Shown here: piece by piece, positions 1 through 18,239 of the stretch | Position numbering within the stretch: the first letter of the stretch is position 1 | Layout of the letters: each line of letters begins with the position of its first letter | Source of the DNA: a virus | Lineage: Duplodnaviria > Heunggongvirae > Uroviricota > Caudoviricetes | Reading direction: 5' to 3' (one strand) | Virus record (IMG/VR): IMGVR_UViG_2609459801_000018 | Length of the DNA: 18,239 bases | Position numbers and translations under genes: made by a program | Notes under the pieces: model-generated | What the model was told of the DNA's origin: nothing | Databases searched by the model: none | Seen by the model: only the letters and a program-made list of their open reading frames with translations

Positions 1-738
1 ATGGCAACTGCTATTCTGAACGTAGCCGGTCGCACCTTAGCCTTCATTAGTGGTAAGGCACCGGAAATCAAACCCTCGCCCGGCGGCGACACTCCATCGG
101 GGCCGTCTGATGGTGACACATCCGTTCGTACAGTCTCCCTGCTGCCGACAGCCGGAGAGGCTGCTGCGCAGGGCTGGACCATCACCGGCGGCAGTGTTGC
201 GCTGGAAGATGGTGTGTTTAAGGTTACCAAGCAGAGCAATAAAACCTGGTCCCTGATGCATCCGGTGGATGACGCAGTCTCCCTGCTGACACGGGGTGGC
301 AGACTGAGCTGTAAGTTTCGACTGTCAGGCGCACTGACCAACAACCAGTTCGGTCTGGGAATTTATCTGTATACCGATGTAGCGTTACCTGACGTCGTGG
401 CGATGACCGGGACTGGTAACCCGTTCCTGATGTCGTTCTTCACCCAGACCACAGACGGCAAACTGAATCTGATGCATCACAAGAAAGCCGGAAACACAAA
501 GTTGGGCGAGTTCGGGAATTACAGTAACGACTGGCAGACGCTGGAGCTGGTGTTCACCGCCGGCAGTGCCACGGTTACTCCGAAACTGAATGGAGTGGCT
601 GGCCCGGCATTCCAGGTCATAAAAGACAGTCTGACACTGGGGCTGAATGCGCTGACGTTAACTGATATCACTAAAAATGCCGCGTACGGCGTCGATATCG
701 GCAGCCTGGTGCTGGAAATCAATAATCCCGCAGCATAA
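1..738 (+). CDS. hypothetical protein, possibly 5'-truncated at the window edge; Gly/Thr/Ser-rich, function unknown
   Basis: 245-codon ORF starting at base 1 and ending 24 bp before the R-like gene, with an AGGAG-like RBS for the downstream gene. I recognise no family; it sits where P2 has lysis genes. Confidence 0.45.
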   Translation: MATAILNVAGRTLAFISGKAPEIKPSPGGDTPSGPSDGDTSVRTVSLLPTAGEAAAQGWTITGGSVALEDGVFKVTKQSNKTWSLMHPVDDAVSLLTRGGRLSCKFRLSGALTNNQFGLGIYLYTDVALPDVVAMTGTGNPFLMSFFTQTTDGKLNLMHHKKAGNTKLGEFGNYSNDWQTLELVFTAGSATVTPKLNGVAGPAFQVIKDSLTLGLNALTLTDITKNAAYGVDIGSLVLEINNPAA

Positions 739-761
739 GGAAGAGCAGGAGAGCAAAACAG

Positions 762-1229
762 ATGCTTAAGACAAACAGTCTGCGAGAGTCCATGCTTCAT
801 GGGTGTCGGTGGTGCCAGGCTAATCCCGAGAAATTCACCATTTTCGTGGAGAGCGGCAACATTGAAACGACCGGAGAAGCGCCCTCGTTTGTTTACCGCT
901 ATCAGATGGTGATGTTTGTCATGGATTACGCCGGAGAGCTGGACGACCTCACGCTGCCGCTGCTGGCGTGGTTATCCGAAAATCAGCCACAGTTGTTGCT
1001 CAATCCGGAGCGTAATCAGGACATCAAATTTTCTGCCGTTATCAATGACGATGACAGCGCCGATCTCCTGTTTACGCTCCCCCTGCGGGAACGCGTTCGC
1101 ATCACGCGCAACAGTCAGGGCACACCGCAGGCAGAACACCTGCCGGAGCCAAAACCCCGTCTGCCCTCTTCCGAAGGCGACTGGTCGCATGTATTCCAGG
1201 ATGTGACGTGGGGTGAAAGCGATGGATAA
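762..1229 (+). CDS. phage tail completion protein, R-like
   Basis: 155 aa, the same length as P2 gpR, directly upstream of the S-like and V genes; its stop overlaps the next start (ATGGATAA). Assignment by synteny and size, not a verified alignment. Confidence 0.55.
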   Translation: MLKTNSLRESMLHGCRWCQANPEKFTIFVESGNIETTGEAPSFVYRYQMVMFVMDYAGELDDLTLPLLAWLSENQPQLLLNPERNQDIKFSAVINDDDSADLLFTLPLRERVRITRNSQGTPQAEHLPEPKPRLPSSEGDWSHVFQDVTWGESDG

Positions 1230-1857
1230 GGCATTCACCAGCGTGGATGAAACCTTTGAGGCTATCCGCGACAGCCTGAATCAGCAGGCCATCAATAACA
1301 TCGCCAGAAAGCTGGCACAGGATTTACGTCGCGCCCAGCAGGCACGTATCCGATCACAAAAAGCGCCGGACGGGACCGAATGGACACCACGCAGACGCCG
1401 CGTAACCCGGATACAGGAGCGCATTCGCTTTATCTGGAATAACGAAGCACGCACGCTGAAAAACTGGCATCACGACACGGGGAAATACGGGCGAACCATT
1501 ACCGGGTGGGATGAGGATAAAAACAATATCCGCACGTTTTACCGGGATGACATCGACCGTTTTCTGGAAATACGCACCCGGCGCATCAACCAGGACAGCA
1601 CAAAGCGCGTCCCCATGTTTGTAAAACTGCGCACCGCCCGCTACCTGAAAGCCCGTGCAGATGCTTCCGGTGTGACGGTGGGTTACAGCGGCGTGGCCGC
1701 ACGTATTGCCCGCGTTCATCAGTTCGGTGAGCGCGATCAGGTTGCGCCGGGCATTTTCACCGATTACCCGGTACGTGAGCTGCTGGGTATCAGCCAGGCA
1801 GATGAGCGCCTGATTTATAACACGGTGCTGGGCCGGATTGCGGAGGCTGTACGGTGA
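1222..1857 (+). CDS. phage virion morphogenesis / tail completion protein, S-like
   Basis: ORF 1213-1857; the ATG at 1222 overlaps the R stop and the gene ends in GTGA overlapping the V start. Position matches P2 gpS, though it is longer than P2 S. Confidence 0.5.
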   Translation: MDKAFTSVDETFEAIRDSLNQQAINNIARKLAQDLRRAQQARIRSQKAPDGTEWTPRRRRVTRIQERIRFIWNNEARTLKNWHHDTGKYGRTITGWDEDKNNIRTFYRDDIDRFLEIRTRRINQDSTKRVPMFVKLRTARYLKARADASGVTVGYSGVAARIARVHQFGERDQVAPGIFTDYPVRELLGISQADERLIYNTVLGRIAEAVR

Positions 1858-2435
1858 GCGCAGAACTCATGCGACTGCTGAGCAATATCATCCGCACCGG
1901 GATCATCTCTGAAGTTGATGAGAAGTCCTGGCGCGTGCGCGTTCGCAGCGGCGAACTGGAAACAGGCTGGCTGCGCTGGAACACCACGCGCGCGGGAGCC
2001 TTCAATGTGTGGCTGCCGCCATCACCAGGCGAACAGGTGGTAATTGCCTGCATTGGCGGCAACCCGGAAACCGCCATGATAATTGGCAGCCTGTGGAGTG
2101 ATGCCAGTCCGGCCCCCGGCAAAAGCCTGAAAGAAATCGTGATCAGCGCGCCGGACGGCGCGGTGTTCCGCTACGACGCAGACGCTGGCGCACTGAGCGC
2201 CAGCGGCATGAAAACGGCCACTTTACAGGCATCCGTCAGCGTGAAACTGGACACGCCCGTCGTGGAATGCACAAACCTTCTGAGAACGGCGACGCTTGAC
2301 GTCACAAAAGGAGGAAAGATGAGCGGCAATATCACGCACAGCGGCGGCAACTTCACCTCAAACGGCATCACAGTGCATACGCATAAACACGGTGGCGTGA
2401 AAGGCGGCAGCGATTCGACAGGAGGCCCGCAGTGA
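1854..2435 (+). CDS. baseplate assembly protein V (central spike)
   Basis: Translation carries gpV-like motifs (IRTGII..., WLRW..RAG, C-terminal NGITVHTHKHGG resembling P2 gpV HTHKH); GTG start with a GGAGG RBS, overlapping the S stop. Confidence 0.85.
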   Translation: MSAELMRLLSNIIRTGIISEVDEKSWRVRVRSGELETGWLRWNTTRAGAFNVWLPPSPGEQVVIACIGGNPETAMIIGSLWSDASPAPGKSLKEIVISAPDGAVFRYDADAGALSASGMKTATLQASVSVKLDTPVVECTNLLRTATLDVTKGGKMSGNITHSGGNFTSNGITVHTHKHGGVKGGSDSTGGPQ

Positions 2436-2782
2436 CAACCCGCTACACAGGAATGAATCCGGACGGGACGGGAAACCTGAACGATATGGAGCACCTGAAA
2501 CAGTCAGTCAGGGATATCCTGATCACCCCGCTGGCAAGCCGGGTTATGCGACGGGAATATGGCAGCCTTGTGCCTGATTTGATTGACGAACCCATGAATA
2601 ACACAACTCGTCTGCAATGCATGAGTGCTGCCGTGATTGCGCTGACACGATGGGAACCCCGCATTGCCCTGGACGCCATCGACGTTGTCTGGAAGGCAGG
2701 AGGCCGCGCCGGGGTGACGCTGTCGGGCACTGTCATGCAGACCATGCAGAATGTTGAATTAACCATCACGCTGAGAGAGTAA
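2432..2782 (+). CDS. baseplate wedge protein W (GPW/gp25 family)
   Basis: 116 aa; the N-terminus MTTRYTGMN... and overall length match P2 gpW. GTG start overlaps the V stop, preceded by ACAGGAGG. Confidence 0.85.
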   Translation: MTTRYTGMNPDGTGNLNDMEHLKQSVRDILITPLASRVMRREYGSLVPDLIDEPMNNTTRLQCMSAAVIALTRWEPRIALDAIDVVWKAGGRAGVTLSGTVMQTMQNVELTITLRE

Positions 2783-2785
2783 ATC

Positions 2786-3682
2786 ATGCCTGCTGTTGAC
2801 CTTTCCCAGTTACCGGAACCCGCCATCATCGCGAAGCCTGATTTTGAGGCAATTCTGGCTGACACAAAGGCCATGATGATTGCGTCCTATCCTGCCGAAC
2901 AGCGTGAAGCCGTCTCCGCCGCGCTGGAGCTGGAATCGGAACCCCTGAACGTTATCGCTCAAACCATGTCTTTTCGTGAAATGCTGTTACGCCAGCGGGT
3001 TAACGAGGGCGCACGCGCCTGCATGTTAAGCCACGGTTCAGGGACAAACCTGGACAACCTCGCGGGCAATATGAACACAAAGCGCCTGGTTATCACTCCG
3101 GCAACGGATACCACCGACGCGGTGATGGAGAGCGACACCTCGCTGAGATTGCGGGCGCAACGGGCGTATGACGGCCTGAGTGTTGCTGGCCCGTCAGGTG
3201 CATACGAGTATTTTGCACGCAGCGCCAGCGGTCTGGTGCGTGATGCGCGGGCCATCAGCCCGTCTCCGGCCTGTGTGACGGTTTCCATCCTGTCCACTGA
3301 AGGCGACGGCACAGCAACGGAGGCGTTGCTTAATACCGTTCGCGCCGTTCTGAATGCAGAGGATACCCGCCCGGTGGCCGACCGCCTGACCGTACAGAGC
3401 GCCAGAATCGTGACATGGCGGCTGAATGCAAAACTGTACTTTTACCCCGGCCCGGAATCCGAACCTATTCTGGCCGCGGCTGAATCGTCGTTCAGGAAGT
3501 GGCTGGCTGAGCAGGGGCTTATCGGTCAGGACGTGGCGTTGTCCGCCATTGCTGCCGCACTGCATGTGCACGGTGTGCAACGCGTGGAGATAATCGAACC
3601 CACACAGAATATGGCCATCAGCGACATACAGGCGGCGCGCTGTGAGTCATTCACCATCAGCGAAGGTGGACGCAATGAGTAA
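2786..3682 (+). CDS. baseplate assembly protein J
   Basis: 298 aa, sitting between W and I as in P2; length and position fit gpJ. Confidence 0.8.
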   Translation: MPAVDLSQLPEPAIIAKPDFEAILADTKAMMIASYPAEQREAVSAALELESEPLNVIAQTMSFREMLLRQRVNEGARACMLSHGSGTNLDNLAGNMNTKRLVITPATDTTDAVMESDTSLRLRAQRAYDGLSVAGPSGAYEYFARSASGLVRDARAISPSPACVTVSILSTEGDGTATEALLNTVRAVLNAEDTRPVADRLTVQSARIVTWRLNAKLYFYPGPESEPILAAAESSFRKWLAEQGLIGQDVALSAIAAALHVHGVQRVEIIEPTQNMAISDIQAARCESFTISEGGRNE

Positions 3683-4283
3683 TTCGTTGTTACCACCATC
3701 AGCCAGCAATTTCATGCGTTGTGCCGAAGCCGTCGGAACACGCATTACAGACATTCCGGTAGACCTCAACACGCTGTGGTCGCCGGACACCTGCCCGGTG
3801 CATCTGCTGCCTTATCTCGCCTGGGCGTTTTCCGTTGACCGCTGGGATCGCAACTGGCCGGAAGAGACAAAGCGACAGGTGATTCGTGATGCATGGCTGA
3901 TACACCGACACAAAGGGACCATCAGCGCACTGCGAAGAGCCGTGGAGCCTCTCGGCTACCTGATTGAAGTAAAGGAGTGGTGGCAACTCAACGAGGAGCC
4001 GGGAACATTTCGCATTGTTGTCGGAGTACTTGATCAGGGCATCACCGATGAAATGCATCAGGAACTTGAGCGCCTTATTGCGGATGCAAAACCAGTAAGT
4101 CGCCATCTGACGGGGCTGGCGATCAGCCTGAGTGTGAACGGAAAGATTTTCGTTGGTACGGGATGCTATCACGGCGATGCCCTGACGGTTTATCCCTACA
4201 CCCCGGAGTCCATTATTGTCGAAGGGGACTATTTCCCTGCCCCGGCCATTCATTTAATTGATAATCTGAGAGTAAACGCATGA
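3675..4283 (+). CDS. baseplate/tail protein I
   Basis: Contains gpI-like motifs (LWSPDTCP..LLPYLAWAFSVDRWD, ERLIADAKPVSRHL). The start is chosen at the ATG at 3675, which overlaps the J stop (ATGAGTAA), rather than the ORF-track start at 3642. Confidence 0.8.
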   Translation: MSNSLLPPSASNFMRCAEAVGTRITDIPVDLNTLWSPDTCPVHLLPYLAWAFSVDRWDRNWPEETKRQVIRDAWLIHRHKGTISALRRAVEPLGYLIEVKEWWQLNEEPGTFRIVVGVLDQGITDEMHQELERLIADAKPVSRHLTGLAISLSVNGKIFVGTGCYHGDALTVYPYTPESIIVEGDYFPAPAIHLIDNLRVNA

Positions 4284-5950
4284 CAGTGAAATACTACGCT
4301 ATTCTGACTAATCAGGGCGCGGCACGACTGGCTAACGCGACGATGCTCGGCAGTAAACTGAATCTGACGCAAATGGCCGTTGGTGATGCAAATGGTGTGT
4401 TACCAACACCAGACCCTGCACAAACAAAACTGATTAACCAGAAACGCATTGCACCGCTGAATCTTCTGAGTGTTGACCCTAACAATCAGAGCCAGATTAT
4501 TGCGGAGCAAATCATCCCTGAAAACGAGGGAGGATTCTGGATCCGTGAGATTGGTCTTTATGATGATGAAGGTGCACTCATTGCGGTGGCAAACTGCCCG
4601 GAAACGTACAAACCGCAGTTGCAGGAAGGCAGTGGACGCACCCAGACTATCCGCATGATTCTGGTTGTCACGAACACCGAAGCCATCACGCTGAAAATCG
4701 ACCCGTCTGTGGTTCTGGCAACCCGCAAATATGTGGATGATAAAATATCAGAGCACGAACAATCACGACGTCACCCGGACGCCTCGCTGACCGTAAAAGG
4801 TTTTACTCAGTTAAGCAGTGCAATTAACAGTGAATCAGAAACACTGGCCGCAACACCGAAAGCGGTTAAGGCTGCATATGACCTGGCTAACGGGAAATAT
4901 ACCGCCCAGAACGCCACCACTACACAAAAAGGGATTGTTCAGCTCAGTAGCGCCACGAACAGCACGTCTGAAACGCTGGCAGCGACACCAAAAGCTGTTA
5001 AGGCGGTAATGGATGAAACGAACAAGAAAGCACCATTAAACAGCCCGGCACTGACCGGAACGCCAACAACACCAACAGCGCCACAGGGGGCTAATAGTAC
5101 CCAGATCGCAAGCACGGCTTTCGTTATGGCCGCGATTGCCGCACTTGTAGATTCGTCACCTGATGCACTGAACACGCTGAACGAACTGGCTGCGGCGCTG
5201 GGCAATGACCCGAATTTTGCGACCACCATGACTAACGCGCTTGCGGGTAAGCAACCGAAGAATGCCACCCTGACGGCGCTGGCGAAGCTTGCTACATCAG
5301 CAGATAAACTCCCATATTTTACAGGGGCAGATCGTGCCGCGTTAACCGCGTTGACAAGTGTTGGACGTGCCATTCTTGGTAAAACCAGCACTCAGGGAGT
5401 TCTTGATTACCTTGGTTTGGGGGAAGGCTCTGCACTGCCCGTTGGTGTACCTGTTCCGTGGCCCTCAGCCACTCCACCAACGGGCTGGCTGAAATGCAAC
5501 GGCGCAGCATTTTCTCCTGAAGATTACCCCAAACTGGCACAGGCTTACCCCGCGAACAAATTACCGGATCTACGGGGTGAATTTATCCGTGGCTGGGATG
5601 ATGGACGTGGCTTGGATGCTGGGCGTGCCTTGCTAAGTCTTCAGGATGACTCTTTTGAAGCGCACAGGCATGAGTCCTTTTTTTATGCGGGTATTTCACG
5701 TAATGAGATCCCATTAAAAAATCTTCCAAGTTCAGACGAGATGCTGACTTTAAGTTCCACAACTAATGCCTTGTCCCCGGACGATATTGATGCCACCAAC
5801 TCGTTAATTGGTAATGACGATTACAACTGTCTTATCGAAGGGAATAAAAATAACAAACGAACAGCGACAGGACTGAGTACCAGTATTGTCGGCACAGCAG
5901 AAACACGCCCCCGCAACGTTGCATTCAATTACATCGTAAGAGCCGCATGA
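4280..5950 (+). CDS. tail fibre protein H; constant N-terminal part (to about 5416) fused to the currently expressed variable C-terminal cassette A (5417-5950)
   Basis: 556 aa. The N-terminal ~370 aa resemble P2 gpH, including the duplicated QLSSA.NS.SETLAATPKAVKA motif; the C-terminal part begins LGEGSALPVGVPVPWP, the conserved cassette head. ATG overlaps the I stop. Confidence 0.9.
   Translation: MTVKYYAILTNQGAARLANATMLGSKLNLTQMAVGDANGVLPTPDPAQTKLINQKRIAPLNLLSVDPNNQSQIIAEQIIPENEGGFWIREIGLYDDEGALIAVANCPETYKPQLQEGSGRTQTIRMILVVTNTEAITLKIDPSVVLATRKYVDDKISEHEQSRRHPDASLTVKGFTQLSSAINSESETLAATPKAVKAAYDLANGKYTAQNATTTQKGIVQLSSATNSTSETLAATPKAVKAVMDETNKKAPLNSPALTGTPTTPTAPQGANSTQIASTAFVMAAIAALVDSSPDALNTLNELAAALGNDPNFATTMTNALAGKQPKNATLTALAKLATSADKLPYFTGADRAALTALTSVGRAILGKTSTQGVLDYLGLGEGSALPVGVPVPWPSATPPTGWLKCNGAAFSPEDYPKLAQAYPANKLPDLRGEFIRGWDDGRGLDAGRALLSLQDDSFEAHRHESFFYAGISRNEIPLKNLPSSDEMLTLSSTTNALSPDDIDATNSLIGNDDYNCLIEGNKNNKRTATGLSTSIVGTAETRPRNVAFNYIVRAA
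5400..5425 (+). other. invertase crossover site 1 (TTCTTGATTACC-TT-GGTTTGGGGGAA), inside the H gene
   Basis: 26-bp hix/gix-like site; the conserved half-site GGTTTGGGGGAA (complement TTCCCCCAAACC) is shared with the four other copies; the left half-site TTCTTGA resembles hixL. Confidence 0.75.
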
Positions 5951-5969
5951 AAACGTTGGTTTGGGGGAA
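5944..5969 (+). other. invertase crossover site 2 (direct orientation relative to site 1)
   Basis: CGCATGAAAACG-TT-GGTTTGGGGGAA; the stop codon of H (TGA, 5948-5950) lies inside the site. Confidence 0.75.
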
Positions 5970-6437
5970 GGCTCTGCACTGCCCGTTGGTGTGCCTGTTC
6001 CATGGCCCTTAGCAACACCACCAACGGGCTGGCTGAAATGTAACGGTGCAGCATTTTCTTCTGAAATGTACCCCAAACTGGCAAAAGCCTACCCCACTAA
6101 TAAATTACCGGATTTACGCGGAGAATTTATCCGTGGCTGGGATGATGGGCGAGGAATTGATGCGGCACGCGCTTTATTGAGCATTCAAAACGGGATGTTG
6201 GAAAAACACCGCCATATTGTTGTAGCTAACGATGGATATGACACAAAAGATGAATGGGAGTTGGCTACGATTTTCAAAAAAACATATACACAAGGCAGGG
6301 GGCTTGATGCCACAAATACAGGAGGGAGTTTGATTCCATCACCAACGCTTCATTCACGAGGAAGTATTGGTAACACAGGTGGTAGTGAAACCCGCCCCCG
6401 CAATATTGCATTTAACTATATCGTGAGGGCGGCTTAG
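5961..6437 (+). CDS. alternative tail-fibre C-terminal cassette B (silent; no ATG, the ORF-track start is TTG)
   Basis: 158 codons, open, beginning LGEGSALPVGVPVPWP...GEFIRGWDDGRG and ending ETRPRNIAFNYIVRAA like the other cassettes. Confidence 0.7.
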   Translation: MGEGSALPVGVPVPWPLATPPTGWLKCNGAAFSSEMYPKLAKAYPTNKLPDLRGEFIRGWDDGRGIDAARALLSIQNGMLEKHRHIVVANDGYDTKDEWELATIFKKTYTQGRGLDATNTGGSLIPSPTLHSRGSIGNTGGSETRPRNIAFNYIVRAA

Positions 6438-6443
6438 TTATAT

Positions 6444-7055
6444 TCAACTGGCTGCTGCCAGTGGTATTTCCGGCAAGTTGATATCTGGTACCATGTTTAT
6501 ATCCATTGCGTTCAGCGCGTCTATATAATCCAGCACGGCATTAAGCCGGGTGGTTTCTGCCTGCGTCAACTTCCGCCCGGCCTGCAACTTCAACTGAATC
6601 AGACTTATGGAAGCCATTGCCGCATCAGCCAGTGACTGGCGCTTGGTTTCTGCCGCTTCTACTGCGGCACGATGTTGTGCCTCAGTATCTGTCACCCATT
6701 TTTCACCATCCCATTTATCGTATGGTGTTAACGGGGCGATAGTGGTTGTAGTTTTCGGGTAGTCACCCAGCGCCGTGATTTCTTCGGTGTTTCCCGTGTC
6801 AGTGCTATAGACGGTTTCACCACGATGGTCTGGCGCATACTCCCATGAACTTAAATTCTCCGAACGGCGGATAGCATAGCCCGCTTTATGTGCGCCCGGG
6901 GCATCTAAACAGGAATTTGCCGGAATACCGACACCCACAGCAAGATATTCAGTTGATTCGGAAATATATTCCCGTGTCTCACCATCATAGTTATAAACGA
7001 CGATGTTTCCTGCCTGTACGGCAATAAGGTCATCATTTAATATCGCGTTATTCAT
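6444..7055 (-). CDS. tail fibre assembly protein (P2 gpG / Mu U family chaperone)
   Basis: 203 aa with a tfa-like C-terminus; its ATG overlaps the stop of cassette C (TAATG), so it is translationally coupled to that cassette. Confidence 0.8.
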   Translation of the reverse strand: MNNAILNDDLIAVQAGNIVVYNYDGETREYISESTEYLAVGVGIPANSCLDAPGAHKAGYAIRRSENLSSWEYAPDHRGETVYSTDTGNTEEITALGDYPKTTTTIAPLTPYDKWDGEKWVTDTEAQHRAAVEAAETKRQSLADAAMASISLIQLKLQAGRKLTQAETTRLNAVLDYIDALNAMDINMVPDINLPEIPLAAAS

Positions 7056-7513
7056 TATGCGGTTCTCACAATATAATTGAAGGCAATATTGCGTGGGCGG
7101 TTTTCATTCCCATCTGAGGATTCCGTTCTGTATTGACTGGTAAATCTACCGTTAATTGCACCTTGCCGGACGGCGTTATCTGTCGACAACAGACTATCCC
7201 CTCTTTTGTCATTTGGCACCAGTACCGTGTTATCCCACGCATCCCATGACCGAATATTATGATAATGACTTCCTGTTAACCACCCCTGCATGCTTAAGAT
7301 GCCCCTTCCGGCATCCACCCCGCGCCCATCATCCCAGCCACGGATAAACTCACCGCGTAAATCAGGTAATTTTAACGTTGGGTAAACCTTTGCCAGATTT
7401 GGGTACATTTCAGAAGAAAATGCTGCACCGTTACATTTCAGCCAGCCCGTTGGTGGTGTGGCTGAGGGCCATGGAACAGGCACACCAACGGGCAGTGCAG
7501 AGCCTTCCCCCAA
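7055..7513 (-). CDS. alternative tail-fibre C-terminal cassette C (silent, inverted), paired with the tfa gene
   Basis: 152 codons, open, with the conserved head and the conserved tail ENRPRNIAFNYIVRTA; starts at the TTG within site 3. Confidence 0.7.
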   Translation of the reverse strand: MGEGSALPVGVPVPWPSATPPTGWLKCNGAAFSSEMYPNLAKVYPTLKLPDLRGEFIRGWDDGRGVDAGRGILSMQGWLTGSHYHNIRSWDAWDNTVLVPNDKRGDSLLSTDNAVRQGAINGRFTSQYRTESSDGNENRPRNIAFNYIVRTA

Positions 7514-7530
7514 ACCAACGTTTTCATGCT
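7505..7530 (-). other. invertase crossover site 3 (inverted relative to site 1)
   Basis: Plus strand reads TTCCCCCAAACC-AA-CGTTTTCATGCT; contains the stop codon of cassette D. Confidence 0.75.
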
Positions 7531-7952
7531 GCCCTTACGATGTAATTAAACGCAATATTACGAGGACGAATGGTTACATAATTGACCCCATCACCTCGTG
7601 AAGGTCCTGCAAATGAAAAACGGGAAAAGCTTGGTTGGTTAGAAACAATTTGGTCATAGTTATTGATTGAATGACCAGACCCAATGTCGAAATTACCTCC
7701 GTAATGAGAAAAACTTGTACCATCCTGCCCTGAAAGCAGGGTACGTCCCGCATCAATCCCGCGCCCATCATCCCAGCCACGGATAAATTCACCCCGTAAA
7801 TCCGGTAATTTATTGGTGGGGTAAGCCTTTGCCAGTCCGGGATACATTTCAGAAGAAAATGCTGCGCCGTTACATTTCAGCCAGCCCGTTGGTGGTGTTG
7901 CTGAGGACCACGGAACGGGCACACCAACGGGCAGCGCAGAGCCTTTCCCCAA
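7524..7952 (-). CDS. alternative tail-fibre C-terminal cassette D (silent, inverted)
   Basis: 142 codons, open; head is GKGSALPVGVPVPW (K in place of E), tail is RPRNIAFNYIVRAA. Confidence 0.7.
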   Translation of the reverse strand: MGKGSALPVGVPVPWSSATPPTGWLKCNGAAFSSEMYPGLAKAYPTNKLPDLRGEFIRGWDDGRGIDAGRTLLSGQDGTSFSHYGGNFDIGSGHSINNYDQIVSNQPSFSRFSFAGPSRGDGVNYVTIRPRNIAFNYIVRAA

Positions 7953-7969
7953 ACCAACGTTTTCATGCT
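7944..7969 (-). other. invertase crossover site 4 (inverted; one mismatch in the conserved half-site, TTTCCCC instead of TTCCCCC)
   Basis: Plus strand reads TTTCCCCAAACC-AA-CGTTTTCATGCT; contains the stop codon of cassette E. Confidence 0.7.
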
Positions 7970-8486
7970 GCCCTTACGATGTAATTAAACGCAATGTTGC
8001 GTGGGCGGTTTTCGTTTGCAGTTGGAACAATTTTTGAAGCATCAAGGCCAATCACTTTTGGGTAAACAGCGCCGTCTGTCCTTTCTGTCACCATACTTCT
8101 GACTAAGGAGAAATAACTATTGTTTGTTGAGGAATTTAAAGGCACCACTGCCCCCTTAAACGAGCCTACTGATTCCCATATTGAATAATTTTCAGTGTTT
8201 ACAGTCTTGAACTCACCATAGATATTACGTATGGCATCACCTTGAGCGGATAATATTGTTCTCCCCGCATCCGCACTACGTCCATCATCCCAGCCACGAA
8301 TAAATTCACCCCGTAAATCCGGTAATTTATTGGTGGGGTAAGCCTTTGCCAGTCCGGGATACATTTCAGAAGAAAATGCTGCGCCGTTACATTTCAGCCA
8401 GCCCGTTGGTGGTGTTGCTGAGGGCCACGGAACGGGCACACCAACAGGCAGCGCAGAACCTTCCCCCAAACCAACGTTTTCGTTTT
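7963..8486 (-). CDS. alternative tail-fibre C-terminal cassette E (silent, inverted)
   Basis: Open frame with conserved head LGEGSALPVGVPVPWPSATPPTGWLKCNGAAFS and tail ENRPRNIAFNYIVRAA. The ORF-track extension to 8526 starts at TTG and runs through site 5, so it is unlikely to be a real start. Confidence 0.65.
8461..8486 (-). other. invertase crossover site 5 (inverted), 55 bp upstream of the invertase start
   Basis: Plus strand reads TTCCCCCAAACC-AA-CGTTTTCGTTTT; same conserved half-site as the others, with a distinct outer arm. Confidence 0.75.
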
Positions 8487-8540
8487 TATCCCTACCTATA
8501 CCAACTATGTATTTTTCACGAAACAAAGAGGATGTTTTTT

Positions 8541-9140
8541 ATGCAAATTGGCTATGTTCGTGTGTCAACAAATGACCAGAACACGGATTTACAACGCAAT
8601 GCACTGAACTGCGCAGGATGTGAACTGATTTTTGAAGATAAAATCAGCGGAACGAAATCAGCCAGACCGGGATTGAAAAAACTGCTCAGAACGCTATCAG
8701 AAGGAGATACGCTGGTTGTCTGGAAGCTGGACAGACTGGGCAGAAGTATGAAACACCTGATCACGCTTATTGAGGAATTGCGGGAAAAAGGTGTTAATTT
8801 CCGTAGTCTGACGGACAGCATTGACACATCAACACCCATGGGGCGTTTCTTTTTTCACGTCATGGGGGCTTTAGCCGAAATGGAACGTGAATTAATTGTA
8901 GAGCGTACACTGGCCGGGCTGGCAGCAGCACGCGCACAAGGACGCATTGGCGGACGTCGCCCGAAGTTGACAAAAGAACAACACGAGCAAATAGCGAGGC
9001 TGATTAAAAACGGTCATGACAGGAAACAACTGGCGATCATTTACGACATCGGCATATCGACGATTTATCGTTATCACCCTGTAGGCGATATACAGGCTGA
9101 AGAAACAACCAGGCAGACTCAGGAAAATGAAAACCGCTAA
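8541..9140 (+). CDS. site-specific DNA invertase, small serine recombinase of the Hin/Gin/Pin/Cin/Min family
   Basis: N-terminus MQIGYVRVSTNDQNTDLQRNAL with the catalytic Ser in VSTNDQ; motifs VVWKLDRLGRS, GRFFFHVMGALAEMERELI..ERT and a C-terminal HTH region, near-identical in pattern to Pin/Gin. AGAGGA RBS 8 nt upstream of the ATG at 8541; the ORF-track start at 8346 is rejected. Confidence 0.93.
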   Translation: MQIGYVRVSTNDQNTDLQRNALNCAGCELIFEDKISGTKSARPGLKKLLRTLSEGDTLVVWKLDRLGRSMKHLITLIEELREKGVNFRSLTDSIDTSTPMGRFFFHVMGALAEMERELIVERTLAGLAAARAQGRIGGRRPKLTKEQHEQIARLIKNGHDRKQLAIIYDIGISTIYRYHPVGDIQAEETTRQTQENENR

Positions 9141-9159
9141 TCTGACCATTAGCGGTTTT
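9130..9159. terminator. bidirectional intrinsic terminator between the convergent invertase and U genes
   Basis: Perfect 12-bp inverted repeat AAAACCGCTAAT / ATTAGCGGTTTT with a 6-nt loop, flanked by T-runs on both strands. Confidence 0.6.
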
Positions 9160-9166
9160 GCGTTAA

Positions 9167-9661
9167 TCAAAACAGCCCTTTAACGGAGCTGGCCGCGCTG
9201 TTAAGGGATGATGTGACCTTATCTTTGAAGCCGGACAGCATATCACTGAACGATGAGGATTGCAGGCGCTCCCGCAAATCCTCATCACAGCGTTCAAGAG
9301 TCAGTGAAAACTCTATCTTTTTCGCCTTACCGTAGCGATCAAACTCGGAGCGGGTCGTATTCGTTCCGGTCAGGACATACATGCCGTAAATCTGCCCGAC
9401 ACCATCAATCAGAGGCCAGGGGCGTCCTGTATATGCCTGCGTGGTCAGCAACGAAAGCGACACTTCGCCACCTGTAATTTCAGGATAAAGCACACCAGAA
9501 AGAACGATGCGATCATCGCCTGCCCCGATATACTGCCAGCTTGCTGAACGGTTAACGCGTTCATTTTTCACATGCCGCCAGCTTTTGTTTTGCTGTAACT
9601 GCTGATGCGGCAACGTACGCAGCTCAAAAACAAACATGCCGTAGATCATCATCATGGCCAT
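9167..9661 (-). CDS. tail protein U
   Basis: 164 aa; N-terminus MAMMMIYGMFVFEL and the GAGDD / PLIDG motifs resemble P2 gpU; immediately downstream of T. Confidence 0.8.
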   Translation of the reverse strand: MAMMMIYGMFVFELRTLPHQQLQQNKSWRHVKNERVNRSASWQYIGAGDDRIVLSGVLYPEITGGEVSLSLLTTQAYTGRPWPLIDGVGQIYGMYVLTGTNTTRSEFDRYGKAKKIEFSLTLERCDEDLRERLQSSSFSDMLSGFKDKVTSSLNSAASSVKGLF

Positions 9662-9667
9662 GACTCC

Positions 9668-12511
9668 TCAATCTTTATCGTAAAAACTGCCACGCCCGGC
9701 ACGGGCGCGCCGTTCCATTTCTGCCCTGACCATTTCACCGACCAGTTTCGCCAGTTCGCGGGGATTCTGCGTAACAACGTTATGCAGATGAACATGAATT
9801 TCACCACCAAATCCGGAGGCAACAGGCTCCCGGTTACGGGAAGTTACAGGAACTGATGCCACTGGAGATCGTATGGCCTCCGCCACCGGGCGGGAGCTGG
9901 CCGCAACAACAGGGACCAGCGCCGGAGGCAGCGGAGCCGGGACCACGGGGGTGATATTCATTGCGGGGGCAGGCTTACTGACCTGTGCAATCTTCCGCTC
10001 CTGCCACTCCCCACGAACAGCAAGTGCGCGGGGCAGGTTCTTAAAGACAATATCGCCGGGGCCAATACGTTTTTTTGTCTCATCAACCAGCTTACCTGTG
10101 TTATCAGCAATTTTGCTGAGTCTGCGTAGCGTGCCGGTATTGCTGTCTGTGAGCGGTTTGTTGTCTTTGGGTTTATCGCCTCCGGTGCCATTGCCATTTT
10201 CCGCAGACTTCGGCGGATTGATTTTCGCAATGTCTCCCTGAAACAGAGCAACCTTGTCCTGAAGAATGGCCGCACGCTGTGCGTCTTCGATTTTCTTTCT
10301 CGCCCTTTCCGCTTCATCCGGAAGCACACCGAGTTTTTCAAGTATCCACGCCAGCGTATCCAGCAACATTTTTGCAGGCGTCAGAACAAGCTGTAGCGCG
10401 CCACCAAGAGCGTTACCGAATATCTCGCCAGCACTGGTACATTTATCCAGCGTTTCCTTGCTGGACTCCATCGGTGACAGCAGCGATTTAAACCAGTTAA
10501 ACACCTGGCTGATCCCGCTTCCGATTGCGTCAAAAACAGGACCAAACCGTTCAAAGGTTTCACGCAACGGGTTCAGCCTTTCCATAATCCCGCTGAACAC
10601 CCCGGCAAAAAATGCCCTGATGGGATCCCAGTATTTCCAGATAAGAACGGCAGCTCCGGCAAGCGCAGCCACGATAAGACCAACCGGACTGAACAGCGCC
10701 CCGATAGCGCCTCCCAGCAAAGAAACGGAACCCGTCACCATTCCCCACAGCGCAGGCAACACCCTGACGACATTCATTGACCGGGTAAGAATGTCAAAAC
10801 CAAGACGCAGGGTGGCCAGCTTCCCGTAAAGCACCCCAATAACCAGTGACAACGAGCCAATCGTTGCAGTCATTGCCAGCAACGCACCGCCTGCTATCAG
10901 TAGCTGGCGCGTCAGTACCGGATGGGCCTGCGCCAGCGAGGTGATTTTTTCAAGCACCCGCGTGAGCCACTGCGTGACAGAACGCAGCGGACCGTCAACC
11001 AGATCACTGATGCGAATACGAAGACCTTCCCATGCGCTGTCGAGATTTTTCAGGTCCCCATCAAGATTATCGGCCATTACTTTTGCAACGCGATCGGCCT
11101 CTCCCCTTGCCCCCTGCAATTCTCTGGTCAGTTTTTGCAGCTCTCCTGAACCAGCCGCCGCAACAAGCGTCTGCAAACCAACGAACGCCTCTTCTCCGGC
11201 GATGTCCTTGAAGAAGGAGACCTGGTCCACCTGTCCGTATTTTTGTGTCGCCTTATAGAGATCAAGCAGCACATCCTCCATCGGGCGCATTTTGCCTCTG
11301 GCGTCAGCAACTGACACCCCCAGCTCTTTCAGTGCATCAGCCGCAGCTTTTGGCGGTGATGCAAGGCGGGACAGACTTGCGCGCATGGCCGTGCCAGCAT
11401 CGCTTCCGCGAAGACCATTATTGGCAAGCATCCCGGCCATAGCCGCCGCTTCTTCAAGACTGATACCAAGTTTTGCGGCAACCGGACCGGTATACTTCAT
11501 GGTTTCGCCCAGCGCGCGTAAATCAGTATTGGTCCGGGTGAATGCCGCTGTCAGCGTATCGCCAACCCGGTCCATTTGATCGGCTGTCAGGTTGAACTGT
11601 GTGAGGATATTGGAGCCTATATCCGCCGTCTCGCCGAGTTCGACGCCACCTGCCAGCGCCATATTAAGAACACCGGGCAATGCGGCCTGAATGGCCTGCG
11701 GAGTAAAACCAGCCATTGCCAGAAAGCTCTGCCCACTGGCGGCATCACTCGCAGTAAACTGTGTTTCAGAGCCAAGTTTTAACGCCTGCTCACGCAGCGC
11801 CTTAAACTGCGGGCTGTTTTTGTCGATTCGCGTCAGTGCCTGAACGCGGGACATCTCTTTGCCGAACCCGATCGCAGGCTGCAAAAAACGCCCGGCAGCA
11901 TAGCCGCCCGCCGCTGCCGCACCAATTGCCAGCGCACCACCTGTTTTCAGTTTTCCCGCGGTTTCCTGCGCGCGCGAATACCGCTCACGCGCCCGCGTTA
12001 CACGCGCAAGCGCCTGCCGTTCGCGTTCAAGCTGGTTGTTGTACTGTTCGGTGCGTCTGATGGCCTGCTGGATGGTGTTATCGCTGCCTGTCAGGGAAAT
12101 GCCGTGGCGTTTCAGCTCTCCGCCAAGCTCCCGCATTTTCTGAATTTCCCGTGTGCGCGATTCATTCAGGCGTTCAAGCCGGGTGCTTAACTGCTGCATC
12201 AGCTTTTGTTGTTTTTCGCTGAGCACTGTACCCGTGCGTTGTAACTGATTAAGGGCGTTAAGCTGGCGTCGTGCTTTCACGATACCCGCATCCGCTTTAC
12301 TGACAGCGTCGCGGGCGCGCTCAAATGATCGCGCCTGACGCTCGAGATTTTTGATCGCCCCCTGCGTTCGCTGGATGGAGTCACCAAACTGCCCCATCAG
12401 GCGGCGGGCGTTTTCGGCAGGCCGGGTCAGCCTGTCAACGGCGCTGAAAGCGACCCGGATATCAAGAGTCTTCATTGTCTGCATTCCCGCTGCGAAGTGC
12501 CGCCCGCTCAC
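9668..12511 (-). CDS. tail tape measure protein T
   Basis: 947 aa, coiled-coil N-terminal region, Ala/Gly-rich hydrophobic central segments, typical position between E' and U. The start is uncertain: GTG at 12511, or ATG at about 12484 or 12475. Confidence 0.88.
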   Translation of the reverse strand: MSGRHFAAGMQTMKTLDIRVAFSAVDRLTRPAENARRLMGQFGDSIQRTQGAIKNLERQARSFERARDAVSKADAGIVKARRQLNALNQLQRTGTVLSEKQQKLMQQLSTRLERLNESRTREIQKMRELGGELKRHGISLTGSDNTIQQAIRRTEQYNNQLERERQALARVTRARERYSRAQETAGKLKTGGALAIGAAAAGGYAAGRFLQPAIGFGKEMSRVQALTRIDKNSPQFKALREQALKLGSETQFTASDAASGQSFLAMAGFTPQAIQAALPGVLNMALAGGVELGETADIGSNILTQFNLTADQMDRVGDTLTAAFTRTNTDLRALGETMKYTGPVAAKLGISLEEAAAMAGMLANNGLRGSDAGTAMRASLSRLASPPKAAADALKELGVSVADARGKMRPMEDVLLDLYKATQKYGQVDQVSFFKDIAGEEAFVGLQTLVAAAGSGELQKLTRELQGARGEADRVAKVMADNLDGDLKNLDSAWEGLRIRISDLVDGPLRSVTQWLTRVLEKITSLAQAHPVLTRQLLIAGGALLAMTATIGSLSLVIGVLYGKLATLRLGFDILTRSMNVVRVLPALWGMVTGSVSLLGGAIGALFSPVGLIVAALAGAAVLIWKYWDPIRAFFAGVFSGIMERLNPLRETFERFGPVFDAIGSGISQVFNWFKSLLSPMESSKETLDKCTSAGEIFGNALGGALQLVLTPAKMLLDTLAWILEKLGVLPDEAERARKKIEDAQRAAILQDKVALFQGDIAKINPPKSAENGNGTGGDKPKDNKPLTDSNTGTLRRLSKIADNTGKLVDETKKRIGPGDIVFKNLPRALAVRGEWQERKIAQVSKPAPAMNITPVVPAPLPPALVPVVAASSRPVAEAIRSPVASVPVTSRNREPVASGFGGEIHVHLHNVVTQNPRELAKLVGEMVRAEMERRARAGRGSFYDKD

Positions 12512-12991
12512 GCCAGCTAACCACTTCGCCGGGCGTCATCATGAAGATTTCGGCGGGCGACCAGTTAAAAATGGCGGCAATATCCGCCACAAAGTCTTCT
12601 ATGTGCTCAAAGCACACAACCGTGATCAGGCTTCCGTCGCCTGTTCGCTCTTCCCGCCAGAGTCCGCACCGCTCAAAAAATTTACGGCAACCACACATAA
12701 CTGAATAAAATCACGGGATGCCATTTTTTTGATCGTCACTTCATCCAGTCGTGGCGAGGTCACGCGTGACAGCAGCGTAAACATGGATTCCGCTTTCAGA
12801 TTCAGCACATCAGACAGCGACAAATCTCGCAGAGATCCAGCCTGCTCAATAGCCCCGGTGATCTCCACATACGTGATTTTTTCGCCGCCTCGCTCAATTG
12901 GTTGGGTAAGTTTTACGCCACGCTCACTGGTTTCTTTCACAGTGTCAGTAACTACCGTGTTTTCGGTATCGATGTTTTTCGTCTCTTTCAT
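12462..12991 (-). CDS. tail assembly chaperone E' (E+E' fusion made by a programmed -1 frameshift near 12674-12680)
   Basis: ORF 12462-12698 is in the -1 frame relative to E and is open from just downstream of the TTTTTTG site. Shifting there gives ...VAVNFFERCGLW..., matching the second ORF. Its end overlaps the start of T. Confidence 0.7.
12626..12991 (-). CDS. tail assembly chaperone E
   Basis: 121 aa, acidic, between the tube gene and T; contains the slippery heptamer, as in the P2 E/E' arrangement. Confidence 0.8.
   Translation of the reverse strand: MKETKNIDTENTVVTDTVKETSERGVKLTQPIERGGEKITYVEITGAIEQAGSLRDLSLSDVLNLKAESMFTLLSRVTSPRLDEVTIKKMASRDFIQLCVVAVNFLSGADSGGKSEQATEA
12674..12680 (-). 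promoter_or_regulatory. programmed -1 ribosomal frameshift slippery site TTTTTTG (E to E')
   Basis: The coding (minus) strand reads AAT TTT TTG AGC in the E frame; the downstream -1 frame is open for about 70 codons. Confidence 0.65.
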
Positions 12992-13045
12992 CAGGAAACT
13001 CCTTTCAGTCAGAGGCGACGCACTGCGCCGCCTGCATATTACTTA

Positions 13046-13558
13046 TCAGCCAAGCCCGAGCGCGGAACGGATGCGATCGGGCACAATGTCCTTGCCGTCC
13101 TTCCGGTAGATGTGGTTCAACAGGTCGATTTCCCACAGCGGGCGATCGTTAACGCTCAGCTTGTAGTAGGTGTTTTTGACAGCGTAAGTGTGTGATGTGG
13201 CTTCGCCCTGTTTGGCCTCCCCCATATCAATTTCCGTCACACGCCCGCGCATCTCGATTTCATACAGATCGCTTTCTGCATCGGTGTAGTATTCACCCGC
13301 AAAACGCAGCAGCGTGCCGTCAATCGTGCCGCCATATTTAAGGAACAGCGCACGAACAGCTCCCCCCATGACAAAGCTCGCATCAAGCGCGGAGTCGTCC
13401 AGACCGAGATCAATACTTACCGCCCCCATCATGCCACCACCCCGGTAGCTGTCGGTTTTGCGCGTCAGCTTAGGCAGAGTGACGGACGTCACCTTACCCA
13501 CTTCGTTTTCACCATCCACAAACAGCGTAAAAAAGCGAAGATGTTTTGGTACAGCCAT
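13046..13558 (-). CDS. major tail tube protein FII
   Basis: 170 aa; start overlaps the FI stop; length and position match P2 FII. Confidence 0.88.
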   Translation of the reverse strand: MAVPKHLRFFTLFVDGENEVGKVTSVTLPKLTRKTDSYRGGGMMGAVSIDLGLDDSALDASFVMGGAVRALFLKYGGTIDGTLLRFAGEYYTDAESDLYEIEMRGRVTEIDMGEAKQGEATSHTYAVKNTYYKLSVNDRPLWEIDLLNHIYRKDGKDIVPDRIRSALGLG

Positions 13559-14742
13559 CAGGCACCTCCCAGCACCGCAAATGCGGGACCAAAGAATTCA
13601 TCAGTAAACGTCTGGTAAAGCTCCATGTCTTCCAGTGGCGGAACGGGCGTATATTTGTAGCGAATACGCACACGTCCCTGACGTAAATCCGTGGTGCCGT
13701 TATCCACCACGTCATACCAGCACTCCGCGCCAATCAGTTTCCCGGCAGTAACCAGCGAATCCAGTTTTGCCCTGATGGCACTGATAACATCCTTCACGTT
13801 CGCAGGCGTCAGTGGACTGTCGATGGTTTCAAACTGCGCTTCCGCAATTGAATCAGCCAGCACCTGTGCGGTTCGGGTATACACCTCAAAGATGTAGGCG
13901 TTCGTTTCCGGTGTGCGGTTGCCCCAGAAGCGGAACCCGTTACGACGAATAATGGTCGTGATTTCTTTGTTGTTGAGGCTGTTGGCATCACTGTCTTCGG
14001 CCTGTAACGACCAGAACACATGCCTCGACATCCCCAGCACATTTTTAACCGGAACGTTGGACAGCGATTTGTGCCAGCCCTGCTCATGGTCAATGTACGC
14101 ACGAAGGCCGCACGCATAAGCAGGCGCGGGGAACGTTTCGTTTTTGCCACTTTTCGGGTTGTAGGCGATGAAGTCAGGCCATAAGAGCATCACCTCACGT
14201 TCGTTGAATTTCTGGCGGTAGGTAATCGCCTCAGCCATCGTGTTACAACCATGACATGCGGCATACACAAACGCGCGCAGTTTACCCGCAATCACGCACA
14301 GGGATTTTGTCACCGCCTCCGTGTCCAGCTCCGGCGCGGCCAGAATACGCGGACGGTATCCGATGCTTTCATCCTGCTCTGCAACAAGCAGCGCATACAT
14401 CCCCGTATAGCTGCCGTCAGATTCAGAACCACCGATAACCAGTTGATCCTGCGTCTTTCCGTTTTCTTCTTTGTGTTCAGCCACGCGAACGACGATCACC
14501 TTTGTGCTCACCTGGTCTGCGATGGCCTTAAGCGCACGATAAAGCGTCCCCGTTGTCCCGCATTTTCCCAGCACGTCATTGACGCGGGTCAGCAGTGTGG
14601 GCTTGTTCAGCGGGAACAGCTTCGCGTCCGCATCATCCGCCGTTGCCACGATACCGATAACGCTGGAATCAACATCGTTAATCGCTGTTACCAGGTCGGT
14701 ACTTTCCGTAACACGGGCACCATGAAAACGAGTTTCACTCAT
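13558..14742 (-). CDS. tail sheath protein FI
   Basis: 394 aa; length, composition and position upstream of the tube gene match the P2 FI sheath. Confidence 0.9.
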   Translation of the reverse strand: MSETRFHGARVTESTDLVTAINDVDSSVIGIVATADDADAKLFPLNKPTLLTRVNDVLGKCGTTGTLYRALKAIADQVSTKVIVVRVAEHKEENGKTQDQLVIGGSESDGSYTGMYALLVAEQDESIGYRPRILAAPELDTEAVTKSLCVIAGKLRAFVYAACHGCNTMAEAITYRQKFNEREVMLLWPDFIAYNPKSGKNETFPAPAYACGLRAYIDHEQGWHKSLSNVPVKNVLGMSRHVFWSLQAEDSDANSLNNKEITTIIRRNGFRFWGNRTPETNAYIFEVYTRTAQVLADSIAEAQFETIDSPLTPANVKDVISAIRAKLDSLVTAGKLIGAECWYDVVDNGTTDLRQGRVRIRYKYTPVPPLEDMELYQTFTDEFFGPAFAVLGGA

Positions 14743-14899
14743 AGCTTCAGCCCCTTGTATCCGTTAAATGATTCGGCAACAATCATCACCCACCACGCGC
14801 GTAATCTCACCCCTGCGCCGTTCTCCCGCCACGGCGACAACAAAAAGCAGTAACCCCCTCCGCACGCACATGCGACCATGCCGCACAGGGAGGGAGCAG

Positions 14900-16009
14900 A
14901 TGACCGACACCACCATGCAATTGCTCAGTCAGGGCACAGACCCCGTGAAAATGCCGGATTTTGATATTCTCGCGGAGGGTAAAACGCTGTCAGGCGTGGC
15001 AGAGTGCCTGATGAGCCTGTCACTGACCGACAACCGGGGATTTGAGGCGGACCAGCTCACCATCACGCTGGATGATGCGGATGGTCAGTTGCAGCTACCG
15101 CCACGGGGCGCGCGCCTGACGGTTCTCATTGGCTGGAAAGGAGAACCGCTGACAGAAAAAGGCACTTACATTGTTGATGAAATCGCTCACGAAGGACCGC
15201 CGGACAGGCTGACTGTTTCAGCCAGAAGCGCAGATTTTCGGGATGAATTTAACGTTAAACGTGAGGTGTCCTGGCATGATGTGACCGTTGAGCGTGTGGT
15301 ATCCGCCATCGCTCATCGGTATGGTCTGAAACCGCAAATCAGCGAAATGCTGATGGATATCGAAATCGACCACGCCGACCAGACCGAAGAAAGCGACATG
15401 TCCTTCCTTACGCGCATGGCGGAAATGCTGGGCGCAATCACCACGGTAAAAAGCGGTAATCTGTTATTCATCATGCCCGGCGGTGGCGTGAACGCACAGG
15501 GCCAGCCGTTGCCATCGTTTGCCATCACACGCAGCAGCGGCGATCGCCATCAGTTCCGCATTGCTGACCGCGAAGCGTATACGGGGGTACGCGCTTACTG
15601 GCTTGATCTTAATTACGGGAAAAAGAAAAAAGTCAGCGTGAAACGCCGTAAACCGCCAAAACCCAAAAAGGAGAAAAGCAGCAGCCGTGAAGGTGATTAT
15701 ATGGAAGGCGCGGAAGGCAATGTGTTTGTGTTACGCAAGACTTATCAGAACGAGCAGACAGCAAGACGCGCAGCGGCGGCAAAGTGGCAGCAACTACAAC
15801 GCGGAGCCGCATCATTCTCCATCACGCTGGCGCGTGGACGTGCAGAACTCTACCCCGAAATGCATGGCACGGTAACAGGATTTAAAAGCGAGATTGATAA
15901 TCAGGACTGGATCATTGCAAAAGCCGAGCACACCATTGATAACAGCGGTTTTACCACGCAGCTTGAGCTTGAGGCAAAAATCCCGGAATGGATAGCGGAA
16001 ACAGAGTGA
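14900..16009 (+). CDS. tail protein D (P2 gpD-like)
   Basis: Motifs TDNRGFEADQL.ITLDD, SARSADFR, SWHD, and the lysine-rich KKKVSVKRRKPPKPKKEK segment as in P2 gpD. Start chosen at the ATG at 14900, preceded by GGGAGGGAG, rather than the ORF-track start at 14768. Confidence 0.85.
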   Translation: MTDTTMQLLSQGTDPVKMPDFDILAEGKTLSGVAECLMSLSLTDNRGFEADQLTITLDDADGQLQLPPRGARLTVLIGWKGEPLTEKGTYIVDEIAHEGPPDRLTVSARSADFRDEFNVKREVSWHDVTVERVVSAIAHRYGLKPQISEMLMDIEIDHADQTEESDMSFLTRMAEMLGAITTVKSGNLLFIMPGGGVNAQGQPLPSFAITRSSGDRHQFRIADREAYTGVRAYWLDLNYGKKKKVSVKRRKPPKPKKEKSSSREGDYMEGAEGNVFVLRKTYQNEQTARRAAAAKWQQLQRGAASFSITLARGRAELYPEMHGTVTGFKSEIDNQDWIIAKAEHTIDNSGFTTQLELEAKIPEWIAETE

Positions 16010-16049
16010 GCAACTTAGAATAGGCAGCACCACGTTAAGGGAGGTCGCT

Positions 16050-16310
16050 ATGTTCCGTTGTCCGCTTTGTGGCGCATCTGCCCGTATCCGCACCAGTCGT
16101 TCGGAAAATGATTCAAACACCGTACGGAAAAAATATTACCAGTGTAACAACCTGGAATGCGGCATAAGTTTCTCAACACTGGAAGCTTTCCATAAATTCA
16201 CATCGAAACACGCCCCCGGCGTTCACTCTTCAGAAGGTATCCCGTGGCATGAGTTGCCAGCTTCACACAGGGGAAACAATCAGATGAGTTTGCCTTTATC
16301 TCAGAATTAA
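16050..16310 (+). CDS. ogr: Ogr/Delta-family zinc-finger late transcription activator
   Basis: N-terminus MFRCPLCGASARIRTSR....YYQCNNLECGISF reproduces the Ogr C-x2-C...C-x4-C zinc-finger pattern; AAGGGAGG RBS; located after D as in P2. Confidence 0.8.
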   Translation: MFRCPLCGASARIRTSRSENDSNTVRKKYYQCNNLECGISFSTLEAFHKFTSKHAPGVHSSEGIPWHELPASHRGNNQMSLPLSQN

Positions 16311-16370
16311 CAGGCAGAATTGCCGGAGTAACAAAAACGCGATAGATTACGCGCGGGTGCCTTTCGGCTG

Positions 16371-16583
16371 ATGGTCGGAGGGAATACCCGAAGGCCAGAT
16401 GTGGAAAGGCCCCGGAAAACATCTCTGTTTAACCGAGGCCCTAACCGCATTACCTTGACAAGTGAAAGGTTAGCGCCTCTCCGGAAAAGGAGCAAGTGCT
16501 ATGTCGCAAAAATCGCTTACGGCCATCACGTTCTGCGTGACGGCAATCCTCATCATCTGGATGCTGCACGGTTCGCTGTGTGA
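16371..16583 (+). CDS. mok-like overlapping reading frame of a hok/sok-type locus
   Basis: 70-codon ORF that starts upstream of the hok-like ORF and overlaps it in another frame, the arrangement of mok/hok in plasmid R1 (mok there is also 70 codons). Confidence 0.4.
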   Translation: MVGGNTRRPDVERPRKTSLFNRGPNRITLTSERLAPLRKRSKCYVAKIAYGHHVLRDGNPHHLDAARFAV

Positions 16584-16641
16584 AATACGGATGAGTTTCT
16601 GGGGAGCGGAGTTTGCGGCGTTCTTACAGTGTAAGCAGTAA
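16501..16641 (+). CDS. Hok/Gef-family type I toxin (small membrane peptide)
   Basis: 46-codon ORF, not in the supplied track (too short): MSQKSLTAITFCVTAILIIWMLHGSLCEIRMSFWGAEFAAFLQCKQ. Hydrophobic N-terminal helix followed by SLCEI...E.AAF..C, the Hok family signature, closest to HokA by memory. AAGGAG RBS 8 nt upstream. Confidence 0.65.
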   Translation: MSQKSLTAITFCVTAILIIWMLHGSLCEIRMSFWGAEFAAFLQCKQ

Positions 16642-16734
16642 GGAAACCGCGACGGGGAAGGCAACTTCCCCGTCAATCGGTTGCCAGGGTAAAGGTCGAA
16701 AAGACACCCTATTTCCAGTTGACGTGAACAACAA

Positions 16735-16768
16735 GCCCGCAGCGTAAAAACTGCGGGTTTTCTTTTTG
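16735..16768 (+). terminator. intrinsic terminator downstream of the hok-like gene
   Basis: Stem CCCGCAG / CTGCGGG with an 8-nt loop, followed by TTTTCTTTTT. Confidence 0.6.
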
Positions 16769-16790
16769 GTTCCCTCACTCATGAGGACAC

Positions 16791-16830
16791 CAAAAAACAA
16801 AGCCCACAGCATAGAAACTGTGGGCTTTTT
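16791..16830. terminator. bidirectional intrinsic terminator; likely serS terminator on the minus strand
   Basis: Stem AGCCCACAG / CTGTGGGCT, with TTTTT on the plus side and, on the minus strand, TTGTTTTTTGG. Confidence 0.55.
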
Positions 16831-16946
16831 GCATTCAAAGATGGACGTTATATGGACACTTAAAAATAAAATCCATTTATTTTCAAATGATTAAACCTCT
16901 ACTTAAAGCGCCCGCAGGCGCTTTTTAGATTCAGAAAAATTGGGTA

Positions 16947-18239
<1,293 letters not shown>

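Follow-up and report, generated by a model that had tools for sequence, protein, structure and literature searches.

The window that we analyzed is a stretch of DNA of 18,239 nucleotides, and its first ORF raises the question of whether it is a gene in its own right or part of something larger. The ORF occupies 1..738 on the plus strand (245 codons and a stop), and an earlier note, made from the sequence alone, had described it as an unrecognised protein situated where P2 carries lysis genes. The composition given in that note, Gly/Thr/Ser-rich with a proline-rich N-terminal linker, agrees with our residue counts (Gly 11.4%, Thr 11.0%, Ser 6.9% and Leu 11.4%, with Gly and Thr enriched), and the motif PSPGGDTPSGPSDGDT lies at residues 25-40. 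The placement directly upstream of an R-like gene also holds, as the neighbor at 762..1229 on the plus strand is the P2 gpR tail completion gene (PF06891, E=1.4e-38). The two are separated by an intergenic spacer of 23 nt (739..761, plus strand), which contains the gpR ribosome-binding site AGGAG at 747-751, and gpR is followed in the window by gpS, V, W, J, I and the tail fibre gene H.

Homology and structure searches, which the earlier note had proposed as a check, recognised the ORF as a member of the NanS-p family, so that the label "unrecognised" no longer applies. The sole Pfam match is PF20350 (DUF6645), which covers residues 96-206 with E=4.8e-20 and a score of 72.2 bits, above the gathering cutoff of 27, and an NCBIfam scan of the ORF returned a chance-level match only. 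Among solved structures, residues 50-242 matched PDB 6YP6, entitled "NanS-p", with E=6.5e-31, and the C-terminal domain is 91% identical to that of NanS-p from Stx2 phage 86 and 85% identical to that of phage 434. By megablast against phage records, the ORF matched lambdoid and Stx phages only, at the 3' end of genes labelled "SASA family carbohydrate esterase" or "yjhS 9-O-acetyl-N-acetylneuraminic acid deacetylase", which are names for NanS-p. The entire ORF aligned to positions 382-631 of the 634 positions in the PHROG 143 profile, which places it at the C-terminal end of a far longer protein. In agreement with this placement, the ORF is 98-99% identical to residues 382-626 of 626-aa proteins that contain the domains DUF1737, SASA and DUF6645, which bears out one of the options that the earlier note had listed, namely that the ORF could be the C-terminal part of a larger protein. 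The NanS-p-type protein encoded here belongs to a known, characterised family of phage sialate O-acetylesterases. We are confident that 1..738 makes up the 3' 40% of a nanS-p-type gene and encodes no more than the linker between domains and the beta-sandwich of lectin type. We attribute the appearance of a 245-aa gene to the draft assembly as the more likely cause.

The source contig shows how such an ORF could arise. The window corresponds to contig JNRZ01000044.1 of assembly GCA_000704965.1, to which it is identical from contig base 377 onward, and the frame runs on upstream in every relative that we examined, as expected from the earlier suspicion that the ORF was truncated at the window edge. 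Upstream extension, also suggested at that time, revealed that the 376 nt preceding the window are the 3' part of the SASA esterase domain, recognisable though frameshifted, with 6 nt missing in five indel events. Gene calling on this garbled contig start yields fragments of 62, 72 and 245 aa. JNRZ01000044.1 terminates inside the nanS-p gene, and the remainder of the SASA domain and DUF1737 are absent from the contig. Because the contig starts inside the gene and the 376 nt preceding the window are frameshifted, we regard the ATG at 1-3 as an internal Met codon picked by the gene caller, which would have used the first in-frame ATG past the last frameshift. The same codon is CTG (Leu) in the intact relative L001 and ATG in L002, and it is internal to a long ORF in both. 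A search of the source contig for a Shine-Dalgarno sequence at usable distance upstream of this ATG found none.

These observations bear on two other accounts of the ORF. Under the first, translation would start at the ATG at base 1 and yield a free-standing protein of 245 residues, which could act as a lectin-like moron of its own or as an accessory protein of the tail. The source annotation called a product of exactly 245 aa, one 245-aa "DUF6645 domain-containing protein" is present in nr (P0016, 78% identity), and two relatives (P0063 and P0084) lack the esterase domain and consist of DUF1737 and DUF6645 only. However, the frame is open upstream in all intact relatives, many of which carry CTG in place of the ATG, and P0016 could be matched to no contig. 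Furthermore, upstream there is a single purine-rich run, AGGGG, and at about 17 nt from the ATG it is too distant to act as a Shine-Dalgarno sequence. We rejected this candidate because the source contig shows esterase-domain sequence upstream, still recognisable as SASA coding DNA, and we now consider a free-standing gene very improbable. An account that deserves more weight, though we think it unlikely, is that the source strain carries a genuine decaying pseudogene, in which the frameshifts of the esterase domain are real and the lectin ORF is a non-functional remnant. All five indel events are packed into about 160 nt, and none looks like an obvious homopolymer slip. In addition, the first 100 nt of JNRZ01000044.1 are 96% identical to the phage-86 allele and 70% identical to the P88-type allele, a pattern that real recombination between paralogues could explain. 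In contrast, the adjoining 612 nt that encode the lectin domain are nucleotide-identical to the intact gene of L001 (dN=dS=0), which would be odd for an old pseudogene, and the indels coincide precisely with a contig end that falls in a multi-copy repeat, a setting in which consensus errors from collapsed paralogues are expected. The nanS-p sequence occurs at a median of 2 and at up to 11 places per E. coli genome, most of its database relatives are "partial" proteins at contig ends, and three P88-like Peduoviridae records break in the same gene, each ending inside nanS-p (ON470623.1, PV468777.1 and ON470599.1). Based on this multi-copy nature, these partial relatives and these three records, we find a repeat-induced contig break with a collapsed-paralogue consensus more likely than real gene decay as the cause of the indels. 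The 245-aa gene is a fragment under either cause. The three records that end inside the gene also suggest that nanS-p is systematically under-represented or cut off in draft prophage records.

The location of the ORF raised a further candidate, a lysis-cassette component such as a divergent LysA, LysB or LysC or an endolysin accessory. In P2, lysA, lysB and lysC precede R, and the position just before gpR is the one point in favor of this assignment. Against it, the ORF has no match to a lysis family in Pfam or PHROGs, in line with the view in the earlier note that it is not a holin, an endolysin or LysB/LysC-like. It is devoid of transmembrane or lipobox character, and its AF2 model is a soluble all-beta sandwich. 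The relatives that we inspected encode a full set of holin, M15 endolysin, DUF2570 (LysB-like) and LysC upstream of nanS-p, and phage P88 lyses cells without nanS-p. On the basis of the missing family match and the complete upstream lysis cassette in relatives, the lysis-protein reading was rejected, and we assign it a negligible probability. The earlier note had asked whether relatives carry lysB/lysC at the position of the ORF; lysC is instead upstream, with nanS-p between lysC and gpR. Because relatives keep the complete lysis set, nanS-p is an addition to the lysis cassette and replaces no part of it, which corrects the claim that the ORF stands where P2 carries lysis genes.

Returning to the reading of 1..738 as the end of a nanS-p-type gene, we examined how the intact gene is situated. 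In complete E. coli genomes, DNA that is 98.6-98.9% identical to the window over bases 1-1300 lies inside a 625/626-codon gene of a P2-family prophage. An intact nanS-p gene encoding 625/626 aa was found between lysC and gpR in all ten related P88-like E. coli prophage loci inspected (two complete-genome loci and eight further contigs that encode an identical gpR). The encoded proteins contain DUF1737 (PF08410, 30.5 bits against a cutoff of 24), SASA and DUF6645, and the SASA domain of these 98-99% identical relatives (PF03629, E=6e-13) retains the GQSN and RPTH blocks. The intact gene is 1.88 kb long; its start overlaps the lysC stop (ATGA), as in L001, where the annotated nanS-p start at 18857 and the annotated lysC end at 18860 give an overlap of 4 nt, and gpR begins 23 nt past the nanS-p stop.

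The type phage P88 (Xuanwuvirus, Peduoviridae) lacks nanS-p, and its DUF2570/LysC genes are followed directly by gpR. Between P88 and a prophage that carries nanS-p, homology is lost close to the lysC end and returns after the first 42 nt of gpR; the interval measures 1998 nt in the nanS-p carrier, in place of 93 nt in P88. The BLAST boundary aligns P88 position 3501 with L001 position 20803, and phage matches start at query base 43; the right edge of the cassette thus falls at about base 803 in the window, and the first 42 nt of gpR belong to the inserted nanS-p cassette. We conclude that nanS-p is an accessory cassette (moron) of about 2 kb in P88-like prophages, and the option of a cargo gene, which the earlier note had also listed, is borne out by its absence from P88 and its presence in P88-like relatives. 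The R-S module was detected at >95% identity in 1046 of 5426 complete genomes, 375 of which contain the nanS-p/R junction; this corresponds to about 36% of the prophages with this module, or about 7% of the complete E. coli genomes. A scan of the L001 equivalent for a promoter or terminator belonging to the cassette yielded nothing above chance, no terminator was found in the 739..761 spacer, and the GC content of the cassette (0.54-0.57) is as in its flanks, with no anomaly. A search of one literature collection found no description of nanS-p in P2-family prophages and no match for DUF6645.

Downstream of the R-S region, the window contains a multi-cassette invertible tail-fibre region at 4280-9140. 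The fibre gene H (4280-5950, plus strand) is accompanied by collar-domain C-terminal cassettes at 5961-6437 on the plus strand and at 7055-7513, 7524-7952 and 7963-8526 on the minus strand, by a single tail-fibre assembly gene (6444-7055, minus strand) and by a serine invertase (8541-9140, plus strand). Inverted repeats of 217-282 nt with 87-90% identity join the end of H to each minus-strand cassette, a layout that resembles the Min/p15B-type multiple inversion system, unlike a simple two-state Gin/Cin switch. The mechanically called ORF at 8346-9140 (TTG start, 264 aa) over-extends the invertase, whose Resolvase domain runs from the ATG at 8541 (MQIGYVRVS...). A block comprising tail sheath, tube, E, tape-measure and U follows at 9167-14742 on the minus strand, with a gpD-like ORF (14768-16009) and ogr (16050-16310) on the plus strand. 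Only 25 nt separate the start of the gpD ORF, taken at its maximal length, from the start codon of the sheath gene, and the Pfam match of the ORF begins at residue 135; the true gpD start is probably further downstream. At the end of the window lies the host seryl-tRNA synthetase gene serS (16947-18239, minus strand), which adjoins the ogr end of the prophage, whereas the equivalent end in L001 is beside ihfA/pheT, which indicates that the same phage type occupies different integration sites. Within the gpS gene, a segment of 271 nt (1472-1742) recurs with 100% identity in MT713136.1, the 254-kb record of Aeromonas phage AP1, a match that probably reflects contamination or misassembly in that record.

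The part of NanS-p that remains in the window divides into a linker and a single domain. Codons 1-41 (1..123, plus strand) represent the tail end of the esterase domain and the flexible interdomain linker and align with residues 382-422 of the intact 626-aa proteins; on the same strand, nt 73-120 encode a linker stretch rich in Pro, Gly, Ser, Asp and Thr. The AF2 model, with an overall pLDDT of 86, shows residues 1-36 as disordered (<50) and an all-beta domain at about residues 42-242 (pLDDT >90). This domain, codons 42-242 (124..726, plus strand), is the NanS-p C-terminal domain, a lectin-like jelly-roll or ConA-like beta-sandwich according to PF20350, PDB 6YP6, AF2 and Foldseek, and the DUF6645 core within it spans nt 286-618 on the plus strand. 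The best Foldseek match is again 6YP6 (TM 0.84 (TMt), rmsd 2.2 A, 35% identity), followed by legume lectins, ERGIC-53/VIP36 and the sialic-acid-binding domain of V. cholerae sialidase. ConA-like lectins and the lectin domain of the V. cholerae sialidase (PDB 2W68) share the beta-sandwich jelly-roll fold with the window domain (Foldseek E about 1e-7, TM about 0.5), but at 9-15% identity the resemblance is one of fold only. The family is small, with 61 DUF6645 representatives among 1.84 billion cluster representatives. Six of the ten longer members that we scanned have DUF1737 and/or SASA, and no other Pfam family was found in any of them; P0063 and P0084 have DUF1737 and DUF6645 without SASA.

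For vb_24B_21, the NanS-p of phi24B, residues Y510, Y515, Y540 and F611 have been proposed as a sugar site (PMC10462455). Alignment places F117, Y122 and F147 (349..441, plus strand) and L213 (nt 637-639, plus strand) of the window as their respective counterparts, so that aromatic character is kept at three of the four putative positions, with Leu in place of F611 at the fourth. The dN/dS of the lectin module relative to lambdoid alleles is 0.22-0.28, which indicates purifying selection on the domain. As cited in PMC8065619 and PMC10462455, Franke et al. (2020) characterised the 6YP6 domain as a lectin-like jelly-roll, for which a role as an esterase-assisting carbohydrate-binding module was proposed, not demonstrated, and carbohydrate binding has been demonstrated for no member of this C-terminal domain family (PMC8065619). 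By analogy, we propose that the lectin-like domain binds carbohydrate and would thereby direct the esterase to O-acetylated sialoglycans.

The comparison with characterised enzymes outlines what the intact gene may do. NanS-p enzymes of EHEC prophages remove O-acetyl groups from Neu5,9Ac2 and from mucin glycans and allow growth on Neu5,9Ac2, an esterase activity demonstrated for lambdoid alleles only (PMC8065619). Based on homology, we infer that the intact P88-type protein (for example WP_032207317) is a sialate O-acetylesterase, which would make it a phage-borne enzyme with three domains: DUF1737 at the N-terminus, the SASA/SGNH domain as sialate 9-O-acetylesterase, and the lectin-like domain at the C-terminus. 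The same three-domain architecture is found in NanS-p of Stx2 phage 86 (orf3, BAF34035; "NanS-p sequence 20" in PMC10462455), of phage 434 (UMO75335) and of Stx1a phages. The P88-type SASA domain is 79-87% identical to those of phages 86 and 434, and RPTH in SGNH block IV is common to P88-type and phage-86-like NanS-p (PMC10462455). Both types of gene also lie in the late region beside lysis genes. They differ in carrier, which is a P2-family phage (Xuanwuvirus) for the P88-type and a lambdoid phage for the phage 86/434-type, and in position, as P88-type nanS-p follows the lysis genes at the lysC/R junction whereas lambdoid alleles lie between stx/Q and S. The proteins vb_24B_21/gp84 of phi24B and NanS-p of 933W (6YP6; Franke et al., 2020) share the fold of the window domain at only about 35% identity, and the phi24B linker carries an "SSP" motif, proposed to function in autoprocessing, where the window has PSP/PSG. 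The chromosomal NanS (YjhS) of E. coli K-12 has the SASA/SGNH esterase domain (PF03629) in common with the intact relatives (PMC10462455), but it lacks DUF1737 and the lectin-like domain, and the part of the protein encoded in the window consequently has no counterpart in NanS (PMC8065619).

Gene spacing, namely the overlap of the nanS-p start with the lysC stop and the location of gpR 23 nt downstream, suggests that nanS-p would share a late transcript with the head, lysis and R/S genes. The protein appears to have no signal peptide and would reach the outside only upon cell lysis, where the esterase could strip O-acetyl groups from the sialic acids of mucin glycans. The enzyme of this particular strain may be dead, as its esterase domain is frameshifted in the source contig.

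The three modules of the gene do not share one history. Between P88-type proteins and those of phages 86 and 434, the SASA and lectin modules are 79-91% identical and DUF1737 only 21-29% identical, and synonymous divergence is 0.18-0.37 for the lectin module, 0.7-1.1 for SASA and saturated for DUF1737. These sharp differences in both measures indicate modules of differing history. For gp84 of phi24B, a 2026 preprint reports that DUF1737 binds as a hexamer in the hexon pores of the capsid, which the protein decorates in processed form, and that the linker is cleavage-prone (bioRxiv 10.64898/2026.04.10.717836). The replacement or divergence of DUF1737 alone is as expected if this module is fitted to a different capsid, that of P2 gpN. 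By analogy with phi24B, we raise the speculative and rather doubtful possibility that P88-like phages display the NanS-p esterase-lectin on the capsid, in which case the lectin domain of the window could lie at the outermost end of a virion decoration and bind mucin there, and would be more than a part of a soluble enzyme set free by lysis. The phi24B finding also lends some plausibility to the option of a structural or receptor-binding accessory protein in the earlier note, which for P88-like phages is conjectural. A search for stand-alone relatives of the P88-type DUF1737 gave only near-identical contig-end fragments and the three cut-off Peduoviridae records. Searches on DUF1737 and on P2-like phages with acetylesterase in the same literature collection gave nothing that describes nanS-p in P2-family phages. 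The combination of a divergent DUF1737 with conserved esterase and lectin modules offers a natural test of DUF1737 as a capsid-binding module.

Taken together, these results remove a false lead, in that a fragment of a known enzyme was seen as a separate gene only through a contig break in a multi-copy gene. They also extend the known distribution of NanS-p, which has so far been discussed almost only as cargo of lambdoid and Stx phages, because an intact allele is also present in P2-family prophages. About 7% of complete E. coli genomes carry this P2-family nanS-p, many of them from non-STEC human isolates, and estimates of the dosage of sialic-acid and mucin-foraging genes in E. coli should include the copies in P2-family prophages.

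Follow-up and report, generated by a model that had tools for sequence, protein, structure and literature searches.

The tail-fibre region of this Escherichia coli prophage raises the question of whether five short repeats, five coding cassettes and a single recombinase gene together form a working switch that exchanges the C-terminus of the tail-fibre protein H and, if they do, to which family of switches it belongs. The window, i.e., the whole stretch of 18,239 nucleotides that we analysed, comes from a P2-like prophage integrated beside serS, and the features discussed below are located in Table 1. We conclude, with a probability of roughly 0.93, that the locus is a Min-type multiple DNA-inversion system placed in the tail-fibre region of this P2-like prophage.

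Table 1. Components of the inversion locus, in positions of the window.
Feature	Position	Strand	Remarks
Constant part of tail-fibre gene H	4280..5413	+	378 codons; ends ...VLDYL at the s1 core
mix site s1	5400..5425	+	Core TT/AA at 5412-5413; expression junction between the H constant part and the cassette
Cassette A	5414..5950	+	178 codons; fused to H, predicted expressed state
mix site s2	5944..5969	+	Core at 5956-5957; same orientation as s1
Cassette B	5958..6437	+	159 codons, silent; one end of the B-tfa-C segment
tfa, tail-fibre assembly (chaperone) gene	6444..7055	-	Immediately downstream of cassette C
Cassette C	7055..7516	-	153 codons, silent; stop abuts the tfa start
mix site s3	7505..7530	-	Core at 7517-7518; inverted relative to s1
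Cassette D	7524..7955	-	143 codons, silent
mix site s4	7944..7969	-	Core at 7956-7957; inner half variant TTTCCCCAAACC, travels with cassette D
Cassette E	7963..8472	-	169 codons, silent
mix site s5	8461..8486	-	Core at 8473-8474; outer half forms the fixed invertase-side flank
Din-family serine DNA invertase	8541..9140	+	199 aa; catalytic Ser9 in GYVRVSTNDQ
Putative recombinational enhancer (Fis sites)	8559..8630	+	Placed by homology to P1 cin nt 19-90
Hairpin, 12-bp stem	9130..9159		Invertase and gpU genes converge here

The repeats are crossover sites of a recognisable type. When at most one mismatch is allowed, the half-site TTCCCCCAAACC occurs five times in the window, against 0.10 copies expected, and none of 200 shuffles reached this number. 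Every copy is part of a 26-bp site which, read from the cassette side, consists of a 12-bp half-site, an AA core and a second 12-bp half-site. Read in this direction, s1 is TTCCCCCAAACC AA GGTAATCAAGAA and s4 is TTTCCCCAAACC AA CGTTTTCATGCT; the half-sites that follow the core in s2, s3 and s5 are, respectively, CGTTTTCATGCG, CGTTTTCATGCT and CGTTTTCGTTTT. The inner half, TT(C/T)CCCCAAACC, and the AA core are present in all five sites, and the outer half-sites are degenerate, as they also are in mix and pix sites. Comparison with the sites listed in Table 3 of PMC3241671 showed that s1 is identical to mixQ''R' of plasmid p15B (26/26) and that s5 matches mixMI''L' of the same plasmid at 24 of the 26 positions. 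The remaining sites resemble the internal mix sites of p15B, at 23-24 of 26 positions for s2 and s3 (2-3 differences) and at 22 for s4 (4 differences). The sequence-only reading of this DNA had described five 26-bp sites sharing a half-site and a central AA/TT, and their positions and orientations are exactly as it claimed.

The recombinase gene is intact and begins 54 nt beyond s5, which agrees with the Pin/Gin-like invertase proposed to lie just outside the fifth site. Its product matches the Pfam families Resolvase (E = 2e-51) and HTH_7 and aligns over residues 1-185 with the Gin structures 4m6f and 3uj3 (E ~1e-91). It has the build expected of the Din family, that of a small serine recombinase whose catalytic domain, with the catalytic Ser9, is N-terminal and whose helix-turn-helix is C-terminal. 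Amino-acid identity reaches 82.6% with PinE and 74% with Gin and Cin. For the comparison with Min we used as a proxy the enzyme of the P1-like plasmid pKOr024_2, which carries mix-type sites and whose invertase is 94.2% identical to that of the window. The enzyme of the E2348/69 prophage is 99.0% identical (2 of 199 residues differ).

The constant part of H lies within an open reading frame spanning 4280-5950, matches the Pfam families Phage_tail_fib, Phage_fiber_2 and Collar, and is 99-100% identical across related loci. Each of the five cassettes has a site at its 5' edge and is 143 to 178 codons long, in line with the earlier description of cassettes of about 140-180 codons with conserved ends and divergent middles. 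Their N-terminus is GLGEGSALPVGVPVPWP in A, B, C and E and GLGKGSALPVGVPVPWS in D, all five end in RPRN(I/V)AFNYIVR(A/T)A, the middles diverge, and Pfam Collar PF07484 is matched by every one of them. It had also been claimed that only cassette A is fused in frame and that the other four have no ATG. This stands: the open reading frame joins the constant region to A alone, B to E lack an ATG, and the TTG starts given to them in the list of open reading frames are not genuine, being a Leu codon within the site or, for cassette E, a mechanical upstream TTG. When joined to H in silico at the core dinucleotide, the five cassettes are all in frame. Cassette 5' ends are found at both borders of the B-tfa-C segment, whose middle gene matches Pfam Caudo_TAP (E = 9e-31) and phrog_105 (tail fiber assembly). 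This tfa gene between cassettes B and C is absent from the sequence-only description.

In the Min-type system that we propose, the invertase would bind the five mix sites, cut them at the central AA/TT and exchange strands between any two sites that lie in inverted orientation. Because the sites straddle ...VLDYL / GLGE..., a cassette landing behind s1 would be fused in frame to the 378 codons of H. The segments to be moved are A, B-tfa-C, D and E, that is, three with a single cassette and one that is double-ended (B-tfa-C). A state model of this layout (3! x 4 x 2) predicts 48 arrangements, each reachable in at most four inversions, from which five alternative H proteins would be made. The earlier suggestion of many isomeric states, beyond the two of the classic G or C segment, is given a figure by the model. 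As the variable middles would be the receptor-binding part of the tips, the virions or tail particles released by a population of lysogens could differ in receptor specificity, with five kinds in all, and the homology to receptor-binding tips suggests that inversion would change the receptor or the host range. The locus would then be a clean and well-supported example of a temperate phage, or a phage-derived particle, that needs only one enzyme and ~3 kb of DNA to hedge over five receptor specificities.

The same switch could instead be put to another use, in a tailocin or a defective prophage whose cassettes vary the killing spectrum against competitors. We regard this as unlikely. It would fit the content of the window, which shows only genes for tail, baseplate and late control, and the presence of a non-P2 gene (DUF6645/SASA) in the late operon; there are also precedents in Xenorhabdus and Pectobacterium, where P2-type remnant prophages with invertible fibre genes serve as bacteriocins, according to works cited in PMC4272514. 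However, relatives retain the P2 lysis genes, and upstream in the E2348/69 prophage the genes for head completion and tail protein X are still in place. Ogr/Delta and gpD are likewise found, and serS adjoins the right end, as in a normal P2-type prophage. There is no sign of head-gene loss, though the head genes lie outside the window.

Whether the Min-type switch operates can be assessed from a sister locus and from natural isomers. Goldberg et al. 2014 described in E2348/69 two overlapping inversions (NC_011601.1 1891695-1893703 and 1892127-1893703; PMC4272514), whose coordinates correspond to s1, s2 and s3 of this locus (L002). Four variants coexist in single-colony cultures, as shown by sequencing and PCR, with one state making up ~90% of the population (PMC4272514). 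This locus and that of the window share their prophage family, gene order and s1 site, have an H constant part that is 99% identical and nearly the same invertase (see above), and both carry the tfa gene along with cassettes B, C and D. The E2348/69 locus has three sites, cassettes D, B and C and 4 states, whereas that of the window adds A and E, for a total of five sites and 48 states.

All five predicted H-cassette proteins were found, residue for residue and at full length, in other E. coli assemblies. Contigs with the exact H fusion number 32 for A, 15 for C, 11 for B, 7 for E and 4 for D. The junction of the H constant part with B is 100% identical in strain 266917_2, and in E2348/69 the expressed arrangement is H-C-tfa according to assembly CP059840.2 and H-D according to the reference. 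Moreover, four permutations of the same five cassettes, tfa and the invertase were found, with the elements ~100% identical: A> B> tfa< C< D< E<, the one arrangement seen in the window; B> tfa< C< A< D< E< (L008); A> C> tfa> B< E< D< (L076); and A> D> B> tfa< C< E< (L078). All four are among the 48 predicted states, at two to three inversions from the window, and are reachable by inversions alone. Since 100%-identical elements are present in at least three other permutations and all five exact fusions exist, this lineage has inverted very recently. The switch is real and almost certainly active, and it is predicted to be so in this particular strain too.

These data make it very improbable that the locus is a frozen relic, that is, a Min-type architecture that no longer inverts in this strain, for example because the invertase is unexpressed or the host context blocks it. 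What speaks for a relic is that the window shows a single state, that one state dominates the E2348/69 population, and that in some relatives cassettes are missing or genes are frameshifted or partial (L004, L006 and the four-cassette loci). The four-cassette relatives lack cassette E, so cassettes can be lost and some loci may be decaying. In the window, however, the invertase is intact and two residues away from the enzyme of an experimentally active locus, half-site and AA core are kept in every site, and the permutations and fusions just described argue for very recent inversion.

The breakpoints indicate which machinery does the inverting. The two E2348/69 assemblies differ by one inverted block, L002 6133-8134, which extends exactly from the s1 core to the s3 core. 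When the window is compared with L008, A and B have traded outer half-sites exactly at the core and the cassettes are not chimeric. Genome comparison hence points to an exchange at the central dinucleotide between inverted sites. Exact fusions, permutations and core breakpoints all agree with a five-site serine invertase that swaps the C-terminus of H among five cassettes, which is what the sequence-only reading had put forward. Hardly any credence can be given to RecA-dependent homologous recombination acting, in place of the invertase, between the 215-280-bp inverted repeats formed by the 5' parts of the cassettes: these repeats are long and 78-90% identical, and cassette C of L008 has two B-like SNPs (window 7460 and 7464) that resemble gene conversion, but every comparison places the exchange at the 2-bp core of a 26-bp site, including both ends of the E2348/69 block. 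Immediately past the core, A, B, D and E each show all of their own SNPs, whereas crossovers in ~85%-identical repeats would leave chimeric cassettes, and the sites match characterised mix sites.

The Min system of p15B, from E. coli 15T-, was reportedly described by Sandmeier, Iida, Arber and co-workers in 1990-1992. There, as in the window, inversion acts on alternative tail-fibre gene 3' ends, the invertase is of the same family, and two fixed flanks enclose several single-cassette segments plus a double-ended one (B-tfa-C here, M in p15B); we take the architecture to be the same because the names of the p15B sites imply it (Ml, Mr, N, O, P and Q between flanks L and R). The two systems differ in size, p15B having six sites and four single-cassette segments and the locus of the window five and three, and in context, p15B being a P1-related plasmid with fusion to gene S and the locus of the window lying in a chromosomal P2-like prophage with fusion to H. 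The 1990 paper on p15B is said to give 240 isomers, and our state formula, when applied to the p15B layout, returns the same number. The locus of the window has the marks of the Min type, namely more than two clustered crossover sites with overlapping segments and site sequences of the mix type.

The two-site systems Pin of e14, Gin of Mu, Cin of P1 and Hin of Salmonella share with the window the recombinase family, the 26-bp sites and the 2-bp core, and the inner half-site of pix, TTCTCCCAAACC, differs from that of the window at a single position. As here, Mu and e14 have their invertase gene immediately beyond the last site and fuse an alternative tail-fibre C-terminus; Hin flips a promoter and not a coding end. 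However, two-site Din systems have two states, and Mu, P1 and e14 carry an assembly gene for each alternative end, whereas the window has five ends and one tfa. The R64 shufflon is similar in its overlapping invertible segments, its many isomers and its alternative C-termini for one surface-recognition protein, but it relies on the tyrosine recombinase Rci and sfx repeats, with the PilV adhesin as target, and the window on a serine invertase and mix sites. The term shufflon, used in the sequence-only reading, is apt for how the locus works and misplaced if it implies membership of the R64/Rci family. We rejected a shufflon in the strict sense (R64/IncI1) because the sole recombinase in the locus is of the serine type and the repeats are Din-type 26-bp sites.

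That reading also held multi-site systems to be rare, which for E. coli is contradicted by the data: the mix sites are those of the Min system, a three-site sister was characterised experimentally in 2014, and in related loci there are as many as seven mix-like sites or nine annotated genes for cassettes, the cassettes being of ~24 types. The locus belongs to the long-known Min/Pin/Gin family, which is common in E. coli. Its enzyme family, sites, architecture and population behaviour were already known from the p15B Min system and the E2348/69 prophage, and it opens no new question in this respect. Its practical importance is for annotation. Silent cassettes are routinely entered as "phage tail protein" genes in their own right, and the expressed H gene differs between assemblies of the same strain. 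Therefore, comparisons of prophages, pangenomes or host-range predictors should treat the region as one invertible locus.

The cassettes resemble the tip of the T4 fibre protein gp37 (PDB 2XGF). At the cassette start, the collar motif can be aligned with this tip (E = 1.8e-17), the cassette end, ...NIAFNYIVR(A/L)A, aligns with its extreme C-terminus, and the HSH of gp37 coincides in the alignment with a His-x-His motif present in A, B and C. The cassette middles, in contrast, are much shorter (~50-85 residues) and unrelated in sequence. Structure prediction of the cassette tips gave a pLDDT of 34 and no usable fold. Each cassette would be a fibre tip like that of gp37, whose conserved start and end may build the collar and whose variable middle may form the distal, receptor-binding part. 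Only cassette C has a co-oriented tfa, the other four being without one, and tfa is antisense to H in the arrangement of the window and in most arrangements seen. We tentatively consider, as a somewhat doubtful possibility, that most tips in the switch fold without a co-transcribed assembly protein. The gp37-like collar tips might be independent of the chaperone, or tfa might be expressed alone or supplied in trans by other prophages. If the tips indeed do without a chaperone of their own, the B-tfa-C segment would represent the ancestral two-state switch, onto which chaperone-free cassettes were stacked from the ~24-type pool common to P2-like prophages and P1-like phage-plasmids.

Finally, two elements may regulate or delimit the module. 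The record of P1 annotates the Cin enhancer at nt 19-90 of cin, and the homologous stretch of the window is 74-88% identical, with both end blocks, TCAACAAATGA and GCGCAGGATGTGAAC, conserved. The GCGCAGGATGTGAAC block matches GNNYRNNWNNYRNNC, and one 15-mer clearly fits the Fis consensus. In a synonymous-codon test, 45-62% of the codons are conserved in this stretch vs 35-41% elsewhere, which is a weak excess. Judging from this similarity, inversion would depend on Fis and the enhancer. The hairpin beyond the invertase is likely a bidirectional terminator that closes the module.

Sequence comparisons support the reading of this locus as a multi-state tail-fibre switch, one that would place five alternative C-terminal cassettes (A to E) on the constant part of the tail-fibre gene H. 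The half-site TTCCCCCAAACC is present in five copies in the window, against 0.1 expected by chance, and the positions and orientations of the five crossover sites (s1 to s5) are exactly those proposed by the sequence-only reading. Seen from the cassette side, each site consists of a 12-bp half-site, AA, and a second 12-bp half-site. The inner half-site, GGTTTGGGGGAA on the sense strand, provides the first 12 nucleotides of the cassette and codes for G-L-G-E. A search of the window, including the borders of the opposite-strand block of tail genes FI to U, revealed no further or cryptic sites of the Din family (Hin, Gin, Cin, Pin and Min serine invertases) beyond these five. The same reading had described five intact cassettes with divergent middles, only one of them, A, fused to H, and both statements hold. 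The cassettes have 143-178 codons, all five match the Pfam family Collar, and they have in common some 78 residues at the N-terminus and 14 at the very end, with wholly different middles. Their conserved 5' parts constitute direct and inverted repeats of 215-280 bp that are 78-90% identical. In the arrangement of the window H is joined to cassette A only, and joining the others in silico at the core dinucleotide stays in frame.

Coordinates of the features in the window
Feature	Coordinates	Strand	Remark
DUF6645 gene, 3' end	1-738	+	
s1	5400-5425	+	Outer half is the end of the H constant part
His-x-His of cassette A (HRH)	~5660-5672		
s2	5944-5969	+	Outer half is the preceding cassette's last codons and stop
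His-x-His of cassette B (HRH)	~6201-6213		
tfa (tail-fibre assembly gene)	6444-7055	-	Directly downstream of cassette C, convergent with cassette B
His-x-His of cassette C (HYH)	~7256-7268		
s3	7505-7530	-	Outer half as in s2
s4	7944-7969	-	Outer half as in s2
s5	8461-8486	-	Outer half is the fixed flank beside the invertase
Invertase	8541-9140		Intact ORF, 199 aa
Putative enhancer	8559-8630		Counterpart of cin 19-90
Hairpin	9130-9159		Between the convergent invertase and gpU genes
FI-FII-E-T-U block	9167-14742	-	
gpD-ogr	14768-16310	+	

Comparison with known Din-family sites (PMC3241671, Table 3) shows that the sites are of the mix type, that is, like the crossover sites of the Min multiple-inversion system of plasmid p15B. 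Site s1 is identical to mixQ''R' at 26/26 positions, s5 differs from mixMI''L' at 2 positions, and 2 or 3 positions (4 for s4) separate the internal sites from the internal mix sites. A single position distinguishes the inner half-site from the pix sites of e14. The invertase is Pin/Gin-like, as previously suggested, with an amino-acid identity of 82.6% to PinE of e14 and about 74% to Gin and Cin. It is 94.2% identical to the enzyme of the P1-like plasmid pKOr024_2, which has mix-type sites and nine cassettes, and 99.0% identical to the invertase of the prophage of strain E2348/69. The invertase of pJIE250-3 (MN510445) was reported as 98.5% identical to Min. Judging from its homology to Gin, Cin and Hin, the window enzyme should depend on an enhancer bound by Fis. 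In the P1 record, the Cin enhancer is annotated at nucleotides 19-90 of cin, and the counterpart stretch in the window has kept both conserved end blocks and one Fis-consensus 15-mer. A scan of this stretch for the Fis consensus gave one clear match and a synonymous-codon test a weak signal, which is only suggestive of a recombinational enhancer. Upstream of the invertase and of the silent cassettes, a promoter scan found nothing convincing (3 matches vs 7 expected).

Other E. coli genomes give evidence of inversion in this region. We searched complete E. coli genomes for hypothetical junctions made of the last 200 nt of the H constant part (Hc) and cassette B, C, D or E. All four were found, each as one contiguous match (100% identity for Hc-B, 96.8% for Hc-C, 97.8% for Hc-D and 93.8% for Hc-E). 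The five full-length H fusions, built in silico from the window alone, were also looked up by exact sequence, and every one of them is an annotated E. coli protein (32 contigs for H-A, 15 for H-C, 11 for H-B, 7 for H-E and 4 for H-D). Furthermore, when the variable middles were placed on a set of related loci, the same five cassettes, with tfa and the invertase, were present at about 100% identity in four permutations. Denoting the orientation of H by > and the opposite one by <, the window is A> B> tfa< C< D< E<, strain 266917_2 (L008) is B> tfa< C< A< D< E<, and two other loci are A> C> tfa> B< E< D< (L076) and A> D> B> tfa< C< E< (L078). Under a state model that permits inversion only if the two sites have opposite orientations, there should be 48 arrangements, from which five proteins would be expressed. 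The observed arrangements are all among these 48, at 2-3 inversions from the window, which supports the earlier proposal of a switch with many isomeric states. In the site names of p15B, L and R stand for the flanks, M for a segment whose two ends each have a name, and N, O, P and Q for further segments; this architecture is that of the window plus one extra single-cassette segment. The formula that yields 48 for the window yields 240 for p15B. Sandmeier et al. reportedly gave 240 isomers for this plasmid in 1990.

A close relative of the locus has been directly characterised. By sequencing E2348/69 cultures grown from single colonies, Goldberg et al. (2014, PMC4272514) found two overlapping inversions in its P2-like prophage (NC_011601.1, 1891695-1893703 and 1892127-1893703), where four PCR-confirmed variants with three alternative C-termini coexist. 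The coordinates of these inversions are those of s1, s2 and s3 of the E2348/69 locus (L002), which makes the window locus a sister, with five sites, of a three-site switch known from experiment to be active. The element belongs to the Min/Pin/Gin family. Two assemblies of E2348/69 are one inversion apart: H-D is the expressed form in NC_011601.1, and H-C, with tfa after it, in CP059840.2. The block inverted between them (6133-8134 in L002) is otherwise exactly identical, and its ends are the core dinucleotides of s1 and s3. The window and 266917_2 agree at every base of cassettes A, B, D and E past the core, while A and B have exchanged their outer half-sites. Such a core-bounded swap is, from these alignments, characteristic of site-specific recombination at the 2-bp core. 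Homologous recombination between the repeats is ruled out as the driver by these breakpoints, because crossovers within repeats of about 85% identity would give chimeric cassettes; the sole hint of it is that cassette C of 266917_2 has two B-like SNPs in its conserved part. The site consensus, together with the isomers, excludes simple gene duplication. The two SNPs, the only differences between the two copies of cassette C, lie at window positions 7460 and 7464, where both are cassette-B bases, and this suggests that gene conversion may have taken place between the inverted repeats at both ends of the B-tfa-C segment.

Multi-site serine-invertase systems had been regarded as rare in the sequence-only reading, a view that fails for E. 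coli, where they are common. Among species-representative genomes, the internal site sequence is restricted to Escherichia, and it is present in 55 IMG/VR prophage stretches, each with 1-7 mix-like sites. Larger loci include a chromosomal one with six cassettes (L003) and the nine-cassette locus of pKOr024_2. A locus with five sites is thus ordinary for the family. The 201 intact cassettes identified over 64 loci fall into about 24 types by variable middle; all five cassettes of the window are common types, B and C being the most frequent. The cassette protein WP_059279521.1 is annotated in both types of element, being common to pKOr024_2 and to chromosomal P2-like prophages of other strains. 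Strain KOr024 has two switches, one in a P2-like prophage (NZ_CP147099.1) and one in the P1-like phage-plasmid (pKOr024_2, NZ_CP147095.1; invertase 94% identical), which could cross-react in one cell. Four prophages (L073, L074, L075 and L077) encode the identical H-A protein, have cassettes A-D at 100% identity and lack E, in two permutations, which is evidence that the lineage has lost, or gained, a cassette. The Min-like region of phage vB_EcoM-673R5 was set aside, as its assembly looks poor, with an invertase split into 'Hin1/Hin2' and one clean site.

Among solved structures, the closest to the cassettes is 2XGF, the tip with which the T4 long tail fibre protein gp37 binds its receptor. 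Its collar region is matched by the start of the cassettes (E = 1.8e-17), and the gp37 C-terminus by their terminal NIAFNYIVR. In the published structure, the gp37 chain extends to the far end of the tip and then turns back to the collar. A similar path would account for the conservation of both cassette ends and for the freedom of the middle to vary, and we infer from this analogy that the variable middles would serve in receptor recognition. An AlphaFold2 model of cassette A, made with the shallow five-cassette alignment, was unusable (pLDDT 34, pTM 0.21). Cassettes A, B and C have a His-x-His motif after the collar, aligned with HSH of the gp37 tip, and D and E lack it. Such motifs bind iron in the gp37 needle. 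The tfa gene, absent from the sequence-only reading, is a single copy for five alternative tips. It has only cassette C as its direct upstream neighbour, becomes co-oriented with H only after a flip of the B-tfa-C segment, and is antisense to H in 7 of the 9 distinct mapped loci.

The DNA of the window comes from a P2-like prophage of Escherichia coli, of which it covers the tail half. Its + strand bears the DUF6645 gene end, then gpR, gpS, gpV, gpW, gpJ, gpI and H, and after these come the invertible region and the invertase. Beyond it lie, on the - strand, gpU, the tape measure gene, a short ORF, tube FII and sheath FI, then gpD and Ogr/Delta on the + strand, and finally serS on the - strand. 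The short ORF between the tape measure gene and FII lacks a Pfam match and is annotated as 'tail protein' in relatives. The serS end of the window has a match in every complete E. coli genome, and related prophages are widespread. The block from FI to U is on the strand opposite to H, gpD and ogr, with a gap of only 25 bp between the FI start codon and the gpD ORF start, and it is similarly placed in E2348/69 and other relatives. In P2, genes H, G, FI, FII, E, T, U and D are all read in one direction. The DUF6645 gene, found whole in L073 and L074 (579-2459), encodes 626 aa with SASA (carbohydrate esterase), DUF6645 and weak DUF1737 domains. It is located in the late operon, with lysis genes on one side and gpR on the other, a position that is empty in the E2348/69 relative, and its product could be a virion-associated polysaccharide esterase or a moron. 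Finally, the hairpin that follows the invertase, with a perfect 12-bp stem flanked by A/T runs, is likely a bidirectional terminator.

Follow-up and report, generated by a model that had tools for sequence, protein, structure and literature searches.

The region 5400-9140 of the window (the whole 18,239-nucleotide stretch analyzed, IMG/VR record IMGVR_UViG_2609459801_000018, Caudoviricetes) is very probably a Min/Gin-type multiple-inversion switch for the tail-fiber tip of a P2-like prophage. Tail-fiber gene H is followed by five C-terminal cassettes (A–E), with five 26-bp crossover sites, one tail-fiber assembly gene (tfa), and a serine invertase gene. Cassette B, which lies silent and in direct orientation behind H, represents the rule for such a locus and not a special footprint. 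The locus shows a commonplace arrangement of a phage switch that is already known, and the established picture of Min/Gin-type systems is unchanged.

The host element is an integrated P2-like prophage adjoining serS. Pfam matches to GpR, Phage_tail_S, Tail_P2_I, GpU, tape measure, FII, sheath, GPD, and Ogr_Delta revealed a P2-type tail module, and the homologous RefSeq loci have annotations for V, W, and J. The FI–U block is inverted relative to the P2 map. Gene H (4280-5950, + strand) starts with a constant part (4280..5399, +) comprising an N-terminal tail-fiber domain and fiber repeats (PF12571, E = 1.3e-62; PF03406), which is 100% identical in E. coli PO06021 and in locus L255, and 99.7% identical in E. 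coli 266917_2. Its C-terminus, as expressed in the window, is provided by cassette A (5426..5950, +; Collar domain, cassette alignment). The H stop codon TGA (5948-5950) sits within the left half of site 2. The silent, direct cassette B (5970..6437, +; Collar domain PF07484, E = 4.8e-15) is 65% identical to cassette A; its frame enters at 5955 and ends at the TAG at 6435-6437. The sole copy of the chaperone gene tfa (6444..7055, − strand; Caudo_TAP PF02413, E = 8.9e-31) has a start codon that overlaps the stop codon of cassette C (TAATG). Cassettes C (7055..7504, −), D (7524..7943, −), and E (7963..8460, −), assigned by Collar-domain profile search and cassette alignment, are silent and inverted. 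In the isomer notation used here, the window is H-A; B>, tfa<, C<, D<, E<.

The alignment showed that conserved N- and C-terminal blocks, as well as the frame through the site, are common to all five cassettes. H-A, H-B, H-C, H-D, and H-E fusions are each present among the relatives, the H-B fusion being found in 266917_2, STEC1590, and others. One constant 5′ ORF with alternative in-frame 3′ cassettes is the layout of multiple-inversion tail-fiber switches. B, tfa, and C form an indivisible module, with sites 2 and 3 as its limits, and tfa is always linked to B and C among the relatives. In an NCBIfam search, neither the invertase nor tfa nor H matched a specific family.

The motif GGTTTGGGGNAAGG occurs in five copies in the window, as compared with 0.44 expected, a number that none of 200 shuffles attained. 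The + strand has two of them (5414 and 5958), and the − strand has the other three (7503-7516, 7942-7955, and 8459-8472). Flank alignment delimited 26-bp sites, each having a TT core flanked by left and right halves of 12 bp. Site 1 lies inside H (5400-5425, +; TTCTTGATTACC-TT-GGTTTGGGGGAA, core 5412-5413), and site 2 is direct with respect to it (5944-5969, +; CGCATGAAAACG-TT-GGTTTGGGGGAA, core 5956-5957). Sites 3 (7505-7530, core 7517-7518), 4 (7944-7969, core 7956-7957), and 5 (8461-8486, core 8473-8474) are on the − strand, and the left half of site 5 is in fixed DNA adjoining the invertase gene. The right halves are GGTTTGGGGGAA, with one variant, GGTTTGGGGAAA, at site 4. Sites 1 and 2 stand at the head of direct repeats 240 nt long and 84% identical. 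The sequence-only reading had placed site 2 and cassette B at 5944-6437, pointing in the direction of site 1 and silent past the H stop; this description is true and its coordinates are exact. In the relatives, H always keeps the left half of site 1, with variation in the right half and the cassette. Exchange is confined to the sites, as with the 26-bp sites of the Gin/Hin/Cin/Pin/Min systems, and all five junctions of the window are canonical left-half/right-half combinations.

The enzyme encoded at 8541..9140 (+) is a serine DNA invertase of the Gin/Hin/Cin/Pin/Min group (Resolvase PF00239, E = 2.1e-51; HTH_7 PF02796, E = 1.4e-12). It has the build of a small serine recombinase: a catalytic domain, Ser9 (aligned to Gin), and a C-terminal helix-turn-helix. 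The ORF is intact, and His106 and Met114 correspond to the wild-type residues. Comparison with Gin structures yielded E = 2.4e-91 (4m6f) and 1.2e-90 (3uj3). The identity is 76.5% to the SfMu invertase and 97.2% to the pJIE250-3 invertase, from which the last 13-18 residues differ; the protein is close to characterized members of the group. The pJIE250-3 invertase is itself 98.5% identical to Min of p15B (PMC6906374). A symmetric, terminator-like hairpin occupies 9130..9159, where the invertase gene and gpU converge.

The 5′ end of the invertase gene holds a candidate recombinational enhancer (8562..8625), for which a motif scan gave two Fis-like 15-mers (8562-8576 and 8611-8625). Across 82 homologues, synonymous divergence was 0.37-0.43 over codons 1-35 and 0.55 overall, a signal tempered by the fact that gene 5′ ends are often constrained for other reasons. 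ATTTA and CAATG occur between the 15-mers and are similar to the ATTTA/TAATG tracts that have been described for the Hin enhancer (PMC3798978). These features suggest an enhancer with two Fis sites. In the Gin/Hin/Min class, the enhancer/Fis synapse specifies inversion, and deletion is as fast as inversion only in Fis-independent mutants (PMC3798978, PMC4817059). By analogy, the present invertase is probably Fis- and enhancer-dependent, and hence would strongly prefer inversion over deletion at direct sites.

According to the preferred explanation, the serine invertase would act on any pair of 26-bp sites in opposite orientation, exchanging DNA at their TT cores. Every exchange would invert the intervening DNA, and the cassette brought to the right of site 1 would be fused in frame with the constant part of H. 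Each cassette has a right half-site at its 5′ end; the 3′ ends of A, D, and E also hold the left half of the site that follows, and the B-tfa-C module has a right half-site at either end. Site 2 and B would be direct because they were carried along as passengers in the flip that brought A to H. Deletions between direct cassettes do occur, by way of ordinary homologous recombination within the ~170-240 bp conserved leaders. The antisense orientation of tfa relative to H in the window isomer falls outside what the switch model explains.

Comparison of cassette order across related prophages had been set beforehand as the test of this locus, and the arrangement turned out not to be identical everywhere. 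E. coli 266917_2 has the order H-B> tfa< C< A< D< E<. Its A, B, D, E, tfa, and invertase are 100% identical to those of the window, cassette A being inverted between C and D, and its junctions all show the left-half/right-half recombination that was predicted. E. coli PO06021 (H-A> D> B> tfa< C<), with flanks 100% identical to the window, carries D in the + orientation between A and B. In L255 the order is H-C> tfa> B<, and all four segments are 100% identical. E2348/69 occurs in two states: NC_011601.1 has the order H-D> B> tfa< C<, and CP059840.2 has H-C> tfa> B< D<. Close or clonal DNA (the window, 266917_2, PO06021, L255, and E2348/69) is found in different isomers, as in multiple-inversion switches. 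With segments of 99-100% identity standing in other orders, the earlier claim that the system is active in this lineage is supported by comparison of the sequences. PO06021 and the window are two inversions apart, at internal (nested) sites only, and the cassette orders show internal inversions in this lineage. Judged from its relatives, the source host itself probably switches as well.

The census covers ~35 complete E. coli genomes with this invertase. Complete genomes ranked by similarity to the window favor colinear orders, and their uniform tfa< layout was left out as evidence of fixity. Loci were instead retrieved via the invertase or tfa protein and by a search with an in-silico inverted query. 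A GTDB genome scan with the invertase mainly returned distant invertases without this cassette system. The relatives have 2 to 9 cassettes, with one tfa per 2-9 cassettes and a sole exception, L007, which resembles an assembly chimera of two states. In L166, L253, L264, and L007, the same cassette stands twice in mirror positions. These may be real duplications or assembly chimeras, and they lie outside pure inversion, which cannot generate them.

The five sites allow 48 reachable isomers in a state-graph search, in line with switches of three or more sites. A direct silent cassette is present in 36 of these isomers and in eight of twelve relatives sampled blind to arrangement. Direct B had been taken as a footprint of earlier inversions; at these frequencies it is no special one. 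The accompanying claim, that one inversion cannot bring B to H, was confirmed: the state-graph search requires at least two from the window. The proposal that nested inversions between internal sites, such as 2x3, preceded the window state and made B direct is possible, though rather doubtful. Such inversions do occur. One of the two shortest paths between PO06021 and the window begins with 2x3, one of the two two-step paths from the window to 266917_2 also uses 2x3, and the small inversion between sites 2 and 3 in EPEC is 49 +/- 37% forward. The nested route is needless, however, since the all-inverted H-C> tfa> B< A< D< E< is turned into exactly the window arrangement by a single inversion between site 1 and the A-site, in which B moves as a passenger. 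L255 shows the start of this isomer (H-C> tfa> B<). The history of the window copy is unreadable from its sequence, because different paths leave identical junctions.

Another possibility is that the invertase recombines the direct sites 1 and 2 appreciably, excising A and fusing H to B. The geometry in this claim is correct, the product being an in-frame H-B fusion, and the varying cassette number and the existence of two-cassette prophages with H-B> tfa< C< (L167) are also in its favor. Low-frequency Gin-mediated deletions were reportedly found by Plasterk et al. in 1983. The mechanism is doubtful, since the enzyme belongs to a class described as selecting for inversion and keeps the wild-type His106 and Met114. 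No H-B fusion lacking A was found among the near-identical prophages; 266917_2 has H-B yet retains A. Up to five direct sites persist in the arrays of relatives (L178). The sole polarized deletion, the loss of cassette E in PO06021, has its crossover in a leader tract of 124 identical bp, 51-174 nt away from the core, and by its position is a homologous leader–leader crossing-over away from the crossover core. The leaders of sites 1 and 2 have at most 37 identical bases in common. Taken together, we consider a deletion-prone arrangement quite improbable. L168 and L169, two isolates from New Zealand that share their flanking proteins, were considered as a deletion pair (H-x> B> to H-B>) and rejected, as the loci differ by ~52 bp and H is interrupted in L168.

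It is hardly conceivable that the arrangement is a fixed fossil that recombines no longer. Three E2348/69 assemblies are alike, and the order X> B> tfa< C< recurs in many complete E. coli genomes, but the latter were chosen by colinearity with the window, and a fourth E2348/69 assembly is in a different state. The orders of 266917_2, PO06021, and L255, unlike the window despite 99-100% identity, refute a fixed structure, and the invertase ORF is intact with Ser9. An assembly artefact, arising from ~240 bp repeats in a mixed population, is very unlikely. Many IMG/VR contigs end within this region and some, such as L007, resemble two-state chimeras, but the order A> B> tfa< C< also occurs in the complete genome EcE.CRE.COL (L165), and PO06021 has H-A together with B> tfa< C<. 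The canonical form of all five junctions also argues against an artefact.

The Min/Gin-type switch leaves the orientation of tfa to be considered, a gene that in half of the isomers, the window among them, is antisense to H. We regard it as unlikely that the B-tfa-C module (sites 2-3) works as a further switch of its own, one that determines how tfa is oriented relative to the late operon. If A, B, D, and E need Tfa, a nested inversion would decide whether a functional fiber is made, apart from the choice of tip. The single tfa per 2-9 cassettes, the overlap of its start with the C stop, and the wide variation in the forward fraction of the small EPEC inversion would fit such a chaperone switch. 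A TGT-N12-ACA dyad at 8508-8525 might drive leftward late transcription, and its match is no better than chance. The scan for Ogr-type late promoters (TGT-N12-ACA) gave 2 matches as compared with 4.95 expected, and a sigma-70 promoter scan of the region found fewer matches than in shuffles.

Two processes are separable at this locus: invertase exchange within the 26-bp sites shuffles the cassettes, and homologous recombination in long identical leader tracts deletes them. The distinction bears on the rate at which host-range repertoires shrink. The silent 'phage tail protein' CDSs after H in RefSeq are to be read as promoterless cassettes of one switch. Cassette order is an unstable strain marker, and short-read contigs are prone to break or turn chimeric here.

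Among the closest known systems is Min of the E. coli 15T- plasmid p15B; the invertase of the window is ~97% identical to one reported as 98.5% Min. Both systems have several crossover sites, overlapping invertible segments, a constant 5′ tail-fiber ORF with alternative 3′ cassettes, and sites in both orientations, depending on the isomer. The p15B system resides on a P1-like plasmid, whereas the present one is in an integrated P2-like prophage next to serS. The p15B system has six sites as compared with five here, and the likeness of its invertase is drawn via pJIE250-3. This multiple-inversion system was described by Sandmeier et al. and Iida et al. in 1990 and is cited in PMC5903667 and PMC6906374. 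These cassette types also occur on phage-plasmids of ~90 kb, with as many as nine cassettes.

The Mu G/Gin, P1 C/Cin, e14 P/Pin, and Salmonella H/Hin systems share the enzyme family and 26-bp sites with a 2-bp core, and their enhancer in the 5′ end of the invertase gene has a candidate counterpart here; except for Hin, they also swap tail-fiber C-termini. They have two sites and two states, in contrast to the five sites and nested segments found here, and Mu and P1 have one chaperone gene per orientation, whereas the window has a single one for all its cassettes. The R64/IncI shufflon likewise combines many sites with a constant 5′ gene and alternative 3′ ends, and PMC11850598 describes its preference for inversion over deletion. 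It employs the tyrosine recombinase Rci, sfx sites, and the pilus adhesin PilV as its target; membership in this type was rejected, since the sole recombinase here is a serine invertase.

The P2-like prophage 'shufflon' of EPEC E2348/69 (Goldberg et al. 2014, PMC4272514) is 99.1% identical in the H constant part and 99.5% in the invertase region (DNA). Its layout reads H-X> B> tfa< C< invertase, and site 2 has the orientation of site 1. It differs in having three sites, three cassettes (D, B, and C), and four isomers, as compared with five cassettes and 48 isomers here. Both large and nested inversions were measured in its cultures, the published evidence comprising read data as well as PCR, which confirmed four coexisting isomers (PMC4272514). 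The published phase-variation coordinates (1891695-1893703 and 1892127-1893703) match the cores we mapped at 1891695, 1892134, and 1893696 within 7 bp.

The tail-fibre gene H (4280–5950; 556 aa) encodes a tail-fibre N-terminal domain, fibre repeats and a C-terminal Collar domain. Four more Collar-domain ORF fragments lie 3′ of it, together with one Caudo_TAP chaperone gene (tfa, 6444–7055, minus strand) and one serine recombinase gene (8541–9140; 199 aa). The GGTTTGGGGNAAGG motif occurs five times in the window (0.44 expected), twice on the plus and three times on the minus strand. Flank alignment yielded 26-bp sites in which a TT core separates left and right halves of 12 bp each: sites 1 (s1, 5400–5425) and 2 (s2, 5944–5969) on the plus strand, and sites 3 (7505–7530), 4 (7944–7969) and 5 (8461–8486) on the minus strand. 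A conserved leader starts at each site, and the repeat families span 215–282 nt with 83–90% identity. The five cassettes A–E have the N-terminal 78 residues and a C-terminal RPRNIAFNYIVRAA block in common, and differ in a central stretch of 54–89 residues. The left half of site 2 contains the H stop codon, and cassette B (5970–6437) follows in the orientation of H, having no start codon of its own except a TTG within the half-site. The sequence-only reading had placed sites 1 and 2 in direct orientation, with a silent cassette B just past the H stop; the motif and the flank alignment reproduced this exactly.

The recombinase is a member of the Gin/Hin/Cin/Pin/Min group. It matched two Gin structures, 4m6f (E = 2.4e-91) and 3uj3 (E = 1.2e-90), in alignments that pair Ser9, and was 76.5% identical to the SfMu invertase. 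Its residues 1–181 showed 97.2% identity to the pJIE250-3 invertase, for which 98.5% identity to p15B Min is reported (PMC6906374). Invertases with 95–99% identity are encoded by about 160 plasmid records, those listed being mostly E. coli phage-plasmids of ~80–90 kb, and the window's cassette types also occur on comparable large elements, at up to nine per locus. Based on the invertase group, the Min-like identity and these shared cassette types, the locus is a Min-type multiple-inversion system within a P2-like prophage, and adds a five-cassette example to an established kind, that of p15B Min and the EPEC P2-like ‘shufflon’. P1/p15B-like phage-plasmids of about 90 kb (e.g., L034–L037) have 96–97% identical invertases and up to nine cassettes of the same types; the module is therefore common to P2-like and P1-like elements. 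Cassette A (95–96% identical) was also observed in simple two-state switches (L172, L183, L194–L196 and others), each with an adjacent tfa of its own and an invertase of just 83–85% identity, so cassettes move between different inversion systems.

Across 334 related loci, the positions of H, tfa, the invertase and the cassettes were mapped, and clustering grouped the cassettes into 53 types. Arrangements differed widely among elements with 95–100% identical invertases, and the near-identical prophages are the decisive cases for the comparison. With > and < denoting the same and the opposite orientation relative to H, the window reads H-A> B> tfa< C< D< E<. E. coli 266917_2 (NZ_CP026723.1; A, B, D, E, tfa and invertase 100% identical, flanks 99.2–99.7%) reads H-B> tfa< C< A< D< E<, and all five of its junctions are the exact recombinants predicted for exchange within the 26-bp sites. 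The IMG/VR contig L255 (H constant part, C, tfa and B all 100%) reads H-C> tfa> B< before it ends, and E. coli PO06021 (NZ_CM129868.1; both flanks, H constant part, A, B, tfa, C and invertase 100%) reads H-A> D> B> tfa< C<. The homologous three-cassette locus of E2348/69 is H-D> B> tfa< C< in NC_011601.1 and H-C> tfa> B< D< in NZ_CP059840.2, from the same strain. Goldberg et al. measured both inversions of this locus in cultures (1891695–1893703 at 90% forward, 1892127–1893703 at 49 ± 37% forward) and detected four coexisting variants by PCR (PMC4272514). The site cores mapped here (1891695, 1892134 and 1893696) agree with those coordinates within 7 bp. These cassette orders and the measured inversions give good support to the proposal that the system has been active in this lineage. 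Since the near-identical prophages and the two E2348/69 assemblies differ in arrangement, the relatives do not share the single order that would have suggested a fixed structure.

In some loci (L166, L253, L264, L261, L007 and L014, complete genomes among them), a given cassette is present in two copies at mirror positions. Such copies have identical or nearly identical variable bodies and, where they differ, do so mostly within the leaders; they reflect either true duplication or the chimeric assembly of mixed isomers. Many short-read contigs (IMG/VR L005, L015–L017, L031, L033, L040 and others) end at or inside the cassette array beside the invertase gene, a sign of assemblies broken by repeats and possibly by mixed isomers. 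Positions 7460 and 7464 in the leader of cassette C are the sole differences from C of 266917_2 (L249); both are B-type bases, which suggests gene conversion between cassette leaders.

To describe the reachable states, the locus was modelled as tokens, with inversion allowed between any two oppositely oriented sites. This yielded 48 isomers: 36 had at least one direct silent cassette, and tfa pointed the same way as H in 24 of the 48. Starting from the window, one inversion sufficed to express C, D or E and at least two were needed for B, so B is indeed out of reach of a single inversion. The window is one inversion (s1 × s3) away from the all-inverted isomer H-C> tfa> B< A< D< E<, as is 266917_2; the window can also be converted to 266917_2 via 2x3 (sites 2 and 3) then 1x3. 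Among relatives sampled regardless of arrangement, 8 of the 12 multi-cassette loci carried a direct silent cassette. The direct orientation of B is a normal passenger effect of site-1 inversion and, because this suffices, it does not require the nested inversions to which it had been attributed. Such inversions do happen: allowing for the loss of E, PO06021 is two inversions from the window, and the two shortest routes, 2x3 followed by 2x4 and 2x4 followed by 3x4, involve only internal sites. The observation on B was confirmed and its interpretation partly supported; a single s1 × s3 event would suffice for the orientation.

The arrangement had also been called deletion-prone. The geometry is right, since s1 × s2 exchange would yield an in-frame H–B fusion, but three points argue against frequent deletion by this route, as judged from enzyme class and sequence. 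In Gin/Hin-class enzymes, inversion is specified by the enhancer/Fis synapse, and deletion is as fast as inversion only in Fis-independent mutants such as Hin-H107Y (PMC3798978, PMC4817059); non-complementary cores lead to a forced second rotation and knotting without recombination (PMC1904230). The window's invertase retains the wild-type His106 and Met114, and a candidate enhancer with Fis-like 15-mers lies at 8562–8625; synonymous divergence of the gene is 0.37–0.43 over codons 1–35 versus 0.55 overall. Finally, the near-identical prophages yielded no H–B fusion without A. One direct-cassette deletion was found in PO06021, which has no E; the window and the more distant 266917_2 both keep it, which gives the event its direction. 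At 3573–3999 of the PO06021 locus (L336, reverse-complemented; window 7531–8486, flanks 100% identical), D has an E leader: counted from the core, its bases at +11, +16, +28 and +50 are those of E, and from +175 on they are those of D. This places the crossover within a 124-bp tract of identical D and E leaders. The loss of E is homologous recombination rather than core exchange, and is separate from invertase action. The leaders of sites 1 and 2 share 80% identity across 261 nt, with a longest identical run of 37 bp; an H–B fusion through leader homology is possible, but should be rarer. Calling the arrangement deletion-prone is therefore partly right, although for another mechanism and so far at another repeat pair.

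The five cassettes are accompanied by a single tfa. Its ATG overlaps the cassette C stop (TAATG, 7053–7057); it is translationally coupled to C, and it is antisense to the expressed H-A in the window isomer. Relatives also have a single tfa for 2–9 cassettes, in either orientation in roughly equal numbers. Because tfa is single, coupled to C and antisense to H here, the B–tfa–C module might, with low probability, act as a second switch setting tfa orientation. Between site 5 and the invertase start, positions 8508–8525 hold a TGT-N12-ACA dyad like those that Ogr binds at P2 late promoters, placed such that leftward transcription would run into the E-D-C-tfa array; such matches are no more frequent than chance predicts (2, versus 4.95 expected).

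As a whole, the window represents the tail module of a P2-like prophage, which ends beside the host gene serS. Pfam identified GpR, an S-family morphogenesis protein, Tail_P2_I, an H-type fibre N-terminus, GpU, a tape-measure protein, tube FII, sheath FI, GPD and Ogr. The Ogr/Delta zinc-finger gene (16050–16310) is followed by 16311–16946 and then by serS (seryl-tRNA synthetase, 16947–18239); the prophage end and attachment site should therefore fall at about 16311–16946. A DUF6645-domain ORF occupies 1–738, upstream of gpR, where the E2348/69 homologue has lysis-region genes. The U, tape-measure, FII and FI block (9167–14742) is on the minus strand, opposite to H, an orientation not known from the P2 map. 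This block converges on the invertase gene, with a symmetric terminator-like hairpin (9130–9159) between them.

What the first reader, a model, noticed from the sequence alone, without database searches (positions are those of the whole stretch)
5903..5969. Every cassette ends in the same 16-residue peptide and its stop codon lies inside the next crossover site
All five cassettes end in E(T/N)RPRN(I/V)AFNYIVR(A/T)A. For cassettes A, D and E the final Ala codon and TGA stop form part of the outer arm of the following 26-bp site (..GCATGAAAACG TT GG..). Conservation extends about 45 bp beyond the site itself. So a conserved protein C-terminus is physically coupled to the recombination site. It may be an accessory part of the site, a shared chaperone-recognition or receptor-engagement tip, or a track for homologous exchange. 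The same pattern recurs at 6390-6437, 7055-7105, 7524-7570 and 7963-8010.
Basis: seen in the sequence. Interest (0 to 1): 0.5.

Follow-up and report, generated by a model that had tools for sequence, protein, structure and literature searches.

The report
Shared tail-fibre end is structural
The identical 14-16 residue ending of the five swappable tail-fibre tips is the last strand of a well-known "collar" protein fold (as in phage T4 fibres). It sits next to the DNA-inversion sites only because the tips are packed end to end, so the finding is real but ordinary.

Summary
All five cassettes end in RPRN(I/V)AFNYIVR(A/T)A. Cassette D has T-I, not E-T/N, before it. For A, D and E the last Ala codon and the TGA stop fill positions 2-7 of the left arm of the next 26-bp site.

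The proposed coupling of peptide to site is not supported.
- The tail is conserved only as protein: pS 0.71 against pN 0.025. All 12 amino-acid-invariant tail codons vary synonymously among the five copies.
- B and C carry the same tail with no site after it.
- In 99 distinct related tails from other Enterobacterales, 72 are followed by a tail-fibre-assembly (tfa) start codon and only 10 by a site. 45 of 75 loci have no invertase nearby.

The tail aligns to T4 gp37 residues 1011-1026 (NIAFNYIVRLA) and to the gp12 C-terminus. The cassette head aligns to gp37 811-877. These are the two published segments of the discontinuous collar domain D10, and the receptor-binding part is inserted between them.

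The stop-in-site overlap is a packing feature of stacked, chaperone-less cassettes. It also occurs in a plasmid region reported to be 99% identical to p15B Min. The crossover dinucleotide lies 5 nt after the stop, so each cassette keeps its own end in every isomer.

This is known biology and of low interest.

The parts
4280..5399 (+). Constant part of tail-fibre gene H (Phage_tail_fib N-terminal domain plus fibre repeats)
   Evidence: ORF 4280-5950. Pfam PF12571 and PF03406.
5400..5425 (+). Crossover site 1, TTCTTGATTACC TT GGTTTGGGGGAA, inside H. Its left arm encodes the end of the constant part.
5417..5950 (+). Cassette A, currently fused to H. Head about 5417-5640, variable insert, tail 5900-5947, stop TGA 5948-5950.
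   Evidence: Pfam Collar PF07484 at residues 389-436 of H.
5944..5969 (+). Crossover site 2, CGCATGAAAACG TT GGTTTGGGGGAA. Its left arm contains the last Ala codon and the TGA stop of cassette A.
5961..6437 (+). Cassette B (silent). Tail 6387-6434, stop TAG 6435-6437, no site downstream.
   Evidence: Pfam Collar.
6444..7055 (-). The only tail-fibre assembly chaperone gene (tfa, Caudo_TAP). Its ATG overlaps the stop of cassette C.
   Evidence: PF02413, 8.9e-31
7055..7513 (-). Cassette C (silent). Tail 7058-7105, stop TAA 7055-7057 overlapping the tfa start (TAATG).
7505..7530 (-). Crossover site 3, AGCATGAAAACG TT GGTTTGGGGGAA. Its left arm contains the Ala codon and TGA stop of cassette D.
7524..7952 (-). 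Cassette D (silent). Tail 7527-7574 (TIRPRNIAFNYIVRAA), stop TGA 7524-7526.
7944..7969 (-). Crossover site 4, AGCATGAAAACG TT GGTTTGGGGAAA. Its left arm contains the Ala codon and TGA stop of cassette E.
7963..8484 (-). Cassette E (silent). Tail 7966-8013, stop TGA 7963-7965.
8461..8486 (-). Crossover site 5 (outermost), AAAACGAAAACG TT GGTTTGGGGGAA. Its left arm is non-coding.
8541..9140 (+). Din-family serine DNA invertase (Resolvase plus HTH_7 domains)
   Evidence: 94% identical to the invertase of P1-like phage vB_EcoM-673R5 and 74% to P1 Cin.

Best explanation
Each cassette encodes one complete 'phage tail collar' domain that is split in the sequence. About 70 conserved N-terminal residues (the head) and the conserved last 14-16 residues (the tail, a beta-strand) fold together. 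The variable receptor-binding region is an insertion between them. This is the arrangement described for T4 gp37 (D10 = residues 811-881 plus 1010-1026, with needle D11 inserted) and for T4 gp12. The tail is therefore invariant because it is a structural part of the fold that joins every alternative tip to the common fibre shaft. It probably also helps register the trimer, but that is inference.

Its closeness to the recombination sites is a separate fact of packing. In Escherichia P2-like prophages and P1/p15B-like plasmids, cassettes that lack their own chaperone gene are stacked head to tail with no spacer. The last Ala codon and the stop (TGA or TAA) then occupy the weakly constrained outer positions 2-7 of the left arm of the next site. 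The invertase exchanges strands at the central TT, 5 nt beyond the stop. Each module (right arm, head, insert, tail, stop, left arm) therefore moves intact and keeps its own terminator in every inversion isomer.

What is shown: protein-only conservation, homology to gp37/gp12, site anatomy, and independence of the tail from sites. What is inferred: the 3D packing in this particular protein, and actual inversion.
For: (1) Codon analysis.
- In the 14 tail codons pS = 0.71 and pN = 0.025 (ratio 0.036). The 66 head codons give pS = 0.27 and pN = 0.059.
- 0 of 12 amino-acid-invariant tail codons are nucleotide-invariant, against 31 of 56 in the head (Fisher p = 2.7e-4). Third-position identity is 0.47 in the tail and 0.78 in the head.

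(2) Homology to solved structures.
- Cassette B residues 5-71 align to 2xgf chain positions 27-93, which are gp37 residues 811-877.
- Residues 135-158 align to chain positions 219-242. The 16-residue tail therefore corresponds to gp37 1011-1026, ...ENTVKNIAFNYIVRLA.
- T4 gp12 ends in ETRPWNISLNYIIK, and 9cuy carries ENRPKNIAVMYIIK.
- PMC6957217 states that D10 is residues 811-881 plus 1010-1026, has the gp12 collar fold, and has D11 inserted into it.

(3) Structure prediction. AlphaFold2 with a 65-sequence alignment is confident only for the head (pLDDT 87-95) and for the last 8 residues (pLDDT 86, strand 152-156). The top Foldseek hits in the PDB are 2xgf and 1ocy.

(4) Generality.
- 119 of the 150 best 50%-identity cluster representatives end in the same tail at the same distance from the C-terminus.
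- 113 of 124 cassettes in related loci from many Enterobacterales genera carry it.
- Of 99 distinct nucleotide tails, 72 are followed by a tfa start that overlaps the stop, 10 by a site and 17 by neither.
- 45 of 75 loci have no invertase within the locus.
- Lytic phages (T4-like phages, cyanophages, Ralstonia and Acinetobacter phages) align through residue 156-157 of 158.

(5) Within the window, B and C have the tail but no following site.

(6) Stacking. Every internal site in the window, L001-L005, L009, L011 and L084 reads NNCAT(G/A)AAAACG TT. L084 is pMCR_SCKP-LL83, said in PMC5786510 to be 99% identical to p15B min. It has 9 sites and 9 cassettes, and 7 of the sites follow a tail.
Against: - The contact between tail and head in this protein is inferred from homology. 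The AlphaFold2 model is poor overall (mean pLDDT 64) and I could not inspect its coordinates.
- Pfam's Collar model (57 positions) covers only the head, so no curated model confirms the tail as part of the domain.
- Codon use in the last four codons is not free: Arg at -3 is AGR in 91 of 94 tails and the last Ala is GCA in 60 of 80. A small nucleotide-level constraint is therefore layered on the end of the tail.
- Structural necessity alone does not explain why the sequence is nearly invariant across genera (mean pairwise distance 0.16) while gp12 and gp37 tolerate substitutions. An added role, such as chaperone docking, is possible.
Confidence: 0.85

Rival explanations
1. The tail, together with the conserved head, is the common docking or registration element for the tail-fibre assembly chaperone Tfa. 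This would let a single tfa gene serve five (elsewhere up to nine) different tips, and would allow chaperone-less cassettes to be stacked. This role would add to the structural one rather than replace it.
For: - There is one tfa for five cassettes in the window, and one for nine in pMCR_SCKP-LL83.
- In 63 cassette-tfa pairs from other loci, Tfa divergence does not follow insert divergence (rho 0.04, reached or exceeded in 51 of 300 permutations). It correlates weakly with head divergence (rho 0.25, 0 of 300).
- Tfa proteins at least 80% identical in both halves accompany unrelated inserts in 10 of 17 pairs.
- The T4 review PMC3004832 reports the proposals that fibre folding starts near the C-terminus and that gp38 brings the C-terminal ends together.
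Against: - The published Tfa model, as summarised in PMC9608196, has the variable N-terminal domain binding the distal part of the fibre, not the collar.
- Insert distances are near saturation (mean 0.77), so the missing correlation is weak evidence.
- The head-Tfa correlation may simply reflect shared ancestry.
- T4 gp12 has the same tail motif and, per the review PMC3004832, is listed as needing gp57A only, with no Tfa- or gp38-type chaperone.
- No binding data exist for these proteins.
Confidence: 0.2
2. The tail is conserved at the DNA level, either as an accessory part of the crossover site (extra invertase or Fis contacts) or as a homology track for gene conversion between cassettes.
For: The tail adjoins three of the five sites, and the last Ala codon and stop lie inside the left arm. 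The cassette heads do show reduced synonymous divergence (pS 0.27), which fits DNA-level homogenisation on the other side of each site.
Against: - Tail synonymous sites are saturated (pS 0.71). All 12 amino-acid-invariant tail codons vary among the five copies.
- Tails followed by sites (A, D, E) are no more alike at the nucleotide level than they are to B and C.
- The same peptide is found with no site or invertase nearby in most related loci and in lytic phages.
- Arm positions 1-6 vary among the sites.
Confidence: 0.03
3. The tail is conserved because it carries the translation-initiation signal (Shine-Dalgarno sequence) and the coupling context for the downstream tfa gene.
For: Arg at position -3 is AGR in 91 of 94 tails, against 31 of 192 at the two other Arg positions of the same peptide (p = 3e-43). 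With the preceding Val codon this forms GAGG/AAGG/GAGA 8 nt before the tfa ATG. That ATG overlaps the fibre stop in 72 of 99 distinct tails.
Against: - This explains codon choice in only the last 3-4 codons. It does not explain the amino-acid invariance of RPRNIAFNY, where codons vary freely.
- AGR is kept in all 10 tails that are followed by a site instead of tfa.
- T4 gp37 and gp12 have the motif in other gene contexts.
Confidence: 0.1

Closest known systems
T4 gp37 domain D10 and the T4 gp12 collar domain (PDB 2XGF, 1OCY; Pfam PF07484)
   Same: The fold is discontinuous. An N-terminal segment of about 70 residues and a C-terminal segment of about 17 residues flank an inserted receptor-binding region. 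The tail is nearly the same sequence: NIAFNYIVR(L/A)A in gp37 and ETRPxNIxxNYI in gp12. The protein ends 2 residues after the Arg or Lys.
   Different: The inserts here are short (about 60-95 residues) and unrelated to the gp37 needle. Only cassettes A-C carry an HxH motif. The domain here is a swappable cassette, whereas in T4 it is a fixed gene end.
Min multiple-inversion system of plasmid p15B, and the Cin, Gin, Pin and Hin systems
   Same: - The invertase is of the Din family (74% identical to P1 Cin, 94% to a P1-like phage invertase).
- The sites are 26 bp with a central TT and match the published consensus.
- A constant 5' gene part is joined to alternative 3' cassettes.
- More than two sites occur in both orientations.
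- There is one tfa gene.
- Stop codons lie in the left arm of internal sites in a Min-type region reported to be 99% identical to p15B min.
   Different: The host element here is a P2-like prophage tail module, not a P1-like plasmid. It has five sites, whereas p15B has six by my recollection and pMCR_SCKP-LL83 has nine. I could not read the original Min papers.
Invertible tail-fibre region of E. coli EC958 prophage Phi2 (PMC4134206)
   Same: It is a P2-like prophage with Phage_fibre_2 repeats in the constant part and a Collar-domain invertible 3' part. Its sites are TCCTCAATTACC TT GGTTTAGGAGAA and GAGAGATAAACG TT GGTTTGGGGGAA, inside an inverted repeat of about 200 bp. Inversion was observed by long-read sequencing.
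   Different: EC958 Phi2 has two sites and two cassettes. The window has five stacked cassettes, three of which end inside the next site.

Membership tests
Phage tail collar domain (PF07484; T4 gp12 / gp37 D10 fold) | The N-terminal collar segment matches the Pfam model above its gathering score | tested here: met
   All five cassettes score 51-56 bits against a cut-off of 24.
Phage tail collar domain (PF07484; T4 gp12 / gp37 D10 fold) | A C-terminal segment homologous to gp37 1010-1026 or the gp12 C-terminus closes the domain | tested here: met
   The tail aligns to ...KNIAFNYIVRLA (2xgf chain 219-242) and to ETRPWNISLNYIIK (1ocy). The domain limits are taken from PMC6957217.
Phage tail collar domain (PF07484; T4 gp12 / gp37 D10 fold) | A variable receptor-binding region is inserted between the two collar segments | tested here: met
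   The alignment of the five cassettes shows an invariant head and tail with an unalignable middle of about 60-95 residues.
Phage tail collar domain (PF07484; T4 gp12 / gp37 D10 fold) | The three-dimensional fold is the same as gp12/gp37, with the tail strand packed against the head | tested here: inconclusive
   AlphaFold2 is confident for the head and the last 8 residues only (mean pLDDT 64). The top Foldseek hits are 2xgf (E = 7.7e-7) and 1ocy. Contacts could not be inspected.
Phage tail collar domain (PF07484; T4 gp12 / gp37 D10 fold) | Trimeric assembly with metal-binding HxH motifs in the insert | tested here: inconclusive
   HxH occurs at residue 83 of cassettes A, B and C and is absent from D and E. 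Oligomeric state cannot be tested with these tools.
Din-family (Hin/Gin/Cin/Pin/Min) DNA inversion system, Min-type multiple inversion | A small serine recombinase with a resolvase catalytic domain and a C-terminal HTH | tested here: met
   PF00239 at 2.1e-51 and PF02796 at 1.4e-12. 74% identical to P1 Cin.
Din-family (Hin/Gin/Cin/Pin/Min) DNA inversion system, Min-type multiple inversion | 26-bp crossover sites: two imperfect 12-bp inverted arms around a 2-bp core | tested here: met
   Five sites against 0.00 expected by chance. The arms are listed. They agree with the consensus and the Phi2 sites printed in PMC4134206.
Din-family (Hin/Gin/Cin/Pin/Min) DNA inversion system, Min-type multiple inversion | More than two sites, in both orientations, each at the start of an alternative 3' gene segment | tested here: met
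   Two sites lie on the + strand and three on the - strand, and each precedes a cassette head.
Din-family (Hin/Gin/Cin/Pin/Min) DNA inversion system, Min-type multiple inversion | Inversion actually occurs, so that isomers exist in a population | not testable with these tools
   Only one sequence of the window is available. Inversion was shown by long reads for the related EC958 Phi2 sites (PMC4134206).
Din-family (Hin/Gin/Cin/Pin/Min) DNA inversion system, Min-type multiple inversion | A Fis-dependent recombinational enhancer in cis | not tested
   I did not search for one.

The most novel reading that the evidence does not exclude
The near-invariant C-terminal strand, together with the conserved head, is the shared handle by which one Tfa chaperone folds every alternative tip, or it makes the tips chaperone-independent. 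That would be what allowed cassettes to shed their own tfa genes and be stacked so tightly that their stop codons lie inside the next crossover site.
Probability: 0.15. Interest if true: 0.45.

Novelty: already known. Interest (0 to 1): 0.15.

Why it matters
The result matters mainly for annotation and engineering. The collar domain of these fibres is discontinuous and ends with a strand that Pfam's 57-position model does not cover. The silent 3' cassettes are complete, self-terminating modules whose boundaries are the crossover dinucleotides. Anyone designing chimeric P2-, P1- or pyocin-type fibres should keep the head and the tail and swap only the insert. The analysis also shows that adjacency to a recombination site is not evidence of coupling: a synonymous-site test separates the two cleanly. 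The one open point is how a single tfa gene serves 5-9 different tips.

Tried and rejected
- Single-sequence AlphaFold2 of cassette B gave pLDDT 31 and was unusable. It was repeated with a 65-sequence alignment.
- I could not obtain the original p15B Min papers (PubMed 1534556, PMC329034, PMC206102, PMC53420). As a proxy I used pMCR_SCKP-LL83, which PMC5786510 reports to be 99% identical to p15B min.
- The 'collar' in the Ur-lambda paper (PMC12617516) is the N-terminal ring of Stf around the tail. It is a different thing and was set aside.
- The search for homologous proteins returned only near-identical E. coli copies in its top 120. They were of little use for diversity, so I used the 50%-identity representative search instead.
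- The Mantel-type test of Tfa against insert divergence suffers from saturated insert distances and is only suggestive.
- No exact match to the window's cassette order was found among 5,426 complete E. coli genomes. The best place covers 83% of the query, and L004 has the same five-cassette layout with different content.
- The DNA-level readings (accessory site, homology track) were considered and rejected on the codon data.
Full report
**What is in the window.** The region 4280-9140 is the tail-fibre end of a P2-like prophage.
- Gene H (4280-5950, +) has a Phage_tail_fib N-terminal domain, fibre repeats and a Collar domain.
- Four more Collar-domain segments follow: B 5961-6437 (+), C 7055-7513 (-), D 7524-7952 (-) and E 7963-8484 (-).
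- There is one tail-fibre assembly gene, tfa (6444-7055, -, Caudo_TAP), and one serine invertase (8541-9140, +; Resolvase plus HTH_7).
- The invertase is 94% identical to that of the P1-like phage vB_EcoM-673R5 and 74% identical to P1 Cin.
- Five 26-bp sites (12-bp arm, TT, 12-bp arm) lie at 5400-5425 and 5944-5969 on the + strand, and at 7505-7530, 7944-7969 and 8461-8486 on the - strand. The site pattern gives 5 matches against 0.00 expected.
- Each site sits at the start of a cassette. The right arm GGTTTGGGGGAA encodes the G-L-G-E that begins every cassette.

**Checking the observation.** The five cassettes end in ETRPRNVAFNYIVRAA (A), ETRPRNIAFNYIVRAA (B), ENRPRNIAFNYIVRTA (C), TIRPRNIAFNYIVRAA (D) and ENRPRNIAFNYIVRAA (E).
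- For A, D and E the DNA reads GCA TGA AAACG TT GGTTTGGGG. The last Ala codon is at positions 2-4 of the next site's left arm and the stop is at positions 5-7. The crossover dinucleotide lies 5 nt further on.
- B ends in TAG and is followed by the convergent end of tfa.
- C ends in TAA, which overlaps the ATG of tfa (TAATG).

**Protein-level or DNA-level conservation.**
- By the Nei-Gojobori method, the last 14 codons give pooled pS = 0.71 and pN = 0.025 (ratio 0.036). Most pairwise dS values are beyond saturation.
- The first 66 codons of the cassettes give pS = 0.27 and pN = 0.059.
- All 12 tail codon columns that are amino-acid-invariant and degenerate carry at least two different codons among the five copies. 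In the head, 31 of 56 such columns are nucleotide-invariant (Fisher p = 2.7e-4).
- Third-position identity is 0.47 in the tail and 0.78 in the head.
- Tails followed by a site (A, D, E) are no closer to each other in nucleotides than they are to B and C.
- The tail is therefore held by selection on the peptide, not on the DNA. This removes the 'accessory part of the site' and 'homology track' readings. Any DNA-level homogenisation is on the head side of each site.

**What the peptide is.** A sequence search of solved structures with cassette B hits three fibres.
- T4 gp37 (2xgf, E = 4.4e-17). Cassette residues 5-71 align to chain positions 27-93, which are gp37 residues 811-877. Residues 135-158 align to chain positions 219-242, so the 16-residue tail corresponds to gp37 1011-1026, ...ENTVKNIAFNYIVRLA.
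- A short tail fibre (9cuy), aligned end to end and carrying ...ENRPKNIAVMYIIK.
- T4 gp12 (1ocy), which carries ...ETRPWNISLNYIIK.

PMC6957217 states that gp37 domain D10 comprises residues 811-881 and 1010-1026 and has the fold of the gp12 collar domain. It also states that the needle D11 (882-1009) is an insertion into D10. The head and tail of the cassettes thus map onto the two segments of one discontinuous domain, and the variable middle is the inserted receptor-binding part.

AlphaFold2 with 65 aligned sequences is confident only for the head (pLDDT 87-95) and the last eight residues (pLDDT 86, beta-strand 152-156). Its best Foldseek matches in the PDB are 2xgf and 1ocy. Pfam's Collar model has 57 positions and covers only the head. 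That is probably why the tail looked unexplained.

**Independence from recombination sites.**
- A search of 1.84 billion cluster representatives gave 13,251 relatives with E of 0.001 or better. Of the best 150, 119 end in the same tail at exactly the same distance from the C-terminus. In those 119, R-P-R-N-x-A-F-N-Y-I-V-R-A-A is 92-100% conserved at every position except x (I/V) and the final residue (85% Ala).
- In 84 sequences from Escherichia, Pantoea, Erwinia, Xenorhabdus, Photorhabdus, Yersinia, Dickeya, Pectobacterium and others, 113 of 124 complete cassettes carry the tail.
- Of 99 distinct nucleotide tails, 72 are followed by a tfa start that overlaps the stop, 10 by a crossover site and 17 by neither.
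- 45 of the 75 loci with tail-bearing cassettes have no invertase within the locus.
- Lytic phages with no inversion system also align through residue 156-157 of 158. These include T4-like coliphages and Klebsiella phages, cyanophages, and Acinetobacter, Ralstonia and Pectobacterium phages.

**Why the stop lies in the site.** The overlap is confined to stacked cassettes in Escherichia-type elements.
- It is seen in the window, in chromosomal P2-like prophages (L002, L004, L005, L011) and in P1-like plasmids or phages (L001, L003).
- It is also seen in pMCR_SCKP-LL83 (L084), whose invertible region PMC5786510 reports as 99% identical to p15B min. L084 has nine sites, nine cassettes and one tfa, and seven of its sites follow a tail.
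- Every internal left arm reads NNCAT(G/A)AAAACG. Arms next to the constant gene read TTCTTGATTACC, and the outermost arms read AA(A/G)AC(G/T)AAAACG.
- All the stacked left arms share the inner AAAACG. The constant-gene arm reads ATTACC at those positions. The outer six positions differ between the three arm classes.
- The stop is TGA or TAA, never TAG. This keeps arm position 7 as A and varies only position 6.
- My inference is that the coding sequence simply uses the weakly constrained outer arm. Cassettes that lost their own tfa abut the next site with no spacer.
- Because exchange occurs at TT, downstream of the stop, each module keeps its terminator in every isomer.
- Inversion itself cannot be shown from one sequence. 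It was shown by long reads for the related two-site Phi2 region of E. coli EC958, whose sites and Collar cassettes are of this type (PMC4134206).

**Rivals.**
- *A chaperone-docking role for the tail.* This is not excluded. One tfa serves five tips here and nine in L084. In 63 cassette-tfa pairs, Tfa divergence does not track insert divergence (rho 0.04), and near-identical Tfa proteins accompany unrelated inserts. T4 work suggests that folding starts at the C-terminal ends (PMC3004832). Against it, the published Tfa model has the variable N-terminal domain gripping the distal fibre (PMC9608196). The insert distances are also saturated, and gp12 has the motif without such a chaperone. I give it about 0.2, as an added role.
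- *A translation-signal role.* This is real but small. Arg at -3 is AGR in 91 of 94 tails against 31 of 192 at the other two Arg positions (p = 3e-43). It forms GAGG/AAGG 8 nt before the tfa ATG. That accounts for codon choice in the last few codons only.

**Verdict.** The peptide is the closing strand of the tail collar domain, and the juxtaposition with the site is compact packing in a Min-type multiple-inversion region. Both the domain architecture and the inversion system are published, and near-identical loci are common: 3,059 of 5,426 complete E. coli genomes match part of the region. Novelty: already known. Interest: low.

Noticed in passing
window 5417-5640, 5961-6180, 7290-7513, 7730-7952, 8250-8469 (cassette heads): The first ~66 codons of the five cassettes have much lower synonymous divergence (pS 0.27, third-position identity 0.78) than their tails (0.71, 0.47). 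The heads, which form long inverted or direct repeats next to the sites, therefore look homogenised at the DNA level (gene conversion or recent spread), while the tails do not.
   Followed up: partly
window 7058-7069 and the last four codons of every cassette; 99 distinct tails in loci L001-L083: Arg three residues from the end is encoded by the rare AGR codons in 91 of 94 tails, against 31 of 192 at the two other Arg positions of the same peptide. With the preceding Val codon this forms GAGG/AAGG 8 nt upstream of the tfa ATG, which overlaps the fibre stop (TAATG) in 72 of 99 tails. It looks like an embedded Shine-Dalgarno sequence. It is also kept in tails that are followed by a site instead of tfa.
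   Followed up: partly
window 6444-7055 (-): There is only one tfa chaperone gene for five alternative tips, and in the present isomer it is antisense to gene H. It would be co-transcribed with H only in isomers that place it downstream on the same strand. Across 63 cassette-tfa pairs elsewhere, Tfa sequence does not co-vary with the receptor-binding insert.
   Followed up: partly
L084 (MF510496.1 58096-67816), sites at 674-3570 (+) and 5126-5623 (-): The Min-type region of plasmid pMCR_SCKP-LL83 has nine crossover sites and nine Collar cassettes but a single tfa. Seven cassettes are stacked in one orientation.
   Followed up: yes
window cassettes A, B and C at cassette residue 83 (about 5663, 6207 and 7267): An HxH motif (HRH, HRH, HYH) follows the head in A, B and C. 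It resembles the metal-binding His pairs of T4 gp12 and gp37. D and E lack it, which suggests two structural classes of insert.
   Followed up: no
L041 11922-12579 (Serratia microhaemolytica): An enterobacterial cassette ends in SENTVKNIAFNYIVRLA, the T4 gp37 version of the tail. It sits in the same locus as two RPRNIAFNYIVRAA-type cassettes.
   Followed up: no
L004 3061-4115 (E. coli 23CRST024): The closest five-cassette relative of the window has tfa and the adjacent cassette annotated as frameshifted pseudogenes. It also carries two copies of the E-type cassette.
   Followed up: no

Follow-up and report, generated by a model that had tools for sequence, protein, structure and literature searches.

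A five-cassette tail-fibre switch with a single tfa gene in a P88-like prophage of Escherichia coli

In the window analysed here, a stretch of 18,239 nucleotides, a P88-like prophage of E. coli (Xuanwuvirus, P2 family) carries a multiple-inversion switch of the Min/Pin type for its tail fibre. To the left of the switch lie baseplate genes and gpI (positions 3642–4283), followed by H, whose constant, P2 gpH-like part occupies 4280–5411 on the plus strand (Pfam Phage_tail_fib, E = 1.3e-62; Phage_fiber_2). The switch is placed between two convergent tail operons of the prophage, and a hairpin terminator at 9130–9159 lies between the invertase and the convergent operon that runs from sheath to gpU. 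The terminator consists of a 12-bp stem and, on the minus strand, a T run behind it; its folding energy is −15.6 kcal/mol (z = −3.3) on the minus strand and −16.9 kcal/mol (z = −4.1) on the plus strand. An ogr/Delta-like late-gene activator, on which the late genes of the prophage depend, is encoded at 16050–16310 on the plus strand (Pfam Ogr_Delta, E = 1e-15), and the same gene is annotated in the prophage of strain CB9615. The host gene serS (16947–18239) adjoins the right end of the prophage.

The recombinase is a serine DNA invertase of the Din family (Gin/Cin/Pin/Min-like; 8541–9140, plus strand; Resolvase, E = 2.1e-51; HTH_7, E = 1.4e-12), and the locus has the hallmarks of a Din-family switch, namely a protein with Resolvase and C-terminal HTH domains adjoining invertible DNA, and inverted sites of ∼26 bp and the AAACC-NN-GGTTT type. 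Five crossover sites of 12+2+12 bp with an AA/TT core were located, oriented +, +, −, −, −. Site 1 (5400–5425, core TT 5412–5413), recognized by sequence reading and repeat families D2, I3, I4 and I6, lies inside H and fits the Din-type AAACC-AA-xGTTT pattern found beside the invertase in all related loci. Sites 2 (5944–5969, core TT 5956–5957), 3 (7505–7530, core 7517–7518) and 4 (7944–7969, core 7956–7957) were likewise placed by sequence reading and repeat families, and site 5 (8461–8486, core 8473–8474) by sequence reading and comparison with relatives. On the right the invertible region has a fixed boundary, site 5; the same crossover site abuts the invertase in all relatives, with a gix-like site in P88. 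Recombination among the five sites would allow any of five C-terminal cassettes to be fused to the constant part of H.

Cassette A (5414–5950) is the expressed tip and forms a single plus-strand ORF with H (4280–5950), as read from ORF coordinates and translations. The other four are silent: B on the plus strand (5958–6437, ORF 5961–6437) and, on the minus strand, C (7055–7516, ORF 7055–7513) and the single-ended cassettes D (7524–7955, ORF to 7952) and E (7963–8472, ORF to 8484). All five match Pfam Collar (E from 1e-13 to 5e-15), and cassette A also matches the T4 gp37 tip structure 2XGF (E = 3.5e-19 at the collar), with its C-terminal ..NIAFNYIVR.A segment aligning as well. The C-terminal part of lambda Stf is homologous to cassette C at both ends, collar and C-terminal motif. 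Comparison of the five shows 57 invariant positions in the first 76 residues and 12 in the last 14; the centres do not align. The collar domain D10 of gp37 is itself built from two separate segments, residues 811–881 and 1010–1026 together (PMC6957217). On these alignments, all five cassettes share the fold of the T4 gp37 and lambda Stf tips, with collar, needle and head. Its collar is built jointly by the conserved N-terminal ∼75 and C-terminal ∼14 residues, and the divergent centre makes up the receptor-binding end. Of the metal-binding His-x-His repeats that run along the needle of such tips, the sequences of A and B show HRH and that of C shows HYH; at the same place D has HYG only and E has none.

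The tail-fibre assembly gene tfa (6444–7055, minus strand) encodes a 203-residue chaperone of the lambda Tfa type. Residues 78–198 match Pfam Caudo_TAP (PF02413) with E = 8.9e-31 and 107.2 bits (cutoff 22.1), the protein is 35% identical to lambda Tfa across its full length (E = 5e-34), and the gene is 84% identical in DNA sequence to the tfa genes of HK97 and SfIV. A sequence search detected no solved structure related to Tfa. In Tfa proteins the N-terminal domain is described as specific to the fibre and the C-terminal domain as conserved (PMC9608196, citing North 2019). The stop codon of cassette C (7057–7055) and the tfa start codon (7055–7053) have one base in common, giving TAATG, and the lambda stf/tfa junction has the same one-base overlap. 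The gene thus lies immediately downstream of the C tip and of none of A, B, D and E in the present arrangement; on its other side it converges on B, with 6 bp (6438–6443) between the two stop codons.

These coordinates bear out the original prediction that tfa is coupled to C only, converges on B, and opposes the expressed fibre (tfa on the minus strand, H-A on the plus strand). The ORF coordinates show one tfa for five cassettes, and a phmmer search of all six frames, with the Tfa of the window and the two of P88 as queries, found no further tfa-like sequence in the window. A second copy just outside the window had been considered as well. To the right this is impossible because the prophage ends there and host serS follows, and the complete related prophage of E. 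coli CB9615 has one annotated tfa in ∼35 kb. The single-tfa design recurs in 32 of 32 close all-collar arrays that we mapped, including those of P1-like plasmids and of a prophage of EPEC E2348/69; one locus, L054, shows a probable palindromic duplication. By this comparison, an array with one tfa and several cassettes is an ordinary layout and the standard one in a large class of switches, found in E. coli prophages and P1-like plasmids.

The orientation of tfa relative to H depends on the isomer. The gene sits in the sole double-ended segment (B-tfa-C), and the remaining cassettes are single-ended and converge on it, so that tfa would flip independently of most cassettes while every isomer keeps the others converging on that segment. 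This rule, with one double-ended segment that holds tfa and all else pointing toward it, offers a fast way to read such loci in assemblies. From the five sites, 48 isomers can be reached, and tfa is co-oriented with H in 24 of them: in 6 of 12 with H-A, 6 of 12 with H-D, 6 of 12 with H-E, all 6 with H-C and none of the 6 with H-B. The gene always converges on B because both belong, as does C, to the double-ended segment. The earlier statement that H-A lacks a co-oriented chaperone gene therefore holds for the present isomer but not in general, since tfa is co-oriented in half of the H-A states, and equally for H-D and H-E; a single inversion between sites 2 and 3 would bring C-tfa, co-oriented, directly behind H-A.

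Inversion occurs, and alternative isomers exist in nature. In the three-cassette relative of EPEC E2348/69 it has been demonstrated by experiment (PMC4272514). Loci recovered from IMG/VR by their tfa alone comprised 12 co-oriented and 12 anti-oriented cases, all with the predicted architecture. One of the mapped loci (L051) has a tfa 100% identical to that of the window in the arrangement H-C, tfa (+), B (−), and H-B-type states with a convergent tfa were found in four others (L047, L063, L066 and L073).

How a single Tfa could suffice can be approached through its pairings in relatives. Related tfa genes follow a collar cassette in 75 of 75 cases. Clusters of Tfa proteins at ≥95% identity are found directly downstream of three to five cassette types each, including the B and E types of the window. 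Loci of two cassettes in which only one tip is of the collar type (class 2) carry two tfa genes of different types, one encoding 201 residues with the N-terminal domain and the other 147 residues without it. Among the loci mapped, a second tfa appears only where the partner tip differs in fold. We consider it probable that the single Tfa is a generalist per fold, serving in trans whichever cassette is fused to H. Its N-terminal domain would be fitted to the tip fold rather than to an individual cassette, all five tips would need it, and one copy would suffice because Tfa matches the shared fold and acts in trans, whereas switches with two folds keep two. The idea that one tfa might serve divergent C-termini through their conserved ends had been put forward before, and the comparative data support it well. 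The rule that chaperones go by tip fold and not by cassette, one for each fold, is simple and testable. If one Tfa does serve any gp37/Stf-type cassette, new tips could be added to arrays or synthetic phages without a matching chaperone; tail-fibre shufflons are already in use, and engineered, for wider phage and tailocin host range.

The same pairings bear on whether Tfa is instead needed only by the coupled cassette C, with A, B, D and E trimerizing unaided or with host chaperones, which we hold to be quite improbable. In almost all class-1 loci in which the cassette directly before tfa could be typed, it is of the C type, while the other cassettes vary among loci; no D type in the sample was directly coupled to a tfa. 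In xenorhabdicin, a fibre swap alone altered specificity, and chaperone activity was considered maybe inessential by the authors (PMC13280938). However, a chaperone dedicated to C would not be expected to pair, as essentially one Tfa sequence does, with up to five cassette types. In other phages the B type (L008, L101, L111 and L118) and the E type (group 2; seven loci) are coupled to their own Tfa of the same family (77–80% identical), and the homologous gp37 tip requires gp38 or Tfa. Note that the nearly constant linkage of tfa to the C type in all-collar arrays, which fits a C-dedicated chaperone also, speaks against a generalist.

A different possibility is that Tfa is general but made only when co-oriented, so that the 24 anti-oriented isomers, the present H-A state and every H-B state included, yield unfolded or missing fibres. 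Such a design would be costly, and we regard it as unlikely. It is in keeping with the sequence insofar as nothing there guarantees expression: a minus-strand tfa promoter was not found, and the terminator blocks read-through from the gpU operon. The B type speaks against it. In the mapped loci, 20 B-type cassette copies convergent on tfa are all full length; they represent 17 distinct sequences, none truncated, with pS = 0.153, pN = 0.018 and omega = 0.11, similar to the omega of 0.13 for the C type. By this measure B-type cassettes evolve under purifying selection, and isomers that make no functional fibre, as had been suggested for some states, are unlikely because B never has a co-oriented tfa. 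Moreover, two-cassette loci such as L047 (H-B with tfa behind C) would be mere on/off switches of infectivity and yet persist, and anti-oriented arrangements make up half of the natural prophage states. The selection test on B may be blurred by recombination with B-type cassettes of phages in which B has its own tfa. Low synonymous diversity at codons 69–88 of cassette C was considered as a sign of a hidden element and rejected; tfa itself dips to 0.04, and a mosaic history suffices.

Tfa might also be supplied from outside the anti-oriented genome, by sister genomes flipped during lytic replication or by other co-induced prophages. As now oriented, the invertase follows the H operon, a layout in which late read-through is possible, and clonal cultures contain coexisting inversion variants at high frequency (PMC4272514). 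E. coli genomes moreover hold several related tfa genes, with a median of 2 and a maximum of 23 tfa-matching places per genome, and the tfa of the window has 84% DNA identity to those of HK97 and SfIV. Nevertheless, this route would be unreliable for a protein that is possibly needed in stoichiometric amounts, given that the Tfa proteins of Ur-lambda and of Mu remain on the virion (PMC9608196). A mixture of isomers in each cell would also produce mixed fibre types, and direct support in the data is absent. We therefore judge supply from outside to be very improbable.

On the generalist reading, tfa in the 24 anti-oriented isomers would be transcribed from the invertase side or from inside the upstream cassettes. 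Against this, there is no well-supported promoter for an anti-oriented tfa, and the terminator isolates the array from the convergent tail operon. A sigma-70 scan, a search for Ogr-type dyads and a search for shared motifs gave no convincing promoter. The sigma-70 scan returned fewer matches than shuffled sequence, and the sole minus-strand match upstream of tfa is a weak CTGGCA-N16-TAAAAT within the conserved collar-coding region. Exact TGT-N12-ACA dyads occur twice in the window, which is below chance expectation, and dyads with one mismatch occur about once per 250 bp. The only exact dyad near the array (8508–8525) is conserved among the relatives; it falls in the spacer that separates site 5 from the invertase ATG. 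An Ogr-type late promoter driving minus-strand tfa was nevertheless rejected: no −10 element lies 40–50 bp to either side of this dyad, and no well-placed TGT-N12-AGA, the form carried by the likely sheath and terminase promoters, was found upstream of tfa. Nor do the region upstream of the sheath operon and the DNA upstream of tfa have a motif in common at ≥14 of 18 matches.

Two further routes were set aside. Read-through from the convergent sheath-gpU operon is disfavoured by the terminator and is inapplicable to P1-like plasmids of the same design, which have no convergent operon on the invertase side. An internal restart in C (a Shine-Dalgarno sequence and ATG at Met75) that would keep tfa coupled was rejected since the ATG is ATA in the P1-like subclass. 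Every cassette has a CTGGCA-N16/17-TAAA(A/T)T motif directed to its own 3′ end. We tentatively suggest, as a possibility we would not yet back strongly, that transcription enters the array from both ends and that silent cassettes act as promoter-bearing leaders. In whichever orientation, the gene would then be reached from upstream, by transcripts of the H late operon or by leftward ones that arise on the invertase side or in the conserved collar-coding part of a silent cassette. A promoter of its own, with action in trans on all cassettes, had been raised as a case against the original prediction. This is rather the mechanism that the data call for and no refutation, and such a promoter was not found.

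Among the closest known systems are the Min region of p15B and Min-type P1-like phage-plasmids, which likewise use a Din-family invertase and several sites to place one of several 3′ ends on a constant fibre gene. The multiple-inversion region of p15B was reportedly described by Sandmeier, Iida and Arber in papers of 1990–92. One P1-like plasmid in our set (L050) shares the collar cassettes, has its single tfa in the central segment and closely resembles the window in the region upstream of the invertase, but its right flank is holin/darA, whereas the window switch lies in a P2-family prophage between convergent tail operons. A P1-like plasmid with an invertase and fibre gene resembling those of Min-p15B has been reported (PMC6906374). 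The P2-like prophage of EPEC E2348/69 (L133) has the order H-X, B type, 6-bp gap, tfa (−), C type (−) and invertase, with three cassettes rather than five. Goldberg et al. (2014) described three inverted repeats, four coexisting variants and three C-termini there by sequencing and PCR, and the chaperone is absent from their discussion (PMC4272514).

The Mu G, P1 C and e14 P segments and P88 also swap the C-terminal part of a fibre with a Gin/Cin/Pin-type invertase and carry chaperone genes within the invertible DNA. Each of them has a chaperone (U or U′) for each of its two cassettes, so that a chaperone is always cotranscribed with its fibre, whereas the window has five cassettes and one chaperone that is anti-oriented in half of the isomers. 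The contrast with Mu and P1, in which each variable part has its own chaperone, had been drawn earlier and stands: P88 has the layout fibre-tfa/tfa′-fibre′, and it and the class-2 loci have a chaperone for each end, which the window does not. The lambda stf-tfa and T4 gp37-gp38 modules share the collar and C-terminal motif, similarity of Tfa and, in lambda, the stop/start overlap, but have a single fibre and a single chaperone in fixed orientation. According to two published accounts, gp37 requires gp38 and lambda Tfa can substitute for it (PMC9659904, citing Montag 1989; PMC6957217); this cross-function is a precedent for one chaperone serving diverged tips. Xenorhabdicin and P2-type tailocin loci are multicassette fibre loci too, although those of xenorhabdicin have no invertase of their own, and a "common chaperone" for the fibre variants of xenorhabdicin has been explicitly proposed (PMC13280938). 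The paper on the FR-phi shufflon leaves the chaperone unmentioned and reports three cassettes at 50/25/25% (PMC13418256), proportions that fit one single-ended cassette plus one double-ended segment.

The constant fibre gene H, currently fused to the first of five alternative C-terminal cassettes (H plus A, 4280-5950), and cassette B (5961-6437) lie on the plus strand. They are followed on the minus strand by the single tail-fibre assembly chaperone gene, tfa (6444-7055), and cassettes C (7055-7513), D (7524-7952) and E (7963-8484), and then by a plus-strand serine invertase gene (8541-9140). Every detail of the arrangement given in the original prediction was correct. The C stop and the tfa start share one base within TAATG (7057-7053), the same one-base overlap as in lambda stf/tfa, and 6 bp separate the convergent stops of B and tfa. 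The gene is the only one in the window with a Caudo_TAP match (E 8.9e-31), and a six-frame phmmer scan of the window, run with three different Tfa proteins as queries, turned up no further copy. That a second tfa lies just beyond the window, which had also been considered, is unlikely given that host DNA lies to the right and that a complete related prophage, in E. coli CB9615, has a lone tfa in roughly 35 kb. Cassettes A, D and E each end in ATGA (5947-5950, 7526-7523 and 7965-7962), whose ATG starts a short out-of-frame ORF (of 21 codons in the case of A) extending over the next crossover site, probably as a by-product of the conserved site sequence.

All five cassettes carry a Pfam Collar domain. 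The T4 gp37 tip, for which a crystal structure is available (2XGF), can be aligned with cassette A (E 3.5e-19) in the N-terminal collar and again in the last residues ('..NVAFNYIVRAA' vs gp37 '..NIAFNYIVRLA'); cassette C matches lambda Stf, in its C-terminal part, at the same two places. The first 76 residues include 57 that are invariant in all five cassettes and the last 14 include 12, and the 60-90 residues between cannot be aligned. The gp37 chain leaves the collar for the receptor-binding end and then returns, with residues 811-881 and 1010-1026 jointly forming the collar (PMC6957217). By analogy with this returning path, we take the conserved cassette ends to form one structural unit and the variable centre to be the distal tip.

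Along its full length, the 203-aa Tfa shares 35% identity with lambda Tfa (E 5e-34). According to published work, gp37 requires the chaperone gp38, which lambda Tfa is able to replace (PMC9659904; PMC6957217), and fibre tips of the gp37/Stf family are described as always having such a chaperone gene next downstream (PMC9659904). The N-terminal domain of Tfa proteins is described as fibre-specific and the C-terminal domain as conserved (PMC9608196). In all loci, a Shine-Dalgarno-like GAGA/GAGGG is present inside the conserved 'IVR' codons, 8-10 nt before the tfa ATG, and thus tfa can probably be translated without translation of C.

Gin/Hin-type invertases recombine inverted sites only. With this assumption, a search starting from the five crossover sites, oriented +,+,-,-,-, yielded 48 reachable inversion isomers. 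Each of A, D and E is the expressed cassette in 12 isomers, and in 6 of these 12 tfa points the same way as H. For C there are 6 such isomers, all with tfa co-oriented, and for B also 6, none with tfa co-oriented. A single inversion between sites 2 and 3 converts the present state to one in which C and tfa stand behind H-A in its own orientation. The segments bearing A, D and E are single-ended and lie between direct repeats. The sole double-ended segment is B-tfa-C, which in every isomer is the meeting point of plus- and minus-oriented cassettes. For whether anti-oriented isomers are functional, B is the critical case because tfa can never share its strand.

Related loci were fetched via the Tfa protein, which leaves orientation unbiased, and were then mapped. 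Class 1, defined by a tfa 82-100% identical to that of the window, comprises 32 loci including the window itself, among them chromosomal prophages, P1-like plasmids (e.g. L050) and a minimal two-cassette locus (L047). These loci hold two to ten collar cassettes, and the single-tfa design is found in all, with L054 a probable palindromic duplication. All obey the rule that one double-ended segment, which contains tfa, lies where the cassettes converge. The gene nearly always stands behind a C-type cassette, and its convergent partner is of the B type or one other type. Orientation is evenly split in the unbiased IMG/VR subset, with tfa and H pointing the same way in 12 loci and opposite ways in 12; L051, whose tfa is 100% identical, is in the state H-C, tfa(+), B(-). 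The convergent partner of tfa is the expressed cassette in L047, L063, L066 and L073. A three-cassette member of class 1 is the EPEC E2348/69 prophage, for which Goldberg et al. reported four coexisting variants, with three alternative C-termini, by sequencing and PCR (PMC4272514). L054 (IMGVR_UViG_2541047915_000010, about 3640-7100) reads H, D type, B type, tfa(-), C, C, tfa(+), B type(-), invertase, and its central duplication is possibly an assembly artefact from a mixed isomer population.

Class 2 loci, with a tfa 77-80% identical to that of the window, have a classic two-cassette segment. One side carries a collar cassette and a Tfa of this type (201 aa), and the other a non-collar tip (weak Gp53-like_C match) with its own short Tfa of 147 aa, which is without the N-terminal domain. 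In these loci (L005, L006, L081, L085, L098-L100, L111 and others) a sigma-54-like TGGCAT-N5-(C)TGCT precedes the invertase ATG by about 30-50 bp; in the window's class this spacer is different and lacks the motif.

Across the mapped loci, two tfa genes are kept only where the tips differ in fold, and one where all are of collar type. Moreover, class 2 Tfa proteins at least 95% identical to each other lie directly 3' of three to five cassette types each, including the B and E types of the window. The occurrence of near-identical Tfas behind different cassettes indicates that a Tfa of this type does not discriminate between variable centres. Lambda Tfa working on T4 gp37 (PMC9659904) is an experimental precedent for cross-function, and a common chaperone has been proposed for xenorhabdicin fibre variants (PMC13280938). 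Promiscuous pairing, one tfa per fold and the lambda precedent together make it well supported that one shared Tfa would serve all five cassettes, an alternative that had been put forward for their divergent C-termini. The expectation from Mu and P1 that each cassette needs its own chaperone does not apply, because all tips here share one fold.

Another reading had been that some isomers yield non-functional fibres. Yet all 28 cassettes convergent on tfa are full length. For B-type cassettes in this position (17 distinct sequences), pS is 0.153, pN 0.018 and omega 0.11, a signal to which recombination with class 2 B cassettes could add. For the variable centre taken alone, omega is 0.16, and polymorphism is purely synonymous at 21 codons vs 15 with an amino-acid change. 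The C type gives 0.13 overall and 0.18 in the centre, and the B type is indistinguishable from it. In other phages (L008, L101, L111 and L118), B-type cassettes have their own tfa directly 3'. Judged from intactness, purifying selection and this coupling elsewhere, B fibres are functional and B probably uses a Tfa, in which case Tfa must be available even when tfa points away from H. The B-type 3' end beside the tfa stop (window 6070-6437, and codons 121-158 of B-type cassettes in relatives) is nearly invariant synonymously (pS about 0.01, with 0.1-0.36 in the rest) and may mark a junction from loss of a second tfa.

The suggestion that a minus-strand promoter drives tfa gained no support, as a sigma-70 scan of 5300-9800 gave 3 matches vs 6.2 expected. 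The only minus-strand match upstream of tfa, CTGGCA-N16-TAAAAT (7396-7369), falls within collar-coding sequence. A weaker form occurs in D and E, but conservation of the motif proves nothing because the DNA there is strongly conserved coding sequence. Between the last crossover site and the invertase ATG is an exact TGT-N12-ACA dyad (8508-8525), the pattern of P2 Ogr-type activator sites. The window has just one other such dyad, and the one here is kept in all class 1 relatives, including the P1-like plasmids; neither side has a -10 element at the expected spacing. Transcription running on out of the sheath-gpU operon has a hairpin terminator (-15.6 kcal/mol) in its path, and is not a general answer because P1-like plasmids of the same design lack that operon. 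No terminator-like structure was found at the B/tfa junction. Within C, a 47-nt block (7288-7240, minus strand; codons 76-92) is invariant across both C-type subclasses, with synonymous diversity of 0.013 vs 0.15-0.37 around it. It includes TTAACA-N14-TAATAT, in which the two hexamers stand too close together for a normal sigma-70 promoter. Either a hidden element ahead of tfa or mosaic ancestry could explain the block; tfa itself dips to 0.04.

Tail-fibre shufflons of this class are widespread and partly characterised, and the locus is an ordinary example. DNA comparison groups the window with P88-like phages (Xuanwuvirus, Peduoviridae) and also with a great many E. coli prophages, and window positions 5300-9200 are matched in 2022 of 5426 complete genomes. 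The window covers most of the tail region of a P2-family prophage, and the fibre switch is located between its two convergent tail operons: gpR, gpS, gpV, gpW, gpJ, gpI and H on the plus strand, and sheath, tube, gpE/E', tape measure and gpU on the minus strand. After the latter come gpD and an ogr/Delta-like late activator (zinc-finger) gene (16050-16310). Host serS (16947-18239, minus strand) marks the prophage end, which with the attachment site must fall between ~16310 and 16947. Two overlapping minus-strand ORFs between the tube and tape measure genes (12462-12991), one with a P2 GpE domain, occupy the position at which the tail-chaperone genes of P2-like phages usually have the E/E+E' programmed frameshift. 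The first ORF (1-738), cut by the window edge, carries DUF6645 and lies where P2-like phages keep lysis-accessory genes.

Follow-up and report, generated by a model that had tools for sequence, protein, structure and literature searches.

The window (the whole stretch of viral DNA analysed here, 18,239 nucleotides) encodes a P2-type contractile tail set, with homologues of V, W, J, I, H, FI, FII, E/E′, T, U, D and Ogr recognised by Pfam and PHROG profiles. Genes S, V, W, J, I and H lie on the plus strand at 1213-5950 and are followed by a tail-fibre inversion region and an invertase gene. The block running from FI to U occupies the minus strand at 9167-14742 (5576 bp), and its plus-strand neighbours are the fibre and invertase genes on one side and D and ogr on the other. 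The genes and the left-junction hairpin are as follows:

1854-5950, plus strand: V, W, J, I and H (ORF map, tblastn against P2)
8541-9140, plus strand: invertase, a serine recombinase (Pfam Resolvase and HTH_7)
9130-9159, both strands: hairpin with a 12-bp stem and U/T runs on both strands (terminator scan, folding)
9167-9661, minus strand: gpU tail protein, last gene of the inverted operon (Pfam Phage_P2_GpU, E 1.5e-38)
9668-12511, minus strand: gpT tape measure, the longest ORF (Pfam PhageMin_Tail, E 1.6e-56)
12462-12991, minus strand: E+E′ product of a -1 frameshift (sequence and ORFs)
12626-12991, minus strand: gpE (PHROG 103, tail protein, E 2.9e-35)
13046-13558, minus strand: gpFII tail tube (Pfam Phage_tube, E 8.3e-46)
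13558-14742, minus strand: gpFI tail sheath, first gene of the inverted operon (Pfam sheath domains)
14900-16009, plus strand: gpD baseplate hub/spike (Pfam Phage_GPD; PHROG 52, E 2.9e-165)
16050-16310, plus strand: Ogr-family zinc-finger late activator (Pfam Ogr_Delta, E 1e-15)
16947-18239, minus strand: seryl-tRNA synthetase, serS (Pfam)

The translated invertase carries the catalytic Ser9 within GYVRVSTNDQ, and the Ogr-family protein has the motif CX2C-X24-CX4C. The slip site of the E/E′ frameshift, TTTTTTG, is at 12674-12680, from where the E′ frame extends on to 12462. The start of D is the ATG at 14900, which is preceded by the Shine-Dalgarno sequence GGGAGGGAG and agrees with the annotation of phage P88; the longer ORF that opens at 14768 extends D upstream in the same frame, and 14768 is not the real start. 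The spacer between FI and D is thus 14743-14899 (157 bp). No RNA family was matched in the window by Rfam at gathering thresholds, and a tRNA scan of the window found none.

In the P2 reference genome (NC_001895), V-W-J-I-H-G and FI-FII-E-E′-T-U-D-ogr are all encoded on one strand, and D belongs to the F operon initiated at pF, with no promoter of its own and with its start overlapping the end of U (both at 22791). This organisation, with D following U directly in one direction, is absent from the window, where FI-U is flipped and D is detached and divergent from FI, its start lying 5.2 kb from U. In other respects the two F operons are alike: gene content and internal order agree, the proteins are 32-49% identical, the TTTTTTG frameshift of E/E′ is common to both (E/E+E′ is annotated in the P2 record), and ogr follows D in both. 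Across the tail set as a whole, tblastn gave 25-74% identity to P2. The first-pass annotation had described this layout correctly: its placing of FI, FII, E/E′, T and U on the minus strand between plus-strand fibre/invertase and D-ogr genes is borne out by Pfam, PHROG and the ORFs, its account of a co-directional P2 order with D last in the F operon matches the P2 record, and its figures (a block of roughly 5.6 kb, a distance of more than 5 kb between D and U, and a D spacer at 14743-14899) agree with those measured.

Relatives of the window and distribution of the inverted order

A megablast search of positions 8300-16400 against phage records returned Xuanwuvirus genomes (P88, 500465-2, P884B11, Citrobacter phage PhiSM and others) at 92-95% identity over 97% of the query. 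Positions 8547-16767 align with P88 in a single collinear stretch of 8.2 kb at 93% identity, the baseplate genes are 96% identical over 3.3 kb, and the FI protein is 98% identical to that of P88 and 45% identical to that of P2. In the FI-D spacer a single base differs between the window and its P88-like Xuanwuvirus relatives. Genus-level whole-genome identity in ICTV practice is about 70%. Since the homology to P88 ends near 16767 and serS occupies 16947-18239, the window is, as judged from these alignments, the tail half of a P88-like prophage (Xuanwuvirus, Peduoviridae) together with its right-hand chromosomal flank beside serS. The differences from P88 within this tail half concern the leftmost 800 bp (no homology at positions 1-803) and the fibre region, which is likewise without homology to P88: the tail-fibre inversion region of P88 comprises two cassette-plus-chaperone pairs, whereas that of the window comprises five cassettes and one chaperone. 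Gene order and strands in the annotations of P88 and PhiSM are identical to those of the window. P88 and PhiSM can both be induced and are infective (PMC5285337; PMC6456863), so the inverted arrangement is fully functional.

The same order extends well beyond Xuanwuvirus. It is found in Klebsiella phage Kp4848-1 (Reipivirus; FI 71% identical) and in Salmonella phage SEN5 (Senquatrovirus; FI 56% identical), the latter without an invertase. When an FI profile was searched against one genome per bacterial species, 80 loci were retrieved, onto which the proteins of the window were mapped; together with the reference phages, they comprised 59 elements with D divergent from FI and 27 in P2 order. 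The two classes are sorted completely by FI identity: wherever FI was at least 54% identical to that of the window the order was inverted (59/59), and wherever it was 51% or less the order was that of P2 (27/27, including Burkholderiales prophages and the co-directional P2 and phiCTX). The inverted order was seen in 55 prophages from more than 20 genera of Enterobacterales, among them Salmonella, Citrobacter, Edwardsiella, Enterobacter, Klebsiella, Kosakonia, Erwinia, Pantoea, Brenneria, Pectobacterium, Serratia, Providencia, Morganella, Xenorhabdus and Hafnia. Neighbour-joining trees of FI+FII (58 tips) and of D (56 tips), with phiCTX as outgroup, each independently recovered the inverted class as monophyletic. 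The tree of the V/W/J baseplate genes did not separate inverted from P2-order elements; judging from the trees, this incongruence is the usual phage mosaicism, tail modules being indeed exchanged.

Within E. coli, 1380 of 5426 complete genomes matched the FI-D junction, which was intact in 1357 of them, that is, in about a quarter of the genomes searched. The region to the left of U was variable, with an invertase in 620 genomes and the others matching on the U side only. Because all close and moderately distant relatives are inverted, the order of FI-U is by these comparisons an old, fixed lineage trait, not a rearrangement that occurred in the genome represented by the window. The ancestral inversion proposed by the first-pass annotation is therefore upheld in part: a single old inversion remains the best explanation of the order, but the event does not belong to the element in the window, since the synteny comparison showed the order to be universal among close relatives. 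A search of both junctions (9141-9166 and 14743-14899) likewise yielded neither inverted repeats nor remnants of recombination sites.

At the left junction, the hairpin at 9130-9159 sits where the invertase and U genes converge, at the left end of the FI-U block. It folds at -16.9 kcal/mol on the plus strand and -15.6 kcal/mol on the minus strand (z -4.2 and -4.3), and none of 200 shuffled sequences was equally stable; it probably acts as an intrinsic terminator in both directions, ending the two units that converge there. In a raw count made without shuffles, 49 of 54 clade members have, within 100 nt past U, a hairpin at least as stable as -10 kcal/mol.

The FI-D spacer as a predicted control region

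Fifty-four distinct FI-D spacers of 136-198 bp were aligned from the inverted clade. Three blocks are conserved in spacers that are otherwise poorly conserved: a central dyad T(G/C)T-N12-ACA, usually continued as ACAA; AT..T on the FI side; and, on the D side, CGCGCG..TG followed by a hexamer. In the window these blocks correspond to the following predicted elements:

14782-14787, minus strand: predicted -10 element of the FI promoter (pF equivalent), GATGAT, with a predicted start at about 14775
14821-14840, both strands: Ogr-type activator dyad TTCT-CCCGCCACGGCG-ACAA, with core TCT at 14822-14824, ACA at 14837-14839 and its centre at 14830.5
14871-14879, plus strand: predicted extended -10 element of the D promoter, TG-c-GACCAT, with a predicted start at about 14886

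The 3′ ends of both predicted -10 hexamers lie exactly 48.5 bp from the centre of the dyad. At this offset an NAxxxT hexamer is present in 53 of the 54 spacers on the FI side, in 51 on the D side and in 50 on both, and at any other offset between 30.5 and 61.5 in at most 11 of the 54; the spacers being related sequences, these counts do not represent independent events. The predicted start of D would leave a short leader of about 14 nt before its ATG.

The dyad is the sole match of its type in the window and became apparent only once the 54 relatives had been aligned. Its left arm is TCT in Xuanwuvirus and TGT in many other clade members, and the P2 late-promoter consensus, which is Ogr-dependent, is TGT-N12-ACA (PMC3931495). 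A generic scan of the window for TGT-N12-ACA gave two matches against 4.95 expected, none of them in the spacer, and misses the TCT dyad. In a generic sigma-70 scan, promoter-like sites were no commoner than in shuffled sequences, and nothing was reported on the plus strand of the spacer. Genome-wide, the dyad has three matches in P88, two of which are in the P-O and FI-D spacers. SEN5 has perfect TTGT-N12-ACAA palindromes in its P-O, S-V and FI-D spacers, plus one extra non-palindromic match in coding sequence, and in Kp4848-1 the sequence GTCT-N12-ACAAC has two copies, one within the FI-D spacer and one at 15237, which is probably the P-O spacer. As a calibration, placing starts at 55.5 bp on either side of the dyad centre returned the starts of the divergent P2 promoters pP and pO, 3016 and 3127, exactly as annotated.

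On the FI side, the dyad centre lies 75-88 bp from the FI ATG in the clade and 83 bp from it at P2 pF. In four P2-order prophages it lies 76-81 bp away, and the mirror position, where the D promoter of the inverted class is predicted, carries no -10 element; under the strict rule of a dyad plus a hexamer at 48.5 bp, the pF dyad was found in just these four P2-order loci and P2 itself, and the comparison of ancestral states rests on these few sequences.

We infer promoter activity and Ogr dependence from this conserved motif geometry. The 157-bp spacer thus looks as if it holds an Ogr-type promoter for D, whose dyad is apparently shared with the divergent FI promoter, and the first-pass annotation, which had called for an independent D promoter within 14743-14899, would be right as far as the predicted dyad and -10 element go. 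The idea that the spacer holds a conserved small ORF was weighed and discarded, since neither a conserved ORF nor any other element fills it; the small 'hypothetical protein' routinely annotated across the FI-D spacer is probably spurious.

Origin and meaning of the inverted block

The reading that we favour, and which as a whole we consider likely, is that of a single, old and fixed inversion of FI-U, with a dyad shared by FI and D and a terminator at the left junction. The FI-FII-E/E′-T-U operon would have been inverted once, long ago, from the P2 order and then have become fixed. One breakpoint would have fallen a short way upstream of the activator site in the late promoter of the F operon and the other between U and D; we infer this breakpoint history, set beside the observed gene identities, strands, distribution of gene orders and motif geometry. 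The FI promoter (pF and its dyad) would have moved along with the block and would now stand back-to-back with D, which would have gained a -10 element on the unused side of that dyad. An Ogr site is a dyad whose centre lies some 55 bp ahead of the transcription start, so that one site could act both ways: leftward transcription of FI-U would begin at about 14775 and rightward transcription of D at about 14886, in the layout of P2 pP/pO, and the bidirectional hairpin at 9130-9159 would close the convergent U/invertase junction. Taken by itself, the suggestion that the palindromic Ogr site of the F operon was co-opted after the inversion, one site now driving both the sheath-to-U operon and the detached D gene, seems to us reasonably probable.

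Other histories of the block can be envisaged. An assembly artefact in the window has nothing in its favour and is hardly conceivable, as the same junctions are found in the isolated infective phages P88, PhiSM and SEN5 and in the 1357 complete E. coli genomes. The position of the invertase gene (8541-9140) beside the block, together with active-looking crossover sites for the tail-fibre cassettes in the window, could suggest that FI-U is a programmed, reversible segment flipped by this Hin/Gin/Cin-type enzyme. However, all five crossover sites of this type lie within 5408-8479 and serve the fibre cassettes, cix- or hix-like sites were sought at 9141-9166 and 14743-14899 and not found, and an inverted-repeat search of 5500-15100 returned the fibre-cassette repeats and pairs of 14-26 nt at chance level, none joining both junctions. 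Moreover, the invertase is absent from most clade members while the orientation is unchanged, a single orientation was seen in all 59 clade members and at nearly all of the E. coli junctions (1357/1380), and a flip of FI-U would separate D from its promoter. In three P2-order relatives that possess an invertase, the gene lies between H and FI on the strand of H; its being on the H strand there and in the window alike places the invertase outside the inverted segment. A switch is accordingly very improbable, and we regard this reading as effectively refuted. It could also be that an ancestor exchanged its sheath-to-U module for that of another P2-like phage, inserted in the opposite orientation, with no inversion in situ. 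The long stem of the clade in the FI+FII tree (0.219, against 0.063 for D) would be in keeping with such an import, as would the incongruence of the V/W/J tree with the FI+FII and D trees, tail modules being exchangeable. Against it, genes inside the block (FI 45%, FII 43% and U 46% identity) and outside it (V 47%, W 44% and D 49%) are similarly distant from P2, which favours inversion in situ over import of a foreign module. In addition, D is monophyletic for the same taxa as FI+FII, the distance between the FI promoter and FI is the same as at P2 pF, and among 537 phage records no lineage was seen whose FI-U module is closer and could have been the donor. We therefore judge an imported module to be improbable.

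As to the expression of D, it might depend on an activator-independent sigma-70 promoter, on read-through or on antisense transcription rather than on a shared dyad. GACCAT is a weak -10 element, and the generic sigma-70 scan was empty on the plus strand of the spacer. P2 late promoters, however, are likewise without a -35 element and weak in their -10 elements, and the offset of +48.5 is kept on the D side, with the TG of an extended -10 motif, in 51 of 54 spacers that have otherwise diverged. Transcription reading through from the left would have to cross the terminator at 9130-9159 and then 5.6 kb of antisense sequence, and the spacer is occupied by no other conserved element. Such sources of D transcription thus appear unlikely, and the shared dyad remains our preferred explanation.

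The inverted order as such is already known, in that it is present in the annotated reference genomes of a named genus. We found no mention of the FI-U inversion or of a shared FI/D site in the papers searched, among them work on P88, on P2-like diversity (2026), on C. rodentium prophages, on Burkholderia P2-like phages, on a defence hotspot (2026) and on P2 phylogeny (2011). The regulatory reading may therefore be undescribed so far, but it is a modest extension of known P2 biology. The significance of the inverted block as a whole is mostly confined to annotation and phage taxonomy. The inversion would be a single-event synapomorphy setting the P88/SEN4/Reipivirus-type lineage apart from Peduoviridae of the P2, 186 and phiCTX type, and the orientation of FI-U could be used to sort P2-like prophages quickly. 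The FI/D control region would exemplify a symmetric activator site that lets an operon be split by inversion; if true, it would be owing to the symmetry of the site that an inversion which should have been disruptive was tolerated and became fixed in a lineage infecting more than 20 genera of Enterobacterales. The predicted starts at 14775 and 14886 and the dyad at 14821-14840 provide precise targets for the study or engineering of prophages that are very common in E. coli.

The closest known counterpart of the proposed control region is the pP/pO pair of P2 itself, in which one Ogr binding site (3057-3087) serves two divergent promoters. The starts are 111 bp apart in P2 pP/pO and, as predicted, in FI/D of the window, and the spacers from start codon to start codon are similar in length, 173 and 157 bp, respectively. 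The two pairs differ in the genes that they govern, terminase/portal and capsid genes in P2 as against sheath/tube and hub genes in the window, and in the left arm of the dyad, which is TCT in the window. Rearrangement of late tail operons is known from other P2-like phages such as the Stenotrophomonas phage Smp131, in which operon membership has changed while the TGT-N12-ACA promoters, including a shared PP′/PO′ site, were kept (PMC3931495). In Smp131, however, genes were exchanged between co-directional operons and FI-U is not inverted, whereas in the window the FI-U block itself is inverted.

Mosaicism and probably degraded relatives

In the tree of the baseplate genes V, W and J, built from prophage loci of species-representative bacterial genomes (L003-L088), elements with the inverted gene order are not separated from those with the P2 order, whereas both the FI+FII tree and the D tree do separate them. 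This difference between trees indicates that baseplate modules have been exchanged between the inverted-order and P2-order lineages. Several members of the clade have irregular loci. In L045, L053, L060 and L065 the best alignment for FI is separated from that for D by 335-845 bp, the FI or D match lacks its N-terminal part in L020, L045, L060 and L065, and in L020 the I and H genes are oppositely oriented beyond the invertase. These five prophages are probably degraded or IS-disrupted.

The FI-D spacer and ogr

In P88 and in RefSeq E. coli genomes, a small 'hypothetical protein' is annotated over the FI-D spacer (window 14722-14853, P88 33155-33286). Since no ORF with a conserved frame or sequence spans the spacer in the 54 relatives aligned, this annotation, which lies over the predicted promoter region, is probably spurious. 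In four Providencia prophages (L040, L041, L043 and L060), the dyad position is occupied by TTCTC-N10-GAGAA, in which both dyad arms are altered symmetrically, and the two -10 hexamers are still found at the ±48.5 offset. The variant suggests co-evolution of the site with the Ogr protein of these prophages.

The Ogr encoded in the window (16050-16310) has the spacing CX2C-X24-CX4C and differs from P2 Ogr, for which a central spacing of X22 is reported (CX2CX22CX4C; PMC3931495). Because the D-ogr gap is just 40 bp, any ogr promoter must be within the 3' end of D; a sigma-70-like match (9/12) is present at 15872-15901.

Ends of the window

Genes near the two ends of the window
762-1229: tail-terminator (R-like) gene, directly downstream of ORF 1-738
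16947-18239, minus: serS (seryl-tRNA synthetase)

On the right side, homology to P88 stops near 16767-16792, and several terminator-like hairpins are found at 16650-16828. Together with the position of serS, these features place the prophage end immediately downstream of that gene. The window contains no tRNA gene. On the left side, positions 1-803 have no homology to P88 or PhiSM. ORF 1-738 matches PHROGs 3591 and 143, both of unknown function, and may represent cargo or an alternative module.

The tail-fibre region and its junction with U

Only 620 of the approximately 1500 E. coli genomes matching the U end carry the invertase beside U; in the remainder, homology stops where the terminator hairpin begins or ends, about 25-30 bp past the stop codon of U. 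Cargo at the fibre/U junction (window about 9141-9166, and the matching site in E. coli genomes) is therefore variable, and this position may correspond to the Z/fun locus that P2 has between G and FI.

The tail-fibre inversion region (5408-8530) is itself a multi-cassette system, with four crossover cores of identical sequence (AAACCAACGTTT) and five cassettes that each encode a fibre C-terminus of about 150 aa.

Features of the tail-fibre inversion region
5408-5433: fifth crossover site, within H, left half differing from the other four
5417-5950: fibre cassette, the H tail
5951-5962, minus: crossover core
5961-6437, plus: fibre cassette
6444-7055, minus: chaperone gene, sole copy in the fibre region
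7055-7513, minus: fibre cassette
7512-7523, plus: crossover core
7524-7952, minus: fibre cassette
7951-7962, plus: crossover core
7963-8526, minus: fibre cassette
8468-8479, plus: crossover core

In the present orientation H and the chaperone gene are antisense to each other. P88 has just two fibre cassettes with one chaperone per cassette, whereas in the window five cassettes are accompanied by a single chaperone.

Follow-up and report, generated by a model that had tools for sequence, protein, structure and literature searches.

A probable hok/Sok-type toxin-antitoxin cassette carried by a P2-like prophage at the serS terminator

What lies between ogr and serS at the right end of this P2-like prophage: a regulated type I toxin-antitoxin cassette, the relic of one, or host DNA that happens to abut the phage? 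The window, by which we mean the whole 18,239-nt stretch of DNA that was analyzed, contains two overlapping open reading frames on the plus strand of this region, one of 46 codons (16501-16641) and one of 70 codons (16371-16583), and both are present in the ORF list. A sequence-only reading of the region had taken the shorter frame for a Hok/Gef-like toxin and the longer one for a mok-like leader frame. The two frames fared differently, and we consider the toxin first.

The toxin gene and its relatives

The assignment of ORF 16501-16641 (+) to the Hok family was confirmed by profile searches. The 46-aa product (MSQKSLTAITFCVTAILIIWMLHGSLCEIRMSFWGAEFAAFLQCKQ) matches Pfam HOK_GEF (PF01848) over residues 7-44 with 29.9 bits (E 4.1e-7), which is above chance since the score exceeds the gathering cut-off of 22; PHROG 251 is matched with 80.6 bits (E 1.3e-22), and the RefSeq entry for the product is WP_000078916.1, 'Hok/Gef family protein'. 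In the numbering of a recent preprint (10.1101/2025.08.07.668861), the residues of the Hok family logo are M1, C16, T18, L30, C31, E32 and E41, followed by a C-terminal Cys or Tyr. These positions are occupied in the window peptide by M1, C12, T14, L26, C27, E28, E37 and C44, and the core aligns without gaps, so that the characteristic Cys/Thr/Leu-Cys-Glu/Glu spacing suspected from the letters is indeed kept. C27, E28, E37 and C44 are invariant across 21 members of the subfamily, and in E. coli, Shigella, Salmonella and Klebsiella alike the frame has gathered many synonymous changes and remains unbroken.

The gene is already known. It is annotated in RefSeq and in phage records, and the peptide is part of a published catalogue and toxicity screen: the 2026 preprint by Escalera-Maurer et al. 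(10.1101/2025.08.07.668861) lists an identical 46-aa peptide, and hence the same entity, as construct 72_1621 of Hok cluster 72 in the tested set of its Table S2. According to the preprint, 42 of 45 Hok constructs were toxic, and the three that its text names as non-toxic do not include 72_1621. Toxicity of this peptide can be inferred from that text, for an assay in which the coding sequence alone was overexpressed. Both the gene and its context also match PHROG 251, 'MokW-like host killing', in phage P88 and its relatives. We conclude that 16501-16641 is a real but ordinary Hok-family membrane toxin gene that had been catalogued before, and because hok genes are, in addition, known to be enriched in prophages, the finding of the gene as such matters little.

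How is the peptide related to the better known members of its family? Hok of the plasmid R1 hok/mok/sok system (parB) belongs to the same peptide family, with an identity of 39% over a 31-residue BLASTP core and 30% in the full multiple alignment. The window peptide is six residues shorter and ends with Cys-Lys-Gln, whereas R1 Hok ends with Tyr-Glu-Ser-Gly-Lys, and the R1 system is plasmid-borne, whereas the cassette in the window is phage-borne. The best NCBIfam match is to the chromosomal HokA of E. coli (NF007290). The peptide and the sequence that we take to be HokA have the motif ...W-M-x-x-x-S-L-C-E...A-A-F-L-x-C-K in common, and NF007290 hard-codes both cysteines. Since the score of 34 bits stays below the cut-off of 89 and the identity is about 41%, the window peptide is not a HokA equivalog; the genomic context of HokA differs as well.

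Like the window cassette, hokW-sokW of the Stx2 prophage Sp5 is carried by a phage (Takada et al. 2021, PMC8621323). It is a working type I toxin-antitoxin pair that aids lysis and release after mitomycin C treatment, and the only hok for which a role in a prophage has been demonstrated (PMC8621323). HokW, with its 51 aa, a MKQQKAM start and a VDYESEK end (primers in PMC8621323), is not an orthologue of the 46-aa window peptide. A true orthologue of ORF 16501-16641 does occur in Stx phages, as a separate, uncharacterized 46-aa gene located after lom with 82% identity at the DNA level. The possibility that this Stx-phage match is the characterized hokW was ruled out, because the primers in PMC8621323 give a different peptide. 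Searches of the literature for hok together with P2-like phages yielded nothing specific.

Related loci were searched for with an alignment of the 21 subfamily members as the query. The subfamily is present in 1548 of 5426 complete E. coli genomes (about 28%), with up to seven copies per genome. All 80 viral loci encode an identical peptide, and diversity was therefore sampled from contigs encoding Salmonella and Klebsiella members; a profile scan of genome contigs gave six loci only, three of them with implausible taxon labels.

Predicted fold of the hok mRNA and a Sok-type antisense unit

The next question is whether the toxin gene is embedded in the RNA architecture of a hok locus. The predicted full-length hok mRNA is about 410 nt long and extends from 16355 to 16768 (+). 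Its putative 5' end was placed by the start of the match to Rfam RF01794 (sok / hok leader) at 16355 and by the alignment with the R1-type hok leader, and its putative 3' end by the terminator. The RF01794 match lies on the hok strand and spans the full length of the model, at 48.4 bits (E 1.7e-9), i.e. below the gathering score of 59. The fold predicted for this mRNA has a z-score of -6.5 relative to shuffled sequences. A putative hok promoter (16320-16348, +) consists of the -35 box TTGCCG (16320-16325), a 17-nt spacer and the -10 box TAGATT (16343-16348). In 14 of 15 loci, the -10 hexamer (TAGAAT or TAGATT) is conserved and its distance to GGGTGCC at the 5' end stays constant; the promoter does not reach the threshold of a generic consensus scan (8 of 12).

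The order of elements is common to R1 and the window: a 5' tac, ucb, the GAGG box, the boxes of the putative Sok promoter, the hok SD, a GC hairpin after the stop codon and a 3' fbi. The tac-like element (16355-16367) is composed of GGGUGCC (16355-16361) and UCGG (16364-16367) and pairs with positions 16696-16709 of the fbi-like element (GGUCGAAAAGACACCC, 16694-16709). In the RNAalifold consensus of 41 loci, the tac columns pair with the fbi columns, with compensatory changes in four of the four inner-helix pairs; thus, the 5'/3' fold-back suspected for this locus was recovered with covariation among homologues. Single-sequence folds that stopped, as in R1, at the end of fbi formed the closure in 10 of 10 loci; folding the mRNA all the way to the terminator did not produce it. 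The fbi element of the window carries a private G-to-A change at 16704, which places a C-A mismatch in the fold-back stem; this is the sole such row among the 41 distinct sequences, with the prophage of DA33135, identical to the window at this pair, merged into the same row. Restoring G at 16704 raises the predicted stability by 6.6 kcal/mol. Homology among the cassette alleles stops just past the fbi element.

Between these two ends, a series of helices was identified. The ucb-like box (GGAAAGGCCCC, 16403-16413) was recognized by its alignment with the R1-type leader. It is followed by a leader hairpin (GGCCCCGG...CCGAGGCC, 16408-16440) that forms the body of the predicted Sok target and contains a GAGG corresponding to the R1 mok SD; its helix (helix 5) is paired in 100% of the 41 sequences and includes one compensatory pair. 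The hok start-sequestering hairpin (16471-16501) joins UAGCGC (16471-16476) with GUGCUA (16496-16501) and encloses both the anti-SD CCUCUCC (16476-16482) and the SD AAGGAG (16487-16492). In this helix (helix 7), 99.6% of the cells are paired, and G-C to G-U changes are seen in 15 sequences. Within the coding region, a long-range helix of 12 pairs (helix 8, 16503-16619) connects GUCGCAAAAAUCGC (16503-16516) with GCGGAGUUUGCGGC (16606-16619) and is 99.8% paired, which accounts for the near-invariant DNA at 16607-16641 (entropy 0.01-0.15). The GC hairpin that had been placed at about 16650-16673 is present directly past the hok stop at 16650-16675, where a terminator-type scan detected it; it has nine pairs, five of them with compensatory changes (helix 14). 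The intrinsic terminator claimed for the locus is likewise present at 16733-16768, with a 10-bp stem extending to 16760, an 8-nt loop and a T-run to 16768; it is common to most P2-like alleles and replaced in others.

Over the whole consensus structure, 98.3% of the cells from the 41 distinct loci are paired, compared with 34-46% when the partners are slid. Two-sided changes occur in 17 pairs (80 cells), and 0 of 500 shuffles matched the observed values, in a test in which the structure was derived and counted on one and the same alignment, which favours it.

One additional similarity to R1 emerged when the folds with and without fbi were compared. Without fbi, tac is predicted to re-pair with 16403-16413, and GAGGCC with GGUUAGCGCCUC (16468-16479), so that the switch between full-length and truncated mRNA described for R1 (PMC9841398) is reproduced in the predicted folds of the window. 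The same tac/ucb and GAGG/dcb re-pairing is the thermodynamic prediction for the truncated folds of the window and of five other loci (L003, L007, L008, L091 and L096). For the hok SD, the predicted probability of being unpaired rises from 0.00 in the full-length fold to only 0.12 in the truncated fold of the window.

Sequence comparison also allows a Sok-type antisense unit to be located, on the minus strand; its transcription is inferred. The predicted RNA is about 60 nt long, with putative ends at ~16459 and ~16398, and would comprise a single-stranded variable 5' tail (16459-16441), a conserved hairpin (16442-16406) and a U-rich 3' tail. Its predicted fold has a free energy of -26.4 kcal/mol (z -3.9), and the consensus hairpin contains 14 pairs over 16 distinct alleles, two of them with compensatory changes. 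The most variable stretch of the leader, 16446-16466, lies opposite the Sok 5' tail. The putative Sok promoter (16467-16494, -) is formed by the -35 box TTGCTC (16494-16489) and the -10 box TAACCT (16472-16467), and in both R1 and the window such boxes have a 17-nt spacing and lie just upstream of the hok SD. They match in position and spacing the AGGATA...GCGCAA boxes of the R1-type locus, which are presumably the R1 Sok promoter. Five of the six positions of the -10 box are invariant in the 41 sequences, and the hexamers fall below the generic consensus threshold. Since a generic sigma-70 scan of 16200-16950 found no site, the assignments of both the hok and the Sok promoters rest on homology and conservation; a candidate for the minus-strand promoter sought at this locus could be positioned by comparison with R1 and by its conservation.

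The leader frame and a proposed mechanism

These data raise a further question: does translation of hok depend on a leader frame, as it does in R1? In the canonical hok/mok/sok arrangement, the leader ORF (16371-16583, or the part starting from TTG 16455) would have to be translated for the hok start to open, and Sok would act by blocking initiation on the leader ORF. Such a reading draws on the requirement for mok translation in R1 (PMC9841398), on the 16371 frame being open in the window and in closely related 'window-type' alleles, and on the position of the in-frame TTG 16455, which lies just opposite the predicted 5' end of Sok, about where the R1-type mok ATG aligns. Against it, 18 of the 41 distinct homologous loci have no upstream ORF (with an ATG, GTG or TTG start) that reads into hok, and in the rest the frames begin at three or more different starts (-130, -103, -28, -38, -145), with reading frames shifted by tolerated 1-nt indels. 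In the homologues from P88, Stx phages, Salmonella and Klebsiella, the 16371 frame is closed or differently started. Moreover, ATG 16371 is located within the 5' stem and lacks an SD, a distance of 17 nt separates the GAGG from TTG 16455, and the 70-aa product has no Pfam, NCBIfam or PHROG family. An R1-style dependence on the leader ORF is therefore unlikely here. The mok-like frame of the sequence-only reading does exist in the window; what did not stand is its status as a conserved element of the locus, and we regard it as a lineage-specific open frame.

We also looked upstream of hok for a mok substitute, namely a conserved short ORF with the invariant TAG of GGTTAG as its stop codon, and considered the mini-ORF GTG-xxx-GGT-TAG. 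It was rejected, being present in many E. coli alleles and missing from those of Stx phages, E. albertii and most Salmonella. No leader ORF was conserved in any frame among the homologues.

Since no leader ORF is conserved in the subfamily, hok is probably translated, unlike in R1, without coupling to a mok leader ORF. We tentatively raise the possibility that this widespread, phage-borne subfamily of 46-aa Hok peptides represents a mok-independent form of hok/Sok in which tac/fbi, ucb/dcb and Sok were kept and the leader ORF was lost. If so, Sok, with a predicted binding site 28 nt or more upstream of the hok SD, would control hok by refolding and RNase III decay alone. The GAGGCC box, once freed, might for example compete with the anti-SD, and the hypervariable 5' tail of Sok would set allele-specific immunity among the copies, up to seven, of one genome. 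A subfamily that has the whole R1 RNA architecture, yet no conserved mok, amounts to a natural experiment on the need for mok coupling.

Taken together, the locus is most probably a type I toxin-antitoxin cassette of the hok/Sok type. It measures about 390-450 bp and is accessory cargo, located between ogr and attR, of a P2-like (P88-like, Xuanwuvirus) prophage. The following mechanism can be proposed. A stable mRNA of ~410 nt would start near 16355 and end at the terminator (16768); covariation and folding show that its 5' end (16355-16367) pairs with fbi (16696-16709) and that local and long-range helices hide both the SD and the start codon of hok. With these hidden, the full-length mRNA should be translationally inert. 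Following the R1 paradigm, slow 3' trimming would remove fbi, after which, according to the predicted folds, the 5' end would refold onto 16403-16413 and GAGGCC onto 16468-16479. The short, unstable Sok from the minus strand (~16459 to ~16398) would pair with the leader via its allele-specific 5' tail and, by analogy with R1 and hokW-sokW, mark the processed mRNA for RNase III decay. If Sok synthesis stopped, for instance on induction, on loss of the prophage or when an infecting phage shuts off transcription, the 46-aa Hok would be made and would depolarize the inner membrane. Among candidate roles, we rank stabilization of the prophage highest, followed by help with lysis at induction, as for hokW-sokW, and then by exclusion of other phages. 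Several observations run against the hok/Sok-type reading: the sub-consensus promoters, the RF01794 score below the gathering score, the small predicted opening of the hok SD in truncated folds, the private stem mismatch in the window copy and the reported inactivity of the chromosomal hok loci of K-12.

The preprint, RefSeq and the phage records cover the coding sequence only; Sok, the fold-back, the status of mok and the position of att are not part of them, and the regulatory map drawn here (the Sok unit, the fold-back, the SD-sequestering helices and the boundaries from the -35 box to fbi) is absent from these sources. For studying the role of hok in prophages, a P88-like phage would be convenient, being small and inducible and having a single cassette beside att.

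Retention of the cassette and its position in the prophage

Could the cassette nevertheless be decaying, with the ORF and RNA signals kept by descent only and without effect on phage or host? The private C-A mismatch in the fold-back stem and the sub-consensus promoters would fit such a relic, as would two observations elsewhere: the promoter and 5' end are clearly gone from one Salmonella copy (L092), and the chromosomal hok loci of K-12 have been reported inactive, as cited in the preprint (10.1101/2025.08.07.668861). On the other hand, an ORF that stays intact through many synonymous changes from E. coli to Klebsiella, and regulatory helices that are maintained by compensatory changes, speak against decay. 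The cassette is also retained in inducible phage isolates and in more than a quarter of the complete E. coli genomes, and the peptide is identical to one that, on the preprint's text, is among the constructs found toxic. We therefore consider a non-functional relic quite improbable and retain the reading of a hok/Sok-type cassette.

It remains to be asked to whom the cassette belongs. Directly upstream lies ogr (16050-16310, +), the late-gene activator of the P2-like prophage, which matches Pfam Ogr_Delta with 57.8 bits and is annotated as ogr/Delta-like in the near-identical DA33135 prophage; the position right after ogr given in the sequence-only reading is thus correct. Its placement of the locus between the prophage end and serS is not. 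Downstream lies serS (16947-18239, -), and between it and the cassette is the attR core (AAAGCGCCCGCAGGCGCTTT, 16905-16924), which is the serS terminator and forms the prophage/host junction. This 20-bp core is an exact repeat at both ends of the DA33135 prophage, the other copy being located beside dmsA. Because the core lies at 16905-16924, beyond the cassette, and is duplicated next to dmsA, the cassette is inside the prophage, which is integrated at the serS terminator and extends from int to ogr-hok. The minus-strand ORFs across the region (102, 62, 74 and 62 aa) have no Pfam family.

The alternative of a chromosomal, host-encoded hok locus with the prophage simply next to it, an idea invited by the intergenic location near serS, outside the last recognizable phage gene, is scarcely credible, as identity with K-12 starts at the att core, K-12 and most E. 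coli share just 16905-16940 of the region, the core is repeated on the dmsA side, and the cassette travels after ogr with P2-like phages that are integrated elsewhere and occurs in phage isolates.

The cassette is therefore cargo (a moron) of the P2-like prophage, located just inside its right end, and not host DNA. In 78 of the 93 related loci, hok is preceded at about 193 nt by the end of an Ogr-like gene, and the ogr-hok arrangement is present both in P88-like (Xuanwuvirus) phages and in P2-like phages that use other integration sites. Among isolated phages, the cassette is found in P88, P884B11, 500465-2, Chuche, PhiR44_2 and Shae_phiSM.

Identity and placement of the toxin cassette

The locus is a true type I toxin cassette of the Hok family; its hok-mRNA architecture is conserved, and it is carried as cargo by a P88-like prophage just inside attR at serS. 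The toxin ORF of 46 codons (16501-16641, plus strand) and a mok-like ORF of 70 codons (16371-16583, plus strand) are both listed among the ORFs of the window; ogr (16050-16310), whose product matches Pfam Ogr_Delta, lies upstream, and serS (16947-18239, minus strand) lies downstream. The pattern scan, which gave 5 terminator-like sites versus 1.1 expected from shuffles, located a GC hairpin (16650-16675) and an intrinsic terminator whose stem-loop spans 16733-16760 and whose T-run extends to 16768. All of these elements had been named in the sequence-only reading, and all are present.

The 46-aa peptide, MSQKSLTAITFCVTAILIIWMLHGSLCEIRMSFWGAEFAAFLQCKQ, matches Pfam HOK_GEF with 29.9 bits (gathering score 22, E 4e-7) and PHROG 251, "MokW-like host killing", with 80.6 bits. 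In NCBIfam it comes closest to the HokA equivalog model, scoring 34 bits where the cut-off is 89; judged by these scores, the peptide is a Hok-family member closest to HokA and not HokA itself. It was aligned with Hok of R1, confirmed at 100% against plasmids, and with HokA, HokB, HokC and HokE of K-12. The core is gap-free, and the family positions C12 and T14 (hydrophobic helix), L26-C27-E28, E37 and the C-terminal Cys44 are kept. Because the conserved Cys and Glu positions are retained, the earlier suggestion of a Hok-like peptide holds. The toxin gene is already annotated and catalogued: its RefSeq annotation is "Hok/Gef family protein" (WP_000078916.1), and the identical peptide is listed as 72_1621 among the cloned toxicity-assay constructs tabulated in a 2026 preprint on Hok diversity (10.1101/2025.08.07.668861). 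In that study 42 of the 45 tested Hok homologues were toxic, the three named exceptions being constructs other than 72_1621. In effect, the toxicity assay of this peptide has been done there, on the overexpressed coding sequence only.

In most E. coli genomes, including K-12, only 16905-16940 of the region is common. Strain DA33135, which is near-identical here, has the order dmsA, int-C-cox ... D-ogr-hok, serS, with a 20-bp exact repeat, AAAGCGCCCGCAGGCGCTTT, at both ends of its prophage. The window copy of this repeat is at 16905-16924, and the cassette therefore lies inside the prophage, at least 137 bp from the att core. The previous placement between the prophage and serS, possibly as host DNA, was wrong, as the att core is beyond the cassette.

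The att core (16905-16924; 1351-1370 of L099, the DA33135 prophage locus) is the serS transcription terminator itself, so that upon integration serS keeps an intact terminator and a second copy is placed beside dmsA. A further hairpin of terminator type, scored for the minus strand, is located between the cassette and the att core (16799-16828); in the circular phage this hairpin would be downstream of int, across attP. It copies the hok terminator at 16733-16760 imperfectly (AACAAGCCCGCAGCGTAAAAACTGCGGGTTTT versus AACAAAGCCCACAGCATAGAAACTGTGGGCTTTTT), and stem pairing is kept despite the G>A and C>T differences.

Fold-back structure of the hok mRNA and the putative Sok unit

An IncFII plasmid encoding a Hok identical to that of R1 was used as the comparison locus, and on alignment it has the same element order as the cassette. 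The two share the 5' G-rich end, the GCCCCG box and TTAACC-CGAGGC, the AGGATA/AGGTTA and GCGCAA/GAGCAA boxes located 17 nt apart just 5' of the hok Shine-Dalgarno sequence (SD), the post-stop GC hairpin, and a 3' element whose sequence complements the 5' end. The Rfam model RF01794, although named sok, matches in full length on the hok strand (16355-16514, E 1.7e-9), with a score of 48.4 bits that is under the gathering score of 59; the model describes the hok leader, since its consensus ends in SD and AUG.

RNAalifold applied to 41 distinct homologous sequences recovered the 5'-3' closure, in which GGGUGCC (16355-16361) pairs with GGCACCC (16703-16709) and UCGG (16364-16367) with 16696-16699. 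Compensatory changes occur in every one of the 4 pairs that make up the second helix, namely U-A to C-G (n = 9), C-G to G-C (n = 9), G-C to A-U (n = 8) and, for the fourth pair, G-U to C-G or G-C in 13 sequences. In the 80-pair consensus structure 98.3% of cells are paired, versus 34-46% when partners are slid by 1-3 columns; 17 pairs (80 cells) carry two-sided changes, and none of 500 shuffles reached the observed pairing values. The structure was derived from the same alignment as the counts, which biases them in its favour, although the margin is large. A hairpin pairing 16471-16476 with 16496-16501 encloses the anti-SD CCUCUCC and the SD AAGGAG, thereby burying the latter, and the post-stop GC hairpin has five compensatory pairs. 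The 3' coding DNA is almost invariant because 16606-16619 forms a 12-pair helix with the first hok codons (16503-16516).

Single sequences folded from the 5' G as far as the 3' fold-back element (fbi), inclusive, closed their ends in 10 of 10 loci. With fbi removed, the 5' end re-paired with GGAAAGGCCCC (16403-16413) and GAGGCC with GGUUAGCGCCUC (16468-16479); this predicted refolding is the tac/ucb and SD/dcb switch known from R1. A16704 forms a C-A mismatch within the closure, which is found in no row of the 41 distinct sequences but that of the window. A G at this position would add 6.6 kcal/mol of predicted stability, and closure is predicted even without it. The G-to-A change behind the mismatch lies in fbi; this private change is also present in DA33135, which is identical over the fold-back stretch and was merged with the window row.

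On the minus strand, the position of the R1-type boxes indicates a putative Sok promoter with -35 TTGCTC (16494-16489), a 17-nt spacer and -10 TAACCT (16472-16467). We take the AGGATA and GCGCAA boxes of the R1-type locus to be the R1 Sok promoter. Of the six -10 bases, five do not vary in 41/41 sequences, and the remaining one turns the box into the TATCCT of R1 in some Salmonella alleles; both hexamers fall below the threshold of the generic consensus scan. The predicted Sok would start near 16459 and be about 60 nt long; its 19-nt single-stranded 5' tail would be followed by a hairpin that is conserved, two of its 14 consensus pairs carrying compensatory changes, and by a U-rich tail. Variability within the leader is highest in the stretch opposite the 5' tail (16446-16466), directly beside the least variable part, a pattern that fits allele-specific recognition by the predicted Sok. 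We infer a well-placed, unproven Sok unit.

The upstream mok-like frame

The sequence-only reading had called the cassette a hok/mok-type locus. In R1, translation of mok as far as the hok SD is required (PMC9841398), and this defining feature is not found at the family level among the 41 homologous sequences. The 70-codon frame is open in the window, but its start has no SD and lies within the 5' stem, and its product has no family match in Pfam, NCBIfam or PHROG. Read from the equivalent ATG, the frame ends before hok in both P88 and the Stx phage. No ORF started by ATG, GTG or TTG reads into hok in 18 of the 41 sequences; the others fall into start classes -130, -103, -145, -38 and -28, their frames displaced by tolerated single-base indels, and a conserved short upstream ORF was not found in the compared homologous loci. 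Thus, the Hok core of the earlier call stands, whereas its mok assignment does not.

It is possible, though rather doubtful, that this 46-aa hok subfamily functions without mok, a mildly novel reading that, if true, would be of moderate interest to specialists in RNA regulation. The Hok-diversity preprint states outright that it does not analyse Mok or Sok (10.1101/2025.08.07.668861). The predicted folds offer no explanation for the release of hok translation without mok: from full-length RNA to RNA without fbi, the predicted unpaired probability of the SD rises only from 0.00 to 0.12 for the window copy, and for the Stx allele from 0.01 to 0.36.

Copies in other phages and genomes

In 78 of 93 related loci the cassette lies 3' of ogr with the same spacing, and isolated P2-like phages (genus Xuanwuvirus and relatives), namely P88, P884B11, 500465-2, Chuche, PhiR44_2 and Citrobacter phage Shae_phiSM, carry it at 91-96% identity. 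Relatives in Salmonella and Klebsiella are also located at prophage or island ends, adjoining host genes, and the subfamily occurs in 1548 of 5426 complete E. coli genomes, with 1 to 7 copies each. As alleles are homologous between the -35 box (about 16319) and a point just beyond 16709, the mobile unit is about 390 bp, with the terminator common to some alleles only.

Among phage hok loci, a role has been shown only for hokW-sokW of Sp5, which aids lysis and phage release after mitomycin C; HokW has 51 aa, starting with MKQQKAM and ending with VDYESEK according to the paper's primers (PMC8621323). It is not the orthologue of ORF 16501-16641. The Stx-phage orthologue is a distinct, uncharacterised gene of 46 aa located after lom, within a cassette copy of 82% identity (2671-2811 of L003, Shigella phage 75/02 Stx; likewise in 933W and VT2-Sakai). 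Stx phages with this gene appear to hold two different hok loci.

Some Salmonella genomes have tandem cassette pairs about 490 bp apart with differing Sok-tail sequences (hok at 3001-3141 and 3491-3631 in L096, and at 3001-3141 and 3495-3635 in L097). Another Salmonella copy, after tail-fibre genes and beside fieF (L092/L093, 2851-2900), has kept the ORF and lost the promoter and 5' tac, and appears to be decaying. Enterobacterial hok DNA is also present in contigs titled Planococcaceae MAG, Vagococcus sp. (L005 and L006; 98% identity to the query peptide, Ogr-like gene upstream) and Xanthomonas pisi (L009; 72% identity, without an Ogr-like match), probably through contamination or misbinning in public assemblies. 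In the DA33135 prophage (L099 11378-12653 and 31664-32263, the latter of which should correspond to about 8530-9130 of the window), ParM/partition-like genes are annotated, and a recombinase gene lies among tail-fibre genes of opposite orientation; its presence suggests that the tail-fibre segment is invertible.
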